A stretch of 62,529 bases of DNA, the filler included, from Moniliella sp. 'wahieum' (Eukaryota): assembly GCA_003971905.1 (NCBI GenBank). It is 4 parts of 4 records of this genome, joined end to end, with 100 filler letters (N's around TTAATTAATTAA, not from the genome) between each part and the next. Parts side by side here need not be neighbours in the genome. Positions count along the whole stretch, not along the records: positions 1 to 16,373 come from RSEE01000206.1; 3 more parts are not named here. One strand, given 5' to 3'. This document shows positions 1-62,529 of this stretch, piece by piece (position 1 is the stretch's first letter; the number at the start of each line of letters is the position of its first letter). A program made the position numbers and the translations under genes. Below the pieces are notes generated by a model. It was given only the letters and a program-made list of their open reading frames with translations, was not told where the DNA came from and did not search any database.

Positions 1-3000
1 AAGATGGTGCGGCGGCCGTGGTGAGTTACTTTCCGTTCTTCTTCTGGTTCTTCGTCGTTTGCCACATCTCTTCTCTTCTTCTTCTTCTCTTCGGCCAAGA
101 ATACTTCTTCTTCTTCTTCTTCTTCTTCCCCGTCGCCGCCTAAATCGGCGTGGACGTGGGAGAAGTGCGACGAGCCTGCCCATGCGTCTCCTGGTACACT
201 TTTGGCCCGAGCTGAGCTACCAACTCATCACGTCGTTCGTACAAGGTCTCGCGTCGATCGCAGCGCCTTTGGGGACACGTACATTCTCGCCTTTATCAAG
301 CTTCGTACCGCAAGTCCACGATCCCACCTACTCACCTGATAAGGACGGGGAAGTGTACTTGCACTGGTCTGCTCTATGCGGCTCTGATGTTTGTAGGCTC
401 CTTGACATTCTCCATCTTGGCCTCCCAAGCGCTCATGACAGGCCGTAAAATTTGCTGCCAAATTCGCGCTAATCCTCATCACGGAAATTATGACCAAGGC
501 TCTGCGTCCGTCTGCGCTCGGCGGCGCCGCTCCGCCCCACCCCCGCTACGCTTCTACGGACGATACGACGCCCACTGAGGGGGAGGGGAGCAAGCCGATC
601 CCGCGCCTACCGACGGTACCACTCCCACTGGCGCTGAGACCGACGGACCTCACTGGACGTGCGACCGATGGCCAAGTAGTCAACCTAATCAGTGGACGTA
701 TTCAAAGTATCGGAAGTATGTGCGTACTTGCACTTCATTTTCCCGCAGGCGCCGACGGAGGTGGTACTTTCGCTGTACTTTTTGATTCGGTTGATTGGTT
801 GGTCGGCTCGTCGGGCTGATGACGGTCGTCGTCATGATGCCACTCGAATTTTACTTGTCGGCCTGGTTCTTGGATGCTCAGAAGGACTGTTGGCTGTCAC
901 GGATCAACGTCTCGACTTGACTGAAGTCTTGGCGGCTATGAAGACGGTTAAGTGTACGTCCAATCTTATTCCTCACCCCCTCCTAGCTGTCCTTTTCTCT
1001 TTCTTTTTCCCCTCTACCATATCATACCTACTAACCTTACCCATGCCACTCTGCCGCACCACCCCCCCCCCCCCCCCACCTCGACACAGTTTTCGCATGG
1101 GAATCCTCCTTCTCGCAACGGCTCAACCAAATCCGGAAAGTGGAACTCAAGTACTGCGTCGGAGAGTGGTACTGATGATGCTGCAGCTGGTCAGTTTCCG
1201 CGCCACACCCGTCCTAACTACCGTCATTGTATTTGCCGTTCACACCCAAGTCTTTGGCCAACCCTTGTCGGCCGAAGTCGCGTTTGCCTCGTTGGCTTAC
1301 TTTGCTGTACGTACTCTTCCTCTGGTCGGATCGGGTCTACTTTCTTTTCTTTTCTCTGTTTTGTCTTTTGTTTCTCTGGTTTCGCGTTGGGTGCCCCACC
1401 TTTCCCCTTCTGCTCTCCTCTCTGGTCCTTGGCTCTCCGGTCCGTGGGGAGACGAGGTGGGAAGGGGAGGAGGTGGGATGGGGGACGGCAGCGAGACGCG
1501 AAACGAGAAACGAAAGACGAGAGACGAGAGAGAACAACGAAGCAGTCCACTAACCCTTCCGAACCCTCTACTTTTTTGTTTTCGTTTTGTTTTGCTTTTT
1601 TTTCTTGCCTCACAGTTGCTCAAAGATGGCCTGGAAACCATTCCGAACCAACTGCCGTCAGTGTTGGGCGCGCTGGTGTCGGTGCGGCGGATCAACGAGT
1701 ACCTGGGCGAAGAAGAGACGACCAAGTACGACCAGCTCCTCTTCCCTGACGGCGCGGACAATGACAATGACATTGACTCCGACACGGACTTGGACGGCCT
1801 GGATCCCACCATGTCCCTGAGCGACCGCTTGGCCTTGCCCGGCCGTGCTGGTGCCGAGCGTCCCTATGTCGGCTTCCGCAACGCGAGCTTTACCTACTCG
1901 ACGGACGCTGCGGCCGCTTCGGATTCGAGTGTGTTCCAGCTGAAGGATTTGACGATCAGTTTCCCGCCCGGGCTGTCGATTGTGGTGGGTCCTGTGGGTT
2001 CGGGGAAATCGTCGTTACTCCTATCCTTGTTGGGTGAGACGCGTCGGCTAGCGGGACAAACGTACTTGCCTGCGCCGATTGCGCGAGCCTTGGTCCCGAT
2101 CGAAGCGGATGGGTTATCGGATACAGTGGCGTATGCGACGCAGACGCCCTGGTTGCTCGGCACGTCCGTTAAGGAGAACATTTTGTTTGGGCTGCCGTAC
2201 GATGCGGCGCGGTACAAGGCCGTGCTGCGTGCGTGCGCATTGGAGACCGATCTGAAGATTTTAGAGTACCACGACGAGACGGAGGTGGGCGAGAAGGGCA
2301 CAGCGTTATCGGGTGGACAAAAGGCTCGGATCGCTTTGGCTCGGTGCTTGTACTCGACCGCAAGGGTACTGTTGATTGACGATGCCTTGTCTGCCCTCGA
2401 CGCGTCCACGAGCGAATACATTTACCCCACTACCTGCGTGGTCCGCTCGTGCAAGGCCGTACGATCGTCATGGTTACGCACGCTGTCGCGCTCACCCCTC
2501 CCGGGCGCCGCTCTCGTCGTGGCCCTGGAAGCGGGCAAGGTGGTGACGCAAGGCACGCCCGACGAAGTATTGGCCTCGGGCCTGTTCCGCTCAGAGATCC
2601 AGCAGCTGGTCAAGGAAGATGTGCAGCACCTGAACCAGTTCCCACCGACGATTGAAGAGCTGGACGAAGGTCAGCGGCGACAAGAAGCAGCGGAACTCAA
2701 GAAAAAGTTGGATAAGAAAGCCCAGTTTCAACAGGACGAAACGATTGCCAAAGGTGCCGTGTCGATGCGATCGTACTGGCTTTACTTTGCCAACTTTGGT
2801 AGTCACCCGACACTGGTAGCTCTCTTGTGGGGAACCGTGTTTGTCCTCTACTTTGCCGCTCAGGGCGCTAACATTGCCGCTACGGCCTGGTTGAAAAAGT
2901 GGGCGTCGCGCGACGACTTGGCCCAACAGACTCCCGCTTCGTCCTCGCTTCCGCATCCGCATCCGCAGCCACAGTCAACCCAATGATGAACTTTTTCGTT

Positions 3001-4950
3001 GCGCGCCTTGGACCCCGTTGCTGGGGGCTTCCACCTCGGGCGTCTACCCTGCGCCAGCGGTGGCCCTGACACCGACCAACATGGCGACCAACATGGCCAC
3101 GACGATGACGACCAACATGACGACGACCATGGCAACGTCTTCTTCCTGGGCTGGAGCCGGATGGACGAGTCGACGCGGTACCTGGTGGTGTACGCGGGGC
3201 TATCGTTGCTGTACATTGTGCTGGACGGAGTGAAGCAGTTGGTCGCGCTGTCTGGGTCGGTGGTGGCGTCTGGGCGGATTTACCGGCGTCTGTTGCAGGC
3301 GATTCTGGATGCGACACCAGGCTTTCTTTGACCGTACGCCTGTGGGACGGATTATGAACCGGATGAGCAAGGATTTGGAAGGTGTGGACCAAGACTGTGC
3401 GGCAGACCTGATGTTTTTGGCCGACATGGTGATCCAGACGATGGCCATCCTGGCCATTGTCGCTTGGGGCGTGCCGTCGTTTGCCGGACTGACGATCTTT
3501 GTCTTCCTGGGGTACGGGTGGATTGGCGCACTGTACCTGACCAGTTCGCGCGACCTTAAGCGACTGGAATCGGTCCAACGTTCGCCCATCTACACCCTCA
3601 TTGGCGAAATCTTATCGGGCAACGTGTTGATTCGAGCGTATGGCGATGCAGGCCGGTTCACACGCCACTGTATTCGGCTTATTGACCGTGCCAATCGACC
3701 ATTTTACGCACTCTGGCTCGCCAATCGTTGGTTACAACTACGCGTCGACGCTTTGGCCGCCTTTATCACGCTCGTCCTCTCCATCTACCTCATTCTCGCT
3801 GACGACATGGACGCCGCCTGGCCGGGTTCATCCTTTCCTACGCCATCATGCTGGTCAACTGCGTGCTGTGGGTAGTACGTGTGTACTCAATGTGCGAGAT
3901 CAACTTATCGTCGCTGGAGCGGATCGACGAGTACCTCGACCTACCTTCGGAGCGGTTGCAGGGTACCGAGCCACCGGCTTACTGGCCTAGCGATAAGGGC
4001 GACATTGTGATTGACCACCTGGGTGCGCGGTACAGCCCCGAGTTCCCACCCGTCTTGTCCGACGTTAGTCTCACCATCAAGGCCGGGGAAAAGTGGGCAT
4101 TTGCGGGCGCACAGGTTCGGGCAAATCGTCCCTCCTGCTCACTCTCTTCCGGTTCCTCGAGGCGGAACAAGGTCGGATCCTAATTGACGGGTGGACATTG
4201 CGCAAGTGCCCTTGGCTACCCTGCGCAAACGTCTCACCATCATCCCGCAACAAGCCGATATCTTCCAAGGCACCGTTCGGTCCAATTTGGATCCCTTTAA
4301 CGAGTATGACGATCTCGAGCTCTGGAACGCACTGGAACGCTGTCGCCTCGTCAGCCACGCCGAAGTGGTCGCTGCCACGTCGTCGCCTGCGTCTGTTGCC
4401 GCGGCCGCCCAGGCCGAACCTGAGACCGAGGCTCTCACTGCCACCGACCAAGATGGGGCGGACGACAGCGAAGCTGGGGCGTAGTGACGATTCGGAGTTT
4501 GGACATGGCGTGCAGCAGGGCGGGACGAACTTTTCGCAGGGCCAACGGCAACTGCTTGCTTTGACACGAGGGTTGCTCAAGTTACGTGACTCGCGTATCC
4601 TTATCCTGGACGAGAGCACAGCAAGTTTGGACGCTGAGACGGATGCGCAGTTGCAAGAGACGATTCGTACCGAGTTAGGCGGCGCAACACTCTTGACTGT
4701 CGCCCACCGTCTTCGCACCATTGCGGATTACTCCAAGGTGCTCGTACTGGATAAGGGCAAGGTGGTCGAGTACGCGTCACCGTATGCGCTGTTGCAAGAT
4801 CCTACATCGTCGTTTTACGACTTGGCTCAGCGTAGTGGCGAGTTTGATCATCTCTTCCGTTTGGCACAGGCTGCTCATGATCCGCCTGCTCACGCTACCG
4901 CCATCACGGCTGTCCCTGACTCCAAGCCCACCCCGTCCCCCGATGCTTAA
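1..4950 (+). CDS. ABCC/MRP-family ABC transporter (YBT1/Abc4-like), 5' end probably outside window; split by intron and indels
   Basis: TMD1 (GQVVNLIS-DVFKVSE), NBD1 Walker A GPVGSGKSS, signature LSGGQKARIALAR, Walker B LLIDD; TMD2 FFDRTPVGRIMNRMSKD and SSRDLKRLESVQRSPIY; NBD2 GRTGSGKSS, NFSQGQRQL, LILDESTAS, TVAHRLRTI. Intron ~1308-1615 (GTACGT..CTAAC..CAG). Several frame changes. Confidence 0.93.
36..130 (+). repeat. (TTC)n microsatellite
   Basis: Interrupted runs of ttcttcttc, probably intronic (GTGAGT at 21). Confidence 0.7.
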
Positions 4951-5264
4951 ACCATCCTCTCCCTACTATGCTGACCCAACCCCTCCGATCCCCTTCTCCA
5001 TCTCCGTCCCCATATCGATCTGGTTTCCTTTCCTTTCCTTGCTTTCCTTTCCCTTCCTTGCTTTCCTTTTCTTTCTTTTCTTTTCCTCTCTTTTCCGTTC
5101 TGTTCCCTTTCCTTTCTTCAATCCCATGCAAATGCACTTTTTGCTTGTGTCTGTGCCCTTTCGCTCGCCCAGCGGCTGGGAACGAACGGCACGGCGCCGT
5201 CGGTCTGTCTGTAGCTTGCGGGTCCGTCACGGGTAGTGGGTTCGGTCCGATTTAGAATTAGAAT

Positions 5265-5511
5265 TGTAGCGACGCGTGAAGGCTCTGACCTGGAGACACC
5301 TAGTCTCCAAACCAGAGACGATCAGCGAGTAGTAATCAAGTAACGACGTGAGCGAGAAGGGGAAGGGGGAAGGAGAGGTGGTGGCGAAGAGGACAGAGCA
5401 AGCAGTGGAACAGGAATGTACATGTGGCCTGCTGGCCTGCGCGCGGCAACTCTAGCGTCTAGCTTTCACATCTACGAATCAGGCAAGGCACCGGTGGGTG
5501 ACGTGGCAACA
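5265..5511. mobile_element. Solo LTR, family A, copy 1
   Basis: TG...CA termini (TGTAGC / GCAACA) flanked by 4-bp direct repeat GAAT (5261-5264, 5512-5515); near-identical reverse-complement copy at 35166-35374. Confidence 0.85.
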
Positions 5512-5716
5512 GAATCTATCGAGAAATGCATCTTCCATCTTCCCTCTTCCCTTCCCCCTTCGCTTCCGCGCCGCTTCGCATCATTGCTATAGACGGGATC
5601 ATGAGCCAGCACGGCTACGTAGCGTACCGACACTTGCGCGTACCGACACTTGTTGGGGTGCAATGGCAGATTCTTCGATTGCAGTGGGGTTAGTTCCCGG
5701 GGGTTTTACGTTTAGG

Positions 5717-6780
5717 CTAGCACGTGTCGAGCAACGACTTGGTCACCAGCTCATACACGATCCGTCGTCGTAGGTACGGCATGGTGGCCCCCGTAAAGTT
5801 GAACTCGTCCTCGTCCTCCTCGTCGTCGTCGTCGTGGTTATCTTGCCCGTGCGTCGAGTCGGTCCACGAGAGCGGCTGGTCCGGGGGCGTGGCGCACCCT
5901 GTGCCCGTGCCAAATGGCGGGGGGAAGGGCTCGAAGGGATCGCGTCGGCTGAGCTGCTCGAGCGTGGCAATGGCAAACACGCCACAGTCGTACCCGTTGC
6001 GCTGGGAGGGGAAGTGAGGCGGGACATGGTTGCGCCAACCGAGTGCGTCGAGGTCGAGTTGCGGGCCACCACGTTTGGCCTGGTGCTCGGCAACGAGCCA
6101 GGCGCGCACGTGGTGGAAAAACGCAGGGTTGGGCGCATGCATCGAGTCGTAGTACTCGATCCGTCGTCGACGCATGTCCACACACCCTGCTACCCAGTGC
6201 GCATTGCCCAGGTTGACTGGGAACAGTACCTTGTCCAGCGCAAACACGTCCACCCTTCGCGTCCAGCGCGCGACGGCCGACGGGCCCTGCTGCGCAATCT
6301 TGGCATAGAAAAACGACGAAAAGACGTGCACGGTCCAGTACGCTCGCAGTGTGTACGGCACCTTGGCTGCTTCGCCACGCGCAGGCTGGGACGCCTTGGC
6401 CTTGGCTGCCTCGGTACGCAGCGTCTGCGCCTTAGTCGCGCGCTGCGCAATCAGCACGCCGTAAAAGTTAATCGACTCGTCGTTCAACCACTGTCCCGGG
6501 CGCAACTTGGCCACATCGTGCGCGGTCACCTGCGCACCGGGGATGCTGATCCGCAGCGTCTTGTCCGCCAACGCGGACGCGACGACAGCCTCGTGTGCAG
6601 GCTCCAGCTGTGCTGGGAACGGCGGTCGACCCAGCACGCCCCGTAACCGTTTTTTTCCGTGCCGCACGCTCGGAACGCAGCCGCGCATATTCTTTCGCCT
6701 TGCCCGCACTCGGCCCCACTGACGACACGGCGTCCCGCTCCCGCTGCAAAAAGTACTCGGCCGCACGGTGTTGGTAGTAC
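5717..6780 (-). CDS. ULP1: Ulp1/SENP-type SUMO protease, C48 catalytic domain (terminal exon)
   Basis: LRPGQWLNDESINFY, HVFSSFFYAK, RWTRRVDVF, FPVNLGNAHW (catalytic His), IEYYDSM (Asp), QRNGYDCGVF (Gln/Cys); stop at 5717. Confidence 0.92.
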
Positions 6781-6896
6781 TGCCCTCACCAAACCAAACA
6801 AAACAATAACACAAGCCAACAAACCCAGCCGTCATTAGACACCCACACACACCGAGAGAGAGACAGAGCAAGTGGGACAGAGGGGGGGAAACGTAC

Positions 6897-9800
6897 CTCG
6901 TCCGTTCGCGCCGGAGCGCGGGGAAATGCTGCGGCTGGGGGGGCAAGTAGGCCGCTGGGTGTGGCTTCGTCGATGGTGCGCAAGACACGCGCACGTTTGA
7001 GGATGGCATCGAGGGTAGAACGGTGAGCGCGCGCGTCCCAGTGCCGCTGCGGCTGGAGCGTACGTAGCAGCTGCACCACCTGCGCCAACTTGGGGTTACG
7101 CCGTACCGCGTCGGTGGTACGTGGGCGCAGCGCCTGTCCATCCATCCATCCATCCATCCATCCATCCATCGATTCACCAATCCATCCATGCATCCATCCA
7201 TCCGTCGGTCAGTTCGTCGGCGTTCGGGTTTTCGGGTTGCGTCGAGCAAAACGAGCAAAAGAGCAAGCAGACAAGAGACGTACAGAAGGGAGCGACAACA
7301 TCGCGTCGGACCGGCGTGCATGATGAGCGGGAGAAGTAGCGTGACGAGAATAGGCGCTGTGGCGGACCAGCGTCGGCGCACGGAAGGGCACTTTGCGTGG
7401 ACCTCCATTGGCCACCATGGAAGCAGCACGGGGCGGCGGCGCGACGGGCTCGGACCTCGGTTCGTTGGGGGCTGTCCAACCCAAACCCACCGACGAGAAC
7501 CCATTCGCCGGCGCCGTCCAAGTCGCACTCGCATTCGCATTCAAACTGGCAGTCCCATTCGTATTGCTCGTCGTCATCGTTGGCGCCGTTCTGGGGGGGT
7601 GCGGGACGGCAGGCAAAAAGGAGGTGGGGGGACGATGCAAGGCTCTGGCACCAATTGCCGCCACGCGCGCTCTGGCAGATACGGACGCTGGTTGGCGTGC
7701 GACCGCACGCGCCAAAGGTGCCGGACGAAGGTGCGGGCGCAACGGCGGTGGGGCACCAGGGGCGGTGCGGGCGCAACAGGGCGCAACAGCACCGATCGGC
7801 GCCACGTCCAGTTTTCTTCTTCGGGGTCGCGTTCGCGTTCGGGGTCGGGCTGGAGATTGGGTGTGTCAGAGCGATCCACCTCAATCTCCATCTCCTCATG
7901 CTCCTCCTCTGCCTCGTTTTCGTCCTCGTCCATCGCTTCGTCGATGGATGGGTCTGGGTCTTGGGAGGACGTGCTAGCGACCGACGAACGCGAATGGGAC
8001 GGTCCGTCTTCGTCTTGGTCGTGCGTTTCGGACGCGTCGTCCGACGAGAGGAAAATGACCGAAACGTCATGCTCACGGCCCCGTTGCTTGACCTCCTCGT
8101 TTTGGGCTTCCTCCTCCTCTTCTTCTTCTCTCTCCTCCTCACCTTCATCATCATCATCATCTTCTTCTTCTTCTTCTTCTTCCTCCTCATCTTCGTCTCC
8201 GTCCTCCTCGCTTTCGGCCGGACGCAAGAAGGCAGCATACTCTCCCTCCTCGGATCCATCGGGCACATCCTTCTCAGCTTGGTCGGAACGGACAAACGCA
8301 TCGGTGCCGTCATACCCATCCGCCCCATTTGGTGCTTCCGACCCATCATCTGATCCATCCGACCCATCCGACTCATCAGACGAGACACCTGCCTCGCTCG
8401 TGGCAGCCTGAGCGCCATTCGCCGACCGATCGAGGGGTAGCAATGCACCCGCACCCACACCCGCAGCACCCAGCTCACTGCTCTCCTGCCCACCACGTAC
8501 ATGCGCCGCACCGGGTCCCTGCTCACGTGCCTCTGCCCGGTCGGCATCGGTCGCGTCCCCACTGGGCCCATTCGCACCGGGCCCGTTCGCATCGGACACG
8601 TTGGCATCACCCTCGTGCGCATCGGGCCCGTCCAAAGCGAGACGAAGTGTACCGGGACTGTGTGTTCCATCGTGCTTCCGTAGCTTCATACCTGCCTCTC
8701 CCTCTCCCTCTGCCTCCACCTCGCCCTCTGGCTCTCCCTCCGCCTCGCCCTCCCTCCCTCCCTCCTCCCTCGCCTCGCGCCAGCAGGAACGGGAGACAGA
8801 AGAAGGGCGCACGTGCGGCGCCTGCTCCATCGCGATCTCGGCCGAGGCTGAATCGGCCGTGGAATGCGCGGGTGGTACGGGACGCGTGGCGTCGTCGGCG
8901 TCGGCGTCGGCACGGGGCAGGGGTAGAGTAGCAGCGGCATAGAAGTGGGAAGGGGGATTGGGATCAGGATGGGGATTGGGATCAGGATGGGGATGGGGAT
9001 CGGAAGGCGCGGGGGCGGTGTGTGGTCCAGTGCGGAGCAGGACCGGCGGGTTCGGGGGACATCGTAGGTGAAAGGTGGGGCACAGACGATGGTTCGGCCG
9101 TAGGAGCCTCGTGGGGTTGGTGTACAACAGGACCAGGCGCTTCCACCTCGTTGCGACCTTCAGTTTGCTCCTGTTCAGCTTCAGGCGCAAGTTGAGGTGC
9201 ATGGGCAAAGTCAGGTTGAGGTGCAGGTTCAGGTTCAGGTTCAGGTTCCGGTCTGAGCTCGAGTTCAAGGTCGGGGTTGGGATGGGTCTGCGGCTGCAGC
9301 TCCGCAGCGGCGGAGGGAAGGGGGGCAGCTGGCTCGTGCGGGAGCAGCGGATGATGGGGTGGAGTCGAGCAAGGGGGGGTCGGCAGACGCTGCCTCGGGT
9401 CCGGCACCCGGGTCAAGAGCACCTGCTTTTCCTCCTCTTTCTCCTTCCCTTCCTCCTTCCCTTCCTCCTCCTCTGCCTTCTCCTCCACCACGATGTTGGA
9501 TTGGGACTCGAGATCAGGTGGGGGATGGAGCTCAGAGTGCTGACCCTCACTAGCCTTCTGCTCCGATCCCAATGCAACCGACGATTGCCTCAATCGATCG
9601 GCCTCAGGCTTGGACTCAGAGTTGGGCTCGCCATTGGGCTCAGAATGGGCTCCGCTCTGGACTCCGCTTTGGACTCTGCTTTGGGCTCGTCATTGGGTTC
9701 GTCATTGGGCTCGGGAATGGGCTCGGGAATGGGCTCCGCTTCGGGCTGCGTTTCGAGCTCGGAAATGGGCTGCACATTATCCTTGGGCCCGTGTCGCGTG

Positions 9801-10517
9801 GGGGCGAAGGCTGGACAGAGGCAGCATAGGCAACAAGGCCAAAAACGCTTCTACTTCCTTTCGCTCCGTCTCATCGTCGTCCTGGGCAGACGGGGACGCA
9901 TCCTTCGTCCGCTTGACCGCGCCATCGGCCAAGTGGTCCGGCGAGCGACGACGCTCTTTCCCCTTGCGACGTGTCGGACGCGGCGTTGCGGCTCTTGGTT
10001 CGTCCCCTTCTGAATGGGACGGCGGCAGGCTAGGCTGCGCGCTCCCCTCGTTTGCGTGGTGCCCAGGCGACGGCGGTGGCGGGGTCAGGTCCGAGTCGGT
10101 GTCGGTGTTGGTGTTGGTGTCGGACACGGCGTCGGCATGCGAGTCCGATGCAGACGCAGAAGCAGACGCAGAGGGAGGTGCGGGGGTGGATAGAGAGGCA
10201 GCCACATGGGGAGGGAGTGCGCCGGGGGAGGGAGGCCCGTGCCGGAAGCGCGTTGGGCATGGGCGGGAGGAGAGCATGCAGCGACGCGCTTTCGTCGGCG
10301 TCCAGCGCGTCGTGGGACACGTGGACAGACAGACGCGCGCGGCGCGTCGGCGGGGGAGGCAGCGCGGCGCCGGGGGGGGCGGGGCGCGTCGTTTGCGCGA
10401 CGGGGCGGCTGTCGTCGTTGCCGCTTCCGTGGCAGAGCTGGTGGTGGTCGTTGGTGCGGATGGCGATGGCGATGGCGATGGCGACGACGACGACGACGAC
10501 GACGACGGCGATGGCAT
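6897..10517 (-). CDS. Probable upstream exons / long low-complexity N-terminal region of the Ulp1-like protein
   Basis: Same strand, linked by apparent introns (~6780-6896; ~7134-7283) with GTACGT donors; overlapping long acidic and Pro/Glu-rich ORFs; candidate ATG at 10517. Confidence 0.5.
7139..7202 (+). repeat. (CATC)n microsatellite inside putative intron
   Basis: Interrupted ccatccatcc run. Confidence 0.8.
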
Positions 10518-11161
10518 CGCAACGATGGTGTTGGCGGCGCGAAGGCAGTGTCGGTGGGTCCCTCACTGGGAACCCACGCCAGCCGGATGACGTCAGCAGC
10601 ACCAACCGCAGGATGAAATTGCAAAAAAGCGTGTTCCGCCCCCTTCCGCCTGGAGGCTCCTACGATCTAAAGGGCCGACCACCTCGGATGTGTGCGGCCC
10701 CCCATCCGACGGGGAGAAAGAACAGGTGGCCAACAGCTGCCCCGAGCGCATGCTAAGAAATAGCGTTGCCTGAGGCCAACTCACGAAGGATCCACACCAC
10801 TCCGGCTGTGTTCGTCGGAATCACGCCAAGTCCCCGTCACACTTACACTCTTGCGCGCGTCTTCAAAAACGTCGGACTGTGGGGACAATAATCGCGAGTG
10901 GTCTAATACAACCAAGTACTGAACTTGGCAGTGGAAGGGAACAATTGGATCAGCCTCGTGCACGTCGAGTTGGCCCAAGAGCAGATGGTCATGCAGATTC
11001 TGCGAATACTTGACTGCTTTCCGCCCATGTCTCTTCGGCATCAGGTCAACTTGGTCTTCAACGTTTGAACACACAGTTGAGACTGATCCCGGATGTGTTC
11101 GAGACCCTGTTGCCCCATTTGACTATGCTCCCCTTCTTCTCTGCAGGACTGAGCTCGCATG

Positions 11162-12099
11162 TGTCACGGGCGGGCCCCGCCAGGGGGCTCACCCAGGTTC
11201 TTGGGGTACAATCCCTTAGGAGACGGAAGGACGACTCACGGTAGTTTCGGGCTTGGGCTGGTTGGTGTATCCGAGCGGAGCTAGGGACGAGAGAGGCCTT
11301 TGGTGGGGCGGTTGCACGTGTGGCAAGGCTGCGTCTGCACCGGCTTGGGCCGTAGTAACGTGTCTGAAGCCTCCGGGACTTAGGGACGGGAGGAGGCAGC
11401 GGCGGACAAACACTGCCTTAACTGGGACTGGGAATCGCCGCGACCGAAGGAGGGCTCGCGCGATTGGACTGACGAAGGGCTGGAGGACGAGGTCGGAGGA
11501 GATGTCGGACGCTAACAAGAGGAGCTGCCTGTACTGGATCAATTGGCTGGAAAACGGGGAGGAGTCGGACAGGATAGGCGGGAAAGGACGAAATGGAGGG
11601 TGAGGGAAAAGATCCCCCACCAACTACTGCAGGGGTACAGGCTAAATCAAAAGGGAAAACAGACACAAAAGGGTGTAGAAAGGAAGGCACGTCAAAAGGG
11701 GTTGATCGCCGCAGGCGCGATCGAGAAAGGAAAATAATTGGTGACGGGCGACGGACGTCGCAAAGATACTGAATACTTGGTGGTCTCGTTTCGACCACCG
11801 ACTTGGACTTGGGCGGGAGGCGACTGCTGTCGCGCGTACGCATGGCAACGCGGGCCACCGTACAGGGTGCAACCAACCATCGTCAAACTTGGTTGGGTTT
11901 GGGGGCGCGCTCCACTGGGCTGGTGCAGAGCAGGCGGGCCTTAGCTTGGATCACCATCGTGGATCCGGCGCGGCCCGTCCCATTACGCTCCCCTTCACAA
12001 GGCGTGTCCGCACGCCTTCCAGGTTGGGCTTCTCCTCCTCAACTCCATCAGGGGAGACTACATTGCCGATGGCGAACCTGGGGAACCGGGGTCGGGGCA
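11162..12099 (-). mobile_element. Putative 3' LTR of the chromoviral Gypsy element
   Basis: On the minus strand the purine tract AAGAGGAGTAG (overlapping the integrase stop) is followed directly by TGCCCCG; a candidate end ...CCCGTGACA at 11162 gives imperfect inverted termini. The left boundary is inferred. Confidence 0.55.
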
Positions 12100-13148
12100 C
12101 TACTCCTCTTGAAGGCGGGCCAAGGCCCGTTTGCGTGCTTGGGAGCAGTATTTCTCGGGGTGCTGGGTGTGGAACTCGATCACCACTGGAGCCTCATCCC
12201 CCATGTCGTTGGTGGGCACCCAATCGTTCTCTGACTCGGGGAAGCCGACGAAGGAGACCAGGTACTGGAACTGGCGACGGTAGCAACGGGAATCGAGGAT
12301 GCGTTTGACGAGCCAGTGTTCTTCGCCTCGCTCAACTTCGGGCGGTGGAGGTAAGGGCTCGTGTCGGGCTGGCACAGCATCGAAGCGGTACGGCTCGAGG
12401 GCAGAGATGTTAAGCACAGGATGGATCTTGATCGAAGGGGAAGATCAACCACATACGCCCCCTCATGTACCTTGGCCTTGATCTTAAATGGCCCCAAGTA
12501 CCTGCGCTTCAACGATCCACTCGGTCGAGTTGACGGCACCCGCTCCTGATCAACCAGGACCCAATCTCCCGCTTCCAGCTCCGGCGCCTCGCACCGTGAC
12601 CGATCGGCGCTACGCGCTTGGCCCGCTGGCGCGCCTGCTCCAAAGCTTCCTTGGCCGTCACAATCGCCTCGATCCGAGCCTCTTGATGTTCCTCCCCTGG
12701 CTCATTCTCTCGGACGGCCGCGACCGGGTCACCTGGTTTAAGCGGCTGGAACCCATGCATGATGTAGAACGGAGACAACCCTGTTGAAGCGGAGCGAGCG
12801 GTGTTGAGAGCGAAGGCGGCTGAGGGAAGGTACTCGACCCAATCGGACTGCAGATTGTTAACGAAATGGCGCAGATGAGTCTTAACCAGATCGACAAACC
12901 GCTCCGACTGCCCATCGGACTGAGGGTGTGCTGGGTGGTGGCCATGCTTTGGCGAATGCCATGCTTCTCGCAAAAGCCACGCACCTGGGACGAAGTGAAC
13001 AAGGTCCCTCTGTCGCTCACGATCTCGGTCGGCAGCCCATACACGTTGAACACCTTCCCCGTCAGCCGCTCAAGCAAACAACCCGCCGTGTCGCTGGAGC
13101 TGCACGGGATGAGCACCACCATCCCGATCCACCATCACACCAGCACCA
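12100..13148 (-). mobile_element. Ty3/Gypsy (chromovirus) integrase core plus chromodomain, frameshifted and 5'-truncated
   Basis: YGLPTEIVSDRGTLFTS, HPQSDGQSER, WVEYLPSAAFALN..S.STGLSPF, RYLGPFKI (GPY/F), chromodomain EEHWLVKRILDSR..QYLVSFVGFPESENDWVP. Confidence 0.93.
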
Positions 13149-13502
13149 TGTTCGGGCGGCATCGACGATTCCCACGTGAGCCTCATCTTCCATCGCGGTA
13201 TATACTGACTGGTGATGCTGTGGTGACTCTGTGGCAGATCGGACGGGATGCGGAGAGGTCACGGTTCTATGGTTGTGGATGGTGGTAGCGGTAGAGTATA
13301 TAAGGGGCATGCATTGGACTGGGGGGGGGGGTGGGGAGAGAAGTTCCGTACGGAGGTTACAGGGGGTATCGACCACTACTCCGGCGAGTGGCCGGAAGGC
13401 GCGCTGCCCAGGTGGCCTGCGAGTTAGTTAATAGTATATTCACAAGTCAGCATCTGCAGGAGTCAGTATATGTCCCAGTCGGAAGAAGGTCAGTGTCCAG
13501 CA
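13149..13502. mobile_element. LTR-like repeat, family B, copy 1 (abuts the truncated integrase)
   Basis: TG...CA ends; diverged reverse-complement copy at 34511-34874; no clear TSD. Confidence 0.7.
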
Positions 13503-14844
13503 GGGGTGTGCCGGCCGCTGCGCCAGCCGTACCCGCACCTCGTCCAGCAGCTCGAACGAGCTGGCGTCGCGCGCTACTGGGATCGCGTCCCGCCTGAAAG
13601 CACCTTACGGCGCATGTGGTGGCCGCAGCGTGCGCGCGACCCAGGTGACGGGAGGCTGGCGGGGAGCGCGAGCAGCCACTCCGCGGCGGCTGCGTTTGAG
13701 GCCGAGTGCGGGGCCCAGGCGCCCGCAGCAGCGGAACGCCGCAGCAGGCGGAATAGCACGTGCCATGACATAATGCACCGATCGGCCGGCAGCGTGGGTG
13801 TATTTGAGGCAGCGTCTGGTGGGCGCTGCCCCACACGCCCCCGCTAACCCACGCGTCTGCGTGCGCCCTCTCTGACGATTCCCGCCTGCTTTTTGTCCCG
13901 CTGGCCGGGGTACTGCCGTTTGGGAGTGCTGCTGCGGCTGCTCTTCCGCCCACGGCTCCACTCCCGCTCGTTCCACTGCCGATCCCCCTCTCCTGCTCCC
14001 TCCTCCTGGGGCTCCTAGTACTCCTGCCGCCCCCGCTAACCCGCCCTTGTCATCCCAGCTCTAGACATATGTTCCGAAATGGATGGGAAGATTCCGCTCC
14101 TGAATTGGGCGCCAGAGGAGCAAAAGTACCTGGGTAGCCTCCGTGCCCTCTACTGGAAGGATTTGGGTAGAAATCATTCCTCCGGCCGGCCGTCCAAGCC
14201 TGTCACGGGGCGGCCTGGCTGGGTGACCCGTGAGCGCCTACCGCTGACCAACGCTGTAGGCGCCGCTGGCAGCGGCCACCAGATGTTGGTGCGCGCAAAC
14301 AAATAATCCAGCGCCGCCACCGCCACCGCCACCACCGGCACCACCACCACCACCACCGCCACCCCACCCCAAGACTCATCACCACCACCACCACACCACT
14401 TCTTCTGCCACCCCCACTTCACTCACCGCACACACCCATGAACTGACGCACATCGTCCATACCAATGCTTCGTTTAGCGCTAGCAAGCCTCCATGTGCCC
14501 CGTCTCCAATGGTGGGTGTGGCGATGCATGTGATGCATGCCCCCAACAGGGCATGCGTACCGCTAACTCCATGCCAAGTTTTGAGCCAGAACGGATGAGA
14601 GACGGCTGAGATATGGACAATTTGGTACCAGCGGCATACACCAACATCACACCTCCGCCTGCCACGATTAAAGCCTCACCCGCACCGCGGCACGCCTCAT
14701 CCAAGCCTCACGCTGCAGCGTACTCCCTAGACATATGTTGTCAGCATCATTGGTGATTTTCAATTTGAAATCGGCCACCACCTTGTTCCAAAAACCACTA
14801 GGTGAAGAATCGCGAGCCCGGTTGGTGAGAATCGTACAAGGTCT

Positions 14845-15386
14845 GGGTGTTGTGGGTCGGGTTGGGTAGGGTTAGGGATGGGTGGGTGTAACTTCTCAAC
14901 GGTGCGTCCAATGGAAAAACGGAGGCCATATGCTGCATAGAGCGGACGATTTCGTAGCGAGCTATCGTCGAGGCCATCGGAGGGTGGGTGTTGTGGGTCG
15001 GGGTGGTAGGGTTAGGGATGGGTGGGTGTAACTTCTCAACGGTGCGTCGGATGGCGAATCTGAGGCCATATGCTGCATAGAGCGGACGATTTCGTAGCGA
15101 GCTATCGTCGAGGCCATCGGAGGGTGGGTGTTGTGGGTCGGGGGGTAGGGTTAGGGATGGGTGGGTGTAACTTCTCAACGGTGCGTCGGATGGCGAATCT
15201 GAGGCCATATGCTGCATAGAGCGGACGATTTCGTAGCGAGCTATCGTCGAGGCCATCGGAGGGTGGGGTGGGTTGGGTCGGGGTGGTAGGGTTAGGGATG
15301 GGGGGGTGTAACTTTTGAACGGGTGGTCCAATCGAAAACGGAGGGCATATGCTGCATAGAGCGGACGATTTCGTAGCGAGCTATCG
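14845..15386 (+). repeat. ~140-bp tandem repeat x4, each unit carrying a telomere-like GGGTAGGGTTAGGG tract
   Basis: GTTAGGGATG recurs at 14871, 15011, 15150 and 15291; the unit bodies (ATATGCTGCATAGAGCGGACGATTTCGTAGCGAGCTATCG) are near-identical. Confidence 0.93.
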
Positions 15387-16373
15387 CCTCGGCATAACTC
15401 TCTCCCCTTCGGTAGCGAGCTATCGCCTCGGCATAACTCTCTCCCCTTCGGGTAGCGAGCTATCGCCTCGCATAACTCTCTCCCCTTCGGGTAGCGAGCT
15501 ATCGCCTCGGCATAACTCTCTCCCCTTCGGGTAGCGAGCTATCGCCTCGGCATAACTCTCTCCCCTTCGGTAGCGAGCTATCGCCTCGGCATAACTCTCT
15601 CCCCTTCGGGTAGCGAGCTATCGCCTCGGCATAACTCTCTCCCCTTCGGGTAGCGAGCTATCGCCTCGGCATAACTCTCTCCCCTTCGGGTAGCGAGCTA
15701 TCGCCTCGGCTAACTCTCTCCCCTTCGGGTAGCGAGCTATCGCCTCGGCATAACTCTCTCCCCTTCGGGTAGCGAGCTATCGCCTCGGCATAACTCTCTC
15801 CCCTTCGGGTCGAGCTATCGCCTCGGCATAACTCTCTCCTCCCCTTCGGTAGCGAGCTACGCCTCGGCATAACTCTCTCCCCTCGGGTAGCGAGCTATCG
15901 CCTCGGCATAACTCTCTCCCCTTCGGGTAGCGAGCTATCGCCTCGGCATAACTCTCTCCCCTTCGGGTAGCGAGCTATCGCCTCGGCATAACTCTCTCCC
16001 CTTCGGGTAGCGAGCTATCGCCTCGGCATAACTCTCTCCCCTTCGGGTAGCGAGCTATCGCCTCGGCATAACTCTCTCCCCTTCGGGTAGCGAGCTATCG
16101 CCTCGCATAACTCTCTCCCCTTCGGGTAGCGAGCTATCGCCTCGGCATAACTCTCTCCCCTTCGGGTAGCGAGCTATCGCCTCGGCATAACTCTCTCCCC
16201 TTCGGGTAGCGAGCTATCGCCTCGGCATAACCTCTCTCCCCTTCGGGTAGCGAGCTATCGCCTCGCATAACTCTCTCCCCTTCGGGTAGCGAGCTATCGC
16301 CTCGGCATAACTCTCTCCCCTTCGGGTAGCGAGCTATCGCTCGGCATAACCTCTCCCTTCGGGTGCGAGGCTA
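15373..16373 (+). repeat. 40-bp tandem array (~25 copies) running to the contig end
   Basis: Unit GTAGCGAGCTATCGCCTCGGCATAACTCTCTCCCCTTCGG repeated head-to-tail, with mostly single-base indel variants. Confidence 0.97.
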
Positions 16374-16473
16374 NNNNNNNNNNNNNNNNNNNNNNNNNNN
16401 NNNNNNNNNNNNNNNNNTTAATTAATTAANNNNNNNNNNNNNNNNNNNNNNNNNNNNNNNNNNNNNNNNNNNN
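16374..16473. other. Artificial contig linker
   Basis: N44-TTAATTAATTAA-N44; stop codons in all six frames. Confidence 0.98.
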
Positions 16474-16739
16474 CTGCAGCCTGGAAATAAATAGAAATCG
16501 ACACTAGTGTCAAATTGCATTTGTGGCCGTCAAATAATCGATCAGCCATACCAACTGTATCACTGAACATACGTCTAGGTTGGCCTCAAAGACCCACGAC
16601 CGTCGTCGTCATTGTACGCTTCAACATCTATGACAGGTGCTCGGATGCTTCTGTAGTGCATGTACTAGAGTGCATGGAGAGGTAGGCTGAATGATGGTAT
16701 GCATTGCTATGTTCCTATACATGCTTGGTGTTGAAGACA

Positions 16740-16990
16740 GGGAGCAGAGGCGTGGAGATGGGGAGCAGAGGCTTGGGGATGGAGAGCGTGGGTGGAGGGC
16801 GCAGGCTTGGAGATGATGGGCAGAGGTTGGTGGCGAGTACAAGCTTGGGATGACGAGCACAGGCTTGATGGGGAGTGCAGGCTTGGAGATGATGAGCACA
16901 GGCTTGGTGGCGAGCACACGCTTGGGGAGAGAGCGCAGGCTTGGACATGATGAGCACAAGATTGATGGCGAGCGCAAGCTTGGACGCAAC
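16740..16990 (+). repeat. Degenerate short tandem repeat (~21-bp unit, core GCAGGCTTGG)
   Basis: Repeated (GC)AGGCTTGG/AAGCTTGG followed by AGATGATG or TGGCGAG variants. Confidence 0.7.
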
Positions 16991-17544
16991 AGACAGAGCA
17001 CGACGATGTACTTGCACATGGGCTACTCGAGCTTGAGCATGGCCCGGCGAGCGTTGGGATGGGGGCAATGACGAGGGAGAGTGGAAGGATGAGAGGCAGA
17101 ACACTGGTGCAAGAGCGGGTCAGAATGAGGCAGGGTGGCATGGGATGGAATGGGATGGGATGCGTACCGATGCGCTCAGGTTGCACATGGCCAAGGCGGC
17201 GGTTGGGATGAGCATCCCAAGCAGGGTGACAGCAGGGGCAGCCAAGCGAGTGCACATGGGCCGGCGCAGAGCGTCGGACGGGGACGGCATGGCAAGCTGC
17301 ACGGTCTGCTGGGACGGGTGCGAGGCAAGTGGGTACATGGGCGAGACGAGCTTCCAGATGGCCAAGCCAAGCGTCCAGACGGCCCACTCAAGCGCGGCAG
17401 CGGTGGCAGCAGCCGAGACGGTGACCTTGGACGGCCAGGACGCCAGACCGAGGCCAGCAAGCATGCACAACGCCATGCACCATCCCCTGCACCATTCCCT
17501 GCTTCCGCTTGGCCGGCCCGACGGTGGCGATGGCCGAATGAATA

Positions 17545-17600
17545 GTGATGGTGGCCGAGTCAATGGTGGGGATGGCCGAGTCAGTGGTGGGGATGGCCTG
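17545..17600 (+). repeat. 21-bp tandem repeat (2-3 copies)
   Basis: TGGCCGAGTCA(A/G)TGGTGGGGA repeated. Confidence 0.65.
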
Positions 17601-18224
17601 GTCGTGCGTGGGAGGTGGGAGCGCGGCGCTGGGGCGGGTGGGGAGGGCAGGGGGACGTGAGAAAGCCGGCCCGGGACGGGTGGGAGGTGGCTGCAGAGAC
17701 ACAGAAGCTGGGCAGACGACAGAAGCGTGTGGGTCAGCGGAGGCCTGGGGGGTGGCAGATGAGGCGCGGGAAGCGTGAAGTGGAAGATTGGAGGCTCAGA
17801 ACGAGGGGTTTAAACGAGGCAACAGACCTTGGGGGGCGGGCAAAGCCAGCCGGGTTGGGGGGGGGGGGCGTGGTAAGAAACCAACCAGATCCGTCGCCTG
17901 GCCCGTGCATTCATCCGCGCGCTGCTGGCTGAAAATATTAACATTTGCAATTGCACCGATGCACGCGCAGCCTGCGCGGTCAGATTGGCTCGGCCGCCAC
18001 CAAATCGACCAAGCCGCCACCACCACCAACGCATCCACCGCCACACGCCCGTTCTCCATCGCGGTGCATCGTCTTGCGCCCCACGCGTGCGCGTCTGAAA
18101 GAGGACTACCTGGGGCACGCTACGCCACCACTCGTGCTCTGACTCGTCCCAAATTGGGGGGCACCGACGCTGTTTGTTGGGACCGTGCGCCGTCGGGACC
18201 GCACCTGAGGTAATTGGATGTGGT

Positions 18225-18725
18225 GTAACCTCAATCCTGGACCGAATCAAAAGCGCATCATCATTCTTGAAAGCCTTGATTCTGGGCTACGCTACACCGT
18301 TGACAGATCTCTGATTCGTCCAGAATTGGTTGAACGCCGCCAGCATCAACATCGACCATCCGCTGTTTGGACCTAACCTCTGATGTTCACATGTGGTGTG
18401 ACCCCAATCCGGGCCCAATCTGCGTGCCCCTGACCTCCCATGGAAGCCCTGCTTCTGATGCAAGATGTGCATGTATGCAATCTATTGTTTGATGAGGATT
18501 GGTGCTGTGCCGGCACCGTCAACATAGACCCTCATCCGAATCAAGCTAACATCAGATGTTGGGCGTGTGTTCTGACCTCAATGCTGGACCAATCCTGGAG
18601 CGCCTTACCTCCCCTGGAAGCCCTGCTTGTAGTGCACGATGGGGCGCGACGATCTCTGACATCCGACGACAACTGGTGGAGCGGCGGCGCCATCAACACC
18701 CACCTGCCCGTGTTTGGACCTGCTG
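18225..18725 (+). repeat. Degenerate ~174-bp tandem repeat x3
   Basis: CCTCAATxCTGGACC-like motifs at ~18229/18402/18577; TGGAAGCCCTGCTT at ~18441/18615; (C)RTCAACA at ~18344/18518/18691. Confidence 0.65.
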
Positions 18726-20004
18726 TGCACCATCGCTTCAGCTGGAGGACAGATGCAGATGGTAGTCGATGTAGGCCTGCCCTGGTGGAAGGCGAGGGAG
18801 TACGCTGCAGCGGGAGGCTTGGATGAGGCGTGCACTGAGCGGGAGCGGCTGGGATCGATGCATGCTGGGATGAGATGGTGGCGTATGCCGGCGGGACCAA
18901 AATGGCGATATCTCAGCCGTCTCTCATCCGTTCTGGCTCACATTTGGCATGCTACCAACGGTAAGCAAGCACTGTTGGAGGCATGCATCAGATCCTCCAT
19001 CTGCCTCACGATCAGGGGCAACGCGCATAGAGGTGTGCTAGCGCCAAATGAAGCACGGATATGGACGATGCTCACCACGAGACGGCCATGCATGGTGACA
19101 TGGGTGGTGGTGGTGGTGAAAGTGGTGGTGGTGGGGGTGGCGGCGCTGGATTAATGGTTTGCGCACACCAACATCAGATGCGCTGCGCCGGCAGCGCGCA
19201 CAGCGGTGGACAGCGGTCGGATGGCCACAGGCCAGAGTCGGGACTGGACACGGCGCAAGCAGCGTTGGAGGGCCGGCTATATTTGCTCAGGGCAAGCTCA
19301 GCGCACTGGTGTGCACTGTCCTGATCTGCAGCATGCATCGAACCACAGTTGGCATTTGCACCCCCAGGCCCACCCGGCAGTACAGCAGGGCCGCACTTTT
19401 GCAGTGAATCCCAACCGAGCTGGACCGAAGGCCTGAACGTTGAAGGCCTGAGGCCTGGGCGCTGGGCGTTAAGCACTGGCAGCTCAGACTGAGCGCTGGG
19501 CCTGAGGGACGTGCGGGAGCGCGCTGCCAACGATGTACCTGAGCGCACACCCTGCGCCACTGCGTCCTCCTCCGCAGGAGGCCGCCCCCCCCGCTCCGGC
19601 ACGCGGCATCTTGGCAGCAGCTGCAAGCATTGCGCGTCACGCTTTTGCAGCTCCAGGCCAGCCCCGGCGTTCAACATTCAACGCTCACCGGTAACGCACG
19701 TGGATGCGGTCGCCTGTCGGGCGTACCATCGTCACCAAACCGCGGCGTCCACAGCGCGTCGCATGTCACACACCATTGTAACCCACCCTCACACGTACAT
19801 GCAATGCCCATCCGGTGATGCCACCGCGGTTGCACTCTGGCTCCACCCCGCACGGAACATTCCCCGCCCCGGACCCTGTCACATCCGTTGCCGCATGCGG
19901 CGTTAGCGTGTGTCACATGTCACATGGCACATGCCGTGTTAGCGGGCGGCACATGCGGGCTAATTAGTAAGTAGCCCCATGCCGATCCTTTCGAGCTGGC
20001 ACCG

Positions 20005-20195
20005 CCAGGACACTGGCCCCGCACCCAAACTGTCAGAGGTCACCAACCGTCAGGCACCTCCCTTCGCCCTCCGCACGTTTCAGACGGGCCAGCGTAAACT
20101 CTGCATTCCAGGACACAGGCCCCGCGCCCAAACTGTCAGAGGTCACCATCTGTCAGGCGCCACATTTTCGCACTTACACACTGTGGTGCCTGACA
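20005..20195. repeat. Cluster of direct and inverted TGTCAG-containing repeats; possible DNA-transposon end
   Basis: 41-bp direct repeat at 20005 and 20108; 14-bp inverted repeat 20151-20164 / 20182-20195. Confidence 0.55.
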
Positions 20196-21537
20196 TTTTG
20201 CAACCTCTGCAATTCTGAGACGAAAAACGTCATTTTCATAGAGAAAATCGACGGAGTTATGCAGTCCTTCACGTGAATATCTGACTAGGAGGGCCATGAT
20301 CCGACTCCAAGATCAGGTCGCAGACGTCCGCGAAGCCGTAAGTGGGGTAAACGAAATACAACATGAACTCCATAAAGCGCAAAACGGAAAGTTCTTCATG
20401 AGATCATGACGCGGACGGCCACATGTCGCAGGCCACTGCGAGCCAGGATGAAGACGCAGAAAAGCGGACTCGAGATGCTGTTGGCCAAGTCCGCCCTATG
20501 TCTGTATGCCTCCATTTTTCATCTTCAGATGATTAAGGCTGACCACAGCATCTTTTTCCGTTTAAAGGCATTTTGGTTTTGCAGCGCAAGTACATTAAAC
20601 AGCTAGTCATGCGTTCCATGAAGGCTCCTTGGGAAGCGTCTCATCTAGGTGCCTTTGTGCGGTATGTACTATCTATCTTGAATCGCTCGAGACCCAGCTT
20701 TCTCTCTGACAAAAGGAAGAAAAGGAAGGTTGGGTTGAGCAGGAATGGGCCAAAAGTCACGTTGCCAGACCAAGGCCTCCTGGCACCGTTATCGATGCTG
20801 CAACTGATGATAAAGGGTGCCTAGGCAAAGAAGTACGGGCAAGAATAACGCTAGCCATAGCGGTCATCCGCTACGAGATCGTAACTAATGTGCGTATCTT
20901 CAATTGGTTCCTTTCCTCTTCACGGTACATTCTGAACGCTTCTACCCGAACCCACTTGCAGGTGGAGACGCACCACTGGGTAAGTAAGGCCCGCGGGCCC
21001 ACGTTGGGTGTCGTCAGTGTCGCCTCATTTCACAAGAAGGTTGTCAAACACAACCTGGGAGAGTATGACCACAACCTCAACGGCGTGGAGGGCAGGATCC
21101 TTCCGGCGATGCGCATTCCCATCCTCCTTCATCTCTGTCTCGATTTGCTGAATATACAACCAGGTGGAGAAGCTGTCTAACGGACTGTGAAACCAGTGGG
21201 GCATTTCACTGGATGCCATCCCTGAGACTCCGGTGCAACTGTACCCGCTGATCCTCGTCGCAGCGCCTGTGATACTAACCCTTCGAACACATGTGGTGAC
21301 CTGGCACGATATGCAATACCAATCTATCCAAATACCAGATCTTGGTTTAATTATAGGATTAGCCATTATTATTGGATAGTTCCCCATTGGCAAGAATAAA
21401 CGTGTACGCAACAGGAGCAGTCATAGTCCTCGATGTCGACAGTGTCATCGGGAGACATTGATGTCGGGGTACCCGGGGACATCTATGCTATCGTTGGAGA
21501 CCTATTACCCCTATGGTATCACCCACGTCAATGACCC

Positions 21538-21592
21538 CCGACGTCTAAGGCACTCACGACGTCTAAGGCATCCACGACGTCTACGGCATCTT
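21538..21592 (+). repeat. 18-bp tandem repeat x3
   Basis: CGACGTCTAAGGCA(CT/TC)CA repeated. Confidence 0.7.
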
Positions 21593-22144
21593 TGGTAGTG
21601 CTGTCATCGCCGACATATTTGACGTGAACCCTATCATTGATAGGGCGTAACCCTTTGATGTTTTCCCCTTCCCTGATGTCTTTGATACCCTGAGCGAGTC
21701 TCGTATCCATGTCGCCAATGACATCCATTTCGTATCTGACATCATGGACATCACTACCGTCCCCGTCATCGAGAACAGCTGCGTTATTTACTTGATGTCT
21801 ATGACATCAAAGTAAAGGTCCTCAAACTATAACAGTCATGATCGTCATGATAGTCATGGATGTCAGAAAGGGGTCGGTAGTGTAGAGATTTCAATGAAAA
21901 GAGAAAACATGTAACACAAGCAGTGGGGGCAACACAAGAGTGGTGACGACAACGAAGTAGTGACGAATCATAGCAAGAGGGGTTAGCGCTTAGCGCTGTA
22001 TATGTTGGTGGGCAGGTGTCATGTGGACACGATATCTTGGGAGCCTGCGCCCACGCCGGCCGCTGCAATCAAAGCGGGCAACGGAAGCAAAATCCAGCTC
22101 CCAGCTCAAGGCGCATAGCTCAAAGAAGGCGCCTAGCTCGCAGC

Positions 22145-25100
22145 TCATAGCTGCGCTTGAATCAGGTCGTAATAGCGTCCTTGATGGGCCACGAGTTCGT
22201 CGTGCGAGCCCGACTCGACACAGACGCCATCGTCAATCACGTTGATGGTATGAGCGTGGCGGATGGTGGTGAGGCGATGGGCAATGATGCAGGTTGTGCG
22301 ACCGCGAGCGGCGCGGTCGAGCGCCGCTTGGACGGAAGCTTCGGACTCGGTGTCGAGCGCACTGGTTGCCTCGTCCAAAATCAAAATGTCGGGGTTGCGC
22401 ATGAGGGCGCGCGCAATGCACAGCCGTTGCTTTTGTCCGCCGGACAACTGGGCGCCCTTGTACCCAATGTCGGTTTCAAACCCATCCGGCAGGCCACGGA
22501 CAAAGTCGAGAATATGAGCTTCGCGACAAGCTGCCTCGACCTGCTCTTGGGTGACGTCTTCGGGCTTGTTGGCGCCGAGGGACAAGTTCCAAAAGATCGA
22601 GCCCGAGAAGAGGACAGCGTCTTGGCTGACATAGGCCATTCGGCTCCGCAGTTGCTCCAGCGGCACGCTGCGAGCATCGATCCCGTTCAGTCGTACGGCT
22701 CCCTTGCTCGGATCGTAATAGCGCTGTAGCAGAGCCAAGATGGAACTCTTGCCTGACCCGCTGGGTCCGCAAAAGGCCGTCGTCTGTCCTGCCTTGAGGG
22801 TGAGACTGAGGTCTTTGAGGGCCGGATGCTTAGGCCGCATCGGATAGCGCATCTCTACATGATCAAAGGTGATGTCCCCTTGGGGCATGGCGGCCAAGTC
22901 GGCCGGACGGAGAGAGCGGGGAGGAAGGAGGGAGGTACGCGACGCGCGGTGTGCGCTGGGCCCAGGCGGTAAGAGTGCGGAGCGAAGCAAACGCACGTCC
23001 ATAGTCCGGAACATACGTTAAGACCTTACCCGAGGAAAACGCGGCAATAAACGCACCCTCGATCCAGCGTACATCTTGGACAGGCTGAGCTGGCCCGAAG
23101 CGAACAGATGACCACCCCAGAAGAAGCCCAAGGCACAGACAAAGTAGACCAACGAGCTGCCCAGACTAAATCCAAGCGATCCAGCAAGCAAGTACATCGT
23201 CCGACTCTTGTCCGCCTTGGCTCGTGCTGCAAACACGCGCATCGTCTCGGCTTCCCTTCCCAGCGCGGCCACGGTCCGGATGGAATCCATGTTTTCCGCA
23301 ATGTAGCTTGCAGCGCGGTCGAGGGGTTGTTGAGCGCGCGTCTCAAATCCTTGGAGCATGACCACGTTGAGCCATCCCGACACGAGCAACAGCACAACCG
23401 GAGCCAACACCACCACGGCCATCTTCCAGCTCAAGATGAAAGTCATAATCACGCTTCCGAGCACATTGGCGGCGGTATTGAGGACTTGGAACAAGACGGC
23501 ACCGGAAGCGGCAGCGACCGCGGTCGGGTGGTTGGCTACCGCCGAGGTCAGACCGCCGGCCCCTGCGCCTTCCGCATCGAAAAAGCCAATTTCTTGGCGC
23601 AACAACTTGGCCAGCGCATCGGCGCGAATCACGCGGCTCATGCTTTCCGACACGTTTTCCAAAAAGAACGAGGCCAGCAAGGAAACGAAGAGAACGACAA
23701 TGGCCAACACAAAGAACCACAGCGCCCATCGTTCCGTCTCGTGTCGCATCAGATGATTGTTGTCGTGGATACTGAGGGAGCCCACTGCCTTGCCCACCAT
23801 CCACCCACTCACCGGCAACGACGCTCCCACGCCCAAACTCGCCACAAAGCCAATCAGGAACTGCCACGGGTGGAGGGAAATGTAGTAGATCAAGGTGCGG
23901 AATGCGGGCCAGACCCGACATGGGGCAACTGGGCCGGATCCGCTTGCTCCGACGATTCGGGAGCGGGTGCCGGGTCGAGGAGGGGAGCAAACGTAGGTGG
24001 GTGGGTGATGGCGGTGTGGAGTCCAATCGGGGCAGCAAAGCCGTGCTTGTTGGCAGAGGGGTCAGGCAGGATGTGCTTGGTGGACGGGGAGGAGGCAGCG
24101 CGTATCGGCCCGACGGGAAGAGTGGTAGCATCGCTCAACACGACTGTGGCAGTTGGGGTGGCACACTCCGACGCGTTGCCCTCTGCTCGCTCCTTTGTTT
24201 CGTCCAACGGTGTTCCGAGATCCGTGTGCGTAATGGAACGTTGTTGGAGAACCATGTTGCGGTAAACCTGGTTTACCCGCCCTGGCTGCATCAGTTCGTC
24301 GTGGGTGCCCTCATCAACCTTGGAGCCATTGGCGATGACGACAATTTTGTCCGCATTCTTGACCGTTGACAGACGATGCGCGATGACAATGCAGGTCATC
24401 CCGCGCTCCGCCTGTTCCTGCTCCAACATGACCTTGATTTTCTCTTCGGTGGCACTGTCCAGGGCTAGGTAGGGTCAGCACCGCACATTGTCTCATGGCA
24501 TGGCCAGAAAGGGGGAGCACGTACCAGAAGTTGCCTCGTCCAGCAGAAGGACCAGAGGCTGCTTGATGAGCGCACGGGCGATCGCGATGCGTTGCCGCTG
24601 GCCGCCGGAAAGGACACCAGTACGACCACCGGATACTTGTGTGTCCCATCCGTCGGGGAGGTTCTGGACAAACTCGTAGGCCTGTGCTTTGATCAGGGCC
24701 TCCTTCACCTTGGCAGCAACGACTTGCTTCCGTGCAGCGCGATCGGGAGGTGCGTCGGGTGCGCCATCCAAGTCAGGGAAGTATTCCCACTCTGTCCCAG
24801 TCAGCCCGCAGCTACATTCTCAAATACCGAAGCCGTGAAGATCGAAGGGTTTTGCTGGACGACAGCGACTTGGGACCGGAGCCAACGGAGGTTGAGTTGG
24901 CGGACATCGTGATCGCCAAAGAGGACGTGACCACTACCTTGGACCTTGGTTGTTGGTTCGGGCTGCCCCGACAGAGATCGAGAGTCCATTCCATCGTCGC
25001 CTTTCTTTCTGCATCCTGCTGTCCGGGTGAGGAACGCCACCTGCGCCAAAAAGGAGGTGTCTCCTCTTTCTCGCCATCCAGGGCATGCTGTTTCTTCTCT

Positions 25101-26560
25101 TCTTCGGCATGCATCGCCTCGTACGCCGTGTCCGACGGGTTGGGAGGAACATAAGGGTCGTACTCACGCAACAAGAGGCTAGCGACCGTGCTCTTTCCTG
25201 AACCCGAGGGCCCGACCAGCGCAGTAACCCGACCTCCGGGCACGTGCAGCGTCACATCCTTGAGCGACGCCACGTTCGGTCGGGAAGGGTAAGCAAACGT
25301 TACCTCCTGCAAGTCCACGGAGGGGCCGAAACGAACGCGAGTATTGGATGAGTTGTCCGCTTCAGACGCGGATTCGGTACCAAGGAGCTCGGGTTTAGAG
25401 GGCTGCAGACCCGACGGGTCGCGCACATCAATGTATGGTACGCGTTCGATCGAGTTGCGCAAAACTTGCAGCGAAGCATGAGCATCCATGAGGGTAGGAA
25501 TGTGAGGCGCCACGTTGGCCAGGGCGAACAGGGAGTTGAATGAGTTCCAAAAACTGGTCAGGGCCGAACCGACGCTCTTGCCGTCCTGGACGATGACCCC
25601 GGCATAGTACATGCTCAAAGAGTAGACGATAAAGATGATAAAGTAGACGATCGACACCTCGCAGCTCTTGATGAACGCACGCCCGATGCCAAGCCGGGCA
25701 AGACGACGAAGGAGGTCGTCGTTAAGCTTTCTAAGCAGGGGGCCGTTCATGCCAAACGACTGGATGATTCGGACGGAAGAGATGGCTTGTTCAACCAGGT
25801 TGCCTGTCAGGCCTTCGAGACGCAGCGCGGGTGCCGACACCTTTTCTGCAAAGTAACCAGTCACGCCAAATGCAAGGAGCAGAAAAGGAATCAGGCTAAA
25901 CAAGACGCCAGCCATGCGATCGGAATTGCAAAAGGAAGAGATGAGTGCGGCAATGAGGGTGGCACAGGCCCAGATCAAATACGCCACCTTCTCGCCCCAT
26001 CCAACACGGATGAGATTGGTGTCTTTGCCGGCTCGGGTGGCGATCTCACCTGGGCCATGAACGTCAAAGTAGGTGGCATCCTGGCTTAGTATACTGGCCA
26101 CGTATGCATGTTGGAGGCGCATGCTCATCAGGTGACTGGCGGCGCTGAAGCAAGTGAGGAAGATCCATGTGAGGAAGGCCTGAACGAGGCCGACAATGCT
26201 AATGAGGCCAGCGGCAAGACGCGAGGAGGACATCATGGAATGTGGGGTGGCACTGGCTGAGGTGAGACCATTGGTCCACTTGAGGCCGTAGACGAGATCG
26301 ATGGAGATCTGGCCGCCGCCCGAAATGAAAGCGGCGGCAAAGCCGGTAGCATAGAGCAAATAAGGAAGATAGTCACGGAAGGTGCGGCGGTCGCGAGGGC
26401 TTCCAGGGGCACGGGTGAAAGAAAGGAGGTAGAGGAAGGTGGGCAGGGTGCTGTGATGCACCTGCAACTCGGCCGCGCCCTCATTGCGTGCTTCGTCCCG
26501 AGCAAGCGCAGAGGGCGAGACAGCGACGGCGGCGTCTGGGCTGGCTACGGCGGCGGCCAT
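22145..26560 (-). CDS. Full-length ABCB/MDR (P-glycoprotein-type) ABC transporter; introns and indels
   Basis: ATG at 26560 (MAAAVASP); [21 protein letters not shown]1 [50 protein letters not shown]2 [23 protein letters not shown]2 [32 protein letters not shown]; stop at 22145. Confidence 0.94.
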
Positions 26561-26824
26561 GGCCTTGGGCGGGGGGCGGGCGAGAGGAAAGGCAAGAGGG
26601 GGAGAAGAAGCGGAGGAGGGGCGGTGGTGGTGCGGAGGGAAGAGAAGAAGGAGGAGGTTGATGGTCAGGCGATAGAAATAAGAAGCAGCAGACGGGTAAA
26701 GTGTACTTGCACCCAGCACACGGCGAGTGGCAGCACAAGGGGATGATGTGATGGGTGGGACGCGTGACACGGTGCGTGTGCAAGTGCGCCACTCCGACAC
26801 TGTCGTCTCCTCGAGCAGCCACTA

Positions 26825-27690
26825 ACAACGAGCAGCTAGCAGTAAGTAACCAGGTAGTGAACAGGCAGCAGCGCCGCATCCTTCAAGCTGGAACTTCCAA
26901 GCCTCACCTTCGCCTTCATCCGGCCACCGCACCAACTCGTTCTTGGACCGTGCCAACTTGCCCATCTTATGTCCGAGGCCCCGGCCGACGACCTCGTGCT
27001 CCTGTTTGCCGGTGGGTGACCGGCCACGCATCAACCATGTGCACCATGCAGCAGCGTGCATCAACCAGAGTTTACCGTCACCGGTCACCTTCTTGGCACC
27101 AGCACAAAGCAGTATCTATCAGCTGGCAACTAGGAACTAGCCCACTAGCCGCACTCGAACAATACCAGCGGTTACAACTTTCAACGTGCAAGTTCACCGG
27201 CCAGCCCTTATTTTGGGGGGCGGGCACATCGTTGGCAGCCACGGTGCCGACCTTCCATTCACATCATGCTTCTACCCCCATGGCCACATGCGCATACGCC
27301 CCGAGGACAGCCTCTTCCATCGCCAGCGCCGCCAACATCGACGCCGTCTTTGAGGCAGAACCCACCTCCGATTCGGCTTGGGCACGACGAGGACAGAACC
27401 GAGCAAGATGAATTGACTTGCCGCACACATCGCATTGACGCTGGGATTTGCTACTGTGCGCCTATGGCTTCCTGCCGCGTCAGGGTTGCTTCACGCCGAC
27501 GGCAGGAACTGACTACCTCGAGATACTCACCGCGCAGGCCGTTCCACACTACCGTAAAATACAAAACATTGTCCGTGTCGTACTCTGTAGTCTTCAGCTG
27601 CCCAACGTAGGCATCAATGCGGTCGATGTACTCAGCGATCGACTCAACTGACTCCTTGCGGACTGACAACATACAGTACCGCAAAACTTC
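26825..27690 (-). mobile_element. Degenerate Ty1/Copia gag-protease relic
   Basis: Gag-like ESIAEYIDRIDAYVGQL...WNGLRGEY; decayed protease motif WLMHAAA..HM (cf. WxxDSGAxxHM) and LKDAALLP..LPGYLL (cf. LxDVLxVPxLxxNLLS). Confidence 0.6.
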
Positions 27691-29206
27691 TCATGCAGCT
27701 TGGCATAAACAATACGAGGAGACCACCGGGCCTACGGCCCGGTCAGCTGGGGCTTCGCCCCAGCTTGGTGCTGCGTCGCAGCCGCCACCGTAGCCACCGT
27801 TCCCCCGTCGCCAGCTTAGTCACCGTTCCCCCACGTGCCTATGACGTAAAAGATGCACGGCGGATCAATTTTGCGTATGACATAGAGATACGCGCTGGCT
27901 GGGGTGGCTGGGGTGGCTGGCTGCGCCCCGGTGGCTTACGCAATGCTGATGTAAAAGAGTGGTGCACACCCCGTTTGGGATTATAATAGGTTTAGACGTA
28001 GCGTTCCCCCTGTCCCAGCCTTAAGCTCTGTCAATGGAATGCACACAATATAGTCTAGAGATGAGGGGGGAAAGGGGTGGCAGGCCCCTAGCGGGTCATT
28101 TCGTCTTTCTCTCATTAGTTACACTTCATTTCAGTGCGTCTTCCTTTGATTTTCGTTGGTATAACAACCAACAGCTGGAGGAGGATGAATGGAGGATGTC
28201 ATTCTGAAGAGAGGTAATGTGATGCTATGAGAAGCGTTGCGTTTATACAGCAGAGGGTACTGGAGAGCAGAGGGGGCGCGCGGGCGAATAGAGAGGGAAT
28301 ATTTATGACGCAGCACGACATTATAGGGGCATGGCGCACCACCACAACCAGATGCGGCCGAGGCGATAAGGAAGGGGTATGGCAGAGGTGCGTGGTCGAG
28401 CAGCCCCGCCAGCCTTGTGTCTAGAAGAGGTGTGGACTTAGGATGAAGACCGTCGAGATGGTCAACATTTCTTCGGGTTCCTCCTTGCTGAGGGAGGCCA
28501 TCTCAGAAGGCATCAGGCGGTGGGAAGAGAGTGAGGAGATGATCTGGTGGTCGAGGCGTAACCGAGCGTTGCTGGCCCAAGACGGTTGTTTGCCTGTATG
28601 TGTTGGGGGGAAGGTGGCAACACGACGACGCGTATAAAAGCCAATTAGAGGGAATGTCCAGAGATACATTGTTGCTCTTCCGTCTGGACCATGGGCTCGC
28701 CGGTGAGGATGGTTGGGTGGGAAGGTGTGGTCCTGGTAGACGTAGAAGAAGACGAGGCACCCCCACCATGCGGGCGGACAGACCCACCATGCCAAGACAG
28801 GAGTTGATAGGAGGGGGGGCGCATATAGGGGTGATGCTCCGGTCAAGGTGCAAGGCCATAATCGTGTTGTTGAAAGAACCGGTAGGAGGGCCGGCCAGTG
28901 GGACGCGGGCAGGAGATGAGGCATCGTCAATGAGACGGGAAGACGATGGGCGGCCGTGGGGGGAGGGCACCACGCCCTATTAGCGGCGGGTGAGGGTCTC
29001 GGCAGGGACGGCTTCAACGCCGACGAAGGCGCGGCTGTGATGGAGGCGGCGAGGAGGAAAGAGAGGACGAGTGGATGCGTCACATGTGGGTGGGTGTGAT
29101 GCATGTGATTGATGCATGATAGGCACGCACCAGTAGGGTTGCTGTTGATAACAGGAACGGCGACAGCAACCCTAGTGGGCGATGCTCGTTGACCACCAAC
29201 ACCACC

Positions 29207-32200
29207 ACCAACACCACCAACACACCACCACCAGCAAGTGCTGGATGAATGCGCGCGGCGATGCTGCCCACGCGCGGCCCACCGACGCCTCTGCGCCCGC
29301 CTGGGACCGCCTCGATGCGCTTGCCCGCCACCGCCACCGTCTCCTTCGCCACCTCCACCGCCTCCCGCTGCCCTCCCAGCGCGCCTCGGCCCCTCTCCCG
29401 CCCATCCCCCCTCCGCTCGCCCCGCCGCCTTCTCCCGCCTCCACCTCCTCCTCCCCTCCCTCCTCTCCTCCCTCCTCCCCTCCCTCCTCCCCTCCCTCCT
29501 CTCCTTCATCCACCCCTTCTTCGTCCCCTTTCCATTCCTCTTTGGCCTCGCCTTCTATGCCCCCCGCTGCGCTCGTCGCGCATCCGGCCTTGGAGGAGGA
29601 GGACGAGGAGGACGAGGAAGAGGTCCCGTCCGACTGGGACGACGACGACCAACGCATCCCCACCCACATTGAGGTTGAGCCTCCGTCGTCGCTGCGCTCG
29701 GCCGGGTCGGAAAGCGCGTCTGTGGGCAGCCGAGATGCGTCCTTGCTCCATACCCTCCGCTCCCACACCCCGCACTTGCCAGAGCTTCTGCGCAGCAGCG
29801 ACCCGTCTCTCCTCGCCATCGTCCGCATCGTCACCATCACCATCGTCACCATCGTCGTCACTACCACCACTACCACCCTCATCGTCACCACCATCGGCAC
29901 CACCGCTCCCAGTGGCAGGACGTGGACGCGGACGAGGACAAGAAGGGGAAGAAGAGTATGAAGAAGAATGGCCAGAAGAGGAAGAGTACCCCCGTCCCGC
30001 CGTGACCGCCTCGGGAGCAAGTCAGCTCGCTGGTCGTCACGCCGCCCACCGATGGCAGCACATCTCTGTCGACCGACGCAATCGCAAAGCGTTTGCACGC
30101 TACTCCCCTCTCCCAATCCCAATCCCAATCTCAATCCCAACCTCAATCTCAATTCCACTTTTAGCCCGACGCTGACTCCATTCGAGTCCTCGTCGTCCTC
30201 CCTCTCCACGCCGCCCCCCCATTCCTTCCACCGCCCTCGGTGGCTGGGTCCAGCGCCACGACCCCACCTCCCTCAGTACCAGGAGCCCCGCACCACCACC
30301 CCTGGCTCCATCCGCAGCGGCCGCCGCGCCGTCGCAGCCAAAGCAGCTGTGCACAACCATCTCGTCCGACCGCACGCCCACCACCCCGATTCGCTCCGGT
30401 CGCCTCACCTTCGCCCTCGGAGGTGGTGGGGGCAGATGGGGGAGGTAGGGAGGAAGGGTCGCAAGGTGCGGCTCCTGTCTCTCGTCCGTCTCGCACCAAC
30501 ACCCCTGTTGCCCTGGCGGCCGGGCACCTGGCTCCCCCTCCTTCCCATTCTCCCCATCCTCACCTTTCTCTCCTTTCTCCCCTTACGCCATTGACGACAT
30601 CACGTCCCACCTCACCCTTTCCCATGGACACATTCCCCAGCCACGCCCGACGCGCGCTCCTTCGCCTCCACCGCCTCGACAGCCGCCACGGCCGCCACAT
30701 CACCAAATGCACCGCACCCACACGACTTGCGCGATCCCCCCGACCCCTCCGGCGCACACGAGGCAGCTGAGGACCCCACTTTGGTAGGGGCGGTGTCATG
30801 GCGGCACCTGCCTACCGTGCTGGCGCGTACCAAGGAGCGTTGGGCGCATCAGCGTCTCGAGACGGAGGCCGAGCCTGACGATGCGGAGGCAGATGGGTTC
30901 GGGGACGATCCCCGGGATCAGGCGGGCGGGCAGGGAGACAAGATGTTTTCTCCGCATGCTGTGCGCCGACGTGCGGCGCGGGCTGGGGCGCGCGTCCGCG
31001 CCCGCGTACGTGGCAGTTTGAGTCTCCGCCCGTGGTGGGACGAGTAGTTCTGACTCGGGCTCGGCTCTGACTCGGACGGGGAAGGGTCTGGGTCAGGATC
31101 GGAGTCGGGATCGGAGTCGGGGTCGGGGTCGGGGCCGGGAACGGGATCGGCGTCGCAGTCGGAGACAGAGACGACGGGGTCCGAGTCAGAAGGGAGAAAG
31201 GGACGAGTATTAGCACCCCGACATTCTGGTGTTCTCCTCCTCCTCACCTTCTCCTTTACCTTCTCCTTTGCCGTTGCGTTTGCCCTTATCTACCGCCTCT
31301 TCGCCTTCCTCTGCCCTTTCTGCCACCCAAGGACGTGCCGAGCACACGCACAAGCAGAAGTACCCCGACGAACCAGGTACCGCAAACGGAGACGAAGAAG
31401 CCAAGGACGAGCATGATGGCCAAGAGCGGGAAGAGATGCCACAAGCGCTGCGCACCATGACGCTCAGCACATTTCCGCCCGAAGCGCCTGTGGGGACACA
31501 GGAGATGGAAGTGATGTGGGAACACCAACGCGGGGTGGTGCTGCTCAACGTGCCGCACATGGCTTCGCATGCGTTGATGGATGGTGATCCTGGGGCGTGG
31601 GTGTCGGGTCGAACGGGTCGGGCTATGTGCGTGACAGTGACCGAGGCCAATTTTCTTCCGCCACCAGGCGGGTTGGGGTGGGAATGGGCCTGGCCCGCCT
31701 GGGCCATTGATATGCGAAGAGAAACGGACGATGCCGGGTGGCAGTACGCGAGTGATTTTGGTCAAAAGTATACCGCGCTTTGCGCAAGTTGGCCACTCTC
31801 CTCCCGCGTGGCCCACCGTCTGCGGTCCCTCCTCCTCCCCCTCATCGCCCGCCTCGTCAGCGACGGTTCCGCAAGGACACCAAGCACAAGGCAATCAAGA
31901 TGAAGAAAGTGGTGAGGGGGAAGAAGGAGACGAAGCAGCAGCAGAAGAAGAAGACGACGATGATGAAGAAGAGTAGAGGGGTGTCGTCATCGATCCACGC
32001 TATCGCCTCTGTCTCTGCCGCGCAAGACTCACCTGGCCTCTCGCCAGTCTCACGCGGGACGTGGGTATGGCGCGGTACGTGATGGCGCGGCTGCTCAAGC
32101 CCGAGGAGCGGCATCAAGCGCACGTTGGACGCAAACAAGCCAACAAAGCGCACAAACGCCAAGTACGTCGGCAAACAAGCCGGATCGAGGGTGGGAATCT

Positions 32201-32346
32201 TATCGTCTTACGTACCATGGGCGCCTGGACACACAAGACCAAATGGTCCCTGTCCCTACCGTCTTGAGCTTTGTCCGCCGACGCAAATGGGTTCGCGCGT
32301 ACGGCACAAGGTCGCGCTCGATTCGGTCTTGGTCCCGTTGCTTTGA
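29207..32346 (+). CDS. Dysferlin-domain (Spo73/Mug65-like) protein with low-complexity N-terminus; boundaries uncertain
   Basis: EVMWEHQRG..DPGAW..WEWAWPAWAIDM..DDAGWQYA (31500-31760) and SFVRRRKWVR (~32265-32297) are DysF hallmarks. Confidence 0.7.
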
Positions 32347-32899
32347 ATGTGGGCGAGCAGGGCGGGAGGCGTGGGAGTGGGTGTGCGCCATGGAGGGCGA
32401 GGGATGGGGGTGGGCGTGGGCGTGGGCAAGGGCAAGAGCGAGAGCGAGGGCCGGGGTAGCGCCCTTTGGCGCGGTTCCGAGAAGGAAACAAACAAAAAAC
32501 AAGAGCAAGATGAAGAGCAAGATGTAGAGCAAGAATGTCAGAAGAAGAGGGGGACGGGTATAGTTTCCTTTCTCCTCCGATGTGGTGCGGCAAGGTGGAC
32601 GTGACGCGGTGGATAAGGAGGCGCGGCGACAGGTCCGCGCCCACCTCGCCACGTCCTGCCTTGCCTGTTGCTTCCCGAACGACAAGAGCGGCAACGACGG
32701 AAGCAGCGGCAGCGCCGTGAGTCGATGTGGGAACAGCGGCGGGCGTCGTCGATGGTCAACGAAGCGGCCGCCGCGACAGCCGGTGGAGGATGGTCGAGTG
32801 GAGTGTCAGAGGAATTGTCGAGTGGACTACCGGAAGAAGCGGCGAGTGCGTTTTGACGGTGCCCAACAACCCGTTTGGTGCCGTGGCCCCTGGTCGTCA

Positions 32900-33900
32900 G
32901 CGGGTCGTCCAGCCCGCCCTGTCGTTTGCGAAGCGAACTGCGCAGCTCGTCCAACACGCCGCGGCGATGTTGACGTCTTCTCCGTCTTCTCCTTCTCCGT
33001 CTTCTCCTCCCTGTCCTGCCATGGCCACCACCACCACCCTCCTCTCCTCTCCCCGGGGGTCAAACGTAGCGGCAGAGTGGACGTTGCTGCACCAGGCCCA
33101 CGTCGACCTCAACCGGCTCGCGTGCAGCACGTGTTGAAGCAATGTCTCGTCGATCGACAGCAGCTCGAGTTGTGGGAAAAACTGGATGGGTCTCGCGCCC
33201 TCTCGTTCGAAGCCCCGTTCCTCGCGGTCTCATTCCCACGTCCTCCCCTTGCTCGACGTGGAGTGGACCGACCGTTCGCCCGTGCGACCCCCTCGGCGCG
33301 CCGAGCGAGCGCAGGCGCGCATGCGCCCAACGCACACCCCGCGTGGCAGCTCCGCCGCCCCAACGCACAGGATGTCGCAGACGTGTTACTTGTCCATCTG
33401 CCCCACTTTCTCGAGTGCTTGGTCTTTGACCATTCGCGCACCCACTTGTTGCTCGCCGTCCAACGCTTTGCTCTCTATGCCCACGTCGCCTTCTGCCTTG
33501 GGCCCACGCCCGTCGTTGGCTACCCAGCAACTTGTTCCGCCAAGCAAACAGCTGCCGCGCCTCCTCCTTCGGCTGCTCCTCCTACTGCTACCCCTCCTGG
33601 TGTTGGCGATGGTGGTGGTGATGGTGGTGTGATGTGGTGGTGGTGGTGGTGGTGATGGCGATGGTGGTGGTGATGGTAGTGATGGGGAGAAGGACAAAGG
33701 GGCAGCGCAGCACGAAACGCACGCGACCTCAGCCTCGCTCCTTGCGAAACTTGGCCAGGTCGCCGGATCGGGCGCGTTGCAGTTTAGCAGTGATCGTCTC
33801 TTGGTCGATCCAGTTCTCCGGCAAGTATGCGAATCTCGGGGCGGGGCGTGCCTAGTGCTAGTGCCGCTGCTGCGACCCGCTCGTCGCTTCCAACACGCAG
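32900..33900 (-). CDS. Probable coding region of unknown function, frameshifted
   Basis: Protein-like segments across frames (EVACVSCCAAPL, GTSCWVAND, PIQFFPQLELLSIDETLLQHVL); family not identified. Confidence 0.25.
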
Positions 33901-34218
33901 CCCACCTCCACCACCACCGCCACCTCCGCCACAGCTACCTTCCCATCCACTGTCCCGTCCCCTGCTGCTTCTCCGCTGTTCCCCGCGCCCCCACTCTCCC
34001 AGCCCACCGGCCAATCGGGCGAAGCGTGCCCATCAGACCTGGGCTTCTTTCCCCACTTCTCTCCTGCCTCTCTGGTCCCTCGCCACGAATCGGGCTCCGG
34101 TGCTCCTCTTTCCCTCACCCCATCCCCAACGCCAATGTTAATGCCAAAGCATACGCATACGCATGAACATACGCATAAGCATACGCATGGGCATTCGCAT
34201 CCGCACGCCCATGCGCTC

Positions 34219-34318
34219 NNNNNNNNNNNNNNNNNNNNNNNNNNNNNNNNNNNNNNNNNNNNTTAATTAATTAANNNNNNNNNNNNNNNNNNNNNNNNNN
34301 NNNNNNNNNNNNNNNNNN
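34219..34318. other. Artificial contig linker
   Basis: N44-TTAATTAATTAA-N44. Confidence 0.98.
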
Positions 34319-34510
34319 ATTCGGCACCATGCTCTCCCCCCTCTCTCTTCGGAGAGAGGGGGCCTTTGCACTCCTGAAAGCCAACCTACAGAACCATATA
34401 CGACAAATTGGCAAAGAAAAAAGAGTGGAAAAGAAAGTGAATTTGCCGTTTGATCCCTCTCTCCGGCTTGTTGCCTCTCTATTACGGAGCCACCCTGTAA
34501 GGCTCCGACT

Positions 34511-34874
34511 TGTTAATATACTGACCTTCTTTCGACTGGAACATATGACCCCTGCAGATGCTTACTTGTGATTATACTGTGACTAAGGCAGGCCACCTGC
34601 AGTGGGCAGAGTGCCTTTCGGCCACGCGCCGGAGTAGTGTTCGATCCCCCCGGTAACGTCCGCACAGGATTTCTCCCATCCCCCCACAGTCCAATGCATG
34701 TCCCCTATTCCCTACCGCTACTACCATCCACCACCATAGAACCATGACCACACCGCATCCCGTCCGATCTGCCACGGTCACCACGGCATCACCCAGTCAG
34801 TATATATATATCGCGATGGAAGATGTGAGGTCCACGGATGAGGTCCACATGGGAATCCTCGATGCCGCCCTTCA
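34511..34874. mobile_element. LTR-like repeat, family B, copy 2
   Basis: Diverged reverse complement of 13149-13502; TG...CA ends. Confidence 0.7.
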
Positions 34875-35165
34875 TTCTGCACCCTCCTCTCCAGCTGCTC
34901 CCCGCGCCTCTCTTTATACCCACACACAGCCCCCTCTAGAACTCATTTTTCCATACAGTAAGAGGCCCCTTCCCACCGCCACCAACAGTGATGAGCAACA
35001 GCTGCCCCGCATGGTACCTCCCAACTTTGCACCCCAACCCTGCCAAACGATCGATCTCCCGCCGCCACCTTACGCCCAGTGGTCCTCTTACCTATTCCCT
35101 GTGAGATCTGAAGAGTCGTTAATAGTGTGGCGGCGCATATTCCTAACCTAGTGCCATAAGCACGT

Positions 35166-35374
35166 TGTTGCCACGTCACCCACCGGTGCCTTGCCTGATT
35201 CGTAGATGCGAAAGCTAGACCCTAGAGTTGCCGCGCGCAGGCCAGCTCTTCGCCACCACCTCTCCTTCCCCCTTCCCCTTCTTCTCGCTCACCTCGTTAC
35301 TTGATTAATACTCGCTGATCGTCTGTGGTTAGAGACTAGGTGTCTCCAGGTCAGAGCCTTCACGCGTCGCTACA
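35166..35374. mobile_element. Solo LTR, family A, copy 2
   Basis: Reverse complement of 5265-5511 lacking ~38 internal bp; TG...CA flanked by 4-bp direct repeat ACGT (35162-35165, 35375-35378). Confidence 0.85.
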
Positions 35375-35767
35375 ACGTGCACGTGCATTGTTGGCACATC
35401 ATGCATCAGCATCACATTTCGTCTGGCCTGCAACAGACGCTTGCTCCCTTTGCCCCTTCCACCGCCACCGCCACGTATGCCAAGTCATTGTTCCAGTCAG
35501 CACTTTCAGCATGTTCTTTGGGCCGGCTGAATGTGGCTGGGAGACCAATGCGGGGACATTTGAGGGTATCGTGGGTGTACAACCCGGGCTCGATTCGTTG
35601 TATCTCTCAATCCCCTCTCCTCGAAACAAGCGGGGTGGAAGATGACATGCTGAACGCCAGCTTACTCATCGGCTGAACGCATGGACTGCTTGGAGTAAGT
35701 CCTCATTACTGCACCGCTTGCTCTTCACTAATCACTGACTTTCTGATTTGAACACAGGCTGCGCCTT

Positions 35768-36058
35768 ATGGGATGCACCTGTCCCTATCTACTACGTGCG
35801 AAACCACAGCCTAGGGAACGGGCTAGGCATCTACGGCAGGGCAAGAACGGTTGTTTGACGATGATGCGCCCTCGACAATGCGAGAGGTGCTCCCGATTCG
35901 GGCATACGGCAGTGGTCTGCCAACAAGCGGAGACTGGGGGCACGAAGTGCGGCCTGTGCCGCATCCCCCGTCACCGACGTGACCAGTGCCAAGACTTGAT
36001 TGGTGCGTCGATCCGGTCGATTGCTAGCAAGAAAGGGGTACCCCTGAGCAGGGTCTAA
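35768..36058 (+). mobile_element. Non-LTR retrotransposon (LINE) ORF1 zinc-knuckle relic
   Basis: PRQCERCSRFGHTAVVC...CGLCRIPRHRRDQC: tandem CCHC knuckles with the PxQCxxCxxFGH signature of fungal LINE ORF1. Confidence 0.7.
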
Positions 36059-39000
36059 TGCAGCACAGAAGACGTCGTGGCGAACGGGTCGGAGCGAATC
36101 GGATTGGCAGCGGCAGCTGCAGCGTTTGATGCGCCCCGGACAAGCGCGCGTGGTTTATCTGGAAAGAAACGCAGTCGTGTTTACTCCCCTCCGAGTCAGA
36201 GGGGTGTCTTTTGGCGGCGGTCAAGACACCAGAGAGGCCCCCGACAGGGGCGGGCGTGGTTGTGGGGCGTCACTAGAGCCAGTGCGCCGGTCGACGCGGA
36301 GGTCAGCGCTCAAAGTTGACTTTGCGCGCCGGGCTGCCGTTGCGGAAGCGGTCTTGGTCCCCTTGCCTGTGGATCTGACGATGGGTTGGCGTCGGGTGAG
36401 GATGAAGGGGACGGAGTGGGAAGCGAGGGGGGTGGATCGCAGGGCGAGGAAGCCGACAACAAGGGCGAGGGGGCCCGAGGCGGTCTCTGGTCCACCCACC
36501 CCCCGTCTGGCCCCTGGCGAAGCTCCTTCGCAGGGCAAAGAAAACAATGTCATGTTCGCCAACGTGGCCTGGGGCTCCATGCTTGCGGGGATGCCCTTGT
36601 GCAACATCTCATGTTAGTCAATATCAGCACGCGCCGACCAACGTAACCCTCGGGGCTGTTTTCTTGCCACTGTCCCTCGCCCGCCTATCCACCTGTACCC
36701 CGCCAAGAAACGGTTTGCCACTGCGTACGCGACTCTGGGATGAAAGTGGTGGCAGGGGGCTGCTGCAGCCCTTTATGAGTCCACCCTCGGCCCTCGTGCC
36801 GCCCTGCCCCAGCTCTGTCTCGAAGCACCCCACGTGTTGTGCATGACGATGAATGTGACGCAACTGAGTGCCGATGACTATGCCCCGAATCGGCAGTGGT
36901 TGGACGAACGGCTCTGCCCAACCCACGCCACCTTGGACGATCTCAAGAAGCTCAATAAACCAGATCATCGATATCTCTACCACAGTGGCTGCCTTGGCTT
37001 AACTATATCGGTACGTTCGATGACCCGTCTATGCGTTGGGATGCTCTTCTGCTTCCTTCCTGGCACCCCGCCGCGGTAACAGGTGCGACAAAAAGGGATG
37101 AAAGGAGAGAAAGAGCGCGACGAGGAAGAGGTGCTAGCCCGCACATGTCCCATGAGCAGATGGGGCACTATGCCAACCCTCACAACGCATGACGATGCAT
37201 TCTCTTTGCCCGATACACTGTTCATCTCAATATGTTGTACCTCAACTCCCGTTTGATCAGCATACCACGGGGGCGGGGGGGGGGGGGGGGACCACAACGG
37301 TTACAACAACTGGAATATACGGAGGATCGACTGGCGTATCTGGCGACCAAGAACGTACGTATATATGATGATCTTTCAGCGTCGTGACTCAACCCCACTA
37401 AAAAAGGAACCGAAGGGGAACGATATACTTACTGGATCACTTCGCTTTATCAGTTTGACCAAGCTTCGCAAGATGCCGAGCACTGGACCGCCACATTGTT
37501 TGTCGCCATGGAAGGCACTGCCCACCCCGCGAAGGAGCAGCCCCCTTGAATAATAGAGTTGCCTCCTTTGACTGAAACACTATGCATGGCTCAGTGTTGA
37601 CGAGCACCTCAGTGCTTCCCTTGCGGCCTCATCTTTGCTCCAGCTGCGTTCCTCTTGAGCGGGATATCAGGGCGTGGCAAGGCTGTCGTCGGCACTGTTC
37701 GCTCAGGACTGTCGCTGCACTGCTGGCCCAAGTTATGATGGCGGTACGTTGCCCACGTTCTCTTGCACAGTCCAAGTTACAGACAACCAACGCAGATCAA
37801 ACACCAAACCACAAGCAACTTGGACGTACGAACTCACGCAAGGAGGAACCTGCGTGGATCAATACTCCTTTTCCAGGCATGCGAGCGTATGCAGTGGCCA
37901 TGGAGGCACTGCCCCACTTGACGACGGGCATCTGCACTGGTCAAGAAAGTACCCGCTCCACTCCCCCTTCGGTGGGGTCTGCTCGGATGATCCTGATTGC
38001 CATTTGGCCGGGCAAGGACGTGCGAAGGGGGGGTCGGACCTGCATCCATCTTTTAGCGGCCGAGCGGGATAGCCATCTGCCTCTGGGCAACACGGCGGAC
38101 GCCTTTCATGCCATCTGCAGCGCTTCCTGCTGCAGTGCGGGGCTGGAGCGGCTGCTGCTCATGCAAAAGGGAGAGACTGGGTTGGTAGTTTTTCTTGGCC
38201 GCAACGGGAGATGTTAGGCGACACGAAGCGAGCACCCCGGCGAACAACAACAATCGACCGCCTCCGCGAGAGCGCCGAGGCTGCCTCGGGGGCGTGCGAG
38301 GAGCAGCCGGCAGGGCAACGCCATGCACATGGCCTCGACGCGAAACAGCTGCGGAACATGGTGCTGGGGGGACAATGGTGAAGGGGGTGGCCAAATCGGC
38401 TGCTGCGGCTGGGACAACAGGGGACAACGGCGGTGAAGGCGTGAGGGGGGGACGAGACGTGAGGGGAGGCAGGATGCACCACCAAAAGGCGCACTGGGTG
38501 CGTGTCGGATTGGCGGGGGTGGGTAGACAAGCGCCGCTTGCTTGGTACGCTGTGCTGCCGAGCGTGGCAAACGCCTACTGCTGTCCCCAAGAAGCGGCAG
38601 CGTAGGTTGGTTCGTGGTCAGGGCAGGCCGGTAAGGACGGGGGCCCACCAAGGAGGGTGTACGTGGGCCGCGCAGCCGCGCGTGGCGAAGGGCCAGTGGC
38701 GGAGTGTGGCGCCGATGTGGGTGCGGGTTACCCCCCCCGGCACAGCCCTGGGCCGCTCGGTGTCGCGGCGAGCGTTGGGTGGTCGCGTTGCGGCCGCCGC
38801 TTCGGTTGCGATTGGCGCGCGACGCAGTTGCAATTCATCCACATTGGCTGCGGCCACCACGTGCAGCCCTAGCGCTGCGCCGAATTTAATTTCGCCGCGT
38901 CGGAGCGGCTTTTGCTTCTGCGCCACCAACCAGCACTTTGGAGCCGCTGCTGCAGCTCGTGTCCTAGCTTCTTCTTTTGCTATACACCAAACCGGATGCG

Positions 39001-39059
39001 TGCCCATGGGGGGTGGCGCCTCTTGCCTCCGCTTCTTGCTGCCCATCCGTGTCCATGCA

Positions 39060-39230
39060 GTGCCCAATGCTAGTAGAGCACGCCTGGGACGCAGGCCTAG
39101 GCGATGGTCTGCAGCAGCATGCCGGGCAAACACGTGTTCACTCGCCCGCCCACCTCGTGTCGTCGGTACGACGAACCGGGCCTTGCCTGCAAACGTGAAT
39201 CGTGTCCTTCCCGAATGGGCTGCTTCTGCT
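39060..39230 (-). mobile_element. Possible decayed hAT transposase dimerisation domain
   Basis: ARFVVPTT..ASEHVFAR..DHRLGLRP resembles ARxxLxIPATSxxSERxFS..RRxxLxP. Confidence 0.3.
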
Positions 39231-40443
39231 GAAAGCGCGGTCGACACGATGTGTGGCGGAATGCAAACAACCTGAAAGCGGGCCACCCATGGGGTACCGT
39301 AACTTTGATGGTGGTGATGCGTGTACGTGTTCATTCCCTTCTGCTGGAACCCAAGTTGCTGACGTTTCACGTTAGCTGGACGCAGTTCCAGAAGCAATGT
39401 GCGCGCACTCAAGCAGCCCTTTACTCACCACGTCCACATCCCCTCAGCCCGTTGTGCAAGGCGCCAATGCAGGGAATATTGTCAAAGGCAGGGCATTCCC
39501 GCCCCCTGCGGATGCACCGGCAGGGAAGGCTTCTACGGCTGGCGAAGAGCAGATACTGCTCGATGCTACTGTGTTACGAGGCGCGCGTAAAACAGGTCGG
39601 GGGGGGGGGCTGCTCTTCACCCCTCTCGTTGAACCCCTGAAAAGGATGGAGACGGGGTTGATGAGCCTCACTCTCGATTGGATACTGATCATTGAAGTAC
39701 CTGCCTCGCCCACCTAACCTGAGCTGTGCCAAAGTGAATCCTCCATCTCGCCCCTTTTGCTCACCACTCGCAGCAGGGTTGTGGCCTCACTGCGCCCCCT
39801 TTGTTCTCCCTTCCCCAACTCACGGCCTCCACGCCTCCGCTGTCCCGCACAGACCGGCCAGCTCCTCTTTCCCAGAGTGGCTGGGTGTTCCTCAACATGG
39901 AAACAGCATTGGTCCCCACCCAGGTCTTATCGAATGGGTCGAACGCCCGGCCTGGTTCCAGCAGCGGGCCCAAGCTCTTCTCAGTCGCACTTCCGGCGGA
40001 GACCGGACCGACCTTCACGATACGCAATCCCTTCCAGACGGCATACGCATTCCTCATCTCAAGCTTGCTGCCGCCGATCGGCAGTGCCTTTCATACTAAA
40101 GACCAAAATGAACATCCGCACGGCCCTACTCAATACCGGGGCGATAATTCCCTCTACAGGTTTTACATGTACGACGACGACCCCACTCACATTTCCTCTG
40201 GTATGATATACTGGCCGACGCGAACGTACAGGCACGGGTATGCAGACAGAGATGGATGATCAAGAGGGTCCGAGCACTACGGCAAGGGCATGGGTCAAAC
40301 CAGTGCCCGCTTTTCATTTACGTGCAAAATATTAGTGGTTCGGGATCGCTTTACACTTGGCTATCCCTCAACATGATGACGCTGCGGACGCTGCCCAGTC
40401 ATATGCTTCCAAGCTCCGTCTCGTCTTGGGGCCAATATCCTAC

Positions 40444-40693
40444 TGTATAGAGTAGCGGAGTCTATCAGGCAAGCCAAAGGGAGTGGGTGTGGTGAATAAT
40501 AGCATTGTATACCCGCGAGGGGTCGTCCTACTTATACGCAAAGTAGGGAAAAGAAAGATAAAGATAACTCGAGCAAAAGAACCTTGTAGCTCAGACCACC
40601 AAGTCGGTTAGCCCACAAAGCAGGACAAACCAAACCAGTGCCGAACCAAACTGTTGAGTCTCAAATCCAGATGATGTGGTCCGACACTCAACA
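40444..40693. mobile_element. LTR-like repeat, family C, copy 1
   Basis: Begins TG; first ~195 bp match the reverse complement of 50319-50512; right end (..CAACA) inferred. Confidence 0.65.
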
Positions 40694-43600
40694 TACTGCT
40701 ACATATTAGAGTACCCTCCCCACTCTTCTCCCAGATGGGAATCAAGTCCAAGAGAGAGTGGGACAGATTGTGCGTGGGCTGGGCACTTCGTTACAGAAGG
40801 AGATCGAGGCGAAGGGCGCGAGTGAACAAGAAAAGGTTCCAATATGTAACGTGGCTCAACTTAAAACACAGCGTACAAGATGTGCGAGCGCAACGTGCCA
40901 AGATCGTGGGCTTCTGCATTGGGGCTAGTATCACCTGACTGGTGTTCTTGCGAGCCAATAATGTGGATCAAAACACTCGCTACCCCTGCCTAAATGGCCT
41001 CCCGTTGCCCCGCCGGTTATTCATTTTGCGGTTCGTGCTTGCAGCAACCCCTCTGCCATCCGTTTCACTCGAAGAAGCGGAGAAACGGATCTGGCGCGCG
41101 CCAAACTTCCCTGGGTAGGTGAGCAGCAACGACACGAGGCAAGTCATCCGGGGCGACGATCCTGGCAATGTGGTCGGTGAATGGTTGACCAAGTCTGTAT
41201 CCCGATGCCGTTGGTTTGGTCAGATCAGTCTTGCTCTCTCCTCTTAACTTTGCTCCACCGGCCGGGGCATCGACTTGGGCTGCGAGGCGAACGTATGGGT
41301 GGACCAGGTGATCGGCAGCCAACCCGAGGGATATGAGCCCACCCTCGTCATGGCACAAGGAAAAGACGACGGTTTTGCTCGACCGCCAGCATGCGAAGCT
41401 GCTGCATCCTGTGACTACGCCGCTTCGGCTCCTGGCTGATCGAAAAAGCAGAAGTGCTCGACCAGAGCTGGAGGTAGGTGGTGCCCTCAAATCCAGTGTT
41501 CGCTTTCCTGGCTACGGGGTCATGACTGGGTTGCAGGGCATTCGGGCCATTATTGTAGAGCCCGGACCATTCAACAATCCGCAGCGAATTGGGTGCTTCC
41601 ACCCACTGTCACCCCCGCTGAGATCACGATGTCAAACGCAGGCGCTCCAAAGAGCCCATCCGTATATCGAATAGCCTAACCCCTTGGTCCTTCAGGGACA
41701 AGACGCGCGACCTATTCTACGACGTGTCGGCCAGCCGCTCGCCGCCATCCCTCCGGCACACGGCTGTGTAAGGAGATGAACACCTTGTGCGACACGGAGG
41801 CCAAAACAGAGCACCGACGTACAATTCTTGTGCAACGGGTGCCTAGCTCTGTTCCCTTGGTCTTCCCTGCGGGTGACTACGCCTGTGGTTAGTCCAGGGC
41901 TGTTTTGGCACACTCCAAGTGGAGAGCAAGCGTCGGTTGCCATTGCGCATTCACCTTGCCGCTCGGAATCGTGCGTTGTGCGAGCTAAGGTATAAGGATC
42001 AACCCATTCCAAACGCACCACCTGGTATGACATGGATCAAGTGGCTTTTGCTTGATTTCCTGCCGACCATGTTGCAAACCCACAGCCTAGGATCCGGACT
42101 AGGCATTCCTCGGTGCTTTGGCTATCCAAGAATGCAAGACGCGCAAGATGTGTATCCGCACAACGATCTAGACTGTGTGCGCTACTTCGACCAATGTGTC
42201 CAAGGCACTCGTGTGTGCACTACTACTCGAGTAGTATGGCAGTGGGTCCAGCCAAATTGGTGTGGCGGCCTCTTTTTGCTCTACCATGTGGCGTAAGGAG
42301 ATGGCTCGAGCCACCAACTTCGCCATCAGGACGCGCCTATGAGAGCGTGTCGGTACCCGAAAATGGTGAGGTCCGTTCCAGATCTCTGTTATCGTCACGC
42401 CGCTGATTGCAAGTGCGGGATCAAGAATGGCCAGCCAGCATGGAGGGCTGGGGGCACCCCAAGACACGCTGCACCCATTGTCCACTTTTGTCTCTCTTGT
42501 CCTTGCTTTTGGGGCATGTTTGTTTGATGGCTGGCTCTGGCTGATGACGTGAGTGTCGGGTTCCCTGCGGTTTTCTTCGTACGTTCATCCTCCCAAACAG
42601 CCGGCCGGCATGGAATGCATGAGACCCACACCCTACCCCACTGCTTTTCCTCTGATCTACGCCCAAAAGCGAAGGAAACAAGGCGACGGTGCGTAGTGGG
42701 ATGTCGATCTGGTCTCTGGTAGGGATGTGGGCGGGATGGAGCATGCAGGACGGGAAGGGGCAGCTGGTGGTGACAAGCGACGCGATCCGAGCGGTGCTTG
42801 GTACCTGCTGTGCGGGCGATTGCCGCTGATGGAGGCGCCTGCCGTCGCCCGATGATAATTGTACGATTGAAATGGTGGAACTCAACAAAAGCAGCTGGCG
42901 CCCCCTGAGGCGGTCAAGTTGAACTTGTTCCTACTCCGCCTTCCCACCTTCTCCTTCGCCTTGCCCACCGCCTGGAGGTCGTGGCGAATCATGTCGCCTG
43001 CCATGATGCTAGTGAACCAGGCAGGTGGGAACTTGCGTCACACCGACAGCTCAGGCGCGCACGCACTAAGCCCGGCAGCCGGAGGGCTGTGCTCCGCCCA
43101 AAGTGGGGCTGCCCATCGGAGCAGACAAAAACGCTGACTCGATCCCAAGCAGCTGACGCCCACCAAAACCACTGCACTGGGGGCGGCGGGCGCAAAGGCA
43201 AGGCCAATGCCAGCGCCACGCCGAGCCAAAACCAAATGCATCTCGCCCTTCGGGCGTGGCCTCGACGACGGCCGTAAGGAGTGGCGGCCTGTTTGACCAC
43301 CTTAAAGCTTAAGCTCACTCGCCGTGCCTCCATCTTACCCATTAAGCCGTTCGGCTCCGACCGTCGTCTAGAGAGAGGGTCGGCGGTGTGTGCGCACCGG
43401 CCTAGCGCAGCGTGAGCCCGGCTACATTGGTGTGTTCACTGTGGTATTTGTATTTGTCCATCGGGGGCTCGACTCGCCTCCTGCTCTCATTCTCTCGTTC
43501 CGACCCTCGCTCACAACTAGACGAAACTGGATCATCCGTAAAGGGGCGTGTTTGCCAAATGGAGGATCGGGAAACCCCGACACTTGACTTGCCTCCTGTG

Positions 43601-44053
43601 GCCAGCTGGTCAGACCCACTGAGCTCGGCGATACGTCTTATAGTACTGTCTGTCACGGTACCACCTGCTCGGGGAATAAAATGGATCTACAGGGGCGCAT
43701 GATGCTACTGATGTTGGCTAGCCCCGCCACCCCGTGGAACCAACGGTGGGTTCCGCCCTGGCTGTGGCTACCTGCTGGAAAACAAGCTCGAACCAAGGCG
43801 CTTAGCGTCCGCTTGTGCCATATGGAAGTAGGCGAATGGCACGCCCAGGACGCTGGAGAATGGAGGCGCTGATTTACTGAGGTGCGCGCTGCGCGTGCTA
43901 GCCACCCCGAATACATACGGTGCCTTTCTGCTCCCCTTCCAGCATCAGGAGAGGGGTGTGGGCGGGCAGGCGAGCTGATCTGCCAGCAGAAGCGGCGAGA
44001 AGCTGGTCAAGCAGAGGCAGAAGAAGAGGGACATAGTTGTTGGGCCAAAAGAA

Positions 44054-44151
44054 TGCTTCAAAGGGGAATCGAACCCCTGTCACATCGATGTCTGACGGGC
44101 ACTGGCGCCGTGCTTGGCAACGATTGTAGTATACCACTAACCCATTGAAGC
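44054..44151 (-). tRNA. tRNA-Gly(GCC) with 26-nt intron at position 37/38
   Basis: Acceptor stem GCTTCAA/TTGAAGC, A-box TGGGTTAGTGG, anticodon loop TTGCCA (GCC at 44116-44118), intron 44089-44114, T-arm AGGGG-TTCGATT-CCCCT, downstream TTTT terminator. Confidence 0.93.
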
Positions 44152-44549
44152 GTGATGTCATTGATTGGAATTTATTCAATACACCGTGAACGGTGACAAT
44201 AACGTTTGTCACATAACCCCTGTAGCTGCGATGCTTGCGCTGCGTCGGGACGGTCAAGCACTGGGCCGTCGGCGAGGGTGGTGGTGGGCGAGTGGCAGGG
44301 CAGTCGCATGCGCTAAAGCGGCGCGGCGGGATGGATGAGGGGCAGATTGCGGGAGCGTCGCCCGCGACCGCAACAGCATGCGGGGTGCTTGTGCGCGCTA
44401 GAACATGGTTCAACGCGCACCGATAGGCGAGCATGCGCATCACCCATGCTGGGCAGGGCGATGGGGGGATCGGCCGCAGCGGCGCGGTTGGGAGGACGGA
44501 TGGATGGGTGGATGGATGGTTGCGGGCTGTGCGCTCCCCCCCCATCGCC

Positions 44550-47500
44550 ATGGCCGCGCACACGCCCACAGAGCCAGCGCCCGACGCCGCTCGGAGGCGC
44601 ACAGCTCGCCCACATCCCGCTCCTTCGAGCACATGCACCACTACCTCCACACTCAGCCCACGCCCGCACCACCCCCAAGCCCACCCTGCGCTCGACCTCG
44701 AGCAGCACAGCTCCGTCACCTCCTGGGCCGCCCACCACCGCCGCCCCGCCGCCCTCGCTCCCTGCCCGCCCCCGCCCCCGCCCCAGCCCCAGCCAGCAGC
44801 CCCCCGCGCAAGCGACGAGCAACACATCCATCCGCCGTGTCCCGCTGGCCCCGGCAAGCGCGCCACCACCAAGGTCACCACCACCATCCTTATCCACCCG
44901 CCCCGCAAACACGCCCACGACAAGCCTGCCTCTCCTCCCCCTGCGCCTTCCCCCGCTGCGGTCAAGTCGCCTGTTCCGTCAGCCAAGGCCGAGTCGGTCA
45001 AGCCGCCCTCCGCGTCGCCCAAGCCACCACCTCCTCCGTCCGAGCCCCTCCTCGGTCACGCCCGTTCCTTCCAAGGTAGCCTCTGTCAAATCGGCGTCAA
45101 GCAAGCAACCCTCAAACGAGCCCCCGTGGTCCAGTCGCCTCCAGCGTCCGCCAGGCCCGCGGCTGCTTCTGTCAGAGCGCCTCCTTCGGTTACCTCGGTT
45201 CCAGCGGCCTCGCACAAGGAGCCGTCCATCAAAGCTGCATCTGTCAAGGCGCTTCCGTGCAAGCTGCTTCGTCCAAGGCGGCATCTGTACACGCTGCTTC
45301 GGTCAAAGCGTCCTCGGTAAAAGCCGTTTCGGCAAAGGATCTCTCCACCAAATCAGCCTCAGTCAAGTCCCCAGCAGCGTCCGTAAAATCGCACCCTGCA
45401 TCTGTCAAGGCAGCCTCCTCGGCCAAGCCTGCCTCGGTAAAGGCGCCTTCCGCTAAAGAGCCCTCCGTCACAGTCATTGTGGCCCATGGTGATAACCCTG
45501 GTTCGGCCAAGGTTGCCTCGGTCAAGTCCCAAACCCCCGCCCTCGGTCAAAGGAAAACCCTCTTCGGCCAAGTCGGTGCCGCCCCCGTCCGTAAAGGCGG
45601 ATACCAAGCCCGAGTCGGTCAAGTCGAATCCGCGCTCGTTACACGACGCTCCCAAGGCTCCCTCGCTGTCACAGTCTGTCTCGAACAAGTCTGTCTCGAA
45701 CAAGTCTGCCTCGGGGCCAAACCGGCATCGGTAGCCCTTGAGCCCGTGAAGGAGGAGCCACCCAAACTGTTGTGCCATCAGTAAAGTCGCTCCACCTCCC
45801 AGCCAGGTCTTTGTCGGACAAGTCTTCGAACAAGACCTCGGCCAAGCCATCGGTCGCTCCCTCGGTGGTCCAAGCCGAGCCGATGGATAAGAAGGTTGGT
45901 TTTGTTGCGGGAAGTCGTGGCCCGCCTCCCTGTTGTCTAACAGCACAAGCGCCAGTACCAAAATTGTTCGCAAACGAATTTGCATCCTCTTTGACGGCGG
46001 CCACCACTCGCGTCTCTCTGTCCGTCCGATCAATACGGATGGGGCGCCGACGTCATCGGGGGCAATAGTTACTTTACCAACATTGCCTTACTTCCCAAAC
46101 GCTCAAGCCCTATGCGAACAAGACTGACCAAGAAAGCTACCGAGTCCCTCAAGTCGCTTTACCTCCCTGACATTGAGGCCAGGACCAGCCAAGGGGGCAC
46201 CCGAGATGGTACGTCTACCGCGCTACCCTAATCGTTCTATCACGCATCTTCTAACGTGTATGTTTTTTCCAGGCGTCGAGCTGAACGTCGAGACGGCATG
46301 GGCTTTCTCTCCGACAACTACCTGCCCGGGGACGAGTTGTTCCTTTTGGCTTTTCCCGAGGCGCTGTGGCAGCACGGGTGCTAGCTGGCTTGATCAGCTG
46401 GGGTGGGATTCTACCCAAATCGCAAGCTGTCTTATCAAACCCATCTGGGAAGCCTACCTGCGTCGTCGGCCTTCCAAGCCGGCCACACTTGTGCATGCCG
46501 CCCAGACGCTTCACCATGCCACGGGTCTTGGCCCCATCCCTCTGCCACCAGTTCGGACCGGATTTCCTCCATGGTTGAGGCCACCGGTACCGCCGAACGC
46601 TTACCCGCACGTGGCGCACGTCAAAATCAAGGTGATCGGGGTGTTGACACTGTGGTTCCCCGCGGGTGGCTGGATCGGCTGGCGTTCTTTGATCCGGGTC
46701 TGGGAAAAGGGAAAGGGGTAGAACATGCGTTCCAAGCCTGGCCTTGGGCGAGGGGGGGCCGCGCGCGGCCGGCCTTGTGGCACCAGTCCCCCTCGGCGGC
46801 CGACTCGCAAGTTCTGCGCCAAACCTGGTTCCAGGGTGTGCGCACGCTGACGTGGGTGGCGGGTACAACCACCATGGCTTGTCGGACATTGCGCTTGGGT
46901 GGATGGTAGCGCTCTTGACGGATCATCGGCAGGGGGCGATGCTGAGCTTTGATCTGCGCCGCCTCAAGCGTCTACAAGATGAACGGGTGGCGTGGGCGAA
47001 ACAGGATGAGCATCGCCCGCGGTCGCTGGACGAGACGAAACGCAATGTCGGGGACGACGCGCTGCCATCGAAAGCGATGACCAAGTGGCAGGCCATGGAC
47101 CCGCACGGGTACCGAGGCGAAGCGATCCATCACTCAGTCGTAGTCAGTGGAAAGTACGACCAGCACCGGTCCCCCAATTTGAGTTGCTGCGCCACCAAAA
47201 CCCAGAGTACCTCGCCACGCTCTGGGCCGAAGCCTCGGACCCAGCCAGCTCCTGCCCACCGAACGCTATCTACGTTGGGCCGGGGGCGAACCGACGCTGG
47301 CGCGTCCAGTTCCCGGCTCTCCTTGCTCGCACCCTCTCCAACGTGTCCACCCACTCTCGTCGATCGACAGACGCGCGTGGGCGCGACGGACCACGGGCCT
47401 GTCGTTTCACAACTTGCGTCGGAGCCGGAGCCGGAACCGCACCCGGACCCGCAGCCCAAGCCGGTCCAAATCGGCCTCGCCCGCCGTGGACATGGCTGGT

Positions 47501-47590
47501 CCGCATTACCTCGCGCTCGCGGGCCTCTCACCCCAATGGGAACGGGGATCCGACAGAGCCGAGTCCGGAGGCCGAGAAAAGGGTGAGAAG
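44550..47590 (+). CDS. DUF2235 (Tle1-like) alpha/beta hydrolase with long Pro/Ala/Ser/Lys repeat N-terminus; frameshifted
   Basis: RKRICILFDG, FTNIA, GFLSDNYLPGDELFL-GFSRGA-AARVLAGLI, KIKVIGV-DTV, HAFQALALGE, LRQTWF-G-HADVGGG..GLSDIALGWMV, assembled across frames. Confidence 0.85.
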
Positions 47591-48724
47591 GGCAAGAGGA
47601 ACCAAAGGCTGCTACGCCTGCGCCTGCGCCTGCGCCTGCGCCTGCGCCTGCACCCCCCGCGCCCCTTCCGTCGCTCCAAGTTTATCTCGGGGTTTGGCGC
47701 ACCACCCTTCACGCGCCACGCCGGGCTGTTTCCGACGCCACGCCTGCACAGCAGAGAACGTGGGGGAGTCTAGCTCGGGTGCGGTCGCCACGACCGAACA
47801 ATCGGCGGGGCCATCAGCGGCCAAGGCCGAAACCAGTCCCCTGCCACCGCTACGGATCCGGCAGCTGCTGCTCCTGCGAAGGGCGAGGGCGAGAGCTGGA
47901 TCATCTCGGTGCGCAAACCGTCGTGGCGCGCGCTGCGTCGGCCTCGACCTGCCGATGCGGCCTGAAGGTGCTTGAAGCTTGAAGCTGGAATCTGGAATCT
48001 GGAATCTGGTACGGTAGGGCGACCTCGCTGTTGCTTTGGACGGGTCGCCCGGGTTTGTTAGTATGAACGGATCTGCGTTGCTATATACGCTTCTCGTATA
48101 GGCCGTTTGTCTTGTAGGTTGATTTGATCCTCTGTCCGCAGATAGCACGGAATAGCCGCTGTGAAACGCAGGGCGGGAGTAGAGGTGCACGCAACTTGAA
48201 GGGACCAACGGGCGCGCGAGTGGAGATTCGTTCCTGCTGACATCTGTCCTCCTAGCGTAACTATGGCAGAAGGAGCGGCGGGGAAAAAATCATGCCGTCG
48301 CGCTAGAGGCAGTAGGCTTGGAAACACGCCCAAATAGTAGTAGTACTGGCTGGTCTCGGCGTGAGTCCAACCTTCCATCCCACTGCTCGACCAGTCTAAC
48401 AAGACCAAGTTTCGTGTCGGCACCGGATCGAAGGTTTTTACAGCGGGGAGATTTGATGTTTGATGGGTGGCTACGTTGTCTACTCTGCCTTTGTATGCTG
48501 TGGTTTGGTCGTGGCGGGGGCCGGTTCGGTGTTGGCTCTTGCCAGCGACCTCGAGCTGAGCCTACAACAATTTTCCGCTAAGCCTGCCTACCAGGCAGAA
48601 ATGCCTGAGAACAATACATCGAGCCATGCATGTCCTGCGGTCGCGTCAGGGGCGAGTCGGGGGAGAGAAGAAACGGAGCCCAAGGCCGAAATAGAGAAGA
48701 AAACGGCCTTTGTTGGGATAGAGT

Positions 48725-49774
48725 TTACCTGCTCTTTTTGGCGCGTGGGCATCCGCCTGTTCGGCCAGGGCGGCAGTGCCGTGCCCGCCGACGCATGCTT
48801 GATCGCTTTCCGCACATTGATCTCGGGTGCGGTCTTGTTAGCCTTGCGGCATGCGGCCCAGGACTCCATCTGGGCCGAGCGTTCGGCCGAGCCCGGCTTT
48901 TCGTTCGGGGCAAAACTTGCGCTTAATGCCCTTGACGCGGGCATCGTCGCCCTTGAGTTTGCGGTCAAAGTTGCCGAGGGAAGCGGTGGAGAGCTTGGTG
49001 CGCAACAAGTCGCCTTCGAGGTGGCGCTTGTGCGCCTCGCGTGCGGCAGACGCTTGTTTTTCTCCGTCTCGGCTTGGGCGGAGGAGGAGGCAGTGGCCTG
49101 GGCGCGCTCGAGGTTCTTGAGTCGCTTCTTTTCGTTGGTGCCTTGCGTTCCTTGCGCTCCTTTGGCCTGCGCGCGGGTTAAAAGCGGGATGCGCAGACAC
49201 AACAACATTAACAGGTCAGCACGGAGGGGGCTCAGTCGAGGAGAAAAGGGTGGCTAAGCGCCGAGAAAGATGGGGGACATACCAGCGTTGGCCGGCACTT
49301 CATGCAACCATTGTTTCCGCATCCTTGTTGGCGCCACGGAGCCCCAGCGGTTGACCCATTCCTTCTTTTCCTCGTCCCAGACTTTGCGATCTTCTTGCTG
49401 TGCGAAATGCCCTTTTCGCGAGCAAAACTTCTCCCACTTGGTCAAGGGCTTGCGCCGGCCTGGGCAGCGGCTTCTCCCGCGGTTCGCTGACCCGGTCCGC
49501 AGGCAGATGGGCGGGAGGGTGACCAGCGGGCGTACTCGGGGTGGCGGGTGTAGGGAGAGTGAAGACGGGTTGAGCAAGGCCTGGGTGGCTTGCGCGCGTG
49601 CGCACGCAGGTACGTCTCGCGCTCGTCCGCGGCGAGCTGGCCAGGTCGGGGGCGTTGGGGTCGACGGTGGTCAGGAAGCCGACATCGAGCTGGATGGGGG
49701 AGCCCGCGCTGCTTGACCTCGGTCGAGGTGGCGGCGGGCGCAGGCGCGGACGCAGGATCTGCTACGGCCGACAT
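48725..49774 (-). CDS. RRS1: Ribosome biogenesis regulatory protein Rrs1
   Basis: PREKPLP..KPLTKWEKF, KVWDEEKKEWVNRWG, QWLHEVP, STASLGNFDRKLKG..KGIKRKF; one intron near 49190-49282; indels. Confidence 0.9.
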
Positions 49775-49834
49775 TCGCAGGGTGTTGGTTGGTTGGGAGA
49801 GGGGGTGGGGCTGGCCAGGCAGCCGGCCGAGCTG

Positions 49835-49934
49835 NNNNNNNNNNNNNNNNNNNNNNNNNNNNNNNNNNNNNNNNNNNNTTAATTAATTAANNNNNNNNNN
49901 NNNNNNNNNNNNNNNNNNNNNNNNNNNNNNNNNN
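49835..49934. other. Artificial contig linker
   Basis: N44-TTAATTAATTAA-N44. Confidence 0.98.
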
Positions 49935-50135
49935 GAGAGGGCCGAGGGGGATAGCGAGCTACCCGAAGGAGAGAGAGAGTTATGCCGAGGCGATAGCTCG
50001 CTATAAAATCGTCCGATCTATGCAGCATATGCCCTCCGTTTTCCATCCGACGCCCGTTCAAAAGTTACACCCACCCCACCCTAACCCTCACCCCCCTCAC
50101 CCACCCCACCCTAACCCTCACCCCCCTCACCCACC
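49935..50135 (-). repeat. Reverse-complement copy of the 40-bp/140-bp junction with CCCTAACCC tracts, at contig start
   Basis: GCTACCCGAAGG..GAGAGTTATGCCGAGGCGATAGCTCGCTA..AAATCGTCCG..TATGCAGCATATGCCCTCCGTTTT..AAAAGTTACACC..CCCTAACCC matches 15285-15420 reversed; the CCCTAACCC tract is duplicated with a 30-bp period. Confidence 0.92.
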
Positions 50136-50301
50136 ACCATGCCTGACACACCCCCCGACACACCAAGACCAGGCGTCGCATCACAGTGAGAGTGGTAGGG
50201 GTGGATAGCTACAGCCTTGGGCTACTCAAACTAACTCACTCCCGTGGTCTTCCAGTCAAAAGTTGTCTCAACCCTGAATGGGTGGGGTGGGCATGCCCTT
50301 G

Positions 50302-50319
50302 TAACCCCTAACCCTAACC
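50302..50319 (-). repeat. Short interstitial telomeric tract (TAACCCCTAACCCTAACC)
   Basis: About three CCCTAA-type units directly abutting LTR family C copy 2. Confidence 0.75.
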
Positions 50320-50512
50320 ACTAGTTGGTTCGTCTGCTTCGTGGGCCAACCGACTTAGTGGTCTGAGAGCTGCAAGGTTCTGTAGCTCGAGTTATCTTTT
50401 CTTCTTTTTCCCTACTTTGCGTATAAGTAGGACGACCCCTCGCGGGTATACAATGCTAGTCTTTACCACACCCACCCCCTTTGGCTTGCCTGGTAGACTC
50501 CGCTACTTTACA
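50319..50512. mobile_element. LTR-like repeat, family C, copy 2 (truncated)
   Basis: Reverse complement of 40444-~40640; keeps the CA terminus at 50512, other end replaced by telomeric repeats. Confidence 0.75.
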
Positions 50513-51020
50513 AGATCCATCACCTCCTCCCTCTCTCTCCTTCTCTCCGTAGGCCTTTGTCCTCGCCTTGACACCCCTCCTGTGGTGTGGGTCCCCTCGG
50601 GACTCCCCCCTTGACATTCAGGCTGACGGAAGAGGTGACGGAATCATGAAGGGCCAAAGAGTGCGAACAAACGAGATGAAGAGAGAGATTGGTCGGTATA
50701 AGCAACAGGACGGGCCATAAGGACCACAACCAATAGCCGTAGGTAGGGCTACTGGTCCACAGGAGGGATCAGACCAAAGGGAGCAGAACAGGTCCACCTT
50801 CCCAACACCCCCTCCAATCACGAGCGGGTGCCACTGCCATTGGTGGTCAGCGGTACACACCACCACTAGAAGTGCCTGGTAACATTAGCACCTTCGCGCA
50901 CACCTTCCCGTCTGGTGTCGGGGCAAATGGGGCTTGGCCGATGGGGCTACTGTCATAGATGACCCCTACGTTCCAAGAGGATTGTAGTGTGTTGTCGTCG
51001 AGTGCTGATGCACCAATTTG

Positions 51021-53690
51021 TTAGCAACCTCGAAGTTGAATTCGAAATAACCCTGCCAGAGGACCATCACGATAAGGGAAGTGATAGATGTTCCGATTGA
51101 GAGCGCACCAGAGAGGGTATACTTCATTCTGATGTGCCATACAACAGAGGGGAGGAAAAGTCAGTCTTATGACAACCGAGTAACCGAGACGGGTGGGGGC
51201 GAAAAACGTACGAAAGCCAGTAATTGCCCTGCCGTGCACGGCTAAAAAAGTAGGAAAAGAGCAACCAAAAAAGATCCAGGATGTGTAGCTAATCGAATCG
51301 TTGGAGGTCCAGTCGGAGATACACCCAAAAATCACCGGCACAACGATCCAGGCTGGTTTGAAGCGGTAAAAAAGCATCGACCGCCAGCGCGATAGGGCAT
51401 AGACAGGGAGAGGAAGCAAGGCGCCAATCAGAAACCCATACAAGGTCCAAGAGTACAGTTTCAGGAAACCAACGTATGGTCCCACTCCGCCCCAGTATTG
51501 TACATCATTTCTGTATGCACCCGAGTTAGACGCAGCATTGTTGCTTGACAAAGAGGAATAGATGTGTCCTGACCCGGAAGAAGCCAATTCTTGCTCTTTG
51601 CCTTGGTGAATCCAGAACCCAGCATGAACCAAGCTACAGGCAATCTGCACACCAACTTGGGTAAGAAAATTGACGCGCGGTGGAATCTTGAAGTAATGGC
51701 ACAGCTTGGATCCGCCAGCAAAGAGCGCGGCTTGATGGATGATGTTGTTGGTGAATAGGCTGAACACAACGATACTGGTGGTGTTGTGCTCAAAAAGAAG
51801 TCCTGCGACGAGGCACGAAAAGTGGCGCAGGGAGACTTGGATCCCTGTGATGCCCTGGACCAGGCAGATCGGAACGAAAAAAACCAAGGACACAAGAAGA
51901 GCGACGAACAAACCCCACACAGGGAACCGGTGTGGTACACGTGTACTGCAGGAATGCAAAGAGCGATGCACACCACGAATAGCCCAAGACTCCACCAAGT
52001 GGGTACCTGTTTATAGTTGGTGAGTATGGCACGGGTGTGGGGATCGTACGCGCTAGCTGGCTTTAGCCGTAACCAGTGGCGAATATCCGCCCCGTGGAAA
52101 AGCCCGACATGCACCAACACGGACGACACTGCAATAAAGGAAAAGAAGATGGCCACAACACTCATGGCGGACAGGTAAGGAAACGAGTAGGAGTTGTACT
52201 CATCTAAATCAAACCGTAATGGTTCCTCTAAGGAAGTGTTGCCCACGTTTAGGCCGAGATACAGGTAAGGCGACCCCATGTAATCGGATGGCAACGCATT
52301 TGAGAAGGGAATTTGGGCCATGTGATGGGTATTGGTGCACATGAGAGCCACTCCGATTACACACCCTCCCAAAATGACCCCAACCAACGCACACACCAAG
52401 ACATACGGTGGCACAATCAAGGGGGACAACCCCATTGCCGTCACAACCTTGTACCAATCGAAGGTGATCATGTGGAGTCCCAGTCCGTTGCTGCCACCAA
52501 AAAGGAGGTTAATGGCAAACGAATGCGGGTGCCATCCACGGTAAGAAGCTGAATGTTTGCATTGGCATAAAAAACACCCTCGGTACCCATTCCCATAGGG
52601 CGATGAGCACCAGCACGCACCAGAAACGGGTCGCATAGGCCAATGGGTGGCACGGATCCCATGCAGAGCAGTCGGACAGACGATGTCTCCAGCTGCACGG
52701 GCCACACGAGCGGCTCAGGCCAGACCAGCACCTTGTGAGCCAGATTGGCAAGGGGAAAGCCTAGAAGTGGTGCGGCAATGGTGAGAAGAAAGATGAACCC
52801 TGGCTTCCACAAATCCACCTGCAAAATAGCCTGGATGTTAAGAGAGTCAGATACCATAAACTTTGCGTTCACTAGAGCTGTGAGCATGAAGAGGGTCTGG
52901 TTGGGGCCAGTGGTGATGCCCGCAATGACGGTTAGCAACCTGTGATAGTGTTAGCAGAGCTGCTTTAGAATAACAGAGAAATGAAGTGTGAGGGCGGCAG
53001 AATGGTCCCAAACTTACGCATGCTCCTTACAGTTGAACGGCCCGGGATTGAAGAAATGTTTGAAGGCCCAGTGGTCGGGGTACGGAATCATGGACATCAG
53101 TTTGCCCAACCCATATGCAAACGGCTGAATAAACACGGATCCTACCAGTGTTGAAGCATCGCCCGTAATAAAGACAACGTCCAACTCAAAATACAAGATC
53201 GAGAGTCCGACGGTGATCAAGGATCCAATGAGCCACACACGTGCCGTGTTGATTGGTAAGGAAGGGTCGTCCTCGTTGGGGACTGTGGCGCGAACTTCAG
53301 GCAGGGAAGAGATGGCTTGGTTAAAATTGGCGTCGACCCCGTTATCGTCCCCATTTTCATCGTCGGACATGGAAGAGGTGAAGGTGTCGCACATGGCGAT
53401 GTTTTCGCTTTGGAAGATACTGTCCTTGCCCATATACGTATCGTAGATAGAACGGCGGTGATTCATGTCCAGGAGCGATCTACCGTCAGGATCTGTGGCG
53501 TCCGTGACATCCTCCTGCCCGTGGGCAAGCGAATATGCCCGGAAGTTAGTCGTGTTGAAGGATTCGGAACGGATGGAATCCTGGCGATCGGACGGGGGAG
53601 CCTCATCAGCGCGAGGTTCAGTAATGGTTCCGTCAATGGTTCTTGATCGAGGTCATCGGGATGGGAGAGCCCCGACGGCGGGTTCGCCAT
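51021..53690 (-). CDS. OPT-family oligopeptide transporter; intron ~52940-53017, indels
   Basis: SSLPEVRATVPNEDDPSLPINTARVW, NPGPFNCKEH, LVWP...VWP, GLGLHMITFDW, DPHTRAILTNYKQVPTWW, KLCHYFKIPPR, WGGVGP. Confidence 0.92.
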
Positions 53691-55581
53691 GGACAATAAC
53701 GATAATGGACCGGTGTCCTCGGCAGCGGTCTTGGTGCTCCACATTTTGGTGCTGATGAGTATGAGTGGCTCGGGGACGATGACGAATGAGAGGGAGATGG
53801 TGGAGGAGGTAAGGAAAGAGAGGCGTCCAGTGAGCTGGGGTCGGTACCACCCTAGCTTCTGTTCTTTTTATCACGCCTTTATGTCTACCGCCACCGCTGC
53901 GAGTAGGATGTGTGTGGTGTCGCAAGTCCGGCGTGCCCACCATCGGATAGAGTCGCTGTCGCCTACTGTGTTACTGCGGATCAATCCTAAGCGAGAAATG
54001 GAGCCGAGCTGCGCGCTTCGTCAGAGATTAAGCTCGTCTCTATTGGGTTTCTGAGCGGGGTTGGGGCGACAAACGTTAAACGCGTCACTCATGAGCACAA
54101 AGGTCCATCTCTCTCTGAGGGAGGCACCAGAGGGCACGCAGGCCTAACGTCGCAAATGACGGAACCGCTGTCAGGAACATTTATGGCTGCTAGGTTACCC
54201 GCCACTGTGCCATCGACACCGACCTCTGTCCATGTTTGAATCTAATCAATACTATGCACGAGTACTTGGACTTGTGGAGAGATACAACAGATGTGAGTCG
54301 ATGCAGGCACGCCCTTGGGGAAGGCTAATGAGTAGGGTGCGCCGTGAGGCTCGCCAGCGGCTTGCCCCGGCGCGGGAGAGGACTGGAATCTTGTTGGGGC
54401 AAGATAAGTACACCAGCACCTTGCATACATGCTTCGAGGCACCGTATGACGAACATTAGAGATGTTTGAGCCGCTCCTCACGGCATCCGTGGGAGCACTT
54501 TCGACAAATCAAAAGTATGATTGCCTAAGCTGCTTAAACGGGCATGGAGCAAATGCCTCTGAGCGGCACCAGAGGGCAGGCCGACTCGGGAATACAATGA
54601 CTACCTCAGCGGGGGAACACAGGCCCAGTTCGCTTTCTCAGGGAGACACCAGGAGGGAGTCCTGCTCGGCTCTGGCGTAACTGGGCCAGTGCCCCACAGG
54701 CGGGGGGCGTCTCGGCTTCAGAATGACTTTTTAGGCTGACGGGAGAGGGTCCAGTCCTCTTTCTTATGAAGGGGCCAGGCAGGCGTGCGGATGGACTGCA
54801 GATCAGAATGATCATGAACGACCAAAAATCTGTTGTTGCATAGAGCTGCAGGCAGCCATAGTCCTCGCTATTTGTACCGCGGACGCGTACGATCTTGTTC
54901 ATATGCTGTGAGAGAGGATTCCCCATGTTTCAGCGCCACTTCCACCAACTATTTCGAAACGCGTCACGAGTTTGACCCCGCTATCGGGGCTCATATATTA
55001 AACGTCCTGAAAAAGCCGCTGGGGAGAGGGGATCCCTAACCCGACGAGGCAACTAAGGATGGAATGAGGGAAACATGGGCAATCCTTTGAGGGGGGATGC
55101 CACAAGCGTTAGCCACCGACAAAGGGCGAACGGAAGACCGGAGGAATCGAGGGCAATGGGATGAAAAGGTGAAGGATGCGAGCCAAGAACGCGAGCGTGC
55201 GTGTCGTTTGTCGTCCACAAAGGCTTTCTGCTGTCCCACCGGAACCACCACAGAACCAGGCACACAGTGCTATACAACCGCGACGGCACCAGGCCACTGT
55301 CCGGGTGCTTCTGCCTGAGACAGCAGAATGATCTCCAGGCCTGCGCTCAGGCTCAGGCTTCAGGCCTCAGGCCGTGCAGGACACCACGTGTAGGGTTACG
55401 CGTGGGTTGTGCACGGCCCATCCCAACCAGTTGCGCGTCGCCCTGTGCGGTGCGCCCTGCCCAGCGATGCGCCGCGCGTTCTTCTTGCCGCCCACCGCAT
55501 TCTGCGCGACGCGAAGCGCGCCCCAGCCCCCCAACCCCTGTGGCCACCACACCGCCCTTCCTCTCCCTGCCTGCCAAGGTG

Positions 55582-57820
55582 ATGCACAACATTTGCGCGT
55601 GCGGCGTGCTCGCTCTTCATCAGCTCATCAAGCTTGCCTGGACCTGCAAGGGTATGTCTCTCCTCCTTCCGCGGCCTCGGCCTCGGCCTCGGCCTCGGCC
55701 CCGGATAGACCACGATTGACATTTGACATTAACATTGACATGTTGCCCCAGCGTTGCATTCCCAGCTGCAGGACGAGTCGGTTTGGCACCGGCTGGCCAT
55801 CCGTTTTCTTGGTCTGCCCCGCTCTTGTACCACGTTGGCCCATGCCGCGCGCATCGCCGGGTTCGCCACTGTCCCCCAGACATGGCAGGGCCTCGTGGTC
55901 GCTGCCGAGCTGCTGGAGCGGCAGTTCGGATGGAGCGCAAAGGGGTGGATCCACCCCCGTTTAGCACGGCTGCGCCATACGTAGATCTCGAGGAAGATCT
56001 GGCTGATTTCATCAGTCCCTATCCCTGGAGTTCGGACCCGCGCTTGCCTGAAGACTACGTTTCCCGCGTCTTTCTCAACACCCCGACCAGCATGTTTAAT
56101 CCGCTTGAGGGTGGTTTGATCGAGGTGATGGAGCTCCCCTCGTTTAAAAAATTGACCACGGTTACTTTGCCGCCGCTGCCCGCCCAGCCCCTGGACACCC
56201 ACCCAGCACATATTGCGGGTCCATCGAGAGGGGAAGATGGTGCTCTTTTTTTGGACTTGGAGGTGGGAGGTCGATGAAGGTACGTTGCCCCCCCCCCCCC
56301 CTTGTTAGGTCGCCTTTCCTTTGGCTCTGCTACAGTGCTCTAACGTTACCTCTTGTGCTGCCAAGACTGGGTGGACTATGGGGAGAAATGCCGCATTCCC
56401 TTCAACATGTCGACTGTTTCTTTTGAGTCAGAGACGCGCCGGAGGTGGTACGCACCATGTGTATGTGTTCTAGAGACCTTACCCACCCACAATACCAACG
56501 CATGCTGAACAACATCATGTTATTTACCGCGGTCTGTTACCGATGGTGTATCACCTGTATGTCCGACTGTTTCGTATCTGCGTCGTGCGAAATAACCGTA
56601 TTGACCTATTGACCCTCCCTTTAGCTCTGGAAAGGACCGCACCCACCTGTCCACCTTCAACGTTGAGACTGGAGAAGAGAAAAAAGGCGTGGTGGGACAG
56701 ATCATCCCTGGTCCTCGAACGTATCGCCGCCCCACGTCCGTCCGGACCTGGAGAAAGAATTGGAGTATGTACGATGCATCTTATGGGGTTTGGCCGCTAA
56801 CTCTGTAGTCGCAGGTCTGAATTGTTTCACTGGAAACTGTTTGCGGATGACCAGTACATCTACCTCATTTCCAGGGCAATCTTATCGCCCTGTCACCCGA
56901 AAGGGACGGACCGTGTGGTCGTTTTAAAGATGTGTGGAAGGATGAGAACGCTAGCCATGTGGACGATGTCGACATTTTATCCTCGACCCTAAGCGTATGG
57001 ATGCCAATGGTCGCTCCATGGACCGTGTACTAGGAGATTATGTACGTCCCCCTTCTTGCTTCTTCTTCCAAAAGCTGAGCTGACTCGGGAGATACAGCGA
57101 CCGCATGCAAGCTCTTTGGCATTGGCACGGGAAAGATGGCTGTGCAAGAAGTCTTTTTCGACGCGACCACGGAAACGCTTCTGATCAGTGTGTTCCAAGC
57201 TGGGTTCGGGCTCCCGTTTCCGTCGAAGGGCTTCACGCTCTGTGGCTCATCAAGGATTACAAGAAAATGCTCGTGTCGGAACGTGTGCGCTGGATGGCGT
57301 TTATCCAGCTGCAGGAGTCCACGTTCCCTTACCACTGTGGCCATTCCCTGGGCAGGGGGAGAATGTTCTTGCCACAGATCAACTACGGCTGGCGATGGAA
57401 CGAGAACGGCAAACCTGTGGTGGAAGAAGAGCCACGCGGGATCCAGCCTGATGGCTTGCTTGTGCCGTTTGTCATTGACTGGAAACACGCGCGGGACCGA
57501 GAGAGATCCGGCTGTGCCGGCTGATCGCTGGTCCGATCTGGCACTCCCCCTCGCCCGCCGACGACGGCACGGTTGTCACGCGGGTTGCCAAGAAGCGCCA
57601 GAAGGGCTCGCCGGAGGAGTTGCTCTATGAGAGCGTGATTGCGGCTTCGCTGCGGCTCAAGTACAATACCTTGACCCCGACTGGCGCGACGCTGATCCTG
57701 CTGGACGAGGAGAGCCAGCTGCACCTCGAGCACAGCATGGATGTCGGCCAGCTCAAGACGAGTGCGTTCCTCGTGTGGGACTGGGGCCAGAAGGCCGAGC
57801 GCTGGTTGGCGGCACACTAG
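55582..57820 (+). CDS. Putative multi-exon orphan gene(s)
   Basis: Protein-like plus-strand segments separated by GTATGT/GTACGT..CTAAC..AG intron-like intervals (e.g. 55652, 56280, 56460, 56766); no family recognised. Confidence 0.35.
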
Positions 57821-58010
57821 CCGTGCCCCAAGAGAAGTACTAGATTGCCGATGCATCCTCACTTGGTCCAGACAGCACGCCAGATGGGCACAGACGAGTG
57901 GAATGGCTGTGGATATAGATAGAGTGACCTTAGGTGCCGAGCGAGCGCCACCCACCTAAACGAGCGGTAAAGGTAGTAGAAACGGCCGCTTTGGTGCGCG
58001 ATCACAGAAG

Positions 58011-58084
58011 GTAGGGTTAGACGCACTGGCGCGCACGTGGAGTGGACGCACCGCTGACGTCAGCCGCACCACCAGAATTTTTTC
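58011..58084 (+). promoter_or_regulatory. Motif cluster upstream of EF-1beta
   Basis: GTAGGGTTAG (58011), CACGTG (58034), palindrome GCTGACGTCAGC (58053-58064), AATTTTTTTC (~58077). Confidence 0.35.
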
Positions 58085-58141
58085 GAGTTGGGCGGTGCTG
58101 CTGCTGCTGCTCCTCCGCCTCCTCCTCCACCGCCTGCCGCC

Positions 58142-59058
58142 ATGTCCCTCCCCGACTTTAGCAACGCCGCCGCTCTTGCCGGTCTCGAGAAGCTCCTCGC
58201 CGACAAGTTACGTCTCGGGGTACGTTGTCCCTCCCTCCCCTCTCCGTGATGATCCTACGCTATGGTCCGTGTTTCCGAGCCCAGCGGCGTAAGACCCCGA
58301 CTTTTTTCTGCAGTGAAGACAGCCACTTCTATGGCTCTCTGAGAACCTCCCTTCCTCCCTCCCTTGCCTCCTTTGCCTTGGCCCTGGCCTGACGGCGCGT
58401 TGTGTTGCCCTGATGCTGACCATCCTCGCTCTTGTTTTGTCTGTCTTTGTAGCGCCCAGCCGTCCCAGGCCGACGTTGCCACCTACGAGGCGGTGGCCGC
58501 GGGTGTGTGTTTGCCAAGTACCCGCACGTTGCGCGCTGGTTTGCCCACGTTGCTTCGTACGAGGCGGAGCACCCGGCTCTGAAGGGGACAAGGCTGCTGC
58601 GGCCTCGGCGCTGGCGGGTGGGGTGTGGCCTCGGGAGCCAAGGGCGGCGGCGGAGGAAGAGGACGACGACGATGTGGACCTGTTTGGCTCGGACGACGAG
58701 GAGGAGGGACGCGGAGGCGGCGCGTGTCAAGGCGGAGCGTGTGGCCGAGTACGAAAAGAAGAAGGCGGCCAAGGGCCCCAAGGGCCCAGCCAAGTCGGTG
58801 GTCACGCTCGAGGTCAAGCCGTGGGACGATGAGACGCCGATGCCCGAGCTGGGAGAAGACGGTGCGCTCGATCGAGATGGAAGGCGGGGTGTGGGGTCGT
58901 CCAAGTTGGTGCCTGTCGGATAACGGACGTGAGCAAGTTGCAGATCACGCTTGTCGTCGAGGACGACAGGTGTCGCTGGAGGACCTGCAGGAAGCGATTG
59001 AGTCCCAGGGCAGGACTATGTGCAGTCGACCGACATTGCTGCGATGCAGAAGCTCTGA
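58142..59058 (+). CDS. EFB1: Translation elongation factor 1-beta; intron 58220-58452
   Basis: [85 protein letters not shown]. Confidence 0.96.
58241..58346 (+). ncRNA. snR18: Box C/D snoRNA U18/snR18-like, intronic
   Basis: Box C GTGATGA (58246-58252), guide TGGTCCGTGTTT (58263-58274) complementary to LSU rRNA AAACACGGACCA, D' CCGA, C' GTGAAGA (58313), box D CTGA (58339-58342). Confidence 0.88.
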
Positions 59059-59440
59059 GTTTGGGGTGTTTGAGTACCTCTCCTGTCGTGCAAACGAAAG
59101 CATTGGACGTGTCGTGAAGTGCTGGCTGCCCGATCCAAGGGGGTCCTCGTCTGGGATGGCGTGTGGTAGCTGTGTCGTAGCATCGGTGGGTGGTCTGTGC
59201 ATCGCATCAATTAACAACTAGATTTTCCGCGCGCAGTTTGAAAGTTGCAGGCGTGTGCTAGGGTTGGGACGCGGCCGACGCGACGGACGCGACGCGATCC
59301 GACCGCCGCGACGCGAGCAGGCAGTCTGTGGCCACACTAAGCAGTTGGGACAGCGCGTCGCAGGGGGGCTGACCACCACCACCACTCCCACCACCACCAC
59401 CACCACCTCCCCTGCGTGGCCACCAGCCGGACAGCTCGCC

Positions 59441-62400
59441 ATGGCCGCCTCGCGCCCATGCCGCCCATGTCCAGCCCACGCAGCACCAGCCAGACCTCCC
59501 CCGGCCCGCTCGCCCCCCACGCGCCTGCCGCCTCCGCGCCCCAAGCCGCCCGCCGCCACGCGCACCTACGCCCGCCGCCGCCCTCGCAGCGCCACCCCGT
59601 CCGTCCTGCCGACGACCTCCCCCAATCCCGATTGCGCACTCGCCTCGTCTCGCCTTTTCGCCCGCCCTCTGCTCTCGCCGCACCATGCGTCCGATGCATC
59701 CTCCGACGCGCACCCGCACCATGCACGCTCGCCGGTCCAGAGCGGCGATGAGGACGAGGAGCACGACCACTACGAAGACCACGACGAGGACGAGGACGAG
59801 GAGGAGGATTGCCCTCGGCGCCTCTGGGCGCGATGGCGGGAAGATGATGAAACGCCGATCGGCCCGCTGGGGCAGCGACGGGATCCGCGCCCCCCCGACG
59901 TCGGTTCCACATTGGTCGTCCGGGCGAAGGGCGGCGCGGCGGCCAGTCCCCCCGTCGCGTGACACGCACCCATCGACCGACGCGGATCGCTCCACAAACA
60001 AGGCGACTGACGTTGCGGGCCACCCTTCCTCCCCCGCGCGGCCCAGCACCCACAACGCAAAGCAGAGTCGCGGTCCTGGCGCTTGTGCAGCAGAGGAAAG
60101 AGAAGGAGGCGCAAGCGGCCGCCGAGGCGCGAGCCTTGGCCGCACGCCAGAAGGAGACCGCGAACCAGAACCAGAACCAGAAGGAGAAGGAGAACAGGGC
60201 CGACGAGTCCAGTGTGAATACGGCGATGGGAACGCGCCTGATGGACTTGCTGGAGGACGATGGGGGCGCATGGCCCGAGCCGGACGATATGTTCTTCCTG
60301 CCGACCTGCCTGAACGGGAGCAAGGCGAGTCGCGAGTTGAGCCGCAGCCTCAGCCTCAGCCTGCGGCGGTCCGGCCAAGGCTGTCGTCCCCCCGTCAGGC
60401 TTCTTTTCCGACTCGGATCCTGACGAAGGGTTCGACGTCCAGCGGCCAGCGCGCGCAACCAAGTCCAAAGCACCCGCCAAGATCAAGGTATGTGGTTTAT
60501 CTTGTGCTCTGTGTCCTCGTGAGGTCTAACACTAACTCCTTCTTACCCTTCCTACCCTTCCTACCCCTGCTACCACGCTGCTACCTCAGCCGCGGTCGCG
60601 TCGCGAACGCGAAGAGATGGAGAAGGAAACGCAGCGTCTCAATGCGCAAAATAAAATTGAGGCCGCGCGGACGTGTGCAAGAATCCCAGTCGCGCCGACG
60701 GGAAACCAAAACGTTTGATGTGGCCCAACTGCATGCGGCCATCCAAGCAACGCCAAGTTGAAGGTGGGCAATGCCCAGCCCCAAACCACCCCTCGCACCG
60801 GGTTGCCGCAACAGCAGCACCAGGACGGCACGACGATGCGTATGGCCAACCTCGCTGCCGACTTGTTGGCTGACGAGCAAGATAGTGACGACGAAGCCAA
60901 GGAGAACGAGATGACACCAGCGATTGGTAAAGACAAGGGGAAGGCCAATGCTAAGGACAAGGACATCAAGCCTTACCAACGTCTCCCGCTTGGCCCACTT
61001 GATCTCGACTCAACCTGTTGCCCTGGTGCCTCCGGTGCCGACGACGACGACGATGACGATGAGATTGAGTTCGTTGACATTGTGCGGCCCGGCGGGCGCG
61101 GCGGGGGTGCCGAGCAAGTTGAGTCGATTGCGGGAACGGTTGTTGGGTCGGGGGTCGAATGGGTCTTCTGCCCCTGGTCAGGGTCGCGGGAAGCACGTGA
61201 AGCGGTGCACGGGGCCTCGGCTCCTGCCCCACCCCTTACGCCAAACAAATCAACTAGCGCCCTGAGCCACGCAGTGGCACTACCCCGCGCTCGCTCCAGT
61301 CCACACTGTGGTCTTCGGCGCGGGAACAAACTCGTCGCAAGGTCGATCCAGCGACGATGCTTTCGCGTGGCTTGGGGCCTAAACCTGAAGGCGTCTTTGT
61401 CCTTCCCACCAACCCGTTCTTTGCCCCGTCGAGCAAGACGAAGCGAGCAGAGCGGGAGCGAGTATGCCCCGGACCAAGAGGACGATCCGGTCACGCTCCA
61501 GTACAGTGGCGAGAGCGAGGCTGAGGCCGAGGCCGATCCAGATGAGGGAGAAGAAGAGGATGAGGAGGAACAGCAGGGGGCGGAAAGTGCCAATGAGCGG
61601 GAAGGATCGTCGTCGCTGCGTGACCGTCCGATGGGGAAGCGGACGAAGACGAGGTCCACATGCATCGTGCGCCGGTTGCTCGTGCGCGCCGAGGGCGCCA
61701 TTTCGTCCGACTCGGAAGACGATGATGGGGCGACGGAAGTGGGACCCAAAACGGACCGAGGAGGGGGGCTAGCTTCCTTCCCGCTGTCCCAACGATCGGA
61801 TCTGCCTAGTCCCAGCGGCTTCCACCGCGGGCAGCTCCCACGCCGAGACGCTTCCCACGCCGGCGTGGGCGACACCACGGCGCGACCCAGTAGCGCTTGG
61901 GGGGCGGAGGGGCCCTCTCTCTGCCCAGTGGCACCGACGTGCTGGGCAACTCTTGTTCCGACCCAAACCACACCACGACGGATACGCCGTTGCTCACGCA
62001 GGCCATCACAGTGACACCGACCGCTCGCCGCTGCTCGGCGCACGTCGGTCCCTCCCGGCCCGACGGGGCGCGTGTGTGCTGGGATCCGATTCGAACGCGG
62101 CAGGAGCGGGGCTGAGCCAGTTCTTTGCTTCTACCCAGGGCGGGACACAGGCTGATCCCTCGGCCGGGTGGGTCTGGCGACCCCGATCTCCCTCGCCAGC
62201 GTCGTGTGCTGGGCCGGGGGGTGGGGACAGCGATGCGCTCGGCGCGGCGTTTTTTGGTGCGGCGACACCGACGCCCGTGCCGTGCCGGTGCCGGGGTCAG
62301 CGGCGGTGCAGTCTGGTGGGGTGCGCCCCAGTGCCCCTTGAACGGCCCAAGTCCCACGCCCAAGGAGAGGAGAAGGATGGTTTGCTGCGCTACGTCGGGC

Positions 62401-62529
62401 GCACCAAGCCCCGCTGCAGGGATGGGGTGGGACGACGATGGTCTACTGGGATTGCGACGCTGGACGCGGAGCACTACGACGGCGAAGCGGCTGATGCGAG
62501 AAACAACGTGTGTGGCTGAGAACGTCGAG
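59441..62529 (+). CDS. Probable Mrc1/claspin-like replication checkpoint mediator; runs off window, frameshifted
   Basis: Long acidic low-complexity protein with EEMEKETQRL (cf. fungal Mrc1 EEMxRETQR) and GLSQFFASTQ motifs; intron ~60488-60589; ACGCG cluster upstream. Confidence 0.45.

Follow-up and report, generated by a model that had tools for sequence, protein, structure and literature searches.

A two-layer repeat cassette, in which 140-bp units bearing G-rich telomere-like tracts pass into a homogeneous array of 40-bp units, was found at two of the six true contig ends of the window (the right end of contig 1 and the left end of contig 4). The window, that is, the whole stretch of 62,529 nucleotides analyzed here, comprises four contigs, at positions 1-16373 (contig 1), 16474-34218 (contig 2), 34319-49834 (contig 3), and 49935-62529 (contig 4). 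Since the contigs are joined by N spacers, the assembly break at which the array stops is a real contig end. The cassette looks like chromosome-end DNA, with the outer end of the array being only a candidate for the true tip. We tentatively suggest that it is a subterminal satellite, homogenized by recombination and lying under an unassembled TTAGGG cap, in a fungus of the Ustilaginomycotina. The initial annotation had proposed a cassette common to different ends, and indeed both copies have the same outward polarity and unrelated flanks.

Structure of the cassette

The features of the window are listed in Table 1. The end of contig 1 was originally described as 140-bp units with an outward G-rich tract, followed by about 25 near-identical 40-mers up to the contig end, and this description is borne out both by Tandem Repeats Finder (TRF) and by comparison with an ideal array. 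Each unit consists of a telomere-like tract of 42-46 nt and about 95 bp of further sequence, arranged head to tail with a fixed polarity. In the alignment, unit 1 has 94% identity to units 2 and 3, which do not differ from each other, and unit 4, located at the junction with the distal array, is 86-89% identical to units 1-3. The same degenerate G-rich tract is aligned in all four units, which also contain the four longest clusters of G runs on the plus strand of the window. Every one of the four units contains a single copy of GGTAGGGTTAGGG; the 14-mer GGGTAGGGTTAGGG, initially ascribed to every unit, is exact in units 1 and 3 but not in units 2 and 4. Folded as DNA, the 140-bp unit is no better than its shuffles on either strand (z = 0.52 and -0.15).

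For the distal array, TRF reports a 40-bp period with 25.2 copies at positions 15373-16369 (96% matches, 3% indels), and the sequence continues to position 16373. Compared with an ideal array, the 1001 nt of 40-mers contain no substitutions, 15 deleted bases, and five inserted bases, and 15 of the 25 full 40-mers are exact. The cassette thus has a gradient of homogeneity, from 0-14% divergence among the 140-bp units to the complete absence of substitutions in the 40-mers. The two layers are linked by sequence, as the first 14 nt of the 40-mer are identical to the tail of the 140-bp unit. The possibility that the 40-mer arose from the entire 140-bp unit by deletion was considered and dropped, the similarity of its last 26 nt being non-significant (203 of 2000 shuffles score as high). 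A MAFFT alignment gives a weak hint of a different kind, presenting the 40-mer as the tail of the unit with 13 nt inserted. On the outward strand, the 40-mer contains 15 C, 9 G, 10 T, and 6 A; this strand is C-rich, as had been stated, and because of this composition and the unit length of 40 nt a telomerase product is unlikely, in line with the earlier view that the repeat differs from what telomerase normally makes. An exact scan of metagenome and genome contig collections with a 32-nt core of the 40-mer produced no matches, and the same was true of a scan of metagenome contigs with a degenerate pattern representing 41 nt of the unit body, a string search of the literature for 15 nt taken from the 40-mer and for their complement, and a search for the 40-mer motif in one supplementary file of PMC13234504.

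An inverted copy of the junction, noted in the initial annotation at the start of another contig, was recovered on contig 4. Positions 49941-50119 are 84-89% identical to the units and first 40-mers of contig 1 on the opposite strand, and both contigs change from the 140-bp unit to the 40-mer at the same point, with unrelated flanks. The assembled 40-bp array covers 1 kb on contig 1 and only 65 bp on contig 4. The single 140-bp-type unit of contig 4 is 88.4% identical to the junction unit 4 of contig 1, and the two share seven derived states against units 1-3. Overall, the cassettes diverge by 11-16% in the 140-bp unit and in addition have different variants of the 40-mer. The tract of the contig 4 unit, which is C-rich on the plus strand, is formed by a 30-bp unit repeated 2.3 times (positions 50068-50135), and it is the longest cluster of C runs in the window. 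A short (CCCTAA)2.3 relic is located 370 bp inside contig 4. The 170-bp segment between this relic and the G-rich tract was tried as an older copy of the unit and rejected, since its score is reached by 695 of 1000 and 999 of 1000 shuffles.

The telomere-like character of the G-rich tracts is supported beyond chance expectation. The sequence GGGTTAGGG occurs eight times in the window, compared to 0.41 expected occurrences, and none of 100 shuffles reaches eight. Seven of the eight copies belong to the two cassettes or to the contig 4 relic at position 50306; none is farther than about 400 bp from a cassette end, and in each the G strand runs toward the nearest contig end. As the two cassettes are homologous, the polarities of the G-rich tracts in contigs 1 and 4 are not independent. 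The TTAGGG-like matches themselves are short relics, not arrays.

Table 1. Repeats, telomere-like tracts, and flanking features of the window
Feature	Position	Strand	Evidence or remark
Degenerate chromovirus (Ty3/gypsy) fragment	12103..13134	-	Domains limited to integrase core, Tf2-type SH3, and chromodomain; RT absent
Dispersed repeat, proximal flank of the contig 1 array	14237..14728	+	Inverted copy at 18795-19220, close to the left end of contig 2; 77-83% identity
Proximal array, 140-bp unit x 3.9	14844..15386	+	Tandem Repeats Finder, 93% matches
G-rich telomere-like tract of unit 1, contains GGTAGGGTTAGGG	14845..14886	+	G strand toward contig end
Corresponding G-rich tracts of units 2, 3, and 4	14982-15026, 15122-15165, 15261-15306	+	G strand toward contig end
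Distal array, 25 copies of the 40-bp unit, to contig end	15373..16373	+	TRF and sequence reading
Artificial inter-contig joint, non-genomic	16374..16473	.	44 N + TTAATTAATTAA + 44 N
Variant 40-mer, about 1.6 copies, start of contig 4	49935..50003	-	Inverted relative to contig 1, again toward contig end
Single 140-bp-type unit of contig 4	49985..50135	-	TRF, alignment
Short perfect telomere-repeat relic, (CCCTAA)2.3 on the plus strand	50306..50319	-	Cassette polarity; adjoins dispersed repeat
Dispersed repeat, contig 4 flank	50325..50510	+	90% identical (inverted) to contig 3, 40448-40633
OPT oligopeptide transporter, first gene inside contig 4	51024..53652	-	Pfam scan of ORFs

Known chromosome ends and placement of the organism

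The closest precedent for the cassette is provided by the arrays of the Microstromatales. According to PMC13234504 (2026), all chromosome ends in four species of this order are tandem arrays of 41-178-bp non-TTAGGG units. At some ends the proximal repeat differs from the distal one, and certain motifs recur at more than one end; sensitivity of the arrays to BAL-31 was demonstrated, along with the presence of telomeric circles and TERRA-like RNA. The same text describes these yeasts as telomerase-less, with TERT (Est2) and Tpp1 absent and no TTAGGG-like repeats left. The likeness extends to the subphylum, to the long non-TTAGGG units (40 and 140 bp in our cassette against 41-178 bp in those yeasts), to the proximal and distal layers with a motif common to some ends (two contig ends in our case), and to the high GC content, with values of 50-66% in 2-kb segments of the window and of about 60% in J. 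angkorensis. The differences are that the terminal position was proven in those yeasts by BAL-31 and chromosome-level assemblies, whereas here it is putative, and that TTAGGG-like tracts are present here and reported as missing there.

The relationship of the organism to this order was approached through the Ulp1 protein encoded in the window. On the tree of the Ulp1 catalytic domain, the window protein pairs only with a Logan protein (100/100), and J. pallidilutea and P. phylloscopi form a separate clade (100/100); the deeper forks are not resolved. Among the 150 Ulp1 matches listed, Microstromatales clusters occupy only ranks 27 and 35, with 46-47% identity, while the identity is 46-50% for the Ustilaginales and Malassezia clusters of the same list and 52% for two Malassezia proteins. 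The tree puts the organism, as a prediction from this single protein, within the Ustilaginomycotina and outside the sampled Microstromatales clade.

Other terminal systems resemble the cassette in single respects. The Y' elements of yeast, which are amplified in type I survivors, and their counterpart in smuts, UTASa of U. maydis, are also tandem subterminal units with telomere tracts between copies, common to several ends and amplified by recombination (PMC10532341, PMC13234504). These elements are kilobase-sized and encode helicases, whereas the 140- and 40-bp units are non-coding. Endonuclease-deficient Penelope-like elements such as Coprina and Athena have a fixed polarity at chromosome ends and telomere repeats flanking their copies (PMC13159263). 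Unlike them, the cassette has no reverse transcriptase or hammerhead, its units are of 140 bp, and its tract is probably a copied fossil. Chromosome ends consisting of long complex tandem repeats without telomerase are found in Chironomus. The composite telomeres of Meloidogyne, as cited in PMC13234504, are likewise telomerase-less ends made of complex tandem units. Both of these organisms are distant, and the absence of telomerase is a feature of theirs of which this window gives no sign.

Interpretation of the cassette

The proximity of the telomere-like tracts to the cassette ends and the outward direction of their G strand, the identical 140-to-40 switch at two ends with the same outward orientation and unrelated flanks, the gradient of homogeneity between the 140-bp units and the 40-mers, and the character of the flanks (see below) all argue for the capped subterminal satellite. 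In addition, the (CCCTAA)2.3 relic speaks for a telomerase-using organism, and we also count in favor of this interpretation that the other Exobasidiomycetes examined carry canonical repeats, according to PMC13234504. We suggest that an old telomere tract, which has since become degenerate, was absorbed into the 140-bp unit, and that this unit was then duplicated a few times. The 40-bp unit could have been born at the tail of the last 140-bp unit, whose final 14 nt it reuses, and could have spread distally into an array kept identical copy for copy, likely by a recombination-type copying such as unequal sister exchange, break-induced replication, or rolling-circle copying from a small circle. 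The junction unit together with the 40-mer block, now seen at at least two ends, would have moved between ends by recombination, since the junction and seven derived states are shared; the transfer probably took place some time ago, because the two copies are now about 12% different. The true tip would most likely be an ordinary TTAGGG cap beyond the assembled sequence, possibly missed by the assembler because a repeat common to several ends breaks the assembly graph. Against the capped satellite, no TTAGGG array is present beyond the 40-mers at either end, and the lack of substitutions in 25 copies is more uniform than in most subtelomeric satellites and fits an actively copied terminal array at least equally. 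Moreover, tandem arrays break assemblies anywhere, so a contig end need not be a chromosome end. If the TTAGGG cap is indeed distal, the locus is an ordinary but clean subtelomeric satellite, seeded by a telomere tract and homogenized by exchange between ends, and the cassette would be useful mainly as a marker to finish a fragmented assembly.

Alternatively, the 40-bp array could be the telomere itself, non-canonical and telomerase-independent, maintained by ALT-like recombination or rolling-circle copying, with the 140-bp units as a "proximal repeat" retaining a TTAGGG fossil. This would agree with the Microstromatales precedent (PMC13234504), with the matching layout of 140- and 40-bp layers, and with the zero substitutions of the distal array, as expected from copying a tiny template; besides, contig 1 stops within the array, and TTAGGG is absent beyond the 40-mers at the ends of both contigs 1 and 4. 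We consider it unlikely, though to be taken seriously, since the organism appears to lie outside the sampled Microstromatales clade on the Ulp1 tree, with identities to that order no higher than to other orders, TTAGGG-like tracts survive here in contrast to the complete absence reported in PMC13234504, the outward strand is C-rich, and the assembled array is short on both contigs. That the two layers form instead an internal satellite, either a heterochromatic array that breaks the assembly or a relic of a head-to-head end fusion with contigs 1 and 4 as its sides, seems rather unlikely. The opposite orientation of the two cassettes would suit the sides of a fused end-to-end palindrome, tandem arrays terminate contigs at any location, and a chromodomain-bearing retroelement fragment is found nearby. 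The 40-mer also has a modest dyad symmetry, at 24 of 40 positions (equalled by 434 of 20000 shuffles), and in a dimer of the 40-mer the C-poor minus strand folds as a DNA hairpin (z = -4.4), compared to z = -1.1 for the plus strand. However, both junctions are proximal ones, leading from unique sequence through the 140-bp units into the 40-mers, and none of the six contig ends in the window has a junction from 40-mers to unique sequence. The cassettes differ, as given above, in the 140-bp unit and in the 40-mer variant, and the telomere-like tracts and their polarity require a chromosome-end origin regardless. Distinctly unlikely, finally, is the proposal that an Ustilaginomycotina lineage outside the sampled Microstromatales caps its chromosomes with a recombination-made, perfectly homogeneous 40-bp array, copied from a tiny template, and keeps a TTAGGG fossil in its 140-bp units. 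If true, the 140/40 locus would be the transition state that PMC13234504 calls completely erased in its species. More generally, if the 40-mer is terminal, natural telomerase-independent fungal telomeres would not be limited to one order, and the locus would show such an end built upon a decayed TTAGGG tract, which makes the origin of non-canonical telomeres testable.

Much less can be said for an origin of the 140-bp units as heavily 5'-truncated 3' tails of a telomere-targeted retroelement (an endonuclease-less Penelope-like "Coprina" or similar), each joined to a telomere and re-capped by telomerase, with the 40-mer as an internal repeat. The initial annotation had entertained such an element, and the units, each with its tract, head-to-tail order, and fixed polarity, resemble Coprina at fungal chromosome ends, which has telomere repeats on both sides (PMC13159263). 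This explanation is very improbable, as a Pfam search that covered 133 of the 157 ORFs with 140 aa or more, together with 86 of the 137 ORFs with 50 aa or more in the vicinity of the arrays, detected no RT or PLE domain, the only retroelement domains in these ORFs being rve, SH3_Tf2-1, and Chromo of the chromovirus. Rfam gave no match at the gathering score in the whole window and no hammerhead ribozyme, and a permissive Rfam scan of positions 13500-16373 produced only six sub-threshold matches at chance level, none of them a hammerhead. Furthermore, the presence of the same degenerate tract in all four units indicates duplication of whole units, not independent additions by telomerase. TERT and Tpp1 domains were also absent from the ORFs scanned within the window. 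An artefact of the assembly or the library (adaptor concatemers, for example, or a read of chimeric origin) is hardly credible. It could account for the indel errors of the array, which amount to about 2% and rise at the very end (seven of the 20 indel differences are within the last 200 nt), and for the garbled last 28 nt of contig 4. The 40-mer, on the other hand, grows from the 140-bp unit, with which it has 14 nt in common and which is itself anchored in unique genomic sequence, and the junction is present at two loci that differ in their flanks and were assembled independently. To our knowledge, the 40-mer unit resembles no adaptor sequence.

Flanking genes and repeats

The flanks of the cassettes are typical of chromosome-end regions, with a chromovirus fragment, dispersed repeats that recur on other small contigs, and transporter genes, of which one is frame-broken. 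A duplicated subterminal block formed by the ABC transporter genes of contigs 1 and 2 was considered and rejected, as these genes have only generic ABC similarity, with 27% identity in the ATPase part. A search for longer relatives with the RRS1 fragment as query found nothing. The OPT transporter gene of contig 4 is broken across three overlapping reading frames and is a frameshift or pseudogene.

Arrays of the contig-end cassette

The 62,529-base window is made up of four small contigs (c1 to c4) and is not one molecule; each of the three contig joints consists of 44 N, TTAATTAATTAA and 44 N. The cassette, an array of 140-bp units followed distally by an array of 40-bp units (40-mers), occupies the right end of c1 and has an inverted partner at the left end of c4. 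As described in the initial annotation, four 140-bp units (units 1 to 4) run into about 25 near-identical 40-mers, whose sequence continues to 16373, where the spacer begins, and the outward strand of the 40-mer, read 5' to 3' toward the contig end, is C-rich (15 C, 9 G, 10 T, 6 A). The G-rich tract with outward G strand in each unit and the inverted junction at the start of another contig, both pointed out in the same annotation, were also recovered.

Copies in the distal array are much more uniform than those in the proximal array. Over 1001 aligned nt, the 40-mers differ from an ideal array by 15 deleted and 5 inserted bases and no substitutions, with 15 of the 25 full units being exact. 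These differences, 7 of the 20 lying within the final 200 nt, look like read or consensus errors in copies that are identical underneath. Among the 140-bp units, unit 2 has exactly the sequence of unit 3, and unit 1 has 94% identity with both.

At the start of each 140-bp unit, G clusters extend over 42-46 nt and include GGTAGGGTTAGGG in 4/4 units of c1. The motif GGGTTAGGG occurs eight times in the window versus 0.41 expected, a count reached in 0 of 100 shuffles: four times in the c1 units, twice in the c4 unit, once in a (CCCTAA)2.3 relic 370 bp in from the c4 end, and once in isolation, which looks like chance. For each of the seven copies linked to a cassette, the G strand points toward the nearest contig end. 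In the c4 unit, the C-rich telomere-like tract consists of a perfect 30-bp repeat, and the tract can therefore expand independently.

Positions of contigs, arrays and other features in the window
Feature	Position (strand)	Details
Contig c1	1-16373	
Contig c2	16474-34218	
Contig c3	34319-49834	
Contig c4	49935-62529	
Degenerate chromovirus fragment (c1)	12103-13134	integrase core, SH3, chromodomain
13-mer CTAGACATATGTT (c1)	14061-14073, 14727-14739 (+)	exact
Dispersed repeat common to c1 and c2	14237-14728	array comes next
140-bp-period array (c1)	14844-15386	3.9 copies, 93% matches (Tandem Repeats Finder)
40-bp-period array (c1)	15373-16369	25.2 copies, 96% matches (Tandem Repeats Finder)
13-mer CTAGACATATGTT (c2)	16566-16578 (-)	one mismatch
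Tandem repeat (c2)	16740-16983	period 39/76 bp
Tandem repeat (c2)	17337-17598	period 21 bp
Tandem repeat (c2)	18219-18641	period ~173 bp (x3)
Hairpin (c3)	34337-34362	perfect, 11 bp
Last partial 40-mer (c4)	49941-49975	
Match to c1 units and first 40-mers (c4)	49941-50119	opposite strand
Telomere-like tract (c4)	50068-50135	30-bp repeat x 2.3, 100% matches (Tandem Repeats Finder)
(CCCTAA)2.3 relic (c4)	50306-50319	
OPT oligopeptide transporter (c4)	51024-53652 (-)	three frames
Isolated GGGTTAGGG (c4)	55034	

A junction block common to two contig ends

The c4 copy is 84-89% identical to the c1 units and first 40-mers, and the switch from unit to 40-mer occurs at the same base in both. Outward, c4 runs from a dispersed repeat through TGGTTAGGGTTAGGGG, about 170 bp of unique sequence and a G-rich tract (30-bp unit x 2.3) to one 140-type unit body, about 1.6 variant 40-mers and the contig end. 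Unit 4, which adjoins the 40-mers in c1, is 88.4% identical to the c4 unit, and the two have seven derived states in common relative to units 1-3. The inner flanks of the two cassettes are unrelated and the junction is common; they are therefore two loci with one common block, "junction unit + 40-mers", and about 12% divergence has accumulated between its two copies.

Part of the 140-bp unit is reused in the 40-mer, whose first 14 nt (GTAGCGAGCTATCG) correspond to the final conserved bases of that unit; the remaining 26 nt have no significant similarity to it (a score at least as high came from 203 of 2000 shuffles). The 40-mer thus originated at the end of the last unit, and its amplification followed. 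Its dyad symmetry is modest (24/40 positions, reached by 434 of 20,000 shuffles). In DNA folding, a minus-strand 40-mer dimer forms a hairpin of -19.5 kcal/mol (z = -4.4); neither the 40-mer plus strand nor the 140-bp unit stands out. In the last partial c4 40-mer, the consensus palindrome TAGC-GA-GCTA reads TAGC-TC-GCTA, with an inverted 2-nt centre; a hairpin-flip variant, or just low sequence quality at the contig end, could account for this.

We suggest that a telomere tract was captured into a 140-bp unit that duplicated, and that the 40-mer then expanded distally via slippage or unequal exchange. Break-induced replication or rolling-circle copying would keep the 40-mers uniform, and recombination may have passed the "junction unit + 40-mers" block between ends. 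A "roll-and-spread" model is reportedly known for survivors of Kluyveromyces lactis.

Origin of the cassette and placement of the organism

All named relatives of the window Ulp1 protease belong to Ustilaginomycotina (Moesziomyces, Sporisorium, Pseudozyma, Testicularia, Ustilago, Malassezia, Tilletia, Exobasidium, Jaminaea pallidilutea and Parajaminaea phylloscopi; 42-52% identity). In a maximum-likelihood tree of the last 340 residues of 27 proteins (the window protein, 20 named and 6 Logan proteins), its sole partner is one Logan protein (100/100) and the two Microstromatales group with each other in a separate clade (100/100), with no branching order obtained for the deeper forks. The best named matches of an ABC-transporter ORF, S. 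kandeliae (46%) and P. phylloscopi (45%), carry no placement signal, because Kwoniella follows at 44%. Judging from these proteins, the organism is a basidiomycete related to smuts and lacks a close relative among named species; the Ulp1 tree does not place it among the Microstromatales.

Four Microstromatales yeasts were shown by Brejova et al. (NAR 2026; PMC13234504) to have no TERT, Tpp1 or TTAGGG-like repeat. Their chromosome ends are tandem arrays of 41-178-bp motifs, mostly one-end-specific and some common to several ends, with distinct proximal and distal repeats at some ends; the arrays span 1.6-21.6 kb and are BAL-31 sensitive, and the yeasts were also found to contain telomeric circles and TERRA-like RNA. 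The paper proposes that these ends arose in an ALT-like way from amplified subterminal repeats, comparable to type I survivors of U. maydis and yeast, and states that other Exobasidiomycetes examined keep canonical telomeres. The 40-mer was not found in one supplementary file of that paper.

Taken together, four features make a chromosome-end origin of the cassette likely: the tracts resembling telomeres, the polarity of these tracts, the layering seen in c4, and the junction common to both contigs in the same outward orientation. The cassette would then be a subtelomeric satellite or a telomere of the Microstromatales type, both already-known kinds. We tentatively favor, as a serious possibility, a subterminal satellite under an unassembled cap in an ordinary telomerase-using fungus, since TTAGGG relics survive and Microstromatales membership is without evidence. 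A non-canonical telomere, which we consider somewhat unlikely, would fit three other observations: the 40-mers are perfectly identical, the layout has two layers, and no TTAGGG lies past the 40-mer array. Doubtful, too, is an internal satellite, including the relic of a head-to-head fusion whose two arms would be c1 and c4.

The shared end cassette inferred in the initial annotation is partly supported, by the tracts, the polarity and the junction common to the c1 and c4 ends; its telomere-targeted retroelement option is not. The analogue would be Coprina Penelope-like elements at fungal chromosome ends, which, according to PMC13159263, are flanked by telomere repeats. No reverse transcriptase, Penelope-like or other, was found among the scanned ORFs (stop-to-stop; 133 of 157 of at least 140 aa and, around the arrays, 86 of 137 listed of at least 50 aa, the other 51 being c2 left-end ORFs or ORFs scanned before). 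The window contains no Rfam family at gathering score, and a permissive scan of 13500-16373 gave only six chance-level matches and no hammerhead ribozyme. Further, the same degenerate G-tract in every unit shows whole-unit duplication rather than repeated telomerase capping. With neither domains nor ribozymes in its support, a retroelement origin is highly improbable. An artefact is scarcely credible, since assembly produced the junction at two loci whose flanks differ.

Neighboring genes and other contig ends

Besides the ABC transporter and Ulp1, c1 contains the degenerate chromovirus fragment; c4 has a dispersed repeat in common with c3 and an OPT transporter adjoining the cassette. The overlapping OPT ORFs cover neighboring stretches of the Pfam profile, which points to a frameshift (pseudogene or assembly indel). 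Exact scans with the 40-mer core gave no matches in metagenome and prokaryote collections, nor did the unit body in the metagenome collection.

The 13-mer CTAGACATATGTT brackets a 666-bp c1 segment common with c2 and recurs about 100 bp from the c2 left end (three matches versus 0.01 expected, all oriented alike with respect to the contig end nearest to them). The sequences after its copies gave no convincing alignment; it is possibly the terminus of some repeat element. Unrelated tandem repeats are stacked in the left part of c2, on the distal side of the segment that is homologous to the flank preceding the c1 array. Contig c2 may represent one more end region of this type, the third, built from a different set of repeats. 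Finally, the hairpin CCCCCTCTCTC-TTCG-GAGAGAGGGGG lies 18 bases inside the c3 left end. Its CT-rich arm and TTCGG centre resemble the CTCTCTCCCCTTCGG part of the 40-mer, with no significant blastn match between the two, and it may be a fold-back at the contig end.
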